A stretch of DNA of 64,000 bases from Daphnia carinata. Lineage: Eukaryota. Under the pieces are notes generated by a model that was not told the origin of the DNA, made no database searches, and was given only the letters and a program-made list of their open reading frames with translations. Position numbers and translations under genes: made by a program. The stretch covers positions 5,828,001 through 5,892,000 of the forward strand of contig NC_081333.1 in NCBI RefSeq assembly GCF_022539665.2. Reading direction: 5' to 3'. How positions within the stretch are numbered: position 1 is the first letter of the stretch; each line of letters opens with the position of its first letter. Below are positions 1-64,000 of this stretch, in pieces.

Positions 1-3000
1 ACCCAATTACTCAACCTATCAACAAACGCAGAGACCCCAGTACAGCAACGCACCGATACATTACAATCAACCAAACTTTCAACCACACAACAATCAACAA
101 GTGTATCATCAAAATCTGGGTTATCCTCAACAATACCCACAGCAACGACAAAACCAGCCGAACACCCCCGACACCCTTGGGAATAAGATTATTATCTGCT
201 ACAAGTGCAATAAAAGAGGACACATTGCACGAGAATGTTGGACAGATATGGCACGTATCAACAACCCGAACCACCGTCTAATGAACTAAACACAATTTTC
301 CTTACCAAACAACCCCCCAACATATAATTTAGAATCAGCGATACCCAAACTAATACGTATACCCATTAGAATTTTTGGAAAAGAAATTAACGCTTTAGTA
401 GACACAGGAGCCGCAGCTAGTTTAGTTTCAGACAGCATATTTTTCAACCTAAAGAAGAGGGAAGAACTTTAAAAAATTAAAAACACTTCCTCGCCAATAT
501 TCAGAACGGTGTCAGGAGAAATACTAAAACCAATGGGAAAATTTGAATTTTCAATTATCATTAACGATAATCACGTTATTAATCATCATTTCTTTATCAT
601 GGAAAACTTAGGTGAGACTTGTATCCTGGGTTTAGACTTCTTATCGAACAACAATGTAAAAATTAATACTAGAAACAGACAGATCAATTACGACCATTTT
701 GGGGTAGAACATAACTTTGGAACAAATATACACCCAATATACAGCCTAACGTTTGACAAAGTAGGCATTCATATCCCACTCATCCCATACCATTCACCAG
801 AAAATAACGATAACAATGACCTTACAGAAGCAGATTACCGCACCCTAGAATCTCTTTCCCAATCAGACAATAATATGAAATCTAAACGAATCAGAAAAAG
901 CCACGAAGGTGAAACAACCAACATCCCTGAAGAGATACTCATTAAAATAGAAATTTTATTGAAAAAACACGAGGCCCTATTCGCAGAAAAAGAATCAGAT
1001 CTGGGCGTAGAAACTGATAAAAACTGTAAACGTCCCATTAACATAGGATACAACGCCCCCATTACTCTAAGATTACGCAGAACTCCAGAAGCATTAAAAC
1101 TTATTGTAAAAACAAAAATTGAAGTAATGCTGAGTAACAATATTATTAGAGAAAATCACAACCCATTTGCAGCAGCCATAGTAATGGTACCAAAAAAAGA
1201 TAAAGAAAAGCGTACGTGTATTGATTATAGGGCACTGAACAAAATAACCGTAAAAGACAAATATCCTTTACCAAGAATTGACGACACCATTGATGCATTG
1301 AACGGATCAGCTTATTTTTAGACATTGGATTTACTCTAGCGGCTACTGGCAAATCGAGATAGATGAAGGCGACAAACACAAAATCGCTTTCATCTGTGAA
1401 TTTGGACAATATGAATTTAATAGAATGCCATTTGGGTTAACAAATGTACCAAGCACTTTTCAACGAGCAATGAATAACATCTTAAAATCAGTATTGTTCA
1501 AATTTGCATTGGTTTATCTGGATGACATCATAGTGTTCAGTAATAATATTGCTGAACATGTGACACATCTAGAAACAGTGTTTAAGCTTCTTAAAGACGC
1601 AGGGCTTAAAAAGAAAGACAAGTGAATTTTTTAAAGAAGAGTTAGATTATTTAGGATACATTGTTTCGAAAAAAGGAATAACACCGAATACGAAAAAGCT
1701 AGAAGCAATCATCAAATACCCGGCTCCCAAAAACGTGAAGGAATTGAGCTCATTTTTAGGTCTGGCTAGCTATTATCGAAAATTCATCCGGGCTTTTGCT
1801 GATAAAGCCCACCCACTGACAGCGCTAACGAGAAAATCAGCCGAGTGGAAATGGGGAGAGGAACAAAAGGACGCTTTTGACTGTATCAAGAACTTTCTCA
1901 TAACTAGACCTATCCTAGGGTATCCAGATTTTTCGCGCGACTTTATCATCCACACGGATGCGTCAGGATACGGAATAGCAGCGGATTCAGCGGAGTCCGA
2001 CGTACAGGAACCCCGTGAATCAGACGGCGCGGAAGTCGTCATAGCGTGTAGCTCTAAACATCTGAACGACCGCGAGGCCAAGTGGTCAACCACAGTGAAA
2101 GAGGCTTACGCAATCATCCATGCGATAGAAGTATTTAGAACATATTTATACGGACGCAGATTTACCGTATTTACAGACCTTAGACCTTTGGAATGGCTAA
2201 TGAGCAAGACAGAACCCGCAGGAAGATTAGCTAGATGGGCACTAAAACTCCAAGAATTTGACATCGCTATTGGGTACCGACCACTGAAGTCACACCAAAA
2301 TGCTGACACCCTAAGTCGTATTCCCATAGTGCCACTAGCAAGCGTAGAAACAAGGGCAACAGGAAAAGAAATTGTCATAAAAGAGCTTGAAAGAAACCGA
2401 AAAGAAAGTGAAAGATTAAAAAACAAACTACACATTGAAAGATTAAGGAAACAAGAACAACTTGATAGAGAAAATGAAAGTAGTTAGACAGGAAGCGAAA
2501 GTTTCGAAAGGAAAAATCATGAAGAGGAAAGCAAAAGTTTTGAAAGGGAAATTAGAAGTGAAAGTAAACGGACTTGGAGAGAAGACAGATGGCTAGAACA
2601 ACAGCAGGCAGATAAATATTGCCAAAAATTAATGATAAAAATACAAGAAGATAGCCAGAAAAGTAACAGATTTAGAAGCAACTTTATAATCAACGAAAAA
2701 GGTTTATTAACAGATAGGCAAGGAAAGCTAGTAGTCCCTATGACGTTAGTCACTGAGATTTTACGAGCAAACCATGATCAAATGTTAGCAGGACATTTAG
2801 GAATAGAAAAAACAATAGCCAGACTTCGAGAACAATACTTCTTCCCACATATGCGACAAAACGTAACAGAATACATCAAAAATTGCCTAAAATGCGCAAG
2901 ACGCAAGGCTGTGGGAGGAAGTAAAGCACCATTGCAACCTATGCCCCCAGCCGAAAGGATGTGGGAAAGACTCGCGATGGATATTGTGGGTCCAGTTCCA

Positions 3001-3105
3001 ATAAGCGCAAAGGGACATAGGTACATTTTGGTCCTATCAGATTACGCCAGTCGTTTCGTTTTTTCCAACGTGACACTGAGTGGACAAAATGCCAAGAAAA
3101 ATTAA
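1..3105 (+). pseudogene. Gypsy gag-pol remnant, integrase core deleted after ~3060
   Basis: ORF pieces 101-289, 509-1321, 1425-1625, 1735-2487 and 2632-3105. Integrase breaks off just after AMDIVGP...LSDYASRF. Confidence 0.92.
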
Positions 3106-5421
3106 GAACACTGGTAAGCAGTAATGATCCATTAGTGCGATCACAAACTGCAGTTGCCAACTGCAGCAAAACAAAAGAACGAGGACAAGCTTTCGAATAT
3201 ACATCTGATTTCACCATTCGACCATTCAACACGAATACCTGTGTTAAAGCCAATACAACAATGCTCGTTCTTCAAGAATGCGCGAACACCAACTCAATCT
3301 GGGGCACATTCGAATACACAGGCCAGCTCATGGCAACAGATAGAACCGGATTACATTCACCTTCATCAGACAGAAAGTGTCTAACACAGAGAGTAGGACG
3401 TGTCAGCCTGGGGCATTGTCACAGCTCCAGTAAAAAATAACACTTTAGCTTTGAATACCGCAACCCACATCAAATAAGGACGCTTTCAGCGGCAGCCATT
3501 ATAGATACACACTCAACAATCATTGGACGGGAAAACACTCCCATCTATACCGTCACTAATGCAAAGGGAGATCAATAACCAATCAGAGAAGAACAACACT
3601 TTAGCCACTCCCCCTGCCAACGCCCACAACAGAAAAATCCACAACAACGACAAGCGCTACGACGACTACAAAGCCCACAATAAAAACAATCTTGGGAACA
3701 ACGATAAAAACCACGGTAAAAATCACGACAACAATTAAGCCAGCTACAAGCACAGCAGCCAACAAACCAACAATAACACATAAAATAACAACAAAACCCA
3801 GTATAACAACAACATCACAAAACCATCCATAACTACAAAACCAATAATCACGTCAACAAGCACTAAACCTACCACTACTACTAGGCCTACGACAACTATT
3901 AAAATAACTTCAACTTCAAGAACCACTACAACCACGAAGCCTACGTCAACAACAACAACGGCTACTACGACAAGCTCCACAACAACAGCAACAACAACAA
4001 CGCACCAACCAAGCACAACTACGCAAAGTACGACGACAGTAAAAGAGAGTCCAATGACCCCACAATCGTCAACACAGACAGCCAGAATGACCCCATTAAC
4101 TACAACAGAAACAACGTCTACAACAGAAGAAAATCAAATTCGGGCCATCGAGAATAACTTTCCAAATTTACCACCCGCTGAGTCCGTTAATGGATCAGAA
4201 AACTAAAGAGTCATTAATTAATGATAATGTGGAAAGCGGTCTACCTAAAAACATCGAAGAATTCAACGACAAGATTAAATACGAAATAAGCAAAATGCAC
4301 GACCAATATAAAATCAGCGTTGAAACAGAACACGAAAACAAACTCGCAAAAGAAATTCGAGATGTTTATTGTCAACTATCGACAATCAAAAGAACACAGG
4401 CCGTTATCTTAGCTCAAACCAACGGAATTTTGGCTTCAGCAGCAATAGGTTTACCGATCTGTACGAGACTACAAGGCTTTGGTCAAGCAATGACACTTCA
4501 ACAATGCGAAGCCAAAAGAATTTTTATATCAACAAATGAATCAAAATGTGGATTTCAACCGTTCTTTACTTACGAAGGAAAGAACTGTACGATCGGAACA
4601 GATGGATGGTAAATTCACCCATTTTCCGATTGTTTTTGGAAAACACCGTTAGTGAATTTGAATGGAAATCCACACACCTGGGAACACAACTCTACAACAG
4701 GAGATTGGATACGCCAGAAACCTAGCATTCACATGCCTAATCTAGACCTCATTACAGAATTTGAAGAACTCCACCTTAATGATTTCGACTTCTCGCTGAA
4801 AAGTCACCCAGCACACGAGACAATGGAGATGGAACAATTAAATATCCTAAATGACCTAGTAGGTAGAATGCAAGAAGGAAATTCCAATACTGTTGGAGAT
4901 ATTGTGATGTCAGAGCAACAAGATAATAAAAAAAAGGCCACATGTTATCATGGTTCGACAAATTGAAAATAATAGGTCTATCAGCGATTGGATTTGTGCT
5001 TTTCCTCGTATGCTTACGGATATTCATCATTTGCAACCCCATCTCGAAGATTAAAGAACATATACGCAGAAAACGGAAGTTTACAAGCAGATACGATGAT
5101 GGCATAGAGGAAGAACACGAACTCGCATCAATGATACCAGGACGAGAAACAAATTACCATTCAGACATAGCAATCGAACAACCGTTCATAAGAGCGGCCG
5201 CCCCAGCACAGCTGACAACAGAAAGACAAGGTCAAATACGTTCTCCACGGCCAAGCGCACCAAATTCATTAATATACCCATTTGTCGAGGAAACTGACAC
5301 ACCCAAACGATGTACAGGAAGACATACCACGTGCACTTACGTCGTCGGGTATGGGATGGTCTGGGAAGACCTCTGTCGTTGCATGTCAGAAGCAGACAGC
5401 GGTAATTCAGCCAAAAAGTGA
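3106..5421 (+). pseudogene. Env-like membrane glycoprotein (lectin-like + mucin-like + conserved core + TM), fragmented
   Basis: Cys-patterned segment at 3110-3460 and Thr-rich tract at ~3600-4130. Core EHENKLAKEIRDVYCQ aligns by eye with the 61365-62618 ORF. TM segment IIGLSAIGFVLFLVCLRIFIIC is followed by a basic cytoplasmic tail. Confidence 0.75.
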
Positions 5422-6779
5422 AAATCCCCAAGGTCACTGAAATTAGAAGTAGCCACAAAACGTAGCCCTTGACAACTTAGTTAATTACATAATAAATTAA
5501 CAGCCCCCAATAAAAAACGCACTTACCAGAATTTAAAAGCTTCAACAATTAAGTTGATTATCATTTCTTGAATCCTTACCATTATTCAATACTCTGAAAC
5601 TTTATAGTAAAAACAAACAAACAAACAAACTCAAAATAACAATTATTGTATTTCCTAACTAACACCTTATCTCCAAAATCAAAAATTGAACAAGCAAACT
5701 AACAAACTCGAATGACCACGTCAAAATCCCAATTAATCAGCCTAACTACAAAATCAATAACAAAACCAAATAATAATACAAAAGAAAATCATCCGTCAGT
5801 TGAATCACAATTGGGAAGAGGAACACCATAATCAAAATAGCTGCGGAGTTGCGATGCACTTGTGTAGGCCGGGCGATAGTCACTCTCTTCTTCAAGACGC
5901 TCTTGCATAAAACGTGAAAAAAGAAGAAAAAGAAAAAGAAGAATTAAAAAAAAAAAAATTTATAAAGCAAAACAACACTTACGAATAATAGTAATCGTTG
6001 TGCGCCGGACGTTTGTACCCGAAATCCAGTGTCACCAAACCCGACACTTTAAAAGCCAGTCGAAACAAACCGAAGAAGAGGCTCCGATCCTCTTCGCGGA
6101 ATCTCCAGAAAAGGCTCGTAGGAGTAGAAAAAATCGCGTCATGAAGCCCACGCAAGGCCATATCAATCTGTTGTCGATAATGAAACACGTACACGTTGAG
6201 GAACACCCCACTGGAAAACGAAGAAACAAACATAACGACGGCACAAGTAGCGTAATCTTCAAAGTAACGAGGAAAACTAACTCACAAAGAAGAATGAGAA
6301 CAGGAGGACCCCTATAAGAAAATGACAAAGACTAAAAAAGGAATAAAGAAAGTTTGAAACGAACAGGATCGCCCTGCGGCAAATCCACATGTCAGCGCGA
6401 CACAAGACGCAGACAACATATTAAATGCACGAAAACCTGTTATTAAATTAAGAACATAGAAACAAGAACTTAAGGGAAAAGAAAAAGCAATACGACAAAC
6501 TTTGAAAGATTTGCAAACATGCGAAACTCTTCCCAGTGTTTCAACGGCATAAATCCAACAAAGTTTCACAATTCAGAGTGTGCATCACATACCATTAACT
6601 CATCTCAAAATTGCAAATAATTTTATCACAAAAGTTTACGACGGTAAAGGTACCATCATCCCCAGGAAGATGGAAAAGGTATACGAATTAATCACCATCA
6701 ACGACACCGAAAGTGAGGATAGTCAACAAGACTGCAGAGAAAAAGAAAGTGCGAAAAGTGCGGATGAAAACAACAATTC

Positions 6780-8015
6780 GTGCAATACATGGGATGGAAT
6801 GGAATAGAAACAGAAAAGAACGACTTTTTCGCAAATAGAGAGAAAGCAAATGACAGCAGTGAATCAAGTGAGGATGAAAACGAGGGTTTAACGGCGTATA
6901 GTGGAATAGCACCCGATTGCGAAAGTGTCTATAGTGTTGATTTTATATTAGGAAATTACAGTAACACTTATCTTCAGTGTGAACCTTCCAAAAAACGGAA
7001 TAAGCCTGACGACCAACAAAGGGGAACACAGGCATGCAAAAATTGTCGGATGAAAACGATAGCATCCCTATCAGTAGCCCGAGCAGAAAAAATCCAACTA
7101 CGAAGACAAGCCATGATAGACTTAGAAAACGGAAAACTTTCATTAACGATGATGGGAGCTCCAATGCAGGTAATAAGAAGGTGCATCCAAAATAAATTCA
7201 AAAGGCAACAAGGTTGGCCGAGACAGAAGATGGCAACATTTCTCAATAAAAGATTCGAAGAGGAACAGACGCTACTCCACACCAGCATACGAAGATGTAG
7301 GTACGACATTACCGATCTTTTACTATCCTTCGGAGGGGACCCATAGATACTCTATCACGGCAAAACAATTGGCCATATCGCAGCGGCCAAAGATAATGAT
7401 CTACTGTTACTCAGGATCCTAAAGCATAACAACTGCGAATTTACAGCTCGCAACTACAACGGAGAAACTCCCTTAATGTTGGCAATCTCATACGAAAACC
7501 AAGAATGTGCAAAGTTAATATGGACACCAACTAACATCAACATTGCAACACCTGACGGCAGAACCGTTTTGCATTATTTAGCCATGTATGGCCTAGAGGA
7601 CCTGACCACCCAAATTTGCGCAAAGAGAATCATCAACATCAACCAACAAGACGACTCAGGCAAAACCGCCTTACACGAAGCAGCCGGATTCAACCGAATC
7701 AACATCATCGAGCTTTTACTGCTACACGGAGCAGACGGAAGGATAAAAAACTCCCATGGACGTGCGGCTGGATCAGAAACATGCAGCTCAAGAGCGCAAA
7801 CCATATTCCAAAAATGGGAACTAAAACATAACAGTAATTCCCTGGCTAAAACTAGAAGAAAAGAACACCAACAATACAGCCGCGAGGAAAATGATCAAGC
7901 CGTAATCAACATAGCCGATATACCAGGCACAAAGAAAAGCAAGAATAAAAGGAGAAAAGAAAGAAGACAATACACCAACAACCTTATTAAAATCACATAC
8001 AACTCTTTTTCTTAA
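6780..8015 (+). pseudogene. Ankyrin-repeat protein ORF inside the Gypsy element (frameshift ~7340)
   Basis: About five ankyrin repeats: QTLLHTSI, GKTIGHIAA, GETPLMLAI, GRTVLHYLA and GKTALHEAA...IIELLLLHGAD. Confidence 0.85.
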
Positions 8016-8110
8016 ATTTTAGGTGAAGGAACAAGTTTTATTTTTCAACCATAGCAACAACTGTAGTCGGTGATGAAAAATGCAAATTGGACGACCAATT
8101 CTTCTTACCG

Positions 8111-8320
8111 AAGAGGGGAAGGAATGTAACAAGCCCAAAGGCTATCCAAAGGAAGCCACACCTCATACATCCCTCAAGCGTTTCACAAGTGAAAGTGAAC
8201 GTATCTCCTCCCACTTCACCTTCATAATTTGTATCCTTTAGTATTATAAATACTGCATGATTGTAACATGTAATTCGGAGTTGTTTTCGGCAACTCACTG
8301 CAAATACACGAGGTATTGGA
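8111..8320 (+). repeat. Polypurine tract and truncated 3' LTR of the Gypsy element
   Basis: AAGAGGGGAAGGAA (8111-8124) is followed directly by TGTAAC at 8125. TATAAA lies near 8245. The sequence runs into satellite at ~8320. Confidence 0.6.
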
Positions 8321-8850
8321 AACTATACAATACAGTGAATTTCAATATGTACATTCAAACAACATCAAATATACGTATAATCAATGCGAATATAGTGTGA
8401 TACAGTGAGTTTCAATATCTACATTCAACCAGCGTCAAATATACGTGTATTCAATGCGAATATAGAGTGATACAGTGAGTGTCAATATCTACATTCAAAC
8501 AGCATCAAATAAACGTGTATTCAATGTGAATATAGTGTGATACAGTGAGTTTCAATATCAACATTCAAACAACATCAAATATACGTGTATTCAATGTGAA
8601 TATAGTGTGATACAGTGAGTTTTAATATCTACATTCAAACAGCATCAAATATACGTGTATTCAATGTGAATATAGTGTGATACAGTGAGTTTCAATATCT
8701 ACATTCAAACAGCAACAAATATACGTGTATTCAATGTGAATATAGTGTTATACAATCAGTTTCAATATCTACATTCAAACAGAATCAAATATACGTGTAT
8801 TCAATGTGAATATAGTGTTATAGGATCAGTTTTAATAGTTACATTCAAAC
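8321..8850 (+). repeat. 70-bp tandem satellite (~7.5 units)
   Basis: Unit TACAGTGAGTTTCAATATCTACATTCAAACAGCATCAAATATACGTGTATTCAATGTGAATATAGTGTGA recurs at 8331, 8401, 8471, 8541, 8611, 8681 and 8751. Confidence 0.97.
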
Positions 8851-8990
8851 TGTTGAAATATCATTATGAGCATGTTATGGTGTTTGTCGCCTTACGGCTC
8901 TCTCTTCTCTTTCAAACTCCGTATGTAAAGGTACTCTGTCCTAATACAGTTTGAATGTTATAATCTGATTATTCTTTCCATTTGGATATC
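8851..8990 (+). repeat. Copia 5' LTR (internally deleted; 3' end, PBS and gag start missing)
   Basis: Matches 13575-13782 except for a gap of ~70 bp. Joins directly to gag codons DGSNYREW at 8991. Confidence 0.9.
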
Positions 8991-11900
8991 GACGGATCCA
9001 ATTACCGTGAATGGCATTTTGAATTGTATCTGGTGTTAAAACTGTTGGATCTTTCAATGATTGTGTCAGGATATTAAGTGCGACCAGAAGAGGTATTTCT
9101 TTTTTTACCTTCGCAATTGAAACTATTCCTGCGAGTAACACAATTTCGATTGCCTCTGCATAGTTTAAATGTCTTTACATTTCAGCTGTCACTGACAACC
9201 ACACAGTTTAGAAGTACAATTTTGATTTATTTACACCATTTCAGTTCTACGATTCTCAACTGTCACTGTCAATCACACAGTTCAAAAGTTACACAGCTAA
9301 CCCAAAGTGGCAAATGAAATAACAGTAACTACACCTAATTTTTTGTTTATATTGTGTTAGTAGACCTATGATGGTGACCGAATCACAAACGAAGGAGTTA
9401 TCAATAGCTGGATCAAGAAAGACATTACAGCACAAAACTGCATATTCAGTGCGTTAACAAGAGAAATGAAACAAAACTTGTACACTCCTGGTTTGACTGC
9501 AGCCGATATGTGGAAAAAGTTGAATAATCAATATGAGATCAACACTGTGGAACAGATACATCTCATTTGGCAAAATTTTTATGATTTCAATTACACACAA
9601 GGTATTTAAAATTTAAAGTTATTGATACACATCTTGCACTTCATATCAACCTCTTCAACAGGTGACGACATGCGAACACATCTACAAAAATCAATCAACA
9701 TGTGTAGATAGACTGAGGGAAAGAAACCTAGTCATCGAAGAAATTCAATTCGTTAGCAAAGCCCTAGCTACCTTACCTGAGAGATTTAGAGTAGTGAGAT
9801 CAGTCTGGTCAAGTGTTCCAGTACACGAATGCACACTAGAAAACCTACTTCAACGTTTATTGTCTGAAGAAAACGTGATGGAGTCTTACTCAAAACAAGA
9901 AACAAGTAATGACGGATCATTTCGAGCCCTTAATGGAAGCAGAGGAGGTTATGGTCGTGGTAATTACCGAGGAGGACATTTTGGAATAAGAGGAGGATTC
10001 ATAAAAAAAAATGTGGAAGACATAATCACCAGTCTCTACCGAATTATAATGACACTCGGCCAAGATGCAACTACTGCAAGATCCGGGGCCATGAAGAGGA
10101 AGAGTGTTTTAAGAAAAAGAGAGCAGAAAATGTGAAAAGCAATGAAGAATGGGGCATGGCATCACCATCTTCATTTGGTCCCAGGAGTAGTATCTTTGCC
10201 TTCTTTGCCGATTCGGGAGCAACCAGACACATGTCAGATCAAAAAAGTTTTTTCTCAACTATTACACCAACTGAAGAAGGAAAATGGTCTGTGTCAGGTA
10301 AACGACATCCTAAACACACGATGTCTAAGTGGATGATTTTTTTTATTTTTTCTTTCTCTCTTTCACAAGGCATTGGCGATACAAAACTAAACGTACTGGG
10401 GAAAGGAGACATCAACGTAACCATAGAATTGGCCTAAACAATAACGCATTCAACTGTGAAAGACGCACTATACGTCCCAGAACTAGGAACAAACCTTTTT
10501 TCAATAGGCGTAGCTGCCAATAACGGAATAGGAGCACAATTTCGTGGAAAAAAGGTACAATCGAACACAACAAACAGAAATCAGCAATAGGCCCCAACTT
10601 AACAGAAAATCAAGCAATTCCTATTGGGTTATGCAGGATCTGCGAACTAGCCAAATTCCATCGCCAGCCAAGAAATCCAGCAAAGCAGACGGTTATGACA
10701 ACCCAGATTGGCAACTTGATACACACGGACGTCTGGACGCCATCTAATACAACAAGCATCGGGGAAACAAGATATTCCGTACTATTCAAGGATAATTTCA
10801 CCGGACACCTAACTGTCTACTTCATGAAGCTAAAATCTGAAGTGCCTGCCCTTTTTCGTCTTTACGAAGCAATGGTAAGGAATCAAACTGAAATCAAAAT
10901 CCGCGTACTGCGTAGTGATTGCGGTGGAGAATACTTTGGAAACGAATTAAGAAAATATCTTGCGGAAAAAGAGATTAGACACGAAAGCAGCGCCCCGTAC
11001 AACCAATCTCAAAATGGTGTTTCAGAAAGGACCAACCGTACATTACTCAATTCAGCCCGAAGCATTTTAATCTCAAGTGGACTTCAGCCAGAACTATGGG
11101 CAGAAGCAATATCGTATTCTACCTATATTCACAATCGTGTTCTATCTCGTACTAGAAAAATGACACGTCATGAAGCATGAACTAAAAAGAAACCAAACCT
11201 TTCTAACTTGCGGATTTTCGGCTCCAAAACCTTTGTACGTGTTCCAAACAGCAGGAAACTTGATGCAAAAAGCCAAGAAGGAGTCTTTCTAGGACGAAGC
11301 CATACACAAAATGCTGCCCGCATCCTTATCCTTGCCACCAGAAAAGTCATCACAAGCAATGATTTCAAGGTAGATGAACAAATAATCTGCAGCAACCTGA
11401 ATGAAAAATCTCTCTTCTTCAATAATGGAACAGTCTTGGATCAACGAAATCTTTCTTTTCATGCCCCCTCCCAACACAGCTGAAACAAATGATATTCAAG
11501 AAGCAGAAAACAATGAAAGCGAAACTCCACAAGCAGAACCGATGGAAGTCAACAAAGACCACAACAACATTCAGCAAGTTGAATAAAATCAACAAGAAGC
11601 TACGATTCAGAATAGCATCGAGGCTGAAATAGAGATTCCTTCCATTGAACCACAAGAGCGCCGCAGGTCAGCTCGTGAACCAGCCTACACTGAACGCTAA
11701 AATGCCTACAGACAAACATTAGCCAAACAAGGTCCATATGTATTCTTTCTGTCAACCATTTCCTTTTTCTCTCATCTTATTTTTTTTTTCTTTATTTTTT
11801 TCCCCTAATATTCACGCTAGCTAGAGACAAAACAAAAAAAAGAGGAGGATAATCACATAAAAAAAACATTTTTTTGAAAAATATTTACTTATTATTATTT

Positions 11901-13531
11901 TTTTTTCTCTTTCTTAGCATTTTCCTTTGCTTTGCCCGCTCAAATGACAATTTCAAATACAGTCCAGCAACAGCAATCCCAAGAACCGACAAGCTACTCA
12001 GAAGCAATTACATGCACTGAATCCCACAATTGGATCCCTGCTATCTTCAACGAATAGGACTCTCTAATTCAAAACAAAACCTGGGAGCTCTGCGAACTAC
12101 CTGAGGGGAGACATGCCATCAAAGGGAAATGGGTCCTAAAATACAAGCCAGGATACAAGGAAACACCAGCAAGATTCAAAGCACGCTATGTGGCATGTGG
12201 GTTCTCTCAAATTTAAGGAATAGATTACCTAAAGACCTATGCACCAGTCGTTAAATACCACTCGCTCCGGACAATACTAGCCATAGCAGCCGCAAAAGAC
12301 TTGGATATGATGCAGTTAGATATCAAAACGGCGTTCTTAAATGGTGACTTAGATGAAGAAATTTACATGATCCAACCTGAAGGCTTTGTTATCCAAGGAA
12401 GAGAAAAGGACGTATGCCGTTTAAAAAAAAAGCCTGTACGGACTCAGACAAGCCTCACACGCTGGGTGCAAAAAATTTAATGAATTCCTGTTATTTTTCA
12501 GATCATCAGAAGCAAAGCGGATGCATGTGTCTATTTTCGCCACAACCAACCAAGTGAAAAAAACCAAGAGTTTACGGTCTTCATTTGTTACGTAGACGAC
12601 GGAATCATACTAGCATTTCTAGCAATATTCTCACAGTTCTCACAGACATACTGGATCACCTTGGAAAAAAATGTGAGATAAGATCAATGCCAGCAAACCG
12701 GTTTGTTGGAATAGATATAACCAGAGATCGCACTAACCGAACAATTCATTTATCTCAATCTGAGTACATCAAACAAATACTTAAAAAATTTTAGATGTCA
12801 AACTGTAATCCTCTCACAATTCCAGCGGACCCTTGTTGCAAACTTACACCCGGAATGTGTCCACGAAACGAAGAGGAAACAGCATCAATGTCCAATATAC
12901 CCTACAGAGAGTTAGTTGGATCCCTTACACATCTCTCGCATATACCACACGCCCTGACATCACACAAGCTCTTGGACAAGTTGCCCAATACGTTCAAAAG
13001 CCTGGAAAAGAACACTGGAAAGCAGCCAAAAGAATTCTAGCGTATCTCAAGTAAACAGTGAACCTTGGAATCCGATTTGGTGGGGGAAGTAATCTACTAG
13101 TCGGATACTGTGATTCCGACAACGCAGATAAGTTAGAGAATCGTCGGTCAACCTCGGGCTCGATATTTATTTTCCTAGGAGGACCTATTTCATGCTTCAG
13201 TCGACGTCAAACGTGTGTACCTTTATCTACAACTTAAGCAGAATTCATGGCAGCGGCAGAAACTACAAAAGAAGCCATATGGCTCCAACGACTGTTAATG
13301 GAGCTGGGGTGGCTAGAAAGAACCACAGAACTAAGATGCGACAATCAAGGAGCAATCGCGCTAATAAAAAATCCCGTATTCCATCAACGCACAAAACACA
13401 TGGATCTGAGATTCTTCTTCATCAGGGATGCAGAAGAACAAAAGAAAATCAACATCTCCTATATTAATACCAATGAGCAATTAGCAGATATCTTTACCAA
13501 AGCGCTAGCTTATCCTAGGTTCAGTAGTTGA
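8991..13531 (+). pseudogene. Copia gag-pol with four apparent GT-AG introns (9093-9363, 9602-9661, 10298-10369, 11732-11917)
   Basis: Removing the segments gives in-frame RPEE|TYDGDRITNEGVINSWIKKD, FNYTQ|GDDMRTHL, KWSVS|GIGDTKLNVLGKGDI and TLAKQ|AFSF...QEPTSYSEAI. Confidence 0.8.
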
Positions 13532-13574
13532 ACATTGTGGAAATTCCACAATAGATGCTCATAATGAGAGGAGG

Positions 13575-13843
13575 TGTTGAAGTATCATTATAAGCATGTT
13601 ACGGAAACCTAGTTAGGTTGCTGAACCATCTTGTATTGTTTATCCCTAACCTTCGGTTGTTCTCTTCATGGGTAGATATCGCCTTACGGCTCTCTCTACT
13701 CTTTCAAACTCCGTATGTAAAGGTACTCTGTCCTAACACAGTTTGAATGTTATAATCTGATTATTCTTTCCATTTGGATATCAAATAGAGATTTAGTGTA
13801 ACTTATACAAACGGTACTGAATAAACTATCACTTATTCCAACA
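13575..13843 (+). repeat. Copia 3' LTR (269 bp)
   Basis: TGTTGA start after the PPT, AATAAA near 13820, CCAACA end, followed by the TSD. Confidence 0.93.
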
Positions 13844-13848
13844 CAAAC

Positions 13849-15119
13849 AGTATCAAATATACATATATTCAATGTGAATCAAGTGTGATACTGTGAGTTT
13901 GAATATGTACATTCAAAGAGAATCAAATATACGTGTATTCAATGTGAATATAGTGTGATACAGTGAGTTTCAATATCTACATTCAAACAGCATCAAATAT
14001 ACGTGTATTCAATGTGAATATAGTGTAATACAGTGTGGTTCAATATCTAGATTCAAAGAGCATCAAATATATGTGTATTCAATGTGAATATAGTGTGATA
14101 CAATGAGTTTCAATATCTACTTTCTAATACCATCAAATATACGTGTATTCAACGCAAATATAGTGTTATTGAATCAGTTTTAATACCTACTTTCAAACAG
14201 TATCAAATATACGTGGTTTCAGTGTGAATATAGTGTGATACAGTGAGTTTCAATATCTCCATTCAAACAGCATAAAACATACGGGTATCCATTGTAAATA
14301 TAGTGTAATAGAATGAGTTTCATGATCTACATTCAAACAATATCAAATATACGTGAATTTAATGTGAATATAGTGTGATACATTGAGTTTCAATATCTAC
14401 ATTCAAACAGCATCAAATGTACGTGAATTCAAAGTAAATATTGTGTTTTAGAATCAGTTTCATGAGCTTCATTGAAATAGTATCAAATATACGTGTATTC
14501 ACTGTGAATATAGTTTGATACAGTGAGTATCAATATCTACATTCAAACAGCATCAAATATACGAGTATTCAATGGGAATATAGTGTTTTATAGAATCATT
14601 TTCATGATCTAGATTCAAAATGTATGGAATATACGTGTATTCAATGTGAATATAGTGTGATACAGTGAGTTTAAATATCTAGATTCAAACAGCATAAAAC
14701 ATACGTGTATCCCATGTAAATATAGTGTTATAGAATCAGTTTCATGATCTGCATTGAAGCAGTATCAAATATACGTGTATTAAATATGAATATAGTGTGA
14801 AACAGTGAGTTTCAATAGCTACATTCTAATAGCATCAAATATACGTGTATTCAACGTGAATATAGGGCTTTGGAATCAGTTTTAATACCTACATTCAAAC
14901 AGTATCAAATATACCGGTTTTCAATGTGAATATAGTGTGATACAGTGAGTTTCAATATCTAAATTCAAACAGCATCAAATATACGTGTATTCAATGTGAA
15001 TATAGTGTTACAGAGTCAGTTTCATGAACTACATTTAAACGGTATCAAATATCCGTGTATTCAATGTGAATATAGTGAGATACAGTGAGTTTCAATATCT
15101 ACATACAAACCGCATCAAA
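13849..15119 (+). repeat. 70-bp tandem satellite (~18 units)
   Basis: Same unit as 8321-8850, resuming in register after the Copia TSD. Confidence 0.97.
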
Positions 15120-15143
15120 TTAGGTTAGGTTAGGTTAGGTTAG
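15120..15143 (+). repeat. (TTAGG)4+ telomere-type repeat
   Basis: TTAGGTTAGGTTAGGTTAGGTTAG. TTAGG is the common arthropod telomeric motif. Confidence 0.85.
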
Positions 15144-15150
15144 TTGGATC

Positions 15151-15264
15151 GAATACACGTATATTCAATGCTGTTTGAATGTAGTTATTGAAACTCACTC
15201 TATCATACTATATTCACATTGAATGCACCTATATTTGATGCTGTAGGAATGTAGATCATGAAAC
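15151..15264 (-). repeat. Inverted 70-bp satellite fragment (~1.6 units)
   Basis: GAATACACGTATATTCAATGCTGTTTGAATGTAG... is the reverse complement of the satellite unit. Confidence 0.9.
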
Positions 15265-15640
15265 GTTGACCTCAAAAATAGTTTTGACTTGGATTCTAAG
15301 CATTCTGATTGTCTGTATCATTCACGTCAGTAATTCGCTTGACCGAGTCACGTGATCCATGGTTTTTGTTTATATCATTTTGATTTTTACCAATTAGGTA
15401 TGTCTTACTAAAAGAAATTTTTTCCTAAATTAAGAATTCTTAAGCATCAAGTGCTGTTTTTATTATTGAAAGCTACTACATTAACCCTTTACATGTCTAT
15501 TTTACGATTATCAGATTAATGTTTTGCCCTGAATGACCGGTATGCTTGATATAGCGAGCTGTCAAAATCTTAATTTGTTCGTTTTAATTGAAAAATGAGT
15601 TATAATTTCAATAATGCTTTTAACGGTAATTAGTTTTTTT

Positions 15641-16603
15641 GGTAGCCGGTGAAATAGGACTGAAACGAAATAGGACTGGAGAAATAGGACTGAAAATTTC
15701 CAGTCCTATTTCTACCGGAGAAATAGGACTGGGAGAAATAGGACTGACTTTTAAAACTTTTAGGACAGTTCTATTTCTCCATGGCATCAGTCCTATTTCT
15801 TCTCGGCATCAGTCCTATTTCTCCCTAGAAATACTTCTATTTCATTTACCTTGTTCCACGCGGAAGGATGAGCCTCCAATCCGGTAGGCAATGTACTACG
15901 TAAGAGCGGCGGCTTATATCCATTTCCCTTTTTAAAAAACCGATGGTGTTAACTCATTAGATAAATGGTTCACAAAACTTTTTTCTCTTATCCTATTTTA
16001 ATTTAAATTACAGGAGAACATGAACTATATTGTATTGAATAGATTTCATTTAACAAACCACTATTAGACATACTACAGAAATATTTATTACTTATATCGC
16101 ACATTATGTGGTCATAACCAACTTTTCCAATTGAACTAATGTTTTACTGTTTCATACGTCTTTCGTTATATACAGCTCTTACATATTCTGATTTTGCTCT
16201 AATAATATTTTATTAAATAAACTCTATTAGATTGAAAATAATTCATGTTCCCCGCCAATTAATATTAAAAAAAGGATAAGAGATAAAACATTTGTGAACC
16301 ATTTAAATAATGCGTAAACGCCATCGGTTTTTGAAAAAGAGAAATGGATATAAGCCGGCGCTATTACGCAATACGTTGCCTACCGGATTGGAGGCTCATC
16401 GTTCCCCTTGGAACATGGTAAATGAAATAGAACTATTTCTAAGGAGAAATAGGACTGATGCCGAGGAGAAATAGGACTGATGCCATGGAGAAATAGGACT
16501 GTCCTAAAAGTTTTTAAAAGTCAGTCCTATTTCTCCCAGTCCTATTTCTCCCAGTCCTATTTCTCCAGTCCTATTTCGTTTCAGTCCTATTTCACCGCCA
16601 ATC
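15641..16603. mobile_element. Non-autonomous foldback/MITE element, Mutator-like
   Basis: ~400-bp imperfect terminal inverted repeats built from GAAATAGGACT subrepeats. 8-bp TSD GTTTTTTT (15633-15640, 16604-16611). No coding capacity. Confidence 0.88.
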
Positions 16604-16645
16604 GTTTTTTTAATTTGTCAAATTTTTCATTGATCTTATGTGTAG

Positions 16646-17318
16646 TGTAACAAAGCCAAATAGACATCTTCAACATATACTTCTTCTTCACATCTTTATT
16701 AATCATCAAGGGTGAACATATTAATTGCACCACAACATACGCAGCGCGGGTGACCTAGATGAACACCTGCTAGCTAGATGACGCATCCATGTGTCATCAG
16801 CATCACGCCACTTATAAAACATTTTGATTGGCGGCACGGGCGACGCCCATCATTACACGCCCATCATCACGTCATTTTAAACATCTTTGATTGGTGGCAA
16901 ATACTCGAACAGCAACTCACCAATTTGCCAATATGCAAAGTTTCCTGATGAACCCGGAATCTGAAGAAAGTCAGTCTCCGACGTGTGTACGACTTCAACA
17001 GTCGGTTTCAAATCATCTGGAGCCTCCCTTAATTGACCGCCGAATTGTGTTACATTTTTTGTCTTACACTTGTTTTGTTCTCGTGTTCAACTCGTGCTAC
17101 CACGGTAAGCTTATATTACAATCATCTCCCTTCACTTCTAGTTTCCCTATTGTATCGCAAGACGATTCTTATATTCTTTATTAAAATTTCCTTTGTATTC
17201 TAATACCTAGCTTAGGAAAATATATTCATCATTGTGGGTAAAACGCCTCTGAGTTCAGTATATTTTTATTGTCTTAATTCCGTAAAGTCAGTCTTCCCAT
17301 ACGGGAAGATGCTTTACA
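16646..17318 (+). mobile_element. Solo LTR (Gypsy-type, 4-bp TSD)
   Basis: TGTAA...TTACA termini with TSD GTAG (16642-16645, 17319-17322). A diverged homolog lies at 59716-60450. Confidence 0.85.
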
Positions 17319-17510
17319 GTAGCTTATTTGTAATTGATATATTTTATTGACTGTGAAACAGCAGGAACGGAATGTAATATTCCGTTTTATTTTTCCATTT
17401 CTTCACTACAGAAAATATTTGACTTAATTTTATATGATGAGTTATACCAAGGAGTATCATTCAAGCAGTTTTTTTTAATAACGATAAATATTCTGTTCTA
17501 AAAGGATCAT

Positions 17511-17885
17511 TGTTACAGACTCTCGTGCAAGAGTTGTAACAGAGAGAATGAGGGATGAGTGGTGATAAGGATGAAATGAAGATGACGATGATATAAAACA
17601 AAGTACTGCTTTATTTCAGGGCTGAGGGAAACAAAAAACGTCGCGCTTGATGCGAAATACGGGGACACAAACTGAGTGCAACTTAAATTTGGATGGGGAC
17701 AAAACGAGACAAGAAACGAGAAAACAAAAGTGACTGTCTGGGTCGACAAAGAATACGATACTACCCTTTTCCCATGGAAAGGGGTAAAAAGACAACAACA
17801 AAACCAAAAAAAAAAAGGGCACCCGATACTAATCAGGCCCGTGCCCCCTACAGCCCTGCCCGCGAGGGCAGCACCGTAGGTGACA
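17511..17885 (-). repeat. BEL 3' LTR
   Basis: TGTTAC...GTGACA. Matches 25485-25868 apart from a ~9-bp indel near 17680. Confidence 0.96.
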
Positions 17886-17980
17886 GCGGGACCTGTTGCA
17901 TCTGTTACAACATGTGCAAACAAACAAACATAAAACATACTTCTAAACGTACAACACACCACCGAATATAACCATCAATT

Positions 17981-18673
17981 TTAGTGGCTGGGAAGATCTT
18001 TGTAAGTCTTCTTTGTGCCACACAGGATCTGGTGATGATCTCGGGTGTGGCACAACCCGCACTGACGAGGATGGGGACAATCGGGGAGCCTCACGTGCCC
18101 CGCTACGGCCGTCGGGACGAAACACCCGAAACACCTCCGTTGCCCGAAGAGAAGCTCCAGTTTCTCTTGATTGGTGAGGAGCATAAACTCCTCACATTCT
18201 GCGATCTTCTTTTTGCACGACGTCGCTCCCGAGACGTGGCACTTAAGAAAACACATGATGTTGGGAGTGTGTACCGGAACTATATACGTAGGGCGTTCCG
18301 GGGTGACGAGCAGCGTGGGCGGAAGAGTTTCGGTCGCCTTTTCACGTTCTTTACGCAGGAGGGACCCGACGTACCCGCTTAACAGGGCTTCTCGCTCAGT
18401 TTTGAAGTGCACGTGCACGTTTACTAGGTCCTTCTGACGTTCGTCGTGTTCCTTGTCAAGGCGAACAATCGCACTTTGATACAAGTACACTTTCTCCACT
18501 GCTTCCTTTTTTGCTATTAAAATTCCGTCAATGAGTTCCGTGAGGTTGGCCACGCACTCTTGTTCGCGTTCCCTGCTTACTTTCAGTTTTTCCTTCACGG
18601 ATGCGGATGATGGAGGCGGATATTCTGCCATGGTAATCACGTTGGGTGTGAGTTCACTGGTGGTAAGTTTCAC
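17981..18673 (-). CDS. Additional BEL ORF: coiled-coil plus Cys/His zinc-knuckle cluster
   Basis: Open 230-codon frame (first ATG gives MAEYPP...). Charged helical N-terminal half and C-terminal CFGC...H...C...CGLC...HHQILC. Confidence 0.7.
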   Translation of the reverse strand: MKLTTSELTPNVITMAEYPPPSSASVKEKLKVSREREQECVANLTELIDGILIAKKEAVEKVYLYQSAIVRLDKEHDERQKDLVNVHVHFKTEREALLSGYVGSLLRKEREKATETLPPTLLVTPERPTYIVPVHTPNIMCFLKCHVSGATSCKKKIAECEEFMLLTNQEKLELLFGQRRCFGCFVPTAVAGHVRLPDCPHPRQCGLCHTRDHHQILCGTKKTYKDLPSH

Positions 18674-19062
18674 TATGACGAAGTTAGGTCGATTAAAGGC
18701 TGTCTGCTAGCAGATTTGGCTAAATGGTTTCCAAATTTCCCTTTGGTGTTGCTAAACAGCAAGCGACCTAACTTTGCCCTTTGCCCTATATTTGAACTTA
18801 AATATAGGTGGCGTTGAGCTTCGTGAATCCCCCACCAGGTTTAGAGTTGCGATTGTCTTACGTTGTTTACAGTTGAGTTTACCATTGTGATTTTACTTGT
18901 TAAATTTACATTTTTGTTTTTACAAGGGAAGCTACTAATTATAGATAGTATTTACATTTTACAACACCTTTTGCCTGTACAATTTTGGTTGTATAAGGGG
19001 AGCTACTAATTGTAGCTCCATTACAATTCAGTATTTACATTTTACCATACTGAAGTTGAATT

Positions 19063-22000
19063 TTACGCTGTTAAAGGTTCCATTTTTTCTTCCTTTGCGT
19101 AAACTTCTTGATCTTTGGCTGCAACCATGATACATAATTTGGCCACCGGCCGAATACATGGTTTTGGGTGGTTGCTGAGCTTGACTTTTACGACTCGAAC
19201 CACATTATCCGTTACACTGGGGATAACTTCCAACACTTTGCCCATCGGCCACTGCCCACGCAAAGTACTTGGTTCAACTGCTAACACTAAATCTCCCACG
19301 GTGACGTTAGGCCTATTTTCTTGCCACTTTCTTCTCTCAGTTAAGTGGGGAACGTATTCACGTAGCCATCTGTTCCAAAAGTGCTGAAGGATGGCTTGAC
19401 TTTGCTGGAACTGCTTGTTGGTTACGTTCAGGTCTTCCACGTCGGCCAATTGCAGGGGCACGTATGGACGGGCCCCACCGTGTAGGAAGTGATTGGGCGT
19501 TAACGGATCCGGGTCTCCTGGATCCATACTCAGATGAGTTAACGGCCGGGCGTTTAACAAGGCTGCCACTTCAGCGATTACGGTTCGTAGCACTTGGTCC
19601 GTAACTAGGCAATTACCAATGCTGGTTTTCATTGCCCGTTTACAAGACTGTACGATTCTTTCCCAAACGCCACCAAAGTGAGGTCCATGGGGAGGAGAAA
19701 AGTGCCACTCAATTTGTTGGCAAGCCATTGACGTCTGGAGCTCTTCGTGTTTGCTGATGAGTTCTTCCAACGCTTGCCGTAACTCCTGCTCGGCGGCAAC
19801 AAAGTTCGTCCCATTGTCGCTGTAAACGACTTTAGGTTTACCACGTAGACTAACAAAACGGGAGAAGCAGAGTAAGAACTCCTCCATACTAAGCCCGTTG
19901 GCCACTTCCAGGTGAACCGCTCGTGTGGTGAAGCACGTAAATAGGCTGATCCAACGTTTTTCGTGTCTTCTTCCCCTACCACCAACTCTTACGGTCAAGG
20001 GTCCGAAATAATCGATCCCTGTGTACGTGAACGCCGCCAGATGTGGTGTTAAACGATGGACTGGTAGTGAAGCCATCAAAGGAGGGCTAGGTTTTGCCGA
20101 CGTGCGCTTGCAGGGCCAGCAGTTGTTGAGGACAGATTTTACCACTTTACGTCCAGAGAGTATCCAGTAGCGAGAGCGGAGGTCCGTCAACAATCTCTCC
20201 GTCTTGACGTGCAGGTTTCTAACGTGGTGATCCCAGATTATCCTTTTTGTTAAAAGTTGAGATGCTGGTAGAAGTATGGGGTGCTTGGCTGCATAGTCGA
20301 TCGGCGCGTGAAGTATACGTCCGCCAATTCGCGTTTGTCCAGCTTCATCCAAGAAGGGCTGGAAGGTGCGAAGTTTTGATCTGAGTGGTAATTCCAGATT
20401 CTTGCGAAGGGCGTAGACTTCCTCAGCAAAGGCCAATTCTTGCGCCCGTACGATGCATTTTTTCAGCGACGTTACCATTTCTTCTACTGTCAGCTCCCCG
20501 ACCATGGGTTTTTCATCACGAATTTTTGCCCTAGCGTTGTTGGTAAATCTTGTGGTCCAGGCCAGCACTCGTTGAATTTTCACCAAGCTGGAAAAACGTG
20601 CAACGCAATTGTCGATGGCATGGTTCTCATCTTCTGTTTTTACTGCCAAGACGCGAATCACGTTTACGTCTCGTTCCTCAGGCTCCGAGATTTCTTCCCA
20701 AGAGTACCACTCTGAGGGGTCTAGGATCAGGAACGAAGGTCCTCGATGAAAATAGGCCAATTCGTCGACGTCTTTTGGGTCGATACCCCTGCTACAAAGG
20801 TCTGCAGGATTTGAAACTCCGGCGACATGACGCCATTGTCGACGACCCGTGTTTCGGAGTATTTTTCCGATGCGGTTGTTGACGAAGACTTCAAATCGGC
20901 ACGTCTTCGAGTGGATCCACCGCAGCACTGTTTGCGAGTCTGTGTGGAAGGTTACTTGCCTCAAATCAATTTCTAGTTCACGACAAATCGTGAGAGCAAT
21001 GTTGAGGCCTTCTACTGCCGCCTGTAACTCCAAACGGGGAATTGTGAGACCTTTTACCGGTGTGACGTGCGTTTTCGACATGACGAATGACACGTTGACG
21101 GAATGGTCTTCAAATACAGTGCGGAAGTAGGCTACTGCTCCGAATCCTTTGGAGCTTGCATCCGTGAAGACGTGGAGGCACTGTTGAGTCCATCGTCCTC
21201 GTTTGAAACGGAAGCACCTCGGTACTGAGAGCGACTCCAAATTTTCCAGATGATCGTACCAGCAATAGAAACGTTGACTCAATGCTTCCGGTACGACGTC
21301 ATCCCATCCGATCCGTTCTTCGTTGGTCCAAATGTCTTGGAGCAAGGACTTCATTACGAAGATAACTGGTGCAACCAGCCCCAACGGGTCGTAGACGCTA
21401 GAGATGATGCTGAGGAAGGCTCGCTTCGTGAGTGTCACGTTGTGCGGCGACTTCCGAATCTTGAACGTCAGCATATCTCGTTCGCTGTCCCACATTACTC
21501 CCAGAGTTCTTTCGACGGGAAGTTTTTCCAAATCCAGATCCAGAGTTGGTGAGGCGAGGCCAAACTCTCGTAGCGCAGCTATCACCATTCGCGATGACGA
21601 CGTCCATTTGGTCAAATTGAAGCCCCCTAACTGAAGAAGGGACTTCATTTCGCGGGACCGTTTGATGACCTCGTCTTCGGAGTCAAATGAGTCGAGATAA
21701 TTGTCGACGTAGAAATTACGTCGAACGCTATCGGCTACGTCTGGAAACTGGCTGCTGTAGTCGTCGGCCGTCCTGTTGAGGGCGAAGATACAGCTCGTCG
21801 GGGATGATATAGCTCCAAATACGTGTACCGTCATCTGGTACGTTAACGGAACTGAATTACTGCCAGGCGTCCGGTAGAGAAATCGGAAGGCTGCCTGGTC
21901 TGCTTCCGGGACTTTCACTTGGTGGAACATTTTCTCAATGTCCGCTCCGACTGGCACAAGGTTACGGCGGAAGCGGATGAGTACACCAAGCAAGCTAACG

Positions 22001-25000
22001 AGTAGATTGGGTCCCCGAAGCAAATTTTGGTTTATCGATGTGCCACCAAACTCAGCAGCTCCATCGAATACAACGCGAACTTTGGTCGATGAGCTGGAAG
22101 GGCTCACGACCCCGTGGTGTGGCAGGTACCACGTCTTGTTTGTCTCCGTCTGAGCTTCTTGGGTCGTTAGGAGCCGGGCGTGTTTTAACCCGATGTACTC
22201 CTTGACTACTGCATCGTACTTGTGAGCAAACTCCTCGTCTCGATGAAAACGTCGTTCGAGAGCGTAGAGCCTCTTCAATGCAGCTGCCCGATTATTTGGG
22301 AGATTTACTTCGTCGGTTTTCCACATTAAGCCGACTTGATACTGGTTACCGATACGTTTTACTGACGATTCGAGGATGCGTTTTCCACGTAGATCATCCT
22401 CGGATAGAACGGGTGGTTCTATCTCTACTTCACTGGCCTCAAGTTGCCAGAACTTCTTCACCATCTCGTTTAGGTCTTCGGGACGTTCCTCGATGGCCAG
22501 ATGAGCGTTGAACGGGCGTCCGTCTTGCGGTGGACCTGTTTGTCCACCCAGACACCAACCAAACGGCGTCTTGAAGGCGATGGGCCCAGTCGTTCCAGCC
22601 GGCGGCTTGATGGAAGCTACATGATCGTGGGCCTCTGCGACGTCGATTCCTATCAGCACGGTCACGTCCTCTTCTTGCACGGTTGAGACGTCAATACCAC
22701 GTAGGTGTTTCCATGACTCCAACTGTCGAGGGTCGATCGGCGAATTCGGCGTCACCTTCAAATTGTCGACGGCGTAAGCGTGTTTGACTTCAAACTGGCT
22801 GCTGCCGTCACGAGACGTTAGGGTGAAGTTTACTACGGAAGCCGTAACGTTAGACATGGCTCCGTCATACGAGACGACGTTGATGCGTTTTGATGGCCCA
22901 ACGAGTCCCAACTTTCTTACTAAATCGCTCCGAATCAGCGTGGTGTCGCTTCCGGTATCAAGGAAGCCGAAAGTGTCGACCCACGTTTTGCCAACTCCAA
23001 CACGAACCGGTACGATCTTGAAACGTACACGTCGTTTTACTGTTTCCAGATGGGTTAAAGTCCCAAGGAAAGCTGTCGAAGGTGGCGCTGATGGAGCAAT
23101 TGGATCCGCTAGCCTCCTCAATGGGACGAATTCGGATCCGTGAAGCAAGGTGTGGTGTCGGTTTCCGGTACAATCAGCAATAGTACAGCTGACGTCCCTG
23201 GGACATTCCTTGCGTTCGTGTTTCCCCGTAAGACATAACAGACATCTTCCGGACTTGAATACCTTCTCAGCCCTTTTCGTGGGCGTGAGAGACATGAAGA
23301 CGTTACAAGTTGAGAGATGGTGGCTCCTGCCATTACATACAAAGCATTTCCATCTTTCCGTCTTCTCGGCTGGCATCTTCCCCGATGTTGATCGGCTCCT
23401 TAGAGGCATGGTCGCTGAAGATGTTGACGCCGTTACTTTCGAACCTTCCATCGTCGTTACGTGTCCAATGGTCGACGTGTGTGGGAAGCTGAATCTCTTG
23501 ACGGGCTTCCTTTCGTCAAACTTTACACCTTTGGACGTCGACGTGGGTAGAGATTCGAATACATTTTTACCATGCTGCTTGCTCATGGATTTTAAAGTCA
23601 CCCAGTCGTCTAAGTCTAGAACATTAAGTTCTACTCCATTCTTTTTACGTTTCTCGTTCCATTTGTCCTTGAGGTAAGGCGTGAGTTTTGCTTCAAGGGC
23701 CATCAACGTTGTACGGCTATATAGCTCATGGGCATACTTCGACTTGGAGAGCGTGGCTACTGCACCATGAAGACGGTTTGCGAAGGTCTTGAGGCTGGCA
23801 GCATCTAAGCTCTTCAATGGCGGGACCTGTAGAAGGTCGTCGAGGTACGTCTGATCCATAATTTCAGTTCGGCCGTAGACCGCGTCCAAACGTTCCCACA
23901 GCACGGAGTACATCGTTCCATCGGTGAGACATTCACCGACTTCGTTCCGTACCTCTTCGGCTAGCAGCTCCTCCAACATGAAAAGAAGTACCGGAGAATC
24001 TTCGTACTCTTCATACAAGGCCTGGAATTTAGCCTTGAATCGTGCGTAGTTCTTCGGATTGCCGTCAAATGGCTGGATCTTGAAGTTGGGAGGTTGTAGT
24101 CGGCTGCAACAGCTGCTATGCGGACGATTTACTTGACTGTGGGGGTGAGAACGTTCGGAGTGTTCATCTTCTTCGTGATCCGTAGGGTCGCAACGGGACG
24201 TCATCGTGGCCATCGCACCTCGCCGCGGGTCTCGTGGAGATGCATCGGCGGCGACCAATCTTCTGCGATGACGGACAGCATCCTCCATCGTGCGTATGGG
24301 TGACAGGGCTGGAACCTCTTGACGTGCTTGTAAGACTGGTGATCGTTCAGGAAGTCGTTGATCTTGAATCGTTCGGGGCTGAACTTTCATCTCGTCTACT
24401 TCCGTTCGAAGGTCTTCGATTTTAGCGGACAAATCCACCTTAACCGCGTCAATTTTCTGATCCAAACCGTCCAACGTGTGGTGTGCTTCCCGTACTAACG
24501 TGTTGTTGGCCGCGATGTCTTTGGACGTGACTCTTGAGCTATCAATGAGCTTACTAAGTTGTTCGCTCATGCTCCTTAACGCCTTGTTGAGGGTTTCTGT
24601 GATGGAAGTTGTATTTGCTTCCATCTGGGCCCTTGCCGTTTCCAACTTCAATTCCAACTTCAGCATCCGAGCTTCAGCCTCCAATTCCTCTTGAGTTGAT
24701 TGTTGGGGGAGGCTGGTTGGTTTAACGCTGGTACGCCTTTTTTCGGATAACGTGGTACTACATGTGATGTCCGAGGCTGATGTCCCAATCGAGCTGACGG
24801 ACTGATTTGAGGAAGTGGCATAGCGACTTGCGAATTTGACGATTTCAGCGTGGTCTGTTTCGAAGTCTACTTCCCACTTATCACATGCTTGACGTTGCTG
24901 GTCAGTCAGGCCGGATATACTTTCTGCATACTGGTTGTGAATTGCTTTGACTTCTTCGTATATACGAATCAATTCGTCACGCCATGTGGTTACTTGTAAC

Positions 25001-25296
25001 TTCTTTAATCTGATGGCCCCCATCTTGTGGTCTTCCACAGCCTTTCTGAGTTGTGTCGTTAACTTCGTGTGGGCCGCCTTTCTCTTCCCACGTTTCTTCT
25101 TGAGATCGTTTTCGGGAAGTAATGGCCGTTCACTCTTCTGCCGTTCAGGTTTCGATACGTCTACCATTGGGTTCGGGCCGTGTTCCCAAATGTGGCCAAT
25201 TTCCATATTTTCGGCTTTGGGTGCGGCTTCACTCATGACGTAGAAACGTTTTCTTAGGCTGATAGAGTCACACGTTAACGGATGTCGATGATTCAC
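19063..25296 (-). CDS. BEL/Pao Gag-Pol polyprotein (likely ATG at 25236)
   Basis: Gag PFDGNPKNY, triple zinc knuckle, protease FLDTGS, RT (ADIEKMF, FYVDN), Pao RNase H (VFTDAS, IPRLEL), integrase (GIDYFGP, YSDNGTNF, GGVWER) and a C-terminal PLTPNHFL/FWNRW domain. Confidence 0.97.
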   Translation of the reverse strand: MNHRHPLTCDSISLRKRFYVMSEAAPKAENMEIGHIWEHGPNPMVDVSKPERQKSERPLLPENDLKKKRGKRKAAHTKLTTQLRKAVEDHKMGAIRLKKLQVTTWRDELIRIYEEVKAIHNQYAESISGLTDQQRQACDKWEVDFETDHAEIVKFASRYATSSNQSVSSIGTSASDITCSTTLSEKRRTSVKPTSLPQQSTQEELEAEARMLKLELKLETARAQMEANTTSITETLNKALRSMSEQLSKLIDSSRVTSKDIAANNTLVREAHHTLDGLDQKIDAVKVDLSAKIEDLRTEVDEMKVQPRTIQDQRLPERSPVLQARQEVPALSPIRTMEDAVRHRRRLVAADASPRDPRRGAMATMTSRCDPTDHEEDEHSERSHPHSQVNRPHSSCCSRLQPPNFKIQPFDGNPKNYARFKAKFQALYEEYEDSPVLLFMLEELLAEEVRNEVGECLTDGTMYSVLWERLDAVYGRTEIMDQTYLDDLLQVPPLKSLDAASLKTFANRLHGAVATLSKSKYAHELYSRTTLMALEAKLTPYLKDKWNEKRKKNGVELNVLDLDDWVTLKSMSKQHGKNVFESLPTSTSKGVKFDERKPVKRFSFPHTSTIGHVTTMEGSKVTASTSSATMPLRSRSTSGKMPAEKTERWKCFVCNGRSHHLSTCNVFMSLTPTKRAEKVFKSGRCLLCLTGKHERKECPRDVSCTIADCTGNRHHTLLHGSEFVPLRRLADPIAPSAPPSTAFLGTLTHLETVKRRVRFKIVPVRVGVGKTWVDTFGFLDTGSDTTLIRSDLVRKLGLVGPSKRINVVSYDGAMSNVTASVVNFTLTSRDGSSQFEVKHAYAVDNLKVTPNSPIDPRQLESWKHLRGIDVSTVQEEDVTVLIGIDVAEAHDHVASIKPPAGTTGPIAFKTPFGWCLGGQTGPPQDGRPFNAHLAIEERPEDLNEMVKKFWQLEASEVEIEPPVLSEDDLRGKRILESSVKRIGNQYQVGLMWKTDEVNLPNNRAAALKRLYALERRFHRDEEFAHKYDAVVKEYIGLKHARLLTTQEAQTETNKTWYLPHHGVVSPSSSSTKVRVVFDGAAEFGGTSINQNLLRGPNLLVSLLGVLIRFRRNLVPVGADIEKMFHQVKVPEADQAAFRFLYRTPGSNSVPLTYQMTVHVFGAISSPTSCIFALNRTADDYSSQFPDVADSVRRNFYVDNYLDSFDSEDEVIKRSREMKSLLQLGGFNLTKWTSSSRMVIAALREFGLASPTLDLDLEKLPVERTLGVMWDSERDMLTFKIRKSPHNVTLTKRAFLSIISSVYDPLGLVAPVIFVMKSLLQDIWTNEERIGWDDVVPEALSQRFYCWYDHLENLESLSVPRCFRFKRGRWTQQCLHVFTDASSKGFGAVAYFRTVFEDHSVNVSFVMSKTHVTPVKGLTIPRLELQAAVEGLNIALTICRELEIDLRQVTFHTDSQTVLRWIHSKTCRFEVFVNNRIGKILRNTGRRQWRHVAGVSNPADLCSRGIDPKDVDELAYFHRGPSFLILDPSEWYSWEEISEPEERDVNVIRVLAVKTEDENHAIDNCVARFSSLVKIQRVLAWTTRFTNNARAKIRDEKPMVGELTVEEMVTSLKKCIVRAQELAFAEEVYALRKNLELPLRSKLRTFQPFLDEAGQTRIGGRILHAPIDYAAKHPILLPASQLLTKRIIWDHHVRNLHVKTERLLTDLRSRYWILSGRKVVKSVLNNCWPCKRTSAKPSPPLMASLPVHRLTPHLAAFTYTGIDYFGPLTVRVGGRGRRHEKRWISLFTCFTTRAVHLEVANGLSMEEFLLCFSRFVSLRGKPKVVYSDNGTNFVAAEQELRQALEELISKHEELQTSMACQQIEWHFSPPHGPHFGGVWERIVQSCKRAMKTSIGNCLVTDQVLRTVIAEVAALLNARPLTHLSMDPGDPDPLTPNHFLHGGARPYVPLQLADVEDLNVTNKQFQQSQAILQHFWNRWLREYVPHLTERRKWQENRPNVTVGDLVLAVEPSTLRGQWPMGKVLEVIPSVTDNVVRVVKVKLSNHPKPCIRPVAKLCIMVAAKDQEVYAKEEKMEPLTA

Positions 25297-25464
25297 GTAG
25301 ATACACCGATCTTCTTGTCAGATGGCAAACGCGTGGTGGACAGGTGGGTGCCTTCAGGCTGGCGTGGACGTCTGCCAAAGGTTTTCCAGGGAGAATACCC
25401 AACAATTTTACAATCAAGCGAGGGTTTTTACTAACGAGGATGGAATTTGCACGTGTTCGTCAAA

Positions 25465-25482
25465 TCCCGGGTTTCGGCACCA
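25465..25482 (-). promoter_or_regulatory. Primer binding site complementary to tRNA-Phe 3' end
   Basis: Minus strand reads TGGTGCCGAAACCCGGGA, 2 nt after the 5' LTR. Plus strand TCCCGGGTTTCGGCACCA matches the eukaryotic tRNA-Phe 3' end as I recall it. Confidence 0.85.
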
Positions 25483-25484
25483 TT

Positions 25485-25868
25485 TGTTACAGACTCTCGT
25501 GCAAGAGTTGTAACAGAGAGAATGAGGGATGAGTGGTGATAAGGATGAAATGAAGATGACGATGATATAAAACAAAGTACTGCTTTATTTCAGGGCTGAG
25601 GGAAACAAAAAACGTCGCGCTTGATGCGAAATACGGGGACACAAACTGAGTGCAACTTTGATGCAACTCATTTGGATGGGGACAAAACGAGACAAGAAAC
25701 GAGAAAACAAAAGTGACTGTCTGGGTCGACAAAGAATACGATACTACCCTTTTCCCATGGAAAGGGGTAAAAAGACAACAACAAAACCAAAAAAAAAAAG
25801 GGCACCCGATACTAATCAGGCCCGTGCCCCCTACAGCCCTGCCCGCGAGGGCAGCACCGTAGGTGACA
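25485..25868 (-). repeat. BEL 5' LTR
   Basis: Direct repeat of 17511-17885, adjacent to the PBS. Confidence 0.96.
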
Positions 25869-26179
25869 ATCATTTTAGTTTTTATGGCTGGAACAATCGA
25901 TGAATTGTTCTTATTTGGGTAGTGTTTTAAACCAGTAACCTGTATGTTCTAGATTTCCTGTGTGTCCTTTCTGTGTATTCATGCAATTTAAGATTAATAT
26001 TTTAATTAAACATTAAATTTAGGTGATAATTTAAATTGATAAATTTTGCTTCCTGTTTAGAGTTGGGTCATGTGATCCAATGTTTTTGTTATCGTTGGCT
26101 GCTCTAGCATTTTAAAAGTTTAGTTACTGGTATTTCGTGAGGTAAGTTAATGTGTTAACCCTATATTACACTATTTAAA

Positions 26180-29100
26180 GGATTTGTAATAATATTTAGT
26201 TCTAAATCCCTTGTCTGTTAGCCAAGGATACTGCCAAAATGGATGATTTAGAACCCAAAAGCAAACAATTGAACATGGACGAATACAATGAAAGGAAAAA
26301 AATAGAAAGAAGCAAAAAAATCTCTTTCCTGGTACCCGTTGGTATGGTATTTGTAGCCCCAGGGTTCTTTTAAGCAAAAACGTTATTGGAACTAAGAATT
26401 TGCCTAAAGTTGGTAGGGAAAAAAGAACACGAGAAAGTTATTTAAAGAATCTTGATCAATGTTCATATTCTGGTGAGTTTATTTCAGATATACCATTAAT
26501 TAACTTAAGTTTTCATTGTATACGGTCATAAATATGTTTCCGTTGCCTGTTTTTGGTATTTTGTGAATTTGTTTCTTCGTCGTTTGTTTACAGGAAAAGA
26601 TAAAACTTCAAATATTTTAGACACACAGGAAGAAGCTGTTGCCTCTTCTTTATATTTTAAGGAGTATATGGAAAGTACCAGTGGAATGAGTGAGTTACAA
26701 AGTTCATCTTTTTCTGTGCGTCTCGTTCTTCAAAACAGTTAAAAAGATTGTATAAACAGGTTGTCTTCAAAATGTGTTTGAAGGCATCACCGTAGAAGAA
26801 AATGATGTTACAGTTGAACGACCAAAAGAAACTTGGTAAGAACGGGTGGAATCCACGGAAAATGCTTGAAAAGACATCTTTAAAAGCCTTCTTAATGGTT
26901 TTTGCCAGTCGAGCAAAAACGTTTGTGTCTCGTCTTCCGGAAAGTGTAGTTGTGAGTTGGCAAATTATGTCATACGATGCAATAGTTGTACCATTTTCTA
27001 TTGCGGAAACTGTGATTTAAAACACCAAGAAACTAATTTTTTCACAGGACGTTAGCTACGGCAACAACGTCGACGTATTTGGTTCTCCATCAATTTGTCA
27101 ATGCAAGTGGAGAACTTTTTTCAAAAGGTTTTAAGTAATAGTACTTGTAAGTCACCAATAATTTTATTTTTTTTTGTTATAGACATTTCAGTTCTTTGGT
27201 TTTAGACCTGAAAAATGCTCCAACTGTGAATGCCAAAAACAGTTGGAAATACTACCAGGCGATAAATATATAGCAGCTAGAACTAAAGATGGTATTTTTA
27301 GGGATCGTACAATACAGTTTACGTTTTAATCTTCTTGAAATATGGGTCGATTTGATTTAAAATCAACAAATTTCTGCTGTTCTAATTGCAAGTTTGTCGA
27401 AAAAGCCTCATTCGTAGATTAAATTTGTTCTGGATTCTGGCCAGGTTATCCTAATAACATTTCCTAGTAGATTTATTGCGGTATTGGTACCTTACTAAAC
27501 ACAATATGCCTGGAACCTCTCTAAACAAATTCTTCGAAACCCTTGAGATGCCTTTTGAAGGGTTTAAACCGGAATTTATGAGGTTAATTTATTTAGTTAA
27601 TTAAAATCCATCAAAATTTTAATTTGTAGTTCAAGCCAGTCAACAAGATTCATTTCCAAAACGCCAGTCGTCCTTATGAATATTTATACAGCTTATCGAG
27701 AATAAAATCAAATTATGGGATAAAACACTTTGTTTCAGTTGTAAAGGTAGTATGCTTGCTTCTCATCCGGATGGAAATTTCAAACTTGTTCGTCTGCTTT
27801 CCGAGGTACAACAACATTGTTATTTCGCAAAAATTCTTGTTATGAATATGCATGTATGTTTTCATCCCGTAGATTAAACCTGACATCTTTGTTCGAGAAA
27901 CTTTTCGTCACACTCATTTTATGTACGCTGATCTTCCAGAAAAAAAATGCTATTTTCATTCGGGTGATGTTATATGTCGTTGTTGGAAGTGGGCCCAATA
28001 AGTTGCGCTACTCTTCCCTGAATTTAAATCGACGATTGAAGATATGAAGCCATTTCTTGGAAGAATGCATGCAAAGGTGAACGTACGGTACTGCCAGCTA
28101 AATAATTAATTTTTTTTCCATAAACTACGTTTTACAAGAAAACTTTCACTTTTAGATTCTCTGGGTTGGGTATTGGATGTTGAATGCTGCCCTGACACTT
28201 GGAGAAGAGCAGGAACAAGTAAGTGTTCTCTAAAATGTCAAAATATGGCAGCGTGACGAAACGTATGGGAAAAGCAAGTATTCATATATTTAATGTAACC
28301 AATAATTCAAAATAGAATTGCCCTTACTAATATTCATAGACCACAGAGACCCTATAACTGCAGCTGTTCTATTCTAAAAGGTAGAAAAGGAAAAAGTAAT
28401 GGTTCACCAACTTTTTAAAAGAAGGGAGAGAGTCTGGAATTGACCATAATTTGTTTTATACAACGTTCAACCTTTATAAATTCATTTTTTAGGCTTTATA
28501 CCAAATAAAAGTTTCAAGTAAACAGCTTAAAAGTGATTTTGAAACATATCATTTAAAATCTGATGAACTTCCCAGGCTTCTTGAGGAACTCAGGAAGACG
28601 GCGGAAGAATACAAAGGTATCATTGAAGTTACTCAATTTAAAACGAATCTGAAAGTTAATTCATTCATTCCTATAAAGAGGGAAGGAAAAAAACAAAGAT
28701 ACGCAGTCTCCGTTAGAAATGGACCAAAAGTCTGTAGAAGGATATAACGCACATATCAAAATCCTTAAAAATCGAGTCTCTAGGATTGCCATAACATCTG
28801 GACAAAGGATAAAAATCAGAAAGGCAATGACGCTGTTGTCGAAAAAAATCCCTGAACTTGTGACGTTCATCACTACAAACTCGGAGTACAACATTAACGA
28901 AGACCACTTGCTGAATGGTCACTTTCCGTGGCAAAACTCTGAACCTGAATCTACTACCAAAACAAAAAGTATTTCTGCATTCGCTCAAGTATTTTAAAAA
29001 CGTCCTAAAAAATAAGAAATATATTTTAATTTTAGTGACCTTTCACGAAAAAGTCCAGATAATCGATAATTGGATGTTGCTATTGCGATCAAAGGAAGAA

Positions 29101-29505
29101 GTATTGCAGTCAGAAAAAGAGATGCGCAACTTCGTTAATTCTATCATGCCACAGAAAGTCTTACTCGAAACAGAAATAAATTCTCATGTTTCCTTGAAAA
29201 CGTCAACTAGTTCAACATTAAAAGAACATAGAATCGCTAAACAAAAGATCGTTCTCATATCGCATGAATTAGCTAGGCTACATGAAACGTTGATTTCTGC
29301 CGTTACTACATTTCGTGAAATCGACGAACAATTTGCAGATAAAACTGGCACAAGGAGTTTAGTTTCTTCCACCAAAAAAAAATTCATCACGGAAGAAACT
29401 AATATTGAGCATGACTACAACTTTTCAGACTTGGAAATTCTAGAAGATTCGTCTGATAAGGAAACGTCCGACAACTGGTCTGATAACGAAGAAATATCTT
29501 TTTGA
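26180..29505 (+). pseudogene. Kyakuja-Dileera-Zisupton (KDZ)-type transposase, multi-exon, decayed
   Basis: Motifs read by eye: Cys clusters at 26900-27400, CFSC...ASHPDGNFKL (~27730-27790), DVICR (~27966), GRMHAK...YCQ (~28060), AALTLGEEQEQV (~28185). Short introns and an acidic C-terminus. Confidence 0.7.
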
Positions 29506-31039
29506 ACTTGTACCAAAGAGTTTGAATATGATAAAAATATAATTGACTTTTTGATGTATCTCAGTTGCATTTTTAAAGGAACCACAAGTAATGCTGTATT
29601 GTTTTTGGGGTGATATAAGATGTACCGTTACATATTTAAATTCCCTGTAATAAAAAATGGCCGCCAGAGGCCAGTAGCTGATTGGGAGTAAAAATTTCGA
29701 ATTGTCGTTCAAGTGGCTTGACCTGGATCTATAAGGTGTTGACCTTGTATTACCCAGCTGATTTTTCAAAGTACAAAAAAAAAAGAAAAAAAGAAGAAGT
29801 CACCTCAGGCCATTAGGACTAACGCCCCTTCAGACCTTTTTCAGCTTTCAAAGTGACAACATGTCGTCTTCGTCTAGTATTTCGTCGAGTATTTCAAGGT
29901 ACGAGTCCGACTCGAGGGCAGCAAGCTTCTGTCATTGCAGCTTGCGCGGCTACCCACGGGCCGAGAAAGGAAAGAGGGACGTGGAAAGAGAGTTGGACCG
30001 TTGGGGCAGGCGCCCGGACCGAAGCGAGAGTCGCAGTTGCTCGCGTAGCCGATCGATCGTACGTGGTCGAGAGATCTCAGCTGGCTTGACGAGCCGTCGC
30101 AATCGTTACGAAACCGAAGTCCATCATCCGATCACGCCCGCAGTAGCAGCCGCTCGGTTGATTCGCTCTCGCAACCAGCGCCAAGTGACAGCCCTGCCTG
30201 AGAGGGTCGAGTCGGATTTGGAAGTAAGAAATGCCGGAAACCATTCCCTTGCTCAGGAGCAAGAACCCCTTCTCCCGAAGGCTTTCAGCTCGACAAAGCC
30301 CGTTCCAAGGAGCTTCGAAGCTGGAGGACTTCTATTCTAAAACCGGCGGAGTCCAGGCAACTACGGGAGAACTTCATGCCTTGCTTTGAAAAAAGTTCCT
30401 TCGACTTGCAGGTCCCGAAGTTGGACCCTTCGATGGCACGTAGACTCAAGGAGGTAAGAGGAGGGGAAGCTAGCAAGGCGGAGGCTTAAGAGAAGGCCCT
30501 CGCGGCCTCTCAGTATAAAATTTTAGATATTGCCAAACCGCTTCTGTATTTGTGGGAAAGCGCCACTTCTGATGCAGCCGCTATCGACCCGCTTCTCAGC
30601 GCAGCAGAGTCAGCCCTGCAGTTATGGGACCATGCCTTCCACAGTATCACTGCCCAGAGGAGAGAAAATGTGCTGCGCCAGACGGACCCCCGGTTCGAAT
30701 CCTTGCTATCCGGATGGGGTGGTTTAGAACAAAAGAATGTGCACTTCTTTTCGGCCGTACTTTCCTCAGGAGTATGGTTAGAGACGCGTCGGATACCAAA
30801 AACTGAAATCTCTAGGTCAACCTGGGGGAAGGCGGTCGAATCCCGCTTCGTCCTATGGGCCCAGCAGAACCAGCGGTTTCATATGGGGTTCGAAGGCGGA
30901 AGATTAGGATCCGGATTTAACTTACAAGGCAGCTTCAGCAAACGCGGCTCGAAACCCACCTCGTACAACCGCGGTTCCAGGTTAGTTTCTCCGGTTGTAT
31001 TTATTTTACCGACTACTGTGTCGCCGCCGATATCAGGTA

Positions 31040-32904
31040 ACGTTGTTGGGGGGAGGGTGCGAGATTTCGCTTCCCTTTGGCCATCGTTTACAGCCGATAG
31101 ATGGATTCTGGATTCGGTTTCTTTAGGAGTAAAGATTCCCTTTACCAAGTTACCGTCTTAGTCTACCACCGGTGTTAATATGTGTTTCAGTCCAGAAACG
31201 AGGGCAATCTGTGAGGCGGAGATAGCATCCCTTTTGGCAAAAGGAGCCGCGGGAAGGATCTCGTTAGATTGCATGGGCTTTGTGAGCGGTATTTTTGTGA
31301 TTCCTAAAAGCTCGGGTGGGTATAGACCGATTATCAATTTTTAAAGCCTTAATAAATTTGTGCAGCAGTTTCATTTTAAAAAGGAAGGCGTAAGTGTGAT
31401 GAAAGGATTGATAAGGAAGGGGGAATTTTTTCACGAAGATCGGTCTCCAAGACGCGTACCTTACCGTTCCCATCCACCCAGACCAGAAAAAGTTTTTGCA
31501 ATTTATGTGGGAAGGGTCGCTTTTCCAGTTTTCTTGCCTTTGCTTCGGGCTTTCGTCCGCCCCTTGGACATTTACTAAAAATTTTGAAGCCAGTGGCGGC
31601 CCTTTTGAGGAGAAAAGGAATTAGGATTGTAGTTTATTTAGAGGATTTTCTTATTTTGAATCAGTCCAAGGAGGGGCCGGAGCGCGATTTTGTTTTGGCG
31701 GTAGAATTGCTACAAAAATGTGGGTTTTTGGTCAATTGGGAAAAATCGCTAAGCACGGCCGATCAGGTGCGAGAGTTTTTAGGCCTCGTAGTGGACTTAA
31801 ACAAATTAGCTCTCTCCCTCTTACCCAAAAAGGTGCGTCAGATTGTTGAGATGTGTCGCAAGGCTAGCGCCGCTAACTCCGTCTCCCTGAGAGAACTGGC
31901 GAAGATTTTGGGTAATCTAGCCTGGGCAATACAAGCAATTCCCTTTGCCCAGGGCCCCTACAGATGTGTGCAAAGACAGTTTTTGAAGGAATCGGCACGA
32001 GTCAAGAGGGACCTAGCGGCAAAAATTAGATTAGACGAAGAATCGATTTCTGATCTAGATTAGTGGGCGTTCAATGTGGAAAGATCCAACGTTAGACCGC
32101 TTTCGACTCTAGAGCCCGACTTAACCATATTTTCAGACGCGTCCCGCTCAGGGACGACGCGAACGACGCCACAGCGAAAGGGCCATGGACAGAGCATGAC
32201 CAGTACCGCCATATCAACGAGCTAGAGCTGATGGCGGCCCTTTATGCTCTGAAATTTTTTTACAGTTACTTGTTACTGTTTACAAAATTAGCTTCACGGG
32301 TCTCGGTGCGGTTGATGATGGACAACATCACAACACAACATCACACTATGTGAACAAATCAGGCGGCTCGAGGTCTGAGGACTGAGGATGTCGAATAATT
32401 GCGCAGATCGTGGCGTGGTGTGAGCCGCGTACGATCACTATTAACGCTGTGTATCTTCCCGGTTCGCAAAATGTGATTGCAGATCGGCTGTCAAGGGCGC
32501 CTCTGGACTCGAGCGATTGGAAGCTCAACCCGGAATTGTTCAACAACCTGAGAGCTCGCTGGAGCCTAAGGGTAGACCTGTTCGCTTCGGCTTGGAACAG
32601 CCAGCTAGGACAGTTTGTTAGCTGGGGCCGTCAGCCGGGCGCATTGACGGTAGACGCGTTCAGCATCAGCTGGGCCAGTATAGACGCATACGCATTCCCG
32701 CGGTTTTGTCTGATTCAGAGGTGTCTGATAAAGATAATGAAGGAGCGGGCGGAGCTGACATTAGTGACTCCATATTGGCCATCCCAACCGCGGTTTCCGT
32801 CACTATTGGAACTGGCTTGCGAGCCGACGGTGATTCTTCCGAAAGAGAAGCTGCTGTGGGGACCGATGGGCCAGCTACACCCGCTGCTGAGTCACTGCTA
32901 CTAA
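31040..32904 (+). pseudogene. DIRS RT-RNase H-adenine methyltransferase-like ORF
   Basis: VGGRV...W, GGYRPIIN, IVVYLEDFLI (YxDD mutated), IFSDAS, HINELEL, NVIADRLSR, VDLFAS, YAFPRF, LVTPYWPSQP. Confidence 0.9.
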
Positions 32905-33883
32905 TCGCCTGGAGATTGTCAGGGGACGACTTGAAGGCAGCGGACTTTCGGACGGCGTGGTCGATCTTCTCTTGGGGGGAGCCCGTAGGACCACATCAGC
33001 TACTTACCAGTCGGCATGGAAAACTTGGCACAGTTGGTGTGTTCGAGAAGACGTTGATCCCGTGTCTCCGCCTCTAGCTAAGGTATTAGAATTCTTATCA
33101 TCGTTGGTAGACGAAGGGAAAGCGTATAGCACGATAAATGTCGCCCGTTCGATGCTATCTTCGACGTTGGGCAGGATCGACGACGTCGACATCGGCAAGC
33201 ACCCTCTCGTGGTGAAGCTGATGAAAGGAGCGTATAACCGGAAACCCCCGAGCCCGAAGTATACAGGGTTTTGGGACGTAAATCTCGTGGTAAGCTACTT
33301 AATATCTTTAGGGCCTAACAGCGAGCTGTCGTTTTCAGGTTTGTCGAAGAAATTGGCCGTTCTATTAGCCCTCTCAACTCTATGCAGAGTGTCTGAGCTG
33401 GCTAGCATCGTCAAGGATTCCATCGCAATCGAAGATAATCAAGTTAGGTTCGCCTTAACCAAACCAAGAAAGTCGGAACGAGCTTCCCCGCTATAAGTCC
33501 TCTCGTTAAGGAGATTGCAGCCCGTTACTCTGGCTTGTCCAGTTGAGACGCCAAAGGACTACATTTCAGCGTCGGAAGGGTTTCGCGTAGGAAGAAAATC
33601 GAACTTGCTGCTGTTGGCGCTACGTCCTCCTCACAGCTCAATAGGCGCCTCAACGGTAGCGCGGTGGATAAAGTCGGTTTTGTCTGAGGCGGGGGTGGAC
33701 ACGGCTGTCTATTCCGCCCATTCGACGAGGGGTGCTTCCGCGTCTAACGCGGTTGGTTTGGGAGTACCAACGGATGTTATTTTATCCGCTGGGTGCTGGA
33801 ATTCGGAGTCGACGTTCACGTGTTTTTACCGTCGCCCGGCTGCGGACGCATCGGTAGCGAATGCGTGGCAGGGAATCTGTTAG
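32900..33883 (+). pseudogene. DIRS tyrosine recombinase
   Basis: YQSAWKTW and YSTINVARS N-terminal domain, LALSTLCRVSEL, AHSTRGAS and AGCW...F..FY. One in-frame break at ~33496. Confidence 0.9.
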
Positions 33884-34684
33884 GTTCTCGGTCTAGGGTT
33901 TGTGCTTTGAAGTCACCTTATAGATCCAGGTCGAGCCACTTGAACGACAATTAGATAATTGTTCGAAGTCGCTAACTGGCGACTGATGGACAATTGTGAT
34001 TGTCGTACAAGTGGCGAGACCTGGATCTATAGTAATTTCCCACCCACCATCCCAACCAGCTCTCTAATGATTTTCTCTCTCTCTCTTTTCATTTTATAGT
34101 TTCCGGAGAGGAATTGGTGCTAGTGGCAGAAACCAGCCCTCGTCCACTTAGGCATCAGACTGGACAACCAATTTAGACCGAATTCCTGCAAGTTGATTAC
34201 ATGGATTGTGTTTGTTCCTCCTTATTTGAAAGCCTAATAGGTCTGAAGGGGCGTTAGTCCTAATGGCCTGAGGTGAAACAACCATTTCGAAAAAAGTTTC
34301 TACTTTTTCGTTTTTGCGGGTCATATCAGAACTCGACCTAACTGAGAAAACGGAAAAAATACAACTTCTTTTGATATTTTAGTTTTTTTCATTTTTCCAC
34401 TTTAAATCCTACGGATTTCGATGGATCTCGTAAAGAGCTATCCATTTCTATAAGACTTATTAAGTTTGGACTTGTAATAAAGCAGCAATGAATTTTTAGA
34501 AATTTGCTGAAATAGTGAGGGGAAGGGGAAACTCGTCAATACAACGAAACTTTGCCGGGGTCGTTTGGGCATTAATCATTACAATTTCGATTCGACGTAA
34601 AGATTTTTAGAATTCCCATGATTCTGTGCTTCTCACAATGCATTGCGTTCTATTATATTCGACGTAATTATCATATAAAATCCC

Positions 34685-34925
34685 AAAAATTATCGTCCAA
34701 TCAGCTACTAGCAAGTGGCGGCCTTTTTTTTCTTGCGGGGAATTTAAATGTATGAAGATATATCTTATTTTACCGCAAAAACAATACAGCATTACTTATG
34801 TTAAATTAAAAAACTGCACCTAAGATACATCGAGAAATCGATTATATTTTTATCATATTCAATCTCTTCAGATACGAGTTTAATGGCAAATTGTTCTTAG
34901 TCAGACCAGCTGTCGGACGTTTCGG
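34685..34925 (-). mobile_element. Inverted diverged copy of the KDZ element 3' end
   Basis: The reverse complement aligns by eye with 29461-29698 (GAAACGTCCGACA.CTGGTCTGA ... AAGTAATGCTGTATTGTTTTTG ... AGTAGCTGATTGG). Confidence 0.8.
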
Positions 34926-35619
34926 ACTGATGGAATGACTCCATAGCTCCCTGTTGCCAGTTGAGAGTTCCCATTTTTTGCGTTTTCCCAATCCTCACGT
35001 TCAAAAAATGTTCTTCTTTTTATTGCTCCTCGGTTTACGATATTTTTGGAATACAAGGAAGCAGTATCCAATGAACTTATTATTATGGTTGTTTTCGGGA
35101 AACGATGTTTAACAGCTGCAAAATTTTAGGCAACCTATTTTACTTAAATAGAGAATGTTGTCTTTCTACATTTCCGAAGCAGCTCTTAATATAGAAGAGT
35201 AGGTATTTCAATTTCCTTCATCAATCAAGCAGCTCTTAATATAGAAAAGTAGGTATTTCTATTTCCTAATTCAATCATGGCGTTGTGTGATTGTATGTCG
35301 CCAAAATGCCACGTTTATCTATAGAAGAATTGTTTTTATGTTGAGTTCTTTTGTGCTTCTCTTAAACCGAAACATCGTTTTTAAAAAACATGTGAATAAA
35401 TAACCTGTATACCTAATGTTGTAAATCGATACTTAAAATATTGATATAGATGCGCATTTTCAAGGCTAGGACAACTGCAACGTATTTATCCTCCTGTGTT
35501 TATACTGTTGTGGTTTTGACAGCACTAAAATTTTAATTTTTTTTAATGTTTCCTAGTTTTGAGATAAGATGCTGACCAATCTACTGTTGCTTACCACGAT
35601 CAATAAACAAAAATCTTGT

Positions 35620-36357
35620 ACATTCTATGGAAAAGATGAAAAACATATTTGTTGAACAGCAGACTATTAACGTCTTAGAAAAGAAATTCTGGGCTGACCA
35701 GTGACGTTGCATTTCCTCCATGTACCTGTAAACTAACGAAGGTAAGTATAACTAAAATCTGCGTTCTGTATTTTCATCTGTAACGTCAAATATTGTTAAG
35801 TAGTTCTGGACAGGCAAACAGCAAAAGATTTGTTGAACCGCAGGCCATTAACGTCTTGGAAAAGAAAGTTTCTGGACTGATCAGTGATGTTGGATTTCCT
35901 CCATATATTTGTTAACTGAAAAAAGTAAGTATAACTAAAATCTGTATTCTGCATTTTCATCTTTAACATTAAATGTTGTTTTGTAGTTCTATACAGGCAA
36001 CCAGCAGCAAATTTGTTGAACAGAAAACTATTAAAGTATTGGAAAAGAAGTTTTCTGGGCTGACAGTGGTGTTGCATTTCCTCCATATACTTGTTAATTA
36101 AAGAAGGTAAATAGTTGAATTCTGCATTCTGTAGTTTCATATGTAATGTTAAATGCTGTTATGTAGTTCTGGACAGGCAAGTAGCAACAAATTTGTTGAA
36201 CAGTAGACTATTAAAGTATTGGAAAAGAAGTTTTCTTGGTTGACCAGTGACGTTGCATTTCCTCTATATGATTGTGAGCTAAAAGTAAAGAAGGGAAGTG
36301 TAACTAAAATCTGTATTCCGTATTTTCATCTGTAACGTTAAATGTTGCTATGTAGTT
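35620..36357 (+). repeat. Four ~182-bp tandem units with exon+intron architecture
   Basis: Units start near 35620, 35804, 35987 and 36166. Each shares ATTTGTTGAAC...GAAAAGAA...ATTTCCTC, followed by GTAAGT-like...GTAG. Confidence 0.85.
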
Positions 36358-37399
36358 ATAAGGAACGACCAGTCGGCACCGTTTTCCCCACATCGACCTT
36401 GATTCCCACTAAGGACTTTAACCTCCGAGAACCAGCCATACCCTTTTCACACATTAGTGTTAAATTTACATAGCAAAATTCCCTACCTTTCCTGGAGTGT
36501 TAAACAATTCGACCTCCCACTGAAAAACCTGTTACTCTGAAAACCTGTAGAATCAGTTAGTCTTGTGAGTCGGAGTGAACCAGTACTCTCTATTCAGTGC
36601 GTACTCAATAAAAACTTTTTTACTCTTACACTTGTGTTGTGTTCTTCCGCCGCCAGTCACTGCTTCTGCCATGAGCCCACTGTAAGTAGAATACTCCTAT
36701 CTATCTTTATTTTGTATAGCTTTTTCTCCACAATTGGTGGCCAAGCTTTACATAGTTCTCGACAGGCAAGCAGGCCCATCATTTTCTTTGTCTCGATGAA
36801 CAAGCTTCAGTCACTTTGAAAGAAGAATTGTGAACCAACCTACTTTTAATACTGGCAAGAAATTTGTGTACAAACTTCAACATCAAGCTCGAGACAAAAC
36901 CTACTAATAGAAAAAAAATCAGGCGGAAAAACTCTTTTAAACGAATGTGGCGTATAACATTAGATAAACGACTTTCATCCGCCCGTCACCACCTTCTCCG
37001 CAGTCTTCTGCTTACACTGGAACAGCGAAGTCTACGAGGACTAATAGCAACATAATTTGTCCTACTTTTTGCACAATAGCCTCGTTGCTTGATTACGTTT
37101 ATTACGTTACTATTTAGTTACCAGTGAAAATACCAATACATAAAAGAATACTAGATGACTTAATCCACCAAAAGAAATCGCACAAACATTCAGGATATGA
37201 TCACGTTTATTTGATAAATTTTGAACGTAATGAATAAAAGAAGTTCATCCTCAAACCAAACGAAACTTCTTTTTGGCAGAAACCCAGAAAGAAAAAGATA
37301 TTTCGCTTGAAAACTAACTTACGTACAACGTTACGTTACCACAAACTACGTGCAAATTAAGACCTTGGCTGTATTTAAATTTGATCAGTGATTTTTAGA

Positions 37400-38620
37400 A
37401 TTCCGACCGTTTCCCATAAGACAACCCTGACTCCGATTCACTACTGATCTCGGTCCAAATTCGCGTCTTCTTCCGACAAGAGACAATTAACTGATCGTAA
37501 ATACTTATGGATTGAGTGCTATTATCTATAATGCAAATTTATTTATAATATGTATATTGTTCAAGTTTCAACGTTAGTAAAATGCTATGTCACGCTTTCC
37601 ATGTGGAAGGTTTAATAGATTGTCCTGGAAAATCTCATTTGATCGTCCTCAAAATCATTTCATTCGCGAACCTTAACACCTTCTTCGTCAGCTATCGACG
37701 TGTCGTTTAACTTACAAACTATTCAGAGTAAATGAATAAACTCTCTTAACATATGTAAGTTACACAATGAATTGCATGTAAATTGTTTCTATCTTCATCT
37801 ATGTTATCGATTTCCCTCTCCGTTCCTTTACAAAATTCGTTCGGCCACTTTACCACCTCATCAATAGTTGCTTCAATCTTTTCTGCAGCTATTTTTTTCT
37901 TTTTTGGATGGTCACTTCGGCGCGATTTGATTCTTCAATACCTAAATTAGACATATTTTTATCAGCTTAATTTGCAGAATTCATTAATACTAATAACTAG
38001 AAAGTTTCTGTGCCTAATACGTACCGTTTGCGCTTATTGTGTTCCTTTTTTTCGTTTTGCTGGGTTGTTTCAGATGTCGACAAATCGAATTCAGACCCAG
38101 AATGATCAAGGAGAGGCCTATCACATGTCACTAAAAATAGAAAGTTTAGATATGAATATTTGAAATATCTGTTTGGTGGATTTTACTTCACTTACCTTCA
38201 CTTGCATTAGTAGAACTTCTTCTAAAGTAAAGTGCAAAATCAACTGTTTCCTGGGACGCAAGAACTTGTTCACCTTTAATTCCAAAGGCCACTCCGTTGA
38301 CACCATGTGGACCCTTAGGATTTTCCACATAAGTAAAAATGATGCTACTCACGCCCTTTTGGGAGGATAAAAAACAGCCTTAAAAACATTGAGAAAACAT
38401 AAGTATATTGCGAAGTGTGGTATGAATAATAAAACTTACGGTTTGAAATAGAGTTTTCGTAGAGTAGCTTTTGAATTGCCTACACTTACACACTTTTGCA
38501 CGTTAAATAGCAGGAAATTCCTAAAACCAAACAACTTCTATAACCAATTTAATTATTATGGTTAATTTTATAACTGTAAATGCTGAAAAATTCCTTTGTT
38601 TTGCATTCTTTTAGCCATGT
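37400..38620 (-). pseudogene. Degenerate multi-exon gene of unknown function
   Basis: Minus-strand GTAAGT donors (~38439, ~38195, ~37507) and AG acceptors flank partly open exons such as CFLSSQKGVSSIIFTYVENPKGPHGVNGVAFGIKGEQV. Stops are present. Confidence 0.4.
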
Positions 38621-39104
38621 TACATTAATTTTCATCATCGGTAGAGAAACCAGACGAGAAAAAAAATGGCTCCTAGGGTAAACACCTAAATTAAACCCAA
38701 CCCTAAGAGAGTCACGTGCTCAAATTTTAGCCAATCACCGGTTTGGCATGCAAGTCCAAAATGAAATGAGAGAATGAAACGAACTATGGACGACTACAAA
38801 AAGTTTTTCTTCTCTCTTCCTCAACTTATCTCATTTTACGTTACCCTATTATATAGGCATAGCAAAATAGAAGGAAAGAAAAATATTTCCTTTCACATAG
38901 AATTCAAAATTTTGCTGTTACAAATGTTCTTTTTGGAAATTCTTTCAGAAAAAAAAGTAGAAAGCGTATATTTTGACTAAACGTTTAAAAATATTACAAA
39001 TTTTCCAATAGTGATAGGAAATTGTCTAGACTAACCCCCATGAGAAGAATGTTTTTGTGAATGTTTTATTTTAGACTAACCCCCATGTCAAGACGTCTTA
39101 AAAA

Positions 39105-39240
39105 CGTCTTGACGAGTTTGTAAGACTTGTGATCGCTCGGGAGGTCGTTTATCTTGAATCGTTCGTGGTTGAACTTTCATCGCGTCTACTTCCGTTCGAA
39201 GTTCTTCGATTTTGGCGTTTAACTCCACCTTAACTGCTAA
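39105..39240 (-). mobile_element. BEL gag fragment paralogous to 24318-24447
   Basis: AVKVELNAKIEELRTEVDAMKVQPRTIQDKRPPERS versus AVKVDLSAKIEDLRTEVDEMKVQPRTIQDQRLPERS. Confidence 0.9.
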
Positions 39241-39244
39241 TTTG

Positions 39245-42200
39245 GCCCTCATCGGCTTCGGGAGGTAGTGGGCTCTCGGCTCCGGCCATGACTGTCGGTT
39301 CCGGTTCCTCTGGCACGGGCGGGGTAACGATTCTCGGTGGGCTCGGCACTTGCGACCCATCCAGCCAGCCCCGCGGAGATATCACTGTGGTATCTGGTAT
39401 TTCGGAGATGGGTTCCTCTTGTTCTTCCCAACTATCATCGAGTTGGTGGAACGGTTTCACCCGGCTGACATGGACTATGTCTGTCTTCCGCCCGTTGGGT
39501 AGCCGGACCTCGCAGTTCACCGGGGTGGTCTGCCTCACAACGCGGTATAAGTCCCAACCAGGGATGGAAAGCTTTTCGGCGTGGCCAATCTTGCGTATCG
39601 GATTATAGACTAAGACGAGGGTATCCGGTTGGAAACTAGCATCGCGGCGTTTGACATCGAATGCCGCCTTCTGTTTCCGATGCACTTCGTCGAGCCGCAT
39701 TTGCACGGTGGCGTGTGCGTGCACTAAGCGCTCGCGGAGCTGCGTCACATATTCAACTGGGGAGTCAGCGTCACTCTCCTTAGTAATAATGCCACGAACC
39801 CCAGGTTGAGGTCCGTCGGGAGCAGCGGCTCCCTCCCGTACACGAGGAAGAACAGACTGAAACCCGTCGACTCCTGTCTGCTCGTGTTGTAGGCGAAGCA
39901 AACATACGGCAAGACCTCGTCCCAATCACGGTGGTCGCTGCTAACATACATGGACAGCATGTCCGCTAGGACATGATTCATCCTCTCCACCTGTCCGTTG
40001 GCGCTCGGGTGAAACACGGATGTCGTCTTGCGGTTCGTGCTTAGCAGACGAGTGACCTCTTGAAACAATTCGGCAATGAAGCAACGACCATGGTCCGGGA
40101 CAATGGTTTCTGGGAACCCGTGTCGCAAATAGATTTCCAAATAGGTCCACGAAGAAGCCCGCTACATCAGGGGCGGTACCGGTAGGCATTGCCCGAGTCT
40201 CCACCCACTTTGTGAAGTAATCCACCGCCACGATGATTTGTCGATTGCCCGCCTTGGATAATGGAAGGGGCCCTAGTAGGTCGATACCGACCCGTTGGAA
40301 AGGTCGAGTCGACCTCATGGACTGGAGAAATCCAGCAGGCTTATCAGCTATCCTTTTCCGGGATTGGCAGCTTGTGCACGATCGTACGTAGGCCCACACA
40401 TGTTCTGCCATCTTCGGCCAATAGAAACGTCGTTTGATCCAGGCAAGCGTGCGGTTGACTCCCAAGTGACCCGACACCGTGCTATCATGGTATTCGGTTA
40501 GAATTTGGCGTCTCATCGAGGGGGGGACACACAAGCGAAGCTGTGGTCTCCCGTCTAGCCATACTCGACGGTACAGTACGCGATTGTCCAGGCAATAGGC
40601 CTTGGGTGCCTTCAGCCCCTTTTCCTACGCTTCGATGTGTTTGGCAAACGAATGGAAAGACTCTTGTTCTTGCCGACAATGCAGATCCGGTACGGGATCA
40701 ACGTCGAGCTTTGCCAGCATCAGGCATCGGTCGTCCTCTTCTTCCTGATGGGGTCTATCGACCGGGAATCTTGACAGGCAGTCTGCATCTTGGTGGAATC
40801 GCCCGCTCCGATAAACAACCTCTAAATCGAATTCTTGGAGGGACAAGCTCCAACGCGCAAGCCGACCGGCTAGGTCGCGCTTACTCATCAGCCAGCAAAG
40901 GGCTTGATGGTCGGTCAACACACGAACTTTCGTGCCCCAAATAAGGGTACGGAACTTTATCAGTGCCCATACCAGAGCAAGGCATTCCTTCTCAGTTATT
41001 GAATAATTCTGTTCGCTGCGGCTGAGTAGGCGGCTAGCATAACCCAGCGGCCTTTCGATACCGTCCTCTCGTTGGATGAGGGCGCACCCGATGCCATAAC
41101 CACATGCGTCTGGATGTAGTTCCATCGGTAAATCGAAATTTGGCTGCGCTAACGTGGCTGGCTCTTGCAGGGCTTTCTTGAGAGCCTCAAAACTTTCACG
41201 CTGCTCTGGTCCCCAGGTGAAAACGTTGGTACTTTTGGTGAGCTCACTGAGCGGGGTACGCTAGTTTGGCAAACCGTGGGACATGTCGCCTATAATAAGA
41301 GCAGAGTCCTAGAAAAGATTGTACTGCTTTAATTTTTTGGGATACCGTCTGGGTCTCGTCCGGAGTTGGAAATTGCTGTACCGTCAATATTTTTCGGGGT
41401 CGGGTGCGATACCAGTTGCGCTCACCACATGGCCCAGTACCTTTAACTGGTACTCTACAATCGACATTTACTCAGTTTAATCTTGAGACCAGCCGCTCCA
41501 AGATGCTCCAACACCTGGCTAAGTCTCTTGCCATGCTCTTCAAAGGTTTGGGCGTATACCACGACATCATCGAGATACACCAAGCAGGAGTGCCATTTGA
41601 GCTGAGCCAAGGTAAAGTCCATGGCCCTCTGGAATGTGGCGGGTGCGGAAGTTAGGCCGAAAGGCATGACCTTAAACTGCCACAACCCATCTGCGGTGAC
41701 GAATGCACTCTTCGGGCGATCCTCTGGCTTAAGCTCGATCTGGTGATAGCCGGACTGGAGATCCATGTTGGAAAAGAACTGGGAACCGGTCAGACGGCTG
41801 AAAGCGTCATCAATCCGAGGTAGAGGGTACACTTCTTTCACAGTGACGTGGTTCAACCTACGGTAGTCAACGCAGAAGCGCCAGCCTCCGCATTTCTTCT
41901 TGACAAGAACTACGGGTGAAGACCAGGGGCTGTCGGAAGGCTCTATAATTCCCTGAGCCAACATCTCATCTACTTGCCGTTGAATTATTTCCCGCTCTTT
42001 CCAGGCACTCTTGTAGGGCGGTTGGTGAAGCGGAACCTGTGTCTCCACGGGAATGGCGTGTTGCACGGCCTTGTAGCGCCCCAGCTCCAGTGAAGTATTG
42101 GCGAAACAATGTCGATGTTCCTGCAGGATTGTTATCAGCTTCTCACGTTCATTTGACCCTAGCTCTGGGTTTATGCGGTCGGCGAAGTTAAGAACGTCGT

Positions 42201-43983
42201 CCTTGGCTTCTCCCGCGTGGGCTCCCGGCTCCTCCGGTGGCACGACTTTTGGGTCGAGTTGCGCAAGATTATCTGGTTAACCGCCATCCCCCTGGTGCTC
42301 AACAGCTTTTCCGCCGGTTTCAACAGCCATTGCTCGTAGGGCCCTCGCTCTGCCGTTACTTCCACCTCCGTAGTCGAGCGAGCCGGGACGCAGGATTCTT
42401 CCTTCACCCGTACCACTCGCTGCCCGGGGGGCTCGCTCTCCAGCGTGATTGCCCTCAGTGGAAGCTCACCTAGGCTGATGAGGGGTTCCTGGTCCTGCCG
42501 ATATTGAACCTTCAGACTATCGAATTGTTGGAGGAAGTCGTTCCCAAGCAGGAGCTCCATCCCTTTCATTTCCAAGACAACGGCGGCCCCCCTCGCCGTC
42601 AGCGCTCCATCGCTCACCTCCAGGTAGGTTGCGCCCAAATTCGCCGCTTCCATGCCGTTAGCGAGCAGAACTCGTGGTCCGTGCCATGGAACCACCACGC
42701 AGAGAAGTCTGGCCGCCAAGCGTGGGGAAACGACGGTGACGGCAGCCCCGGTGTCAATCACTGCGTCGACCGGCTCGCCGTGGCACATCATTCGCTTAGT
42801 GACCATCGTTCCTGCGACAGGGATACACCGCACCTGAACGTCTGACGTAGATCCGCTGCCTCCCAAGGTTTCCTCCATGTACGTGGTCAGGGCCCGAACC
42901 GGGGCAAACCTGAGCGGGCTCTCTGGCGGTCGACTGGTTCGGCCTCGGATCTGCCTGATCCCGACCTTGCCTACTGGAGCAGTTCCTAGCGATGTGTCCC
43001 GGTTGCTCACACTGGTAACAGATGGTACGCACGTCCGGCGTCCGGCCGCTCGGGCGATTTTGCGTGGCGGGTTTCCTCCCACGGAACTGCTGTTGCATGG
43101 TGAGCTTAGCCAACTGTTCGTGAAGATCGCGGATGGCTTGCAGGAGCTCACGGTTTGTATCTCCGGCAGGAGGCAAGGCGGCAACTGGCACGCTACGATC
43201 CACCGCCGGCAACGGGGAAGCCGCCCGATCGCTACGATAGGTGCGTACCTTGGCTTCCTCCTGCCGGCGCAGGCATTCCAAAAACTCCGCGCTGGTCCTA
43301 GGATTGAAAGGACAAATTCTTTCTACTATAATTGGTTTCAAACCGCGATACAGGTGTTCGACTTTTGCCGCTTCGGTCATATCAGGATCCACCGTCCGGC
43401 ATAACTTCAGGATGTCGTAAAAGTAATCGATGGGCGATTCATCGAACTGCTGGATACGCCTCCGCAACCTGTTCTCCTGAAAGATGGCCTGGCTGCCATT
43501 CAAGAACGCCCTCAAGAAAAGGGTCCTTAACCCCGGAATGGCCTGTCCGGGATTCCCAGCCCGTGGTGCCTCGTCACGCCAGGTTGTAGGCCTGGCAAGT
43601 ACATCTCCAAGTTGATCCTTAAGCCGTCATCCGTTCAGCGGTTGATGTTTCCCGCGGCCTCATATCATGAAAGCCAGTCACTCATATCATCACCTTCCTT
43701 GCCCGTGAAGATGGGTGGGGCCCTGAATTGCAGCTGCGGTCTTACCACCGCCATCTCGTGAGCGCGTGGGAGCAGCTCCTCTGGAATGTTGGGCGCCGGC
43801 TGTCCCGACGAAGGAAGAGCGCCGTCAGTCGAACTCTCAAGGTCACCGTCTCCGTCCCCTGGTCCGTCGTCCCGTCCCGGCGAACCTAAATCCGACACCT
43901 CCAATGCACTATTCGCGTCACGCACTTCCCCCACGACGTGCGAAACCTCAGCACCGAACCCGCTGTCTTGTAAGCGACCGCCG
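39245..43983 (-). mobile_element. GC-rich Ty3/Gypsy internal region, frameshifted, no LTRs
   Basis: Gag (CYQCEQPGHIARNC), protease VIDTGA, RT (FCVDYRRLN, VYLDDV), RNase H (DACGYG, TDHQAL), integrase (GHLG, GIDLLGP, NGQVER) and a C-terminal VHVSRVKPF. Confidence 0.95.
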
Positions 43984-46206
43984 AAAGTGTATCATGTTTC
44001 ACAACTGGTGAGAATGTCGACCCCGGCTCGACCCCGGGTCATTGTGAGAACCCCTTGGCAACTAATCGTGTTTTGTCACATGGAGGGGAATTTACCGTAC
44101 CCGGTTTCACTTTAAACACCCAGCGTGATTTGATTGTTTTCCGATTTCGTGGACGTGGAGAGAGATACCATGTCTTGTTGAGTATCAGTGAGTCATACTC
44201 ATCCAGGATAGCCACCTTCCACTCGTGTGTATCAGCACATTCCATCGCAACAGCATAAATTGTCGGCTCGTAGATTACTTTATATTGGATGACAATTGAC
44301 TGCAGAGATTTCCATTGACGTTTTGGTTCACGCACTCGTAAAGGATATGGTGAGCAACGTGTAGATGAGGATGCATCTATGTAGATGTTGGTCTCAGGAT
44401 GAAGTGTTTCCGTGTTTGAAGAGGAAGAGTCGAAATCGGCTTAAGGTCGGACTGGAGTGTGTTTTTGAGCAACCGATGGATTATCTGAGAGTTCCGGAGT
44501 AGTAGATGATGATTCTGATTGGTTTTCTGAAGGAAACCTTGGAAAAAGCTCATCAAAACTGTTAGTATCTGTTTGGGGAAAGAAATGAGAATAAGTGTTA
44601 CAGCTTTCATTAAAAATAACATCCCGACTTATTTTTATTTTTCTACCGACTGGTTTCCAAAATCGATATGTCTTTTGGATGAGTGAGTAGCCAACAAACA
44701 AGCACTAGAAGCTTTTTGATTCTAATTTGCGTCTTTCTGCTTTTGGAATGTGTATAAATGCAGGCGATCCGAAGATCCGTAGATGAGAGATGTTAGGTTT
44801 TTCCCCATGCCAAGCTTGGTAAGGTGTTGTTGAGGATGTACTGTTGCTGACACGATTGAGGACATAAACAGCACAAGCGATGGCTTCTCCCCATAGTTCC
44901 ATTGGTAAGTGTTTGGCGTGAATTAACGAGCGCCAACCTTCCATGATCGTCCGGTAAGCTCTTTCCGAGACACCATTTTGCTCCGGCGAATAGGGTGCAG
45001 AGGATTCCATCCTGATGGCTTTGTCCGATAGCCAAGTTTCGAAGGAGTGGCTCATTAATTCGCCACCGTTATCCACTCTCAGCGTCTGTACGAAGTGTCC
45101 TGTTTCACTGCGAAGAACGCTCACGAAGCTCTTTAAAGATTCAGCCACCTCGTAGTTTTGTTTTAAGAAGTAGACCGCTCACCATCCGCTGTAGTCATCG
45201 GTGAAGAGTACGAAGAATTTTGCTCCCCCGGCGTAGATAAGCGCATTGGGCCACATACGTCCGAATGGACCAGCTGTCCAACTTCATTTGCTGTGTTCCG
45301 TCCAATTGGAAATGGAGAACGTTGCATTTTTCCTGAAATGCATCCAATGCACGGTTGAGTTGGAAGGTTAGTGTTTTTCGGGAGATGAAGACCGTCGACT
45401 AGTTGTTTTGTTGCCATATTTAAAATAGTCTTGTAGCTTACATGCGCCAACCTTTGCTGCCATACAGCGATTGAGTTGTCAAACATGCTGAATCCTTCAA
45501 GGGCTTGTCATCTGACAGCTTTGGAACTATTGAGAGATGATAGAGACTCTTTCCAATTCGTTCACCTATCATAATGACTGCCAAATTTTTCGCAAATGTC
45601 ACCTTGGTTTCAATAAAGTGCACTGACAAGCCAACATCAGTTACTGCAGCGATGGAAATAAGATTGGTACCTAGGCATGGTACATAAAAAACTATGGCAA
45701 TGCCAATTATTAGTTGTGTGCCACCTGTTGTTACGACGAACTCAATATTTCCATATATATATATATATTTCCACGTATGAATAAACGGGAAGATCCAATC
45801 CCATTGACAGTCCATGTGTCAGACGAGATTGGAGTGAAACTGCAAAAAAATGCAGCGTTGATCAGTCATATGTTGTGTGCATCCCGAATCTGCAAACCAA
45901 TCTTCAACGCTTCTTTCGGCGAAGCACGAAGAAGATAAATACGCCTCATCTTCGTGATGTTGCTCGTTGTGCTTTGCTATTCCTTCTTCTTGGTTTGTAA
46001 CAGCAGGAGTAGCAGTAGTTATTCTTGTTTCTTGTAGACTTTCGTTCATCTCTAATTCCTTTCCGACCCACTTCAATTGTGTGTTCCGCGATGTTGCAGC
46101 GATGATAAGTGTAAAATCTATAGGGTTGTTTTCTGCTATTGGAATGGTTGCTATGACTGCCACGCCTTTCACGTTCACGGTTATCTACTATCTTTATAAA
46201 AGCCAA
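43984..46206 (-). mobile_element. Second Ty1/Copia relic (gag end to start of RT), no introns seen
   Basis: WFADSGCTQHM, WTVNGIG, VHSDVCGPM, LRVDNGGE, EQNGVSER, KSRWVFKVK, RLVAKGFSQ, TFSPVVKHDTL. Confidence 0.93.
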
Positions 46207-46299
46207 AGGTCTATTTGTGGGAGTTAGAGTTTGTTTGTGTATCTGTCTCTTTGTTTGGCCGAAAAACCTAACAGCGTGCGCTCGCCGTCATTGGTTCGC

Positions 46300-46635
46300 G
46301 AGCAGTCACGTGACTTTTTGCTACCCGCAAAAAAGTTCCACTACCTGGAAAAAGGTTTAAACTGCCTTTTGCAAGGCTTAACATTTTCCTTTCATTTCGC
46401 CATCCGTTTTGTCATTCGTCGTAGTGACATCACGTGCTTTTTTCCTACCTGGAAAAAGGTTCGTTTACCTGAAAAAAGGTATAAACTGCCTTTGGCAAGG
46501 CTTAACATTTTCTTTTCCTTTCGGTATCCCTTTTGCCATTCGTCATGCGGACATCACGTGATTTTTTGCTACCTGGAAAAAGGTTCGACTACCTGAAAAA
46601 AGGTTTGACTACCTGAGAAAAGGTTCGACCTGCCG
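46300..46635. repeat. Cluster of CTACCTG(G/A)AAAAAGGTT subrepeats, probably a DNA transposon end
   Basis: The motif occurs about six times, inside ~125-bp larger repeats containing CACGTG. Confidence 0.6.
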
Positions 46636-47599
46636 CCGGCTAAGCTTAACCATTTCCCTTTTCCCGTTTTCCCTTTAAATAGTCATTACAAACCATATAT
46701 TCCGAATTTAAGCAACCCGTTTCTACTATCATTGATACATTGACGTCAGATGAAATACAGCCACCATGAATTTAAAAAAAACGTCTTGCTATCACATTTT
46801 AATTGCGGTAAGCGACTTGTTTAACCATATTTCTTTGAAAAACTTTAAATTTCTGATTTGTAACGTCATTTTTTTTAACAGGTGATAATTCATTGTACAG
46901 TAGTTTGGCTTGCTGTCTTTCAACTCGCCCAAAAAATAGCCACTGTATGTGTCGCAGTGAAAACATTTATTGTTCGCTTCCTGCATATTTAAACAGGTAA
47001 CATCCCACATTGAAATTTGCACTACTAATTTGAATCTATTCAGGTTGCTAACATTCAATTGCAGATATTAGCGGTCAATAGGTTCCATCACCCTCAAACC
47101 AACTGTGTTCTACTTTTTCAATACCCTCCATGTAAAACAGCTTTTCATTATACTTCAGTTTTGTTTTGAAATGTATCGATGCTTTGATTGACTAATTGAC
47201 TGTTGTTTGCATTTACAGAAAGGCAGTGACTTCATCTGAAGATCACAAGTTTGTTCTCGCTTACACCTGATAAACTAAAAGCAATGTAAACCTCAGAACT
47301 GCACAGCACTCAATAAGTAGTAAGTAATCAACAGGTTCCACCACCCTCAGCCAACAGTGTACATCTTTGTCAGCCCGTTTCAATGAACAGGTTCTGCACT
47401 CCACTTCAATTCTTTTTCAAAATGTGTTGTTGTTTAGGTATACAAATAGATTGTTGTTTAAGTGCACAAAAAGACAATGTGGCTTTGTATGAATCTTACA
47501 AATTTTCTAACATTAACAGGTAAGTATTCCTTGAGTTGCATTCTACAGATTTTTCAGGCACAATTCGTTTGCAACTCTCAACCAACAAACTGGCCCTTT

Positions 47600-49750
47600 T
47601 AACTAGAAGTCTGACTGCGTTCCAATCTCTGGACAAAAAGTTACAGTGTTCAATAATTAACCAAATAATTCCTGTGTTGTAATTAGCAATGGCTTCACAA
47701 AATCTTGGATCATAGCCATTTTGTGCTTAATATTGCGATATATTCTACTCTTGTTTTCTGCCAAGTAAAAGTATTGACTGCGTTCCAAGGTTTTGTGTGA
47801 CCGTTCCATTTTTCAATTTCCCAAGAATGAATTCTTTTTTCGATAATGGATGCTTTGTCTACATATTGTAAAGTAGCTTGTTTATAGATAACATGTGCAT
47901 TGCAATCCTTATGTTTTCCAACATTTCACAGAATTTTTCTTTCTGTCGTTTATTTTTGTGACAAGAAGGTTACTGTGTTACAAGGTTTTCAGAAGACGTT
48001 CCAAGTTTCACCTTCAAAGCAATCCATTTGGGTTTTCAAAAGTCAATTTTCATAAAGAGTTGGAACGCAAACTATTTTTGAATGAGATATGTAACATAAA
48101 TGACTGTGTAAAATAGTGCTTAATGTGGATCTTTTTTAGTCCTGACTGCGTTCCAAGTTATGGAGGCAAGCTGTTCCTGTTCAAAGTTGTAACATTGTTG
48201 TTGTACCATTGTTGTTACAACTTTGAACAGGACAATTCCTGTACTCCAATTAGGGAGCAGTTTCTCAAAGTCTGGGAACACATTGTTTTTGTGATTGATA
48301 TTTCTAATGGAAAGATTGACTGTGTTCCAAGGTTTTGTGTAACCGTTCCATTTTCCAGCGTCCCCAGAATGAATTCATTTTTCCTAGAGGGAATGCTTCA
48401 TCCACACATTGCAAAGTAAATTGCTGCTGGAAAACATGTGTATTGCAATGACTGTGTGTTTTCCAACATTTCACACAGTTTTTTCTTGTGTCGTTGATTT
48501 TGGTAATAGGAAGGTAGACAAAACTGTTTTCCAAAATTTTTAAGAACCATTCCAAGTTTCACCTTCGAATCAAGCCATCTGGGTTTTCAAAAGTGTATAG
48601 GTTTTAAATATGTTAGAACGTAGAGTATTGGTAGATGACATATGTAGCATAAAGATTGACTGCGTACAACATTTCTTAAAGTTTAGTGGTATTTCCTAAG
48701 CCTGACTGCGTTCCAAGTTTTGGAGGCGAGGCAACAATGTCACAACTTTGAACAAGGCAATTCCTGTATTCCAATTAGGGAGCAGTTTCAAAACATCTGG
48801 GAATACATTCATTTTATGATTGATATTTAAAATAGAAAGATTGACTGCGTTCTAGGGTTTTGTGTGACCGTTTCGTTTTTCAACTTCCCAAGAATGAATA
48901 CATTTTTCCTAAAAAGAATACTTCATCCACACATTGAAAAGTAAATTTCTTCTGGATAACAAGTGTACTGGAATGACTGTTTTCCAACACTACATAGAAT
49001 TTTCATTTTTGTCGTTCATTTGGTAACACGAAGGTAGAAGGTGTTCCAAGATTTTCAGTTTATGTTCCAAGTTTCACCTTCAAAGCAATCCATTTGGATA
49101 TTTGTAAGTGTATTGTTCATAAATATGTTGAAACTCAGACTATTTGTGGATGACATATGTAGCATAAAGAATGACTGCGTACAACATTTCTTTAGTGGGT
49201 TGGTCTTCCTTTAACCCTGACTGTGTCGAATGTATGGGAGGGGAGGTAACAATGTTATACAATTGAACTGGATAATTTTCTGTATTCAGGGAGCAATTTC
49301 TGAACATCTAGGAACACATTAATTTTTTGATTGATATTTTTAGTAGAAAATCTGATTGTTTCTCAATGTTTTGTGCGACCGTTCCATGTTTCACCTTCCA
49401 AAAATTCAATTGAGGTTTATTAAAGGGAATGCTATGAATTAAACTGATGCTGAGTAGCTTTTTTTATGGATAACATTTGTAATAGAATGATTGTGCGCTC
49501 TAGGATTTCATGGAATTAGCCTTTTTCTCATTGATTTTGCTAATACGTTGACTACGTTCTAAGATTTATAGGGCATGCTACATGTTTCACTTTCTAAACA
49601 CGATAGCTAGGTATTTTAAATGGAATTGCCATTAAAATATTGGAACATCGACAATTTTTGGATGAATTTAGTGACAGAAAGGTTGGCTGCATAGAATATT
49701 TCTGAAAATTGTGTGGTCGTTTAGATTCTTGGAACACAGTCATTCCAGAG
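47600..49750. repeat. Diverged ~510-540-bp tandem repeat (about four units) with TGACTGCGTTCCAAG subrepeats
   Basis: The anchor TGACTGCGTTCCAAGGTTTTGTGTGACCGTTCC recurs near 47775, 48317, 48842 and 49353. Confidence 0.85.
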
Positions 49751-50559
49751 AGACATTTATAGCATGGACATTACTTATAGTTAATTCTTAAAGGCGAAAA
49801 AGTTCTTCTGTGCTAATTTGAAAATTTCACTATAAATAGTTGTTGTTCAAGTAAGGCCTTACTGTTATTTCACATTAGTTTATTTTCAAGTTTATCTCGA
49901 CTGCCAGAACAAAATTATTCCGTGACGCATACTACTGTCCACCCGCATATAATAAAATTTACACTTCAATATTCAAGCAAATATTCCCGAACTTCATCGT
50001 CTACTACCAAAGGGTTGTTGGATCAACCCGGCACCGAAAAAACTAACTTCTTTTGCTGGTCCTTCTTAAGATACTGTGACACACAAGTCCTGTGCGGTTG
50101 GTGGCTCGTGGTCAGGCATGCTCCCAGCCAAAGAATGAGAAGGCCGGGAGAATACAAGGCTGGTGACTTCAGAACAGTCCTTCGATATCGGAGACATAGC
50201 GTTAGGTGTTTTGGACAGCAACTTCAGAAGGTTTAAGCACTCGGATAGCACATCGTGCAACTGTCTGGGACGATCTCGTGTGGTAGAACGGTTGTACTTA
50301 TTAACCATTTTTGCTATCGTTTGTTTGTGTTTACTTCCTAAAGAACTCACCCATTATTTATTACCAAACCATGAATTATTTGGTAAGAGAAATGCCACCA
50401 CGGCTTCACTGACGGACGCCGAAAAGGAGAAAATAGAAAGCAAAGAGAAAAAAGTGCTCAAAAAGTTGCCAAGGCAAACGTAGAATACAATAGAAAGATC
50501 CCTAGGTACCTCCGTGATCAGGAAAAACAAACAGGTCGGTTCAATAAAAAAGGATAGAC

Positions 50560-53500
50560 ACAAATCGCATACACTACAATAAGGCCGGCACAAAACGATG
50601 AAATATAGACTACAATAGGGCAGACACTTAAAACTAGACTATAACTATTACCGTCCTGGAACGGGCCGCCATATACTAGTATGTTCTATATGAGGAATTG
50701 AAAGCTTGTGAGTGAGATGGGAAGTGGTGTGCAAAGAAGGCTGCATCTTGAGAGTCGGGATGTGCTGTACTCCGTCGTTTTTTCAGGTATATTTCTCACG
50801 ATTATGCTTTGATTATTTCTCTTCTTAGATTTTTAGTCTCTTCTTGATCATTTTCATGGTGACGAAAATGCGGATTTTTATCAAAAGAAGTTTAATAACG
50901 CTAAGCGTAAGCCAGGAGAAAGGATTATAGCGTACGCTCATCGTTTACAGGAAATTTTCAAACGCGCATATCCTGTAGGCTATTCAGAAGCATCTTTTGC
51001 TATAATCCTTATGCAAAAATTTATAGAGGGGTTGGATTCCAAATTACAATCGAAAGTTAAATATAAAGAATTCAAGAATTTTAATGATCTTGTTGCTGCA
51101 ACACGGGTGTATGCATTGCGACTAAAAGCTATGAAAACGGATAGGGAAAAACATGATTTTATTAGGGCAGTGACTGAGCCGTCTGACACCAAAGACGCGG
51201 AATTAAAAGAATTCAAGGAAATAATATTGGAGCAAAAAAAATTCGTCAATAATGCCGTAGCAAATATTAGACAGGGGAGTAAACAAGTAGATGACCCAAA
51301 AACTGAGAAGGACGAAATTAAGAGCGCTCTTCTCGAGCTAAGGCAAGCGGTAAGGCAATTGCAATTCGATAAAAAAGATAACGTGTCGAGTGCACCCTAT
51401 AAGAAACAGGTTTAGTTCCAGCTAGTAACAGTAACCAGGAAAGAAATTGGAGACCTCCTCAGCCGACTAATAATTACAATGGCGCACAATCTTTCAATAA
51501 ATTTACAAATAGGCCTAGACCCTCTTTTTCAAAACCAGCTGGTGATTCTAACTATAGGCCTCCACCGCCACAGCTGACGTGCAATTTTTGTGGATATCGG
51601 GGTCATTCTCAGGCAGTTGTCGCAAATTTCAACGGCAAAGTTTGGAGCAAGCTCAGCCACCAATATGCTATTCATGTCGGGAAATTGGCCATAAGTCAAA
51701 CAACTGTCCAAGGGCAAAAAACCCGAAAAGGCCAAACATTCCAGGTCCTCTTAAGCGTCAGGGAAACCAATAGGTATCAACTGTAACTTCGGGTCAGTTG
51801 ATAGGGAGCCTCAGCTTGAATCCCAACAAGTCGCAAAATTAACAACTATAACGAATGAATCGACACCGAGAATTCCATTGAAAATTTTTCAGATCCCATT
51901 TCAAGCATTATTCGATACAGGCGCGTCGAAGAGTATTATTCACGAGAGATTATTTAGGAAGTTACCCCAAAGAGGTCAAGTGATCTACAGTCAACTTGAT
52001 TTTGATTTATACGGTGTAGGGGAGAAAAAATTACATACGCTGGAAAGAGTTGCTTTACCCGTACGATACGGAGAGTCAATTTTAAGACAGGGAGTTTATT
52101 GTGAAAAATGGTGTTTTTGAGGACTGTATCCTTGGATGGGACGCAATCCAGAAACACGGATTTCGGCTTGATGGAGAAGCCAAAAGCATTTATTTAGCGA
52201 GAGATAAGCAGGGATCAGCTATCTCTAGTGTACCGGGCATGGCAATAACGACGGTCAAAAAGACGACGTTATCTCGTCAGACGTCGCTAGTAATTGCCGC
52301 GCAAATGAAATGGTCATCCCCGTTTGTTCCGCCTAATACAGCTTTTATTTTTACCCCAGCAGAAGATTTGCCGGCCGGCGTTTTTATTGAGGAGTTCGTA
52401 GGAAAAGTATCGGGTGATGGAAGGTATAACATCTTGGTTGAAAATCATTCGTTAAATCAAGTCAAAATTCCTAGGGACATTAAGTTAGGTGGCATCGAAG
52501 TTACTACTCAAGTGATTGGGAAAAAACGCAAGAAAGTAAAGTTGAGGACAGGCCAACGCAGTAAAAGAGCATATTGTAATTCCGGAAGTCGACCCTGAAT
52601 TTCAAACACAGCTCGCTAAATTATTAAATGACTTCCACGACTTGTTCGCTTCAAAAGATTCAGAATTAGGCAACACAGATCTTATTAAACATACAATTGA
52701 TACACAGGGACGAGGCCCTATTCGACAACGCCCTTACAGAGTTACAAATAATCAAAGAAAATTATTGGAGGATAAAATACAAGAAATGCTCGATGCAGGC
52801 GTAATTCAGTATTCGCATTCGCCATGGTCTTCACCTGTGGTTTTGGTTGAGAAGAAAAGTTGAGAAATCAGTACTTTGCGTAGATTATCGAAAATTAAAT
52901 AGTATCACAAAGAAAGATTCGTTTCCTATGCCAAGGATAGATGAAACATTGGATAAACTGTATGGAAAGAAATTTTTCACTACTCTCGATTTAGCTTCTG
53001 GCTATTGGCAAATCCAGGTAGATGAACCAGCTATTGAAAAAACAGCATCTGTTGTAGAGAATAATCTTTATGAATTTAAACGTATGGCATTTGGCTTGTG
53101 CAATGCACCTGCCACCTTCCAACGGCTAATGAATTATGTACTGAAAGACGTTTTGGGAAGTAAGGCATTAGTTTATTTGGATGACGTGATAATGTTTTCC
53201 AATAATTTCGAAGATCATTTCAGGGATATTCGTGAAATTTTTCAATTATAAAAAGAAGCTAATTTAAAATTAAAACTTAAAAAATGCCAGTTTATTAAGC
53301 AATCGGTGAATTATTTAGGCCATGTCATTTCGACCGAAGGAATTAAGCCAGACCCAGGGAAAATCGATAAAATAGTGAATTATAAAACACCTTCTTCTGT
53401 AAATGAAGTGATCTCATTTTTGGGATTACCTGGATATTATAGGAGATTTATTCAAAATTTTTGATCAATAGCTAGGCCATTGACCCGATTAACTCATAAA

Positions 53501-54180
53501 GACCTTAGCCGAAAACCTTTTGTTTGGGGTACTGAGGAGCAAGCTGCCTTTGAAAAATTGCGCACTTCTCTAGTTACGCCCCCAGTATTAGTTTACCCCA
53601 ATTTCAATGAAAAATTTTTACTTTTCACTGACGCATTTGATTATGGAATAGGAGCGGTACTTTCGCAGATACAAAATGGCCACGAACATCCGATAGCATA
53701 TTCTAGTAGACAATTAACGAAAGCTGAGTTGAAATACGCCACTACAGAAAACGAAGCTTTAGCAGTGATTGATGCGATTAAACATTTTAGACATTATCTT
53801 TTGGATAAGCCTTTTGAAATTATTAGTGATCATCGTCCATTGCAGTGGCTTCAAGGATCAAAAAGATAACGGGAGATTAGGACGCTGGGCTATACTATTA
53901 GCTGTGACGAATTATGAATTAAAGTATAGGCCTGGGCGTATTTACCAAAATGCTGACTGCTTGTCACGTTAAAAAATTGCTGGTATTCAAACTGGGAAAA
54001 ATATTAAGTTTATTTGTGAAAAGCAGTTAGAAGATAAACTTTGTGTAGCTATTAGGAATTATTTAGAGAAAGGAGAGCTGGATGAAATTTTTCAACAATC
54101 TAGGCCAGATTGGGTAAAAGAGATCGAATATTTTGAAATTATTGAAGGTACTATTTATCGGCATGAGCTGCCTTTTTCAA
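50560..54180 (+). mobile_element. Third Ty3/Gypsy relic (gag, protease, RT, RNase H; integrase missing)
   Basis: KFIEGL gag, knuckles CNFCGYRGH and CYSCREIGHKSNNC, ALFDTGA, CVDYRKLN, VYLDDV, FTDAFDYG, NADCLSR. Confidence 0.93.
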
Positions 54181-55617
54181 ATAACAATTCTGGTTGTTCT
54201 TATCCAACTTATATGTTTTCTTTCATGATACACAGTTAGTGAAGGCATGAAGAGAAAAAAAAATATAATAAATAAAAGCTAAAATTCAAATATAGCAGAA
54301 TGAAGAGTAGTATTAGGTTACTGTAATAAAATCGGATAAGAATACGACGACAAGAGGTGCGAATGCAGAAAACACACATATGTATATATACGTCCAAATA
54401 TATATATATATATAAATTTCGATGATTATTTTTAAGTTATGCCATTTGTTACTTCTACTATATATATATATGCGGCAAAAAGCTGCATTGCAACGCCTCT
54501 GGTGACCAAGTGTGAAGTACACTTTCCGTCAAAAAACTTAGCAGGGAGTTAACTTCAAGGGATAGGGAGGGGTATTGAGAAAATTATTTTTGAAAAAATA
54601 ACATTAAATCTATATTAAGTAAGTAATGCTACATCTTTTGGGAAAAAAGAATTTTTTTAGCTCAACTCTAAGTATTTTATTTAAAATTTAAAAAAACCTA
54701 GTCTTAGCATTACGCTTATGGGGAAAAACCGGGTGTGCCTATTTCGTGAACGAGGACCTAGAGCCTTAGCGGTAAGTTCTACAAAAAAAACTAAGTCTTA
54801 CTGAATTGTAGATCACGACCTAATCTGGTCAGCAAACAAAAGAAATCTACCTGTATCCATTAAATAGGAATGGGAGCTTAAGTGACACCGTAGCGCCATA
54901 AGAATACACGTAAATGGGGGAGGTGTGCCTAATAATTTGGTGGGCACTGTAATGTAAAATGTCATTGACATTTCTTTGAATTCTATTTTTATATTATACT
55001 TTACATCCTGCTTGTTGCTTATTGGATGTGTCTCATGCGTAGAACATCGCGCCATACATTTCCGTGAATATGAAATGTTGACGCATGTGACACTCAATAA
55101 CTTGTATCCGGAGTTCATCTGTCGGAAGCGCTATGTTTCCCTCAACAATGAAAGCCTATAATAGAAGGCCCTTTTTGTTCCCCATAGCTATTTCTTATTC
55201 TAGTTCTTGTTCTTGTTATCGTTCCAGTTTTCGGTCTAGTGCTATCTTATCTACAGTGCAATTCAACCCATCAAATTAGTAGTTCAATTTGCACCTTATT
55301 AAATAACTATTGTGAGTGCATCTCATCGCTTCTTGTGCGACCAACAAGCCCTGCTATCTTCATTTTCCTTTACCACGTTTGACATCTTGATTCTATTTTC
55401 GAATTAGTACCTTATTTTCAACCATTTTTTGAATGGTCATATTTCTTTAGCATTGAATTCCTATTTCCCCAGCATGTATGGGCTAATTATTGGACGATCA
55501 TTATTTGTCCGTCCGCTTTTCATGTAGAAAAGCGAACGGATTATGTTGGTTTCTGCATTTCAAACACAGTTATCATTATCATGTATTTTCACTCCATTAT
55601 AACTTTTTTGTTTGAAT

Positions 55618-57650
55618 TAATATTCGTAATGGTTTTGAATGATTATATGCTTTATCTATTGCTTTCTAGAGCTCATTGAATAGAAAAGTAATTTTGTTTA
55701 CACAGTATCTGGAATTGTGCATTTGACATTTTCTTACTGGTGTTTTCAGGCCTCGCATCACCCTCCCTTTACTGATGTCCTTATTCACTTTTTTTACTTT
55801 TTTTTGTGCCTCGATGGGGATTCTGTGGGGGGGGGGCGTTGAAGTATCCCTTATTACACTGATAAATAAGAAAATTATTGTATAAACATAATTTAAGAAA
55901 CGTTAATTTAATAATATAAAAACAATGTTTGCCCTGGCGCAAAATATTGTTTATTACGATGTATATGGCGTTGGATATGAATGTTGGATCACAAGCAGAC
56001 GAGTATTGCAAGCTCGAAGTGTCAACATCCTACTTTTCTATGAATCGTTGAATTTATTTATCGTAAGCGGTGACGTGCAGTCCTGGAATACTGGCTATCG
56101 CCATGCCTTTGTAGTTAGTTACCTCGTGTTCGATTCCCACCACCTCCAATAAACCTTTCCTTCCTTAGAACAACTAAAAAACAAAAAAAGCAATAATCAC
56201 TCTTGCGCAAGGGACCCATTAAGCTGGTGCAGACACAACAGTCGCACAAAAAGCTATCATCAACGTAAGCAATGTTTGTTTGACAGGTAAGTGGCTAGTT
56301 TCAGTAAAATTTAAAATTTTCTATTTCCTAGGTTTGCCAGTTTAGTACCGTTTAAAGTCATGTTGGAATTATCACTGACTCACAAAAAAAGGTCTTTCTT
56401 GGTCGAAAATAATTAAAACGGATTTGTTATTATTAGTAGCTTTGTTAACGTCAAGTGCAAAGCTTCCTTAAAATTCAGTATTGTATGTGATGAGTAATTA
56501 GGTAACCAACAGCTCCTTGGAAATGTACGTAAGATGGAAAACAAGACACGGAGGACGTCAAAAATCATGTATAAATGCGGGAAAAATGCGACTTCTTGCC
56601 AGAGATGTAGGTGGTCCTTTCGGAATAAAGGTGAGGGTATTAGTTCTCTTCCTTTTTAACAAAAGCCACGCCATAACTATTGAAATTTTACTCATAGATG
56701 TTCCTACGCAAGTTGTAGGCTAAATTTCAGTTTTGCTTAAACCATTTATTGCTTTGGTGAAAAGCGCTCCTACCCTACAAAACCGACAGCGTTCACCGCC
56801 TGCATAGTTATAGCAGTAGGGTTTGATTGTAATATAATGGTAGCCGGAGAAATAGGACCTGGAGAAATAGGACCCGGAGATTTAGGACCTCTAAATAGGA
56901 CCTGGAGAAATAGGACCCGGAGAATTAGGACCCAATCTTCAAACATTTTTTGAAGAGTCCTATATCTCCATGTTGAGGGTCCTATTTCTCCAGCAGAAAG
57001 ACATAATATTAATCAAACATTAGCTGTCAGATTATTAGGAAGAAAACCTATAGGATTATATTGGTTAAACACTGTTATCAATATGACATCTTTTTTTTAT
57101 TGAAATAATATTCGTGATTTTTTTTGCATGATTATATGCGTTATCTGTTGTTTTTTAGAGTTCATACAATAGAAAATCAATTTTGCTTACACAGTATTTT
57201 GATTTTTGCATTTTACATTTTCTTACTGGTGTTTTCAGGCCTACCATCATCCGCCCTTTATTAATGCCGCTATTCACTTTTTTTTCTTTTTTCTTCGTAT
57301 CTCGATGAAGATCCTGGGAGGCGTATAGCTACCTCTTAATACACAGATAAATAAGCAAATTATTATATAAAAATAATTGAAGAAACTTTAATTTAATAAT
57401 AAAACACTGTTTGCCCTTGCGCAAAACATTGTTTTTTACGATGTATATGGCAACGTTGTACTACAAGCAGACGACTGTTGCAAGCTCGAAGTGTCAACAG
57501 CCTACAATTCTATGAATCGTTGAAGTTGTTTATTGTAAGCGGTGTTTGTTTGACAGGTAAGTGGCTGTTTCAGTAAAATTAAACATTTTCTATTTCCTAC
57601 GTTTGGCAGTTTTGGTACATTTCAAATTCATGTTGGCATTAGCACCACAG
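55618..57650 (+). repeat. Diverged direct duplication: 55618-56385 versus ~57105-57650
   Basis: Shared blocks such as CATTTTCTTACTGGTGTTTTCAGGCCT, CAAGCTCGAAGTGTCAACA and TGTTTGTTTGACAGGTAAGTGGCT. The second copy lacks ~185 bp. Confidence 0.85.
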
Positions 57651-59715
57651 AAGAAAAAAATTTACTTGGAAGGAAAGGTATTTAAAGTGTAGACATAATT
57701 TTATTAATTGCAGTTGGAAATTTGACACAGATTACTAATCCGAAATGTTTCTTAGGTGGTTACTTTCAAGGATAATCATGAAACTAGAGCATGATTTACC
57801 ATGAACCATTTGGGAACCAACTTGTTAGCTGCCTTATAACTATCATCCTTCTGGTAATCTAGATGTTCACAGATTTTTTGTTCGTGAAATTTATGTAATC
57901 ATTTTTCTCATCGTTCAGATGAAATAACAGCATTAAGGCTGTTAGTTACGTCAAGACATTCAACCCAAGATGCAAGTACTGAGCTTTAACGTATTTCAAT
58001 TTACAGAAGCACGACATCCAATTCTGTTGTTGAGGAGAAAACCAACTACACACCCAGCTATGAATGGTAAAATATGTGTAATTAAATCTAAATTATTTTT
58101 ATTTTTATGGTTTAAAGGCTTTTCGTTCTTCCATTAATTTTTTTCTTTTGTAGGTGTTTAGAAAATCCCATACGTTGCTAGAAATTTCATCGCGTACAAC
58201 TCGAAAGAAGAGTCACCTATCCCAATAAACAACTGTTGAAGAACAAAAATAAGGTGGTGCATTTTGTTTCGTTTACAAGAACTTAAATTTTACTTGGTTT
58301 ATTGCTTAGTTAATTTTTACAGAAAAATATTGATTGTTAAACATTTAAAATGAAATACAAGCTCATTCAATAAACACAACTATCATTTAATGTCATATCC
58401 AATTCATCAATGTTGTCATTATTGAGGTTCAGAGGATGGTCAGGAACAACTGTGGGGAAGGAACTTCGGAGCTCCTGAACCAATTCTTCAAGTAGCTCAT
58501 GGCTGGATAACTGGAAAAAGTGGAAATTGTTAATTTTTGTTGATTTTTTTACTTTGAATAGGCTTAATTACTTCATTCGCTTGGTAGCGAGACCAGAGCG
58601 TAAACAGGATCGAGTTCTTGGTGTTGGTTTCATTTTTCCGATGCGCTTTAATCTTGCTGTGAGAAAGGAGCTTCTGGGTAATTTTGACGTCGTCACAGAG
58701 CTGCTGGAGTACCATCGTCATCTTATAGAAGGGTAAGATAGGGCCGCCTGCTAACTGGAAAAAAAGAATGGTAAGTATCTTATTTATTCGTGTTTGTAGT
58801 GTTTTAGTACCTTATTCCACATGTGGTGTAACCCTTCACAATCTTTGTTGGTTCGCAGGAGCAGATTGAAACACGACCAGTTCTCTGGAATCCAAAACCG
58901 ACCTCGAATCCAGTTCTTATCCATGTATTCCAGGAGTCTTTCCAATTCCGGCGGTGCTGAATTCCACAAAGCGTCAAATACGGAAGGGATCTTCTCAGCT
59001 AAAAAGAAAAATATTAGTTAAACCAATACTGAGCACATTGATTTAATAGAAAATAATTGTTACCTGGAAGATAGGCAAGACAGAGCAAACGAAATACCAA
59101 ATCTCGAACAGGATTGGGCCCCTTTTTGTTGTACGCTGCCGAAAGCTTTATATCGCGAAGCTTCTTAACGATGGCTTGGCACCAATGGAAGTTACATCCT
59201 TGATGAATGCAATTTCCATAAAGCTTCCGGACGGCGACAAAAATGGCCCTTTCGAAGTCGGTAACGATTCGCTCCACTCTCGGGAGCGGGATGAAGTCCT
59301 GAAGGTAAGGTACACGTTACTTATAAATTGTCTGAAACAAATCCTAAATAAACTTTAAAATGTACAATACCTTAATCTTCTCAAAGACTGAAACGTAATC
59401 AACCGCCCGCCGTCTGGTCATACAGCAGAAGAGTAGTGGAACCTGCTTCAGATCTCCCTTCTCGTTTTTTATGAAGCCGTTTATGGAGAAAAGCTAGGTG
59501 TAACAAAGATTAGTACAAACGCAAAACAGAAAGCTCATAATATAAATTCTACCTGTTTAATAAGATCCTGGATGAAGTGAAAGGTAGCGTCTATGAACCA
59601 CGTCTTACAATCCTCTAATTGTCTTTTCATGACAGAGGTAAAAAATAGCTGGTGGCTTGTTCTCTGGTTTCCAGTTCCAGCATAGACCGCTCCTTTATAG
59701 AAATCGGGAGGGAAG
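56839..59715 (-). mobile_element. Mutator-like (MULE) DNA transposon, 5' half missing
   Basis: Terminus GGTAGCCGGAGAAATAGGAC with GAAATAGGAC subrepeats at 56839-56995, downstream of a MULE transposase. Confidence 0.7.
58370..59712 (-). pseudogene. MULE DDE transposase, intron-containing, N-terminally truncated
   Basis: Exons give WFIDATF (D1), VPLLFCCM, IVTDFERA (D2), GCNFHWCQA (CxxH), YMDKNWI and RTNKDCEGLH (E). GT-AG introns of about 60-70 nt. Confidence 0.9.
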
Positions 59716-60450
59716 TGTAAAGCATCTTCCCGTGTGGGAAGACTGACTTTACGAATTAAGACAAATAAAACATATTGAACTCAGAAGGCGTTTTACCCAC
59801 AATGACGTATGTGTTTATTATAAGCTAAGACACAAGGATTAAGAAGACAAGAGATCAGAAGATAAGAAGGAACATTCGGGAAAACGAGTTAAAAGGAAGA
59901 ACAAATAGACAGGGGTCTTACCGTGAACTCACGAGTGAAAGAATGGAAGAAAAACGACACGAGGCGAACCTGGATTTCGGCTTCCACACGAGCGGTACAC
60001 AACAAGAGTTCAGAAACGTAGGAATTTGACAATCAATGTCCGGAATAGCTCGGAACAAGAACGAATTCTAACTCAACGTTTAGGCAATGAAACATTAAGC
60101 AAAGTACAATACTACTCAATAAAGCGGAGAAGATTGACTTAAGGCAACTATTTGGCACGGCTGCAACTACTTGTCTGATTTCCGTCAACTGCTAGGTTTA
60201 TCACGAAACTTTGCATACTGCAAAAGTGGCGTGATTGGGCGGCGCTTGCGCATTCACGCAGCAGCCAATTAAACGATGCCGTTTGATGTGGCGTGATGTT
60301 GAGGGCGTATCGTCTGCGTGAGTCAGCTGCAGGTGTTCAATTGGGTCAGCTGCACTGCGTATATAGTGTTGCAACTGCCATGTCCAGACTTGCGTTTACT
60401 ACTGAAGCAAAAGCGAGAAAAGTTAAAGTAATATGTTCGGCTTCGTTACA
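59716..60450 (-). mobile_element. Solo LTR related to 16646-17318
   Basis: Minus strand reads TGTAACGAAGCC...GCTTTACA. Shares GAACACCTGC, CACGGTAAG, CATTGTGGGTAAAACGCC and the terminal hairpin with the first copy. Confidence 0.82.
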
Positions 60451-61255
60451 GAATGTACATCATGAAACTGATTCTATTACACTATATTCACATTGAATAC
60501 ACGTATATTTGATGCTGTTTGAATGTAGATATTAAAACTGATTCTATAACACTATATTCACATTGAATACAGGTATATTTGATGCTGTTTGAATGTAGAT
60601 ATTGAAACTCACTGTATCACACTATATTCACATTGAATACACGTATATTTGATACTGTTTGAATGTACATCATGAAAGTGATTCTATTACACTATATTCA
60701 CATTGGATACACGTATATTTGATGCTGTTTTAATGTAGATATTAAAAACTGATTCTATAACACTATATTCACATTGAATACACGTATATTTGATGCTGTT
60801 TGAATGTAGATATTAAAACTGATTCTATAACACTATATTCACATTGAATACACGTATATTTGATGCTGTTTGAATGTAGATATTGAAACTCACTGTATCA
60901 CACTATATTCACATTGAATACACGTATATTTGATGCTGTTTGAATGTAGATATTAAAACTGATTCTATAACACTATATTCACATTGAATACAGGTATATT
61001 TGATGCTGTTTGAATGTAGATATTGAAACTCACTGTATCACACTATATTCACATTGAATACACGTATATTTGATGCTGTTTGAATGTACATCATGAAACT
61101 GATTCTATCACACTATATTCACATTGAATACACGTATATTTGATGCTTTGAATGTAGATATGGAAACTCACTGTATCACACTATATTCACATTGAATACA
61201 CGTATATTTGAAGCTGTTTGAATGTAGATATAGAAGCTCACTGTATCACACTATA
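60451..61255 (-). repeat. 70-bp tandem satellite, inverted (~11.5 units)
   Basis: Reverse complement of the unit at 8331, with a 70-bp period. Confidence 0.97.
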
Positions 61256-62935
61256 GGAATCGATTCGTGAGCCACAGGTCTTGGATCATCGGAAGGGCGA
61301 CAGCATACAGCCCAGATTAGTGTAAAAAGACCGCAGGCGTAACATATGCGTAAGAAGAGAAGCACTAAGAGACATAATATGCCGATGAAGAAATAATTTG
61401 TGATGGTTTCCCACAAGATGTATAAGTTCCGACACTAGCCGATGTCACTAAGACATTCGATGCACTGTATTTGTGGCGTAAGGCAAATTCAGGTGGAGGA
61501 TGTTCATTAATCGCGGCGGCTATGTCGGCCATAATGTTGATATGATTTAGCATATTGTCGGTATATGCCGGGTTGCTTCGATGTTCGTAGTCGAAGAATT
61601 CGACATTTTCATACCGAAAAGAATGCGCAAGCGTCTGTTCCGGTAACACAATGTTTGCTTCAATTGGTATCCAGGTGTCGTTACGGTAGGCATAAGGTTT
61701 GTCGTTAAAATTAACGAAACCATTAGTCCAGTAACAAGGGGAATATCTCACAAGTTCCCATCCGTCAAGATTAATAGTGTAATATTGAAATTTCGGTTGC
61801 GTTCCACAAGATGTCAGTATAGCCTCAAATGTAACATTTAAAGCCTTACATTGAATCAGCACAACCGTTTTTCCAAAGGCTTGTAATTTTGTGCACTGTG
61901 GTAAATTTAACTGCGAAGCTGCTAACCATCCGTTATATTGAGCAGTTGTAACAGCCCTTTCGTGTTTGGCCTTGCGAGCCTCACATTGCATTAGTCGAAT
62001 TTGTCTTGCCAATTCATTTTCATGATCGGTAAGTTGGTCTCGAATATATTGTATATTCGCGGGTACGCTTAGATTTTCGTCGTTAGATGGCGCTGGGGTC
62101 TCCAAAGTGGCTGTTAAATTTTCCATGATGGCCGCCGTCGAAACGGTGAGTTTTGATTGGCCGATGATCTCAAACGATGAAGCTCTATTGGTGCATTCGT
62201 TTTGTAGGGAGGCACAGCGTTTTATAGGCGTCAAATGAAAATCAAGTTGTTTGGCATCATCTTGGAGCCTGAAAATTATTTCGTCACCCGGTAGACGAAC
62301 CAGTGTACCCATTCCATCTTCCACTAGTCGGGCTTTCGGTTTAGTCTTCTGTGTATAGGTTTTATCCCAAATCAGTGTTAAGTGATTGTGTGATAAATTT
62401 CCAGTCGTGGCGGAAGCTGTTCCGATCGGAGTTCTAAAATCGGCGTCTTCGTGTTGCTGAAAAAGTTGCACTTTCTCCAGAACACAGTTTATAATTTCAG
62501 AATCAATTGTTTGTAACCAATATCCGAAAATGTCAGGTTCGCGATCAAATACAAATTCATCGTCTGAAAAAGTCATCCGATTTTCGTCACAACGTTTATG
62601 GTTAATCATTTCGTTCACTCGGCAGGTGAAGTGTCAATCGAAATTTTATCCGGCACTACCACTAGTTGACCGAAAAAGTTCATGGAGATGCGCCGAAAAT
62701 TCTTCCATCTTGCTCAAATATATCCGGGAAATTTAGCCGCGGCACGTTCTTCGCTATAAATCGCATATTTCACCTTCACGGCCTTATTATCGGGCGCAAT
62801 TGCTTGACAATTATCGTCGGAGAATTGGAGTATTCCCGTCTTTAATGGTTCGGAACAGTCGCATACGGTTGTTTGAAATGCCTGCGGGTGTAACCCGTAA
62901 AGGCATAGCAACAGTATGAATGGAATCAGCGACAT
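61256..62935 (-). pseudogene. Second env-like glycoprotein (signal peptide to TM), frameshifted
   Basis: Signal peptide MSLIPFILLLCLYGLHPQA, then VCDC, a 417-aa core containing DHENELARQIRLMQC, and TM FFIGILCLLVLLFLRICYACG in a shifted frame. Cut by satellite at 61255. Confidence 0.78.
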
Positions 62936-64000
62936 TTTCTATAGAGGGCAACATATAGTAAACATTACAGTCAATATCAAACAGTGGAAGGTATAGATAA
63001 AAGCATTACACAACATCATGTGGGTTTCTTAAACTAGGGGAGTAATATAAAAAGAAGAAGGTAAAATAAAAAGCGGAAGCGGAAAGTATATATGACGGCA
63101 ATCGGAAAAGGTCAACGCTCTCCCGTCGGCCTTTAAACAGTTGTCGATGGTCGCGAGCGAGTAAAAAATACGCATGTAAGGCATAGAAAAACGCGTTTTA
63201 TCGGGTGTAAAAGGGAATACGTTTATGTCATAACTGGTGTCATTAGGAAGAGGAAAAGACAATCTCAATGACGTCGAAGAAAATTTCCGAAAATAATGAA
63301 TCGTTTAAACAGGAGGATAAAAAGATGCAGGTTACAATTTAAAGACGGAAAGTCACATAGTGACCATGTTCATTTAGTTAAACCAAGGGCGTATACAGAT
63401 AGGGTAAAAGGCAAGTGAAACACGAGCAAGGTGAAAGAAAAGGGCGCGCTTGGTGGGCTTGAAGGGTGTATTATTCCTAACCTCAACGCGAGATGTAACA
63501 CAGGTGCTAATAGCTCAATGACAGAGTGCTCAGCTGCGATGCTGGAGGTCTGATGCTCGAATCTTCAGTAGAACTAGATTACTCATCCATCAATAAGGGT
63601 ACTAAACTACGCAAAATGTTACAATTCATTATCTATTATCAAAAATAAACGACGTGAAATTTAGGTTTTTATTTTCTAAGTCCAACACATGAGAAAGAGC
63701 AAGGGAAAGAAGTAAAAATGGCGCTAAAGGGGAACGAACATATGGGGAAGAAGGAAAGAGCGGCTTGTGCGAGACAAAGGACATTTGTCGCAGACACAAG
63801 AAGTTGGGGTAAAATAGGCGTAAATTTCTTTTCGAAAGATACGTAGGCTTATGGGGTATATGAACTATTGTTTTTTTGTATATATATATTCGAGGGACCC
63901 AAGAGAGGGAGAAAAAGGGAGAAAAAAGAATTCAACCAAGGAAGGGAGTATTCTAAGGGAACCGCAGCAAAAGAGAAAAAGGGGTAAAAGGGAATAAAAG

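What the first reader, a model, noticed from the sequence alone, without database searches (positions are those of the whole stretch)
6320..8124. Ankyrin-repeat cargo gene between env and the 3' LTR of a Gypsy element
Seen: about five ankyrin repeats, preceded by an acidic/Cys-containing region. The ORF is in the sense orientation, shows no obvious introns, has the same A-rich strand bias as the element, and ends ~95 nt before the PPT+TG. Established: ankyrin proteins are not standard Gypsy components, whereas polydnaviruses and poxviruses use ankyrin proteins as IkB-like immune antagonists. Inference: a complex retrovirus-like element with an accessory host-modulating gene.
Basis: partly seen in the sequence, partly recalled or inferred. 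Interest (0 to 1): 0.72.

Follow-up and report, generated by a model that had tools for sequence, protein, structure and literature searches.

The report
Ankyrin gene in water-flea retrovirus-like element
A decayed retrovirus-like jumping gene, likely from a water flea, has a broken ankyrin-repeat gene behind its envelope gene, and relatives of this gene follow the envelope gene in many predicted water-flea genes, so it is likely a fourth gene of the element that may bind and blunt a host defence protein.

Summary
Five ankyrin repeats lie at 7263-7790, in sense, between env (stop 5421) and a polypurine tract plus TGT (8110-8127). The reading frame ends at 8015, 94 nt before the tract. It is not an intact ORF here: homology starts near 6610, not 6320, with a frame change and an in-frame stop. 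The gene belongs to a multi-copy family whose organism-named members are all Daphnia (47 of 47 named hits). In 25 of 26 Daphnia magna-type gene models that hold both env and this ankyrin, env comes first. The family is one clade, splits like env with one exception, and diverges about seven times faster. The element belongs to the published branchiopod HSV/gB-type errantiviruses (PMC13524379), where no ankyrin is mentioned. I could not fetch DNA of another copy, so paired LTRs and dN/dS are untested. IkB-family folds tie for best structural match with Notch, gankyrin and DARPins, so NF-kB antagonism stays a lead (about 0.25). Verdict: an accessory gene of a known element group, not found in print; function inferred.

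The parts
1..289 (+). 3' end of gag with a CCHC zinc knuckle (the element runs off the window start; 5' LTR and primer site not in the window)
   Evidence: Pfam zf-CCHC E 2.6e-06
370..3060 (+). pol, broken by stops and frame changes: protease, reverse transcriptase, RNase H, integrase zinc-binding domain; integrase core missing
   Evidence: Pfam gag-asp_proteas (weak, E 0.015), RVT_1, RT_RNaseH, Integrase_H2C2; integrase match to P0075 ends at 3060
3069..5421 (+). env remnant of HSV/gB (class III) type: second ricin-B lectin domain, Thr-rich stalk, C-terminal ectodomain, membrane span near 4960-5030, tail ending in a conserved Cys/His motif; about 550 N-terminal residues are deleted together with the integrase core
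   Evidence: Pfam Ricin_B_lectin E 8.8e-08; 66-84% identity to D. magna env proteins; env profile matches
5422..6582 (+). spacer of about 1.2 kb, A-rich; initiator-like TCAGTT at 5796; no purine tract plus TGT
   Evidence: composition and tract scan; motif scan; no match among 336 stored proteins except the start of P0001
6583..7034 (+). 5' part of the ankyrin gene: acidic, Ser/Thr-rich region, predicted disordered; start position of relatives near 6610 has no start codon here; frame change between about 6770 and 6800
   Evidence: tblastn of P0001 and P0002; pLDDT under 50 for residues 1-158 of P0001; D+E 0.17-0.26 in 7 relatives
7035..7262 (+). CxxC motif and family-specific helical cap in front of the repeats
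   Evidence: conserved in subfamilies A-E; helices 188-244 in the model; profile of this part finds 47 organism-named hits, all Daphnia
7263..7790 (+). five ankyrin repeats, interrupted by an in-frame stop at 7344-7346
   Evidence: Pfam, alignment, motif positions, model pLDDT mostly over 90
7791..8015 (+). C-terminal tail with a basic, NLS-like stretch at 7932; stop codon 8013-8015
   Evidence: same C-terminus in P0001; basic stretches in subfamilies A, B, D but not in P0002
8110..8124 (+). polypurine tract
   Evidence: sequence; unique in the window, 0.006 expected per 8.3 kb under a rule set afterwards
8125..8329 (+). candidate 3' LTR: starts TGT, TATA box at 8245; end uncertain (possibly 8308); a 70-bp satellite follows at 8330
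   Evidence: sequence, motif scan, tandem repeats; no 5' LTR available for comparison

Best explanation
This is a broken copy of an ankyrin-repeat gene that lies between env and the purine tract of a decayed env-carrying Gypsy element; it is likely a fourth, accessory gene of one branch of Daphnia errantiviruses, and its product likely binds a host defence protein to shield the element. Shown: the anatomy in the window, the multi-copy Daphnia family, the env-then-ankyrin order in gene models, monophyly, faster divergence than env. Inferred: (a) the gene lies inside the LTRs in other copies and is copied with the element (about 0.9); (b) intact copies make it as a separate protein of 340-550 aa from an internal promoter or spliced RNA (about 0.8); (c) it is a host-directed binder: a disordered acidic arm, a CxxC plus helical cap, a five-repeat binding surface and often a basic tail, without an enzyme or ligase domain, so it would act by occupying its target (about 0.55); (d) the target is a Rel/NF-kB dimer, so that it works like a viral IkB mimic (about 0.25, the leading named candidate).
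For:: the 13 best of 29 hits (E 2e-32 or lower, 38-86% identity) are 12 Daphnia-named proteins and 1 unnamed; the next is a generic ankyrin at 27%; 47 of 47 organism-named hits among 56 are D. magna, D. carinata or D. sinensis; 16 of 59 relatives of the env C-terminal part carry an ankyrin Pfam domain; of 194 proteins examined, 88 belong to the ankyrin family, 26 of these hold env sequence, 25 with env first. 21 of the 26 come from one D. magna annotation and lie on 12 contigs of different length. Separate env and ankyrin models are locus-tag neighbours twice: APZ42_030137/030139 and OUZ56_017561/017559; 18 family rows form one side of a 100/100 branch against the 22 best-scoring of 127 other five-repeat stretches; env and ankyrin trees both separate window+B from C+D (95/94 and 82/83); path window to B is 0.18-0.20 for env and 1.29-1.33 for ankyrin; eight D. 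carinata proteins of 405-413 aa differ at 1-16 positions and lie on 7 contigs, as expected of recent dispersed copies. Published branchiopod HSV-type elements with listed LTRs have 0.4-1.4 kb between env stop and 3' LTR (7 rows), against 2.7 kb here; the 5 published elements with this env type have no LTR listed, and the authors searched only 3000 nt past env. Bcl-3 Z 20.9, rmsd 3.3, 217 aligned, 27% identity (highest identity of the 50 rows); IkB-beta 19.4/2.3/192, p100 19.2/3.2/231, IkB-alpha 18.4/2.9/190.
Against: No DNA of any other copy was obtained, so paired LTRs, target-site duplications and dN/dS are untested. The env-ankyrin link rests on predicted gene models, 25 of 26 from two D. 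magna annotations; no call links the eight D. carinata copies to env. One model has env after the ankyrin (P0313) and one joins a subfamily C ankyrin to a distant env type (P0314). The congruence rests on one internal branch of four groups, and the tree tool warns of long branches. Env relatives from D. pulex (P0093) and unnamed sources are not shown to carry the gene. Missing LTR entries may reflect a missing primer site, and 2 of the 5 rows touch a contig end (0 of 5 against 7 of 10, p 0.026; 0 of 3 against 7 of 10, p 0.07). Bcl-3 is tied within 1 Z unit with a DARPin (21.3), Notch1 (20.9), gankyrin (20.6) and HIP14 (20.6). Fast divergence also fits relaxed constraint. Nothing here shows expression or any partner.
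Confidence: 0.55

Rival explanations
1. Accessory gene of the element, but serving its own life cycle: a nuclear co-activator of the LTR or an adaptor for Gag, integrase or the env tail, not a host antagonist.
For: Position between env and the 3' LTR is that of the regulatory genes of foamy viruses and deltaretroviruses (recalled, no call). Acidic disordered arm plus basic tail in subfamilies A, B, D. Notch1 and Bcl-3, both nuclear co-regulators (recalled), are among the tied best folds.
Against: Related branchiopod elements with the same env class have short env-to-LTR gaps, four of seven at about 1.1 kb or less, and are multi-copy, so they appear to replicate without it. The basic tail is absent in the most recently amplified D. 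carinata proteins. Sevenfold faster divergence than env fits a changing host partner better than a conserved element partner (inference).
Confidence: 0.25
2. The ankyrin ORF is an alternative last exon of env: splicing gives a membrane protein with lectin and fusogen outside and ankyrin repeats inside the cell.
For: 12 of 28 fused gene models join right after the same env tail residues (GYGM), in subfamilies B and C.
Against: The joins land at several different places and 16 of 28 use other joins. None of the 26 fused models is a RefSeq model; RefSeq models give stand-alone ankyrin proteins with their own Met and env proteins that end in the full Cys/His motif. The predicted donor falls in a conserved Val codon, which would supply a GT in any case.
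Confidence: 0.08
3. A host ankyrin gene or neutral passenger that only happens to lie beside or within this copy.
For: This copy is broken like the rest of the element; the LTR pair is unverified; ankyrin genes are common.
Against: Same order at many loci and in three subfamilies 23-42% identical to the window's protein; open frames kept across that divergence; one clade with no close non-Daphnia relative; shared strand bias and a unique purine tract downstream, none between env and the gene.
Confidence: 0.07

Closest known systems
Branchiopoda C2 HSV/gB-type errantiviruses (Chary and Hayashi, eLife 2026, PMC13524379): Dmag_errantivirus_7, Dcar_5, Dcar_6, Dsin_4, Cdub_7
   Same: Same element group. 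The published env stretch of Dmag_errantivirus_7 reads like P0069 (compared by eye), and P0069 is 66-70% identical to the window's env ectodomain parts.
   Different: The paper catalogues gag, pol and env. The word ankyrin has 0 occurrences in its main text and its 7 text supplements; no LTRs are listed for these five rows. Its figures could not be seen.
Burro/GYPSM1 giant Gypsy elements of planarians (PMC6431247, section 7 read)
   Same: Env-bearing Gypsy elements that carry ankyrin repeats and other host-like domains, proposed to meddle with host systems.
   Different: There the repeats are listed among motifs of a 4,873-aa ORF1 polyprotein with env in frame between gag and pol; here they form a separate ORF after env.
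Polydnavirus Ank/vankyrin IkB mimics (PMC3359993, passages read)
   Same: Viral ankyrin stack without the IkB degradation signal; no D[SD]GxxS motif in 10 of 10 family members checked; IkB folds among the best matches.
   Different: Ank-H4 and Ank-N5 consist of the repeat domain alone and bind NF-kB by experiment; this family adds 70-180 acidic residues, a CxxC and a helical cap, and no binding or descent from Cactus is shown.
Poxvirus ANK-PRANC/F-box proteins (definition recalled)
   Same: Viral ankyrin proteins; generic fold matches to avipoxvirus ankyrin proteins.
   Different: No PRANC or F-box Pfam match in 43 of 43 members at E 0.01.

Membership tests
Errantivirus (env-containing Ty3/gypsy, operational definition of PMC13524379) | Pol in Ty3/gypsy order PR-RT-RNaseH-IN after a gag | tested here: met
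   Pfam order; protease match is weak (E 0.015); no RT tree was built
Errantivirus (env-containing Ty3/gypsy, operational definition of PMC13524379) | env of F or HSV/gB type after pol | tested here: met
   66-84% identity to D. magna env; P0069 matches the published Dmag_errantivirus_7 stretch; a low-confidence model of relative P0086 (mean pLDDT 48) hits class III viral glycoproteins throughout its named top rows
Errantivirus (env-containing Ty3/gypsy, operational definition of PMC13524379) | Paired LTRs and primer-binding site | not testable with these tools
   5' end outside the window; no genome held; only purine tract, TGT and TATA box seen
Intact errantivirus | Uninterrupted gag, pol and env | tested here: not met
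   stops, frame changes and a deletion from integrase into env
IkB family / polydnavirus IkB mimics | IkB-like ankyrin repeat domain | tested here: inconclusive
   Bcl-3 Z 20.9 (rmsd 3.3, 217 aligned) tied with DARPin, Notch1, gankyrin, HIP14; Bcl-3 rank 17 by Foldseek
IkB family / polydnavirus IkB mimics | Repeat domain alone, as in Ank-H4 and Ank-N5 | tested here: not met
   acidic arm, CxxC and helical cap precede the repeats; definition from PMC3359993 passage
IkB family / polydnavirus IkB mimics | No signal-induced degradation motif (viral mimics) | tested here: met
   no D[SD]GxxS in 10 of 10 proteins; motif recalled; weak test
IkB family / polydnavirus IkB mimics | Descent from Cactus/IkB | not testable with these tools
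   no Cactus, IkB or Daphnia host ankyrin sequence was at hand for the tree; the donor is unresolved
IkB family / polydnavirus IkB mimics | Binds Rel homology domains and blocks NF-kB signalling | not testable with these tools
Poxvirus ANK-PRANC | C-terminal PRANC/F-box domain | tested here: not met
   0 of 43 members match such a Pfam family at E 0.01
Burro-type Gypsy | Ankyrin repeats within the gag-env-pol polyprotein | tested here: not met
   separate frame 1.2 kb after the env stop; Burro layout

The most novel reading that the evidence does not exclude
A branch of Daphnia errantiviruses are complex retroviruses that have long carried their own IkB-like antagonist: a fast-evolving ankyrin protein that damps Toll/Imd NF-kB signalling in the cells the element infects, a retro-element counterpart of polydnavirus vankyrins, still amplifying in D. 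carinata and D. magna.
Probability: 0.25. Interest if true: 0.8.

Novelty: new variant of a known kind. Interest (0 to 1): 0.58.

Why it matters
Invertebrate errantiviruses are described as gag-pol-env elements. A conserved fourth gene that diverges about seven times faster than env suggests that some of them engage a host protein directly, as complex vertebrate retroviruses do. Daphnia is a tractable host-parasite model, and intact natural copies are already in public annotations under host-like names (ankyrin repeat domain-containing protein 1-like, tankyrase-like), so the target can be found by pull-down. These annotations also inflate Daphnia ankyrin gene counts, and catalogues that look only 3 kb past env may miss the true 3' ends of these elements.

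Tried and rejected
DNA of other copies: no genome is held; no sequencing run was listed (no evidence either way); the ankyrin alignment gave 1 locus in metagenome contigs and 3 in viral contigs, all weak generic ankyrins at 24-29% identity (not read further); the env alignment gave none in viral or genome contigs. The profile search of 1.84 billion representatives was swamped by long ankyrin proteins and added only P0171 and P0201. Complex prediction of two copies of the capped repeat domain with zinc gave no verdict. No IkB chain was in the 60 best sequence matches to P0001 or to the family profile, lists that favour long repeat proteins; IkB-alpha appeared at E 0.006 with the cap profile, among many DARPins. 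No polydnavirus protein is named in the 50 best viral fold matches, several rows being unnamed; these absences exclude nothing. The protein atlas gave only generic ankyrin clusters; a second look at the cap alone got no answer. NCBIfam gave only sub-threshold generic ankyrin matches. A start at 6322 was rejected (11 codons, no homology). The 145-codon stop-free frame 5880-6317 has no Pfam match and no match among stored proteins. P0325 was labelled D in the tree but groups with B. Literature: no paper held all terms; some searches returned 2, 2 and 1 papers, of which only PMC6431247 (Burro) was read and bears on the matter.

Full report
What is in the window. Bases 1 to about 8330 hold a decayed Gypsy element on the plus strand: the end of gag, then protease, reverse transcriptase, RNase H and the integrase zinc domain, then a deletion into env, whose remnant runs from 3069 to a stop at 5421. 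After a 1.2-kb spacer comes the ankyrin gene. Five repeats start at 7269, 7365, 7467, 7563 and 7665, behind an acidic region and a CxxC at 7035. The frame ends at 8015; a purine tract at 8110-8124 is followed by TGT and a TATA box at 8245. That tract is the only such site on either strand of the window, with 0.006 expected per 8.3 kb under a rule set after seeing it, and there is none between env and the ankyrin gene. The A-rich strand bias holds through the gene (0.39-0.43) and drops in the candidate LTR (0.32). The gene is broken: the ATG at 6322 opens 11 codons, homology starts at 6583-6610, the start position of relatives has no start codon, the frame changes near 6770-6800, and a stop lies at 7344-7346.

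The gene belongs to a Daphnia family. The window's protein, read with X at the stop, found 29 clusters among 7522 candidates; the best 13 are 38-86% identical, 12 named Daphnia and 1 unnamed, and the next is a generic ankyrin at 27%. A profile of the CxxC, cap and first repeat found 56 clusters among 7995 scored; all 47 with an organism name are D. magna, D. carinata or D. sinensis. That the window is from a water flea is inferred from this. The members fall into subfamilies (A: window and D. carinata; B, C, D: D. magna, with B also in D. sinensis; E, F: unnamed) that share the layout acidic arm, CxxC (absent in the one F fragment), helical cap and five repeats. Eighteen family rows form one side of a 100/100 branch against the 22 best-scoring of 127 other five-repeat stretches, drawn from 161 stored ankyrin proteins. 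No host Cactus or Daphnia ankyrin was at hand, so the donor is open.

The gene travels with env. Of 59 relatives of the env C-terminal part, 16 carry an ankyrin domain (the length window favours long, fused models). Of 194 stored proteins examined (142 generic ankyrins left out), 88 are family members; 26 contain env sequence, 25 with env first and 1 with env after. These are predicted gene models: they show order and strand at a locus, not a real message. Twenty-one come from one D. magna annotation and lie on 12 contigs of different length, 4 from a second, 1 is unnamed; none is a RefSeq model. Two further pairs are separate env and ankyrin models two locus tags apart on the same contig. Against the window, env and ankyrin identities are 75-87% and 41-47% for subfamily B, 70% and 33% for C, 74-75% and 23-28% for D. 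Both trees separate window+B from C+D, with 95/94 for env and 82/83 for ankyrin; the path from the window to B is 0.18-0.20 for env and 1.29-1.33 for ankyrin. This is one internal branch, long branches are flagged, and P0314 pairs a C ankyrin with a distant env. Eight D. carinata proteins of 405-413 aa, 1-16 differences apart, lie on 7 contigs, which fits recent dispersed copying; no call links them to env.

What I could not show. No DNA of another copy was reached. Paired LTRs, target-site duplications, dN/dS and expression are untested.

The element group is published; the gene was not found in print. Chary and Hayashi (PMC13524379; I saw the search listing, passages, the supplement list and rows of supplementary files 1, 2 and 5, not the figures) list 15 HSV/gB-type elements from Diplostraca. 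Five share the env motif of this branch, and the stretch given for Dmag_errantivirus_7 reads like P0069, which is 66-70% identical to the window's env. None of the five has LTRs listed, against 7 of the other 10; the authors looked 3000 nt past env. In those 7 the env stop lies 0.4-1.4 kb from the 3' LTR, against 2.7 kb here. This fits a 3' LTR pushed out by cargo, but blank entries may only mean no primer site, and two rows touch contig ends (p 0.026, or 0.07 without them). Ankyrin does not occur in that paper's text or 7 text supplements, nor in PMC2996953 on D. pulex LTR elements (passages), PMC3597677 (passages) or PMC5408684 (term search only). Searches for the combination found 0 papers, and 2, 2 and 1; of these I read only PMC6431247 (passages and section 7), which describes ankyrin repeats in the polyprotein of planarian Burro elements. 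Subscription journals, repeat databases and bioRxiv supplements were not searched and may hold a mention.

How it likely works. The model of the closest intact relative P0001 has a disordered first 160 residues, four helices at 188-244 and a confident five-repeat stack. There is no enzyme, PRANC or F-box domain in 43 of 43 members. Such a protein can only act by binding. Open frames kept across 23-47% identity point to selection on the protein, and the pace relative to env points to a partner that changes, most simply a host protein; relaxed constraint is not excluded. Among solved folds Bcl-3 (Z 20.9, rmsd 3.3, 217 aligned, 27% identity) ties with a DARPin, Notch1, gankyrin and HIP14; IkB-beta, p100, IkB-alpha and IkB-zeta follow at Z 18.3-19.4. 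Polydnavirus Ank proteins bind insect NF-kB and are bare repeat domains (PMC3359993, passages; PMC3757122, start of abstract only). I therefore commit to a host-directed decoy (0.55), with NF-kB the leading named target (0.25). Rivals: a regulator or adaptor for the element itself (0.25), a spliced env-ankyrin fusion (0.08; 12 of 28 fused models share one join), and a chance neighbour (0.07).

Verdict. The cargo reading is well supported by protein-level evidence across three Daphnia species names; the immune-antagonist reading is a lead. Earlier notes of this scan held nothing on this sequence and showed other env-carrying Gypsy elements with accessory genes (unchecked), which makes cargo as such less surprising. 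Novelty: new variant of a known kind. Interest 0.58.

Noticed in passing
window 3069-5421 and relatives P0069, P0086: The env of this branch has two ricin-B lectin domains and a Thr-rich stalk inserted in a class III fusogen, and a conserved Cys/His motif at the end of the tail. The words ricin and lectin have 0 occurrences in the main text of PMC13524379. It may be a glycan-binding envelope.
   Followed up: partly
window 3060-3072: A deletion joins the integrase zinc domain directly to the middle of env, removing the integrase core and about 550 env residues.
   Followed up: yes
window 61368-62917, minus strand: A second, more distant env of the same class (about 30-45% identity), followed by the same 70-bp satellite; no ankyrin match near it.
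   Followed up: partly
window 8330-8850, 13844-15120, 60395-61246: A 70-bp satellite in three blocks, the last inverted; between the first two lies a copia-like element flanked by 104-bp direct repeats at 8887-8990 and 13679-13782, 98% identical.
   Followed up: no
window 17510-25868, minus strand: A young LTR element: terminal repeats identical over 175 and 199 nt, and a 2084-codon open frame at 19066-25317. Class not tested.
   Followed up: no
window 30490-33493, 39233-43626, 44708-45178, 50837-54000: Further retroelement remnants (by eye DIRS-like, Gypsy, copia-like, Gypsy); the window is a dense nest of mobile elements.
   Followed up: no
protein P0314 (D. magna APZ42_034229): A subfamily C ankyrin joined to a distant env type: either a swap of the cassette between element branches or a gene model across nested elements.
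   Followed up: partly
protein P0318 (unnamed): A family member with about 190 extra C-terminal residues without a Pfam match.
   Followed up: no
window 5880-6317: A 145-codon stop-free, Lys/Arg-rich frame in the spacer, downstream of an initiator-like TCAGTT at 5796; no homologue found among stored proteins.
   Followed up: partly

What the first reader, a model, noticed from the sequence alone, without database searches (positions are those of the whole stretch)
8991..11990. Copia retrotransposon whose gag-pol is split by four spliceosomal introns
Seen: four GT...AG segments with pyrimidine-rich 3' ends at 9093-9363 (271 nt), 9602-9661 (60), 10298-10369 (72) and 11732-11917 (186), each preceded by exonic AG. 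Removing them joins Copia motifs in frame (RPEE|TYDG..WIKKD, YTQ|GDDM, WSVS|GIG, AKQ|AF..EPTSY). Three of the four would break the ORF if retained. The second Copia in this window has the homologous WTVNGIG and integrase-RT linker uninterrupted. The element keeps both LTRs, a PPT and a perfect TSD, so it looks like a real insertion rather than a domesticated gene. Established: reverse transcription of spliced RNA purges introns. Known Copia splicing makes a short gag RNA rather than assembling the ORF. Inference: this family packages unspliced RNA as genome but needs full splicing to make protein, a splicing-gated lifecycle. The fourth donor (GTCCAT) is weak.
Basis: partly seen in the sequence, partly recalled or inferred. 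Interest (0 to 1): 0.88.

Follow-up and report, generated by a model that had tools for sequence, protein, structure and literature searches.

The report
Intron-riddled Copia retrotransposons of water fleas
This is a dead copy from a lineage of jumping genes, with relatives in Daphnia, whose single protein-coding gene is cut by several intron-like pieces at the same positions across distant families, so they likely must splice their RNA to make any protein yet likely copy the unspliced RNA back into the genome, a layout I found no description of for this class of element.

Summary
The four GT..AG segments lie exactly where stated; a spliced aligner built from relatives recovers all four. They are not post-insertion indels. 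Three of the four sites carry introns in families only 50-60% identical in protein, and about ten intron sites occur across the lineage. Exons on both sides of frame-breaking introns are under strong purifying selection (dN/dS 0.01-0.10), while intron sequences have decayed to shuffle level. Near-identical copies (93-99% protein identity) differ by clean presence or absence of single introns, which points to splicing in vivo. Eight of 13 intron-bearing related loci have no stop or frameshift once introns are skipped; some keep LTRs 97-98% alike. The window copy itself is dead: 10 stops, 8 frameshifts, a truncated 5' LTR without PBS, and the stump of a fifth intron. The fourth intron is seen only here. 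No RNA reads could be obtained, so the life cycle (unspliced RNA packaged, spliced RNA translated) is inferred. Closest precedents: plant Ogre (one intron gating Pol) and Penelope-like elements. Ten literature searches found no multi-intron Copia; Repbase and Dfam could not be checked.

The parts
8846..8850 (+). Left target-site duplication CAAAC, inside a 70-bp satellite array
8851..8990 (+). 5' LTR remnant (internal deletion; 3' end, PBS and gag start lost)
   Evidence: alignment; 2 mismatches in 104 nt to the 3' LTR, 3 in the first 30 nt
8991..9092 (+). Exon 1 remnant (gag N-terminus; holds a stop)
9093..9363 (+). Intron 1, 271 nt, phase 0; same site in L001, L002, L003, L004, L009, L013, L015
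   Evidence: donor rank 4 of 177 GT, acceptor weak at rank 61 of 308 AG
9364..9601 (+). Exon 2 (gag, 79 codons; 78-79 codons in five relatives)
9602..9661 (+). Intron 2, 60 nt, phase 1; same site in L001, L002, L003, L004, L011, L015; exactly absent from near-identical copies in three families
9662..10297 (+). Exon 3 (gag C-terminal half, zinc knuckle, protease N-terminal part); frameshifted in this copy
10298..10369 (+). Intron 3, 72 nt, phase 1, open in frame; same site in L003, L005, P0097/P0098
   Evidence: donor rank 1 of 177, acceptor rank 1 of 308
10370..10554 (+). Exon 4 (protease C-terminal part)
10555..10571 (+). Stump of a fifth intron (donor kept; the rest and about 62 codons of the pre-integrase region deleted); same site as introns in L003 and L005
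   Evidence: donor rank 3 of 177
10572..11731 (+). Integrase core, SH3-like domain and linker (decayed)
11732..11917 (+). Intron 4, 186 nt, phase 1, in the integrase-RT linker; found in no relative
   Evidence: donor rank 19 of 177, acceptor rank 2 of 308; 18 related proteins span the site without a break
11918..13531 (+). RT and RNase H (decayed, no introns)
13566..13574 (+). Polypurine tract
13575..13843 (+). 3' LTR, 269 bp, TG...CA
13844..13848 (+). Right target-site duplication CAAAC; the satellite continues

Best explanation
The window holds a dead copy of a Ty1/Copia lineage, with named relatives in Daphnia, whose gag-pol is interrupted by GT-AG segments at shared positions that are very likely spliceosomal introns; the element likely translates spliced RNA and likely packages and reverse-transcribes unspliced or partly spliced RNA. 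Shown: the segments, their shared positions, their splice-site features, purifying selection on the exons, paired LTRs and a TSD. Inferred: (1) unspliced RNA cannot make Gag or Pol in the core clade, because intron 1 stops the frame after about 50 codons; (2) LTR pairs are made identical at each reverse transcription, so copies with 96-98% identical LTRs and ancient introns came from an intron-retaining template; (3) Gag and Pol therefore act on an RNA other than their own message, giving two RNA pools; (4) now and then a partly spliced RNA is copied and one intron is lost cleanly; (5) new short introns arise at new sites, probably by the host's own intron-gain process. Intron 1 is long (270-465 nt) and was never seen lost in the core clade, so it may mark or help package the genomic RNA; this last step is a guess.
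For: Shared sites: intron 1 in 7 related loci, intron 2 in 6, intron 3 in 2, the fifth site in 2. Among 23 curated introns of relatives, 22 have G at -1 and 20 have A at +3, cues the aligner did not use; G at -1 together with A at +3 occurs in 20 of 23 against 4.4% of 1380 background GT. Pyrimidines before the AG are 0.74 against 0.48. 21 of 23 break the ORF if kept. 8 of 13 intron-bearing loci have 0 stops and 0 frameshifts once introns are skipped. L001 vs L003: dN/dS 0.01-0.10 in all five exons with dS 1.3-2.4, while introns 1 and 2 align at about shuffle level. A blind DNA alignment of L003 to L001 gives exactly two gaps, of 61 and 72 nt, the lengths of the two introns. Exact presence/absence of intron 2: P0130 vs P0129 97.6%, P0142 vs P0140 97.8%, P0059 vs P0139 95.1% identical. 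P0080 is 98.9% identical to the L001 ORF up to a post-integrase site where it runs into intron-like sequence and L001 reads on. P0139 starts in the tail of intron 1 yet lacks intron 2. LTR pairs: L015 97%, L013 98% over 100 nt; window 2 mismatches in 104 nt plus a TSD. None of the 16 best exon-2 hits among cluster representatives is joined to exon 1. Short introns are 55-74 nt; D. pulex median introns are 63 and 77 bp (PMC5427498, passage).
Against: There is no direct RNA evidence for any junction. It is unknown whether the intron-lacking contigs come from DNA or RNA. The 23 training introns were picked by eye from 66 aligner calls in non-window sequences, so the splice-site counts lean toward the claim. 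With no dinucleotide preference only 10 of 27 gaps slid to GT..AG within 3 nt (chance 1.9% per gap). Intron 4 has a weak donor and no counterpart in relatives. The window's intron-1 acceptor scores poorly. Intron 1 shows no sequence or structure conserved across distant families (folding z -0.5 to -2.1). It is short in L009 and L013, and absent from some more distant relatives that end at the intron-2 site (P0312), which weakens the packaging-signal idea. Independent insertions of one family with different TSDs were not shown.
Confidence: 0.82

Rival explanations
1. The segments are post-insertion indels or small foreign insertions in a dead copy that happen to begin with GT and end with AG.
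For: The window copy is heavily decayed. Intron 4 is unique to it and has a weak donor.
Against: The same site and phase recur in families 50-60% identical. Intact relatives carry them. Near-identical copies show exact loss. This reading stays open only for segment 4, about 15%.
Confidence: 0.02
2. The introns are real, but the intron-bearing copies are resident master or domesticated loci. They spread by DNA duplication or are vertically inherited, and their reverse-transcribed progeny are intronless.
For: Intronless relatives exist (L008, L012, L041, P0111, P0011), and copies lacking single introns exist. Copy numbers could not be counted.
Against: The window copy has a 5-bp TSD in a satellite and LTRs about 96-98% alike, yet carries ancient introns. 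L015 and L013 also have near-identical LTRs. The intronless elements are separate lineages on the tree, not progeny of the intron-bearing families. No unmodelled ORF joining exons 1 and 2 was found for the core clade.
Confidence: 0.08
3. The segments are not removed by the spliceosome but are bypassed by recoding (frameshift, readthrough, reinitiation), or they separate independent ORFs.
For: There are no RNA data. Some segments are open in frame (window intron 3; intron 2 in L002 and L004). G at +5 occurs in only 4 of 23 donors.
Against: Lengths of 55-465 nt in all three frames, with stops, fall inside folded domains. Boundaries follow the splice consensus, and losses are exact at GT..AG.
Confidence: 0.03
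4. Same introns, different purpose: selective retention of the protease-region introns mainly sets the Gag:Pol ratio (Gag-only message when intron 3 or the next one is kept), and retention in the genome is a by-product of slow splicing.
For: Many relatives' ORFs stop within intron 3 just after gag (38 of 156 clade proteins end in two bins at that site). Known Copia elements use splicing to set the Gag excess (PMC5580714, PMC3735527; passages). Donors are weak at +5.
Against: L001, L002 and P0060 lack these introns and still look intact. It does not explain introns 1 and 2 inside gag or the introns in integrase. It is compatible with the best explanation as an added role.
Confidence: 0.05

Closest known systems
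Ogre (plant Ty3/Gypsy, Tat lineage)
   Same: An intron inside the polyprotein gene must be spliced for full translation and is kept in genomic copies; only a subset of transcripts is spliced (PMC6317226, passage).
   Different: [quoted passage not shown] Here a Copia has up to five introns per element and about ten sites in the lineage, the first about 50 codons into gag, with gain and exact loss between families.
Drosophila copia, barley BARE1, Arabidopsis EVD and related Ty1/Copia
   Same: Copia elements that use the host spliceosome; BARE keeps separate RNA pools for translation and for packaging (PMC3735527, Discussion part 1 read; PMC5580714, passages).
   Different: In those elements the unspliced RNA is the intact gag-pol message and splicing makes a Gag-only RNA by removing coding sequence. 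Here the removed pieces are non-coding and the unspliced RNA has no long ORF.
Bianca (plant Copia lineage)
   Same: A Copia whose two ORFs are separated by a region of about 172 bp (PMC6317226, passage).
   Different: One gap; the passage I read reports no splicing test for Bianca. Relationship to this lineage was not tested.
Penelope-like elements
   Same: Retroelements that retain introns after retrotransposition, some conserved (PMC8557442, passages).
   Different: No LTR/integrase/particle cycle of the Copia type; that paper calls intron retention highly unusual among retroelements.
D. pulex Copia families (Rho et al. 2010; CoDpu clade of Piednoel et al. 2013)
   Same: Relatives of the window element are annotated as D. 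pulex and D. magna proteins, so the lineage probably overlaps these families.
   Different: Neither main text contains 'intron' or 'splic'. The Rho supplement could not be read.

Membership tests
Ty1/Copia LTR retrotransposon | Domain order gag, protease, integrase, RT, RNase H | tested here: met
   Pfam Retrotran_gag_2, Pol_BBD and rve in order; RT and RNase H follow by tblastn to P0060, 57-65% identity
Ty1/Copia LTR retrotransposon | TG...CA LTRs, PPT, 5-bp TSD | tested here: met
   3' LTR 13575-13843, 5' remnant, PPT, CAAAC on both sides
Ty1/Copia LTR retrotransposon | Primer-binding site after the 5' LTR | tested here: inconclusive
   Deleted in the window copy; one shared PBS-like motif follows the LTR end in all 11 related loci examined
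U2-type spliceosomal introns | GT..AG ends, donor consensus, pyrimidine tract | tested here: met
   +5 G is rare (4 of 23) and no host baseline was available; the set was curated by eye
U2-type spliceosomal introns | Position conserved while sequence drifts, flanking exons under selection | tested here: met
   (introns 1-3); intron 4 has no homologue
U2-type spliceosomal introns | Removed from RNA in vivo | tested here: inconclusive
   Indirect only: exact absence in near-identical copies; no reads could be laid
CoDpu clade (Piednoel et al. 2013) | Groups with the reference D. pulex elements in an RT/RH tree | not testable with these tools
Ogre-type elements | Gypsy domain order and Tat lineage | tested here: not met
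   Copia order; works partly like Ogre, is not a member
copia/BARE1/EVD splicing strategy | Unspliced RNA is an intact gag-pol ORF; the intron removes coding sequence | tested here: not met
   21 of 23 introns in relatives break the ORF when kept
Domesticated retrotransposon gene | Single locus that has lost LTRs and mobility domains | tested here: not met
   LTRs, PBS, TSD and all Pol domains are kept across many families

The most novel reading that the evidence does not exclude
A whole clade of animal Copia retrotransposons has become an intron-rich split gene: no viral protein can be made from the RNA that is packaged, introns are gained and lost through the replication cycle, and the long first intron marks the genomic RNA. 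It would be a natural, high-copy system in which intron loss through reverse transcription of spliced RNA can be watched copy by copy.
Probability: 0.6. Interest if true: 0.88.

Novelty: new variant of a known kind. Interest (0 to 1): 0.8.

Why it matters
LTR retrotransposons are expected to shed introns at every copying round. A lineage that keeps up to five ORF-breaking introns must separate message from genome completely, must let a stop-riddled RNA escape splicing and decay, and must supply its proteins to an RNA other than their own message. Copies that differ by single exact intron losses give a direct test of the long-debated model of intron loss through reverse transcription (bias by position, by splicing order, by intron). 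The varied sites allow a study of intron gain in a host genus known for it (PMC5427498, passage). In practice, such elements look decayed to ORF-based TE finders and look like host genes to gene predictors: D. pulex and D. magna gene models already join these exons.

Tried and rejected
No genome is held for the window. For sequencing runs none was listed, so no reads were laid; this is no evidence either way. A search with window exon 2 alone found 0 of 12 candidates. Viral contigs and genome contigs gave no relatives. The second Copia in the window is a poor control: a different lineage with gag missing. 43 of 66 aligner intron calls in non-window sequences were dropped as GC-rich, repeat-derived or in low-homology stretches; one of them (L009) was re-placed by hand 16 nt upstream. 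Alternative boundaries for intron 4 were considered and rejected because the residues after 11917 match relatives. An intron from a donor-like site in the LTR to the LTR/PBS junction was tested by acceptor score and not supported (scores -3.8 to 9.5, highest in an intronless element). No conserved motif or strong fold was found in intron 1. Literature: ten searches listed no paper on multi-intron Copia. PMC13148404, PMC5718144 and PMC11835246 (passages) had nothing on the question. The Ogre splicing paper PMC2596294 is not held. Scan look-ups by words, sequence and place found no matching earlier finding. No structure or complex prediction was run; it did not bear on the question.
Full report
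OBSERVATION. The element runs from 8851 to 13843 inside a 70-bp satellite, with CAAAC duplicated on both sides. The four segments are at the stated coordinates, begin with GT, end with AG and are AT-rich. I wrote a spliced aligner whose only splice cue is the GT and AG dinucleotides and whose protein profile comes from related proteins. The copy is dead: 10 stops and 8 frameshifts remain outside the introns. The 5' LTR is internally deleted and fused to gag, with the PBS lost. A fifth donor at 10555 is followed by a deletion of about 62 codons. The LTRs differ at 2 of 104 and 3 of 30 aligned bases.

RELATIVES. No genome and no sequencing run was available for the window, so the test rests on relatives. 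The integrase piece found 42 proteins among 387 candidates, the best 74% identical. A metagenome scan gave 53 loci. An exon-2 profile gave 25 longer proteins and 651 cluster representatives at E up to 0.001, of which 150 were listed. Named hits are D. pulex and D. magna gene models. The window's own species is not known.

SHARED INTRON SITES. In the numbering of the intronless protein P0111, intron 1 (residue 49, phase 0) is present in the window and in L001, L002, L003, L004, L013, L015 and L009. Intron 2 (129, phase 1) is in L001, L002, L003, L004, L011 and L015. Intron 3 (343, phase 1) is in L003 and L005, and the fifth site (406) is in L003 and L005. Further sites lie at 277, 372, 595, 614 and about 745. 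Intron 4 (818) is in the window only; 18 related proteins span that site unbroken. I kept 23 of the 66 calls in non-window sequences and dropped 43 as GC-rich, repetitive or in poor alignment, so the following counts lean toward the claim. Of the 23, 22 have G at -1 and 20 have A at +3; both together occur in 20 of 23 against 4.4% of background GT; pyrimidines before the AG are 0.74 against 0.48; G at +5 occurs in only 4. 21 of 23 break the ORF if kept. Scored with these matrices, the window donors rank 4, 5, 1 and 19 of 177 GT and the acceptors 61, 7, 1 and 2 of 308 AG. As a control, wrong dinucleotides lowered the total score by about 300-340. With no preference the gaps stayed at the same places, and 10 of 27 slid to GT..AG within 3 nt against 1.9% by chance.

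FUNCTION OF THE SPLICED FRAME. Eight of the 13 intron-bearing loci (L001, L002, L003, L009, L011, L013, L015, L016) have no stop and no frameshift once introns are skipped; L004, L005, L014, L019 and L034 have 1-4 frameshifts. L001 and L003 show dN/dS of 0.01, 0.04, 0.10, 0.08 and 0.06 in five exons at dS 1.3-2.4, while their introns 1 and 2 align at 55% and 53% against 49% and 47% for shuffles. Closer pairs give weaker ratios of 0.25-0.40. Selection thus keeps every exon, including those on either side of frame-breaking introns.

EXACT LOSS. Three families hold proteins that differ only by the in-frame translation of intron 2: P0130 vs P0129 (163 of 167 identical), P0142 vs P0140 (180 of 184) and P0059 vs P0139 (388 of 408). 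P0229, a D. magna gene model, was left out of this count because its join may be a prediction. The L001 ORF is 98.9% identical to P0080 until a site after integrase, where P0080 and most of its cluster run into intron-like sequence and stop while L001 reads on. A blind DNA alignment of L003 to L001 opens only two gaps, 61 and 72 nt, equal to the introns of L003. Exact removal at a shared ancestral site is what a spliced RNA, or a cDNA copy of one, would give (inference). I cannot tell whether these contigs are DNA or RNA. P0139 begins in the tail of intron 1 but lacks intron 2, so partly spliced forms exist. In one search only two of 25 hits join exons 1 and 2, and both are gene models. None of the 16 best representatives does so; 40 of all 150 do, all more distant.

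PHYLOGENY. An integrase tree of 52 rows places the window copy as sister to P0001 (100/100) inside a clade of 18 rows (100/100). Every member with gag or protease sequence in that clade carries introns; L007 covers only residues 436 onward and shows none. Intronless elements (P0010, L008, P0111, P0011, L012, L041) branch outside a wider group of 28 rows that has weak support (88/73). This suggests gain of introns from an intronless ancestor, but I ran no clade test, the root is a midpoint, and labels on database proteins were inferred from ORF ends or family and not all checked.

HOW IT LIKELY WORKS. It is established that LTRs are identical at birth (PMC5427498, passage). The window copy, L015 (97%) and L013 (98% over 100 nt) have near-identical LTRs and introns at sites far older than the insertions. 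So their templates kept introns (inference). That RNA cannot encode Gag, because intron 1 stops the frame early in all core-clade loci examined. Protein must come from spliced RNA and act on unspliced RNA. How the unspliced pool is set aside is open. The options are a separate uncapped transcript as in BARE (PMC3735527, Discussion part 1), capture of pre-mRNA by Gag in the nucleus (recalled for Drosophila copia, not confirmed by any search), weak donors, or a signal in intron 1. The last is suggested by its length and persistence but not by any conserved sequence or fold, and some more distant relatives lack it. Short introns of 55-74 nt match host median lengths of 63 and 77 bp, in a genus known for intron gain (PMC5427498, passages).

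COMPARISON WITH WHAT IS KNOWN. Drosophila copia, BARE1 and EVD splice to make Gag-only RNA from an intact gag-pol (PMC5580714, passages; PMC3735527, passages and Discussion part 1). Ogre needs one intron removed for the whole polyprotein, and Bianca has a 172-bp gap between two ORFs (PMC6317226, two passages). Penelope-like elements retain introns, which is called highly unusual among retroelements (PMC8557442, passages). The surveys of D. pulex LTR elements and crustacean Copia contain no word starting with 'intron' or 'splic' in their main texts (PMC2996953, PMC3587641); the supplement of the first was unreadable. Ten full-text searches (listings only unless named above) showed no paper on multi-intron Copia. 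An earlier scan note on introns inside fungal LTRs (e1-7164629) concerns a different layout; the related idea of an LTR intron was not supported here.

VERDICT. The introns are very likely real at family level (about 0.93 for introns 1-3, about 0.85 for intron 4). The two-pool life cycle is the best explanation (0.82) but lacks RNA proof. New variant of a known kind; interest 0.8.

Noticed in passing
window 1-8330 (+): Gypsy-type element (RT-RNase H, H2C2 integrase) with a ricin-type beta-trefoil lectin match at 3021-3440 and an ankyrin-repeat ORF at 7347-8015 just before a PPT and an LTR-like start.
   Followed up: no
window 17510-25868 (-): Intact BEL/Pao element: 2084-aa ORF and LTR blocks 100% identical. 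It shows the assembly is not error-ridden, so the Copia lesions are real decay.
   Followed up: partly
window 28915-33883 (+): RT plus tyrosine-recombinase matches below Pfam cut-offs; probably a DIRS-type element.
   Followed up: no
window 43943-46300 (-): Second Copia, decayed, gag missing, RT interrupted by a Gypsy element at about 39.2-43.9 kb. On the tree it groups with L009 and L013, which carry a short intron 1.
   Followed up: partly
window 8330-8850, 13844-15120, 60451-61255: 70-bp satellite arrays; the Copia sits inside one.
   Followed up: partly
window 13719-13728 and LTRs of L001, L003, L004, L041: A donor-like AG|GTA site lies inside the LTR; no matching acceptor was supported at the LTR/PBS junction.
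   Followed up: partly
L015:93-97: The five bases before the 5' LTR of L015 are CAAAC, the same as the window TSD; chance or target preference.
   Followed up: no
L002:3547-3886 and L004:433-786: Intron 1 of these two sister families is rich in repeated 6-bp palindromes (17 and 16 against about 7 in shuffles); other families show no excess.
   Followed up: partly
window 35642-36357: 183-bp tandem repeat whose units contain a strong donor-like motif; may be a repeated exon-intron unit of a host gene.
   Followed up: no
window 61365-62633 (-): 422-aa ORF without a Pfam match.
   Followed up: no
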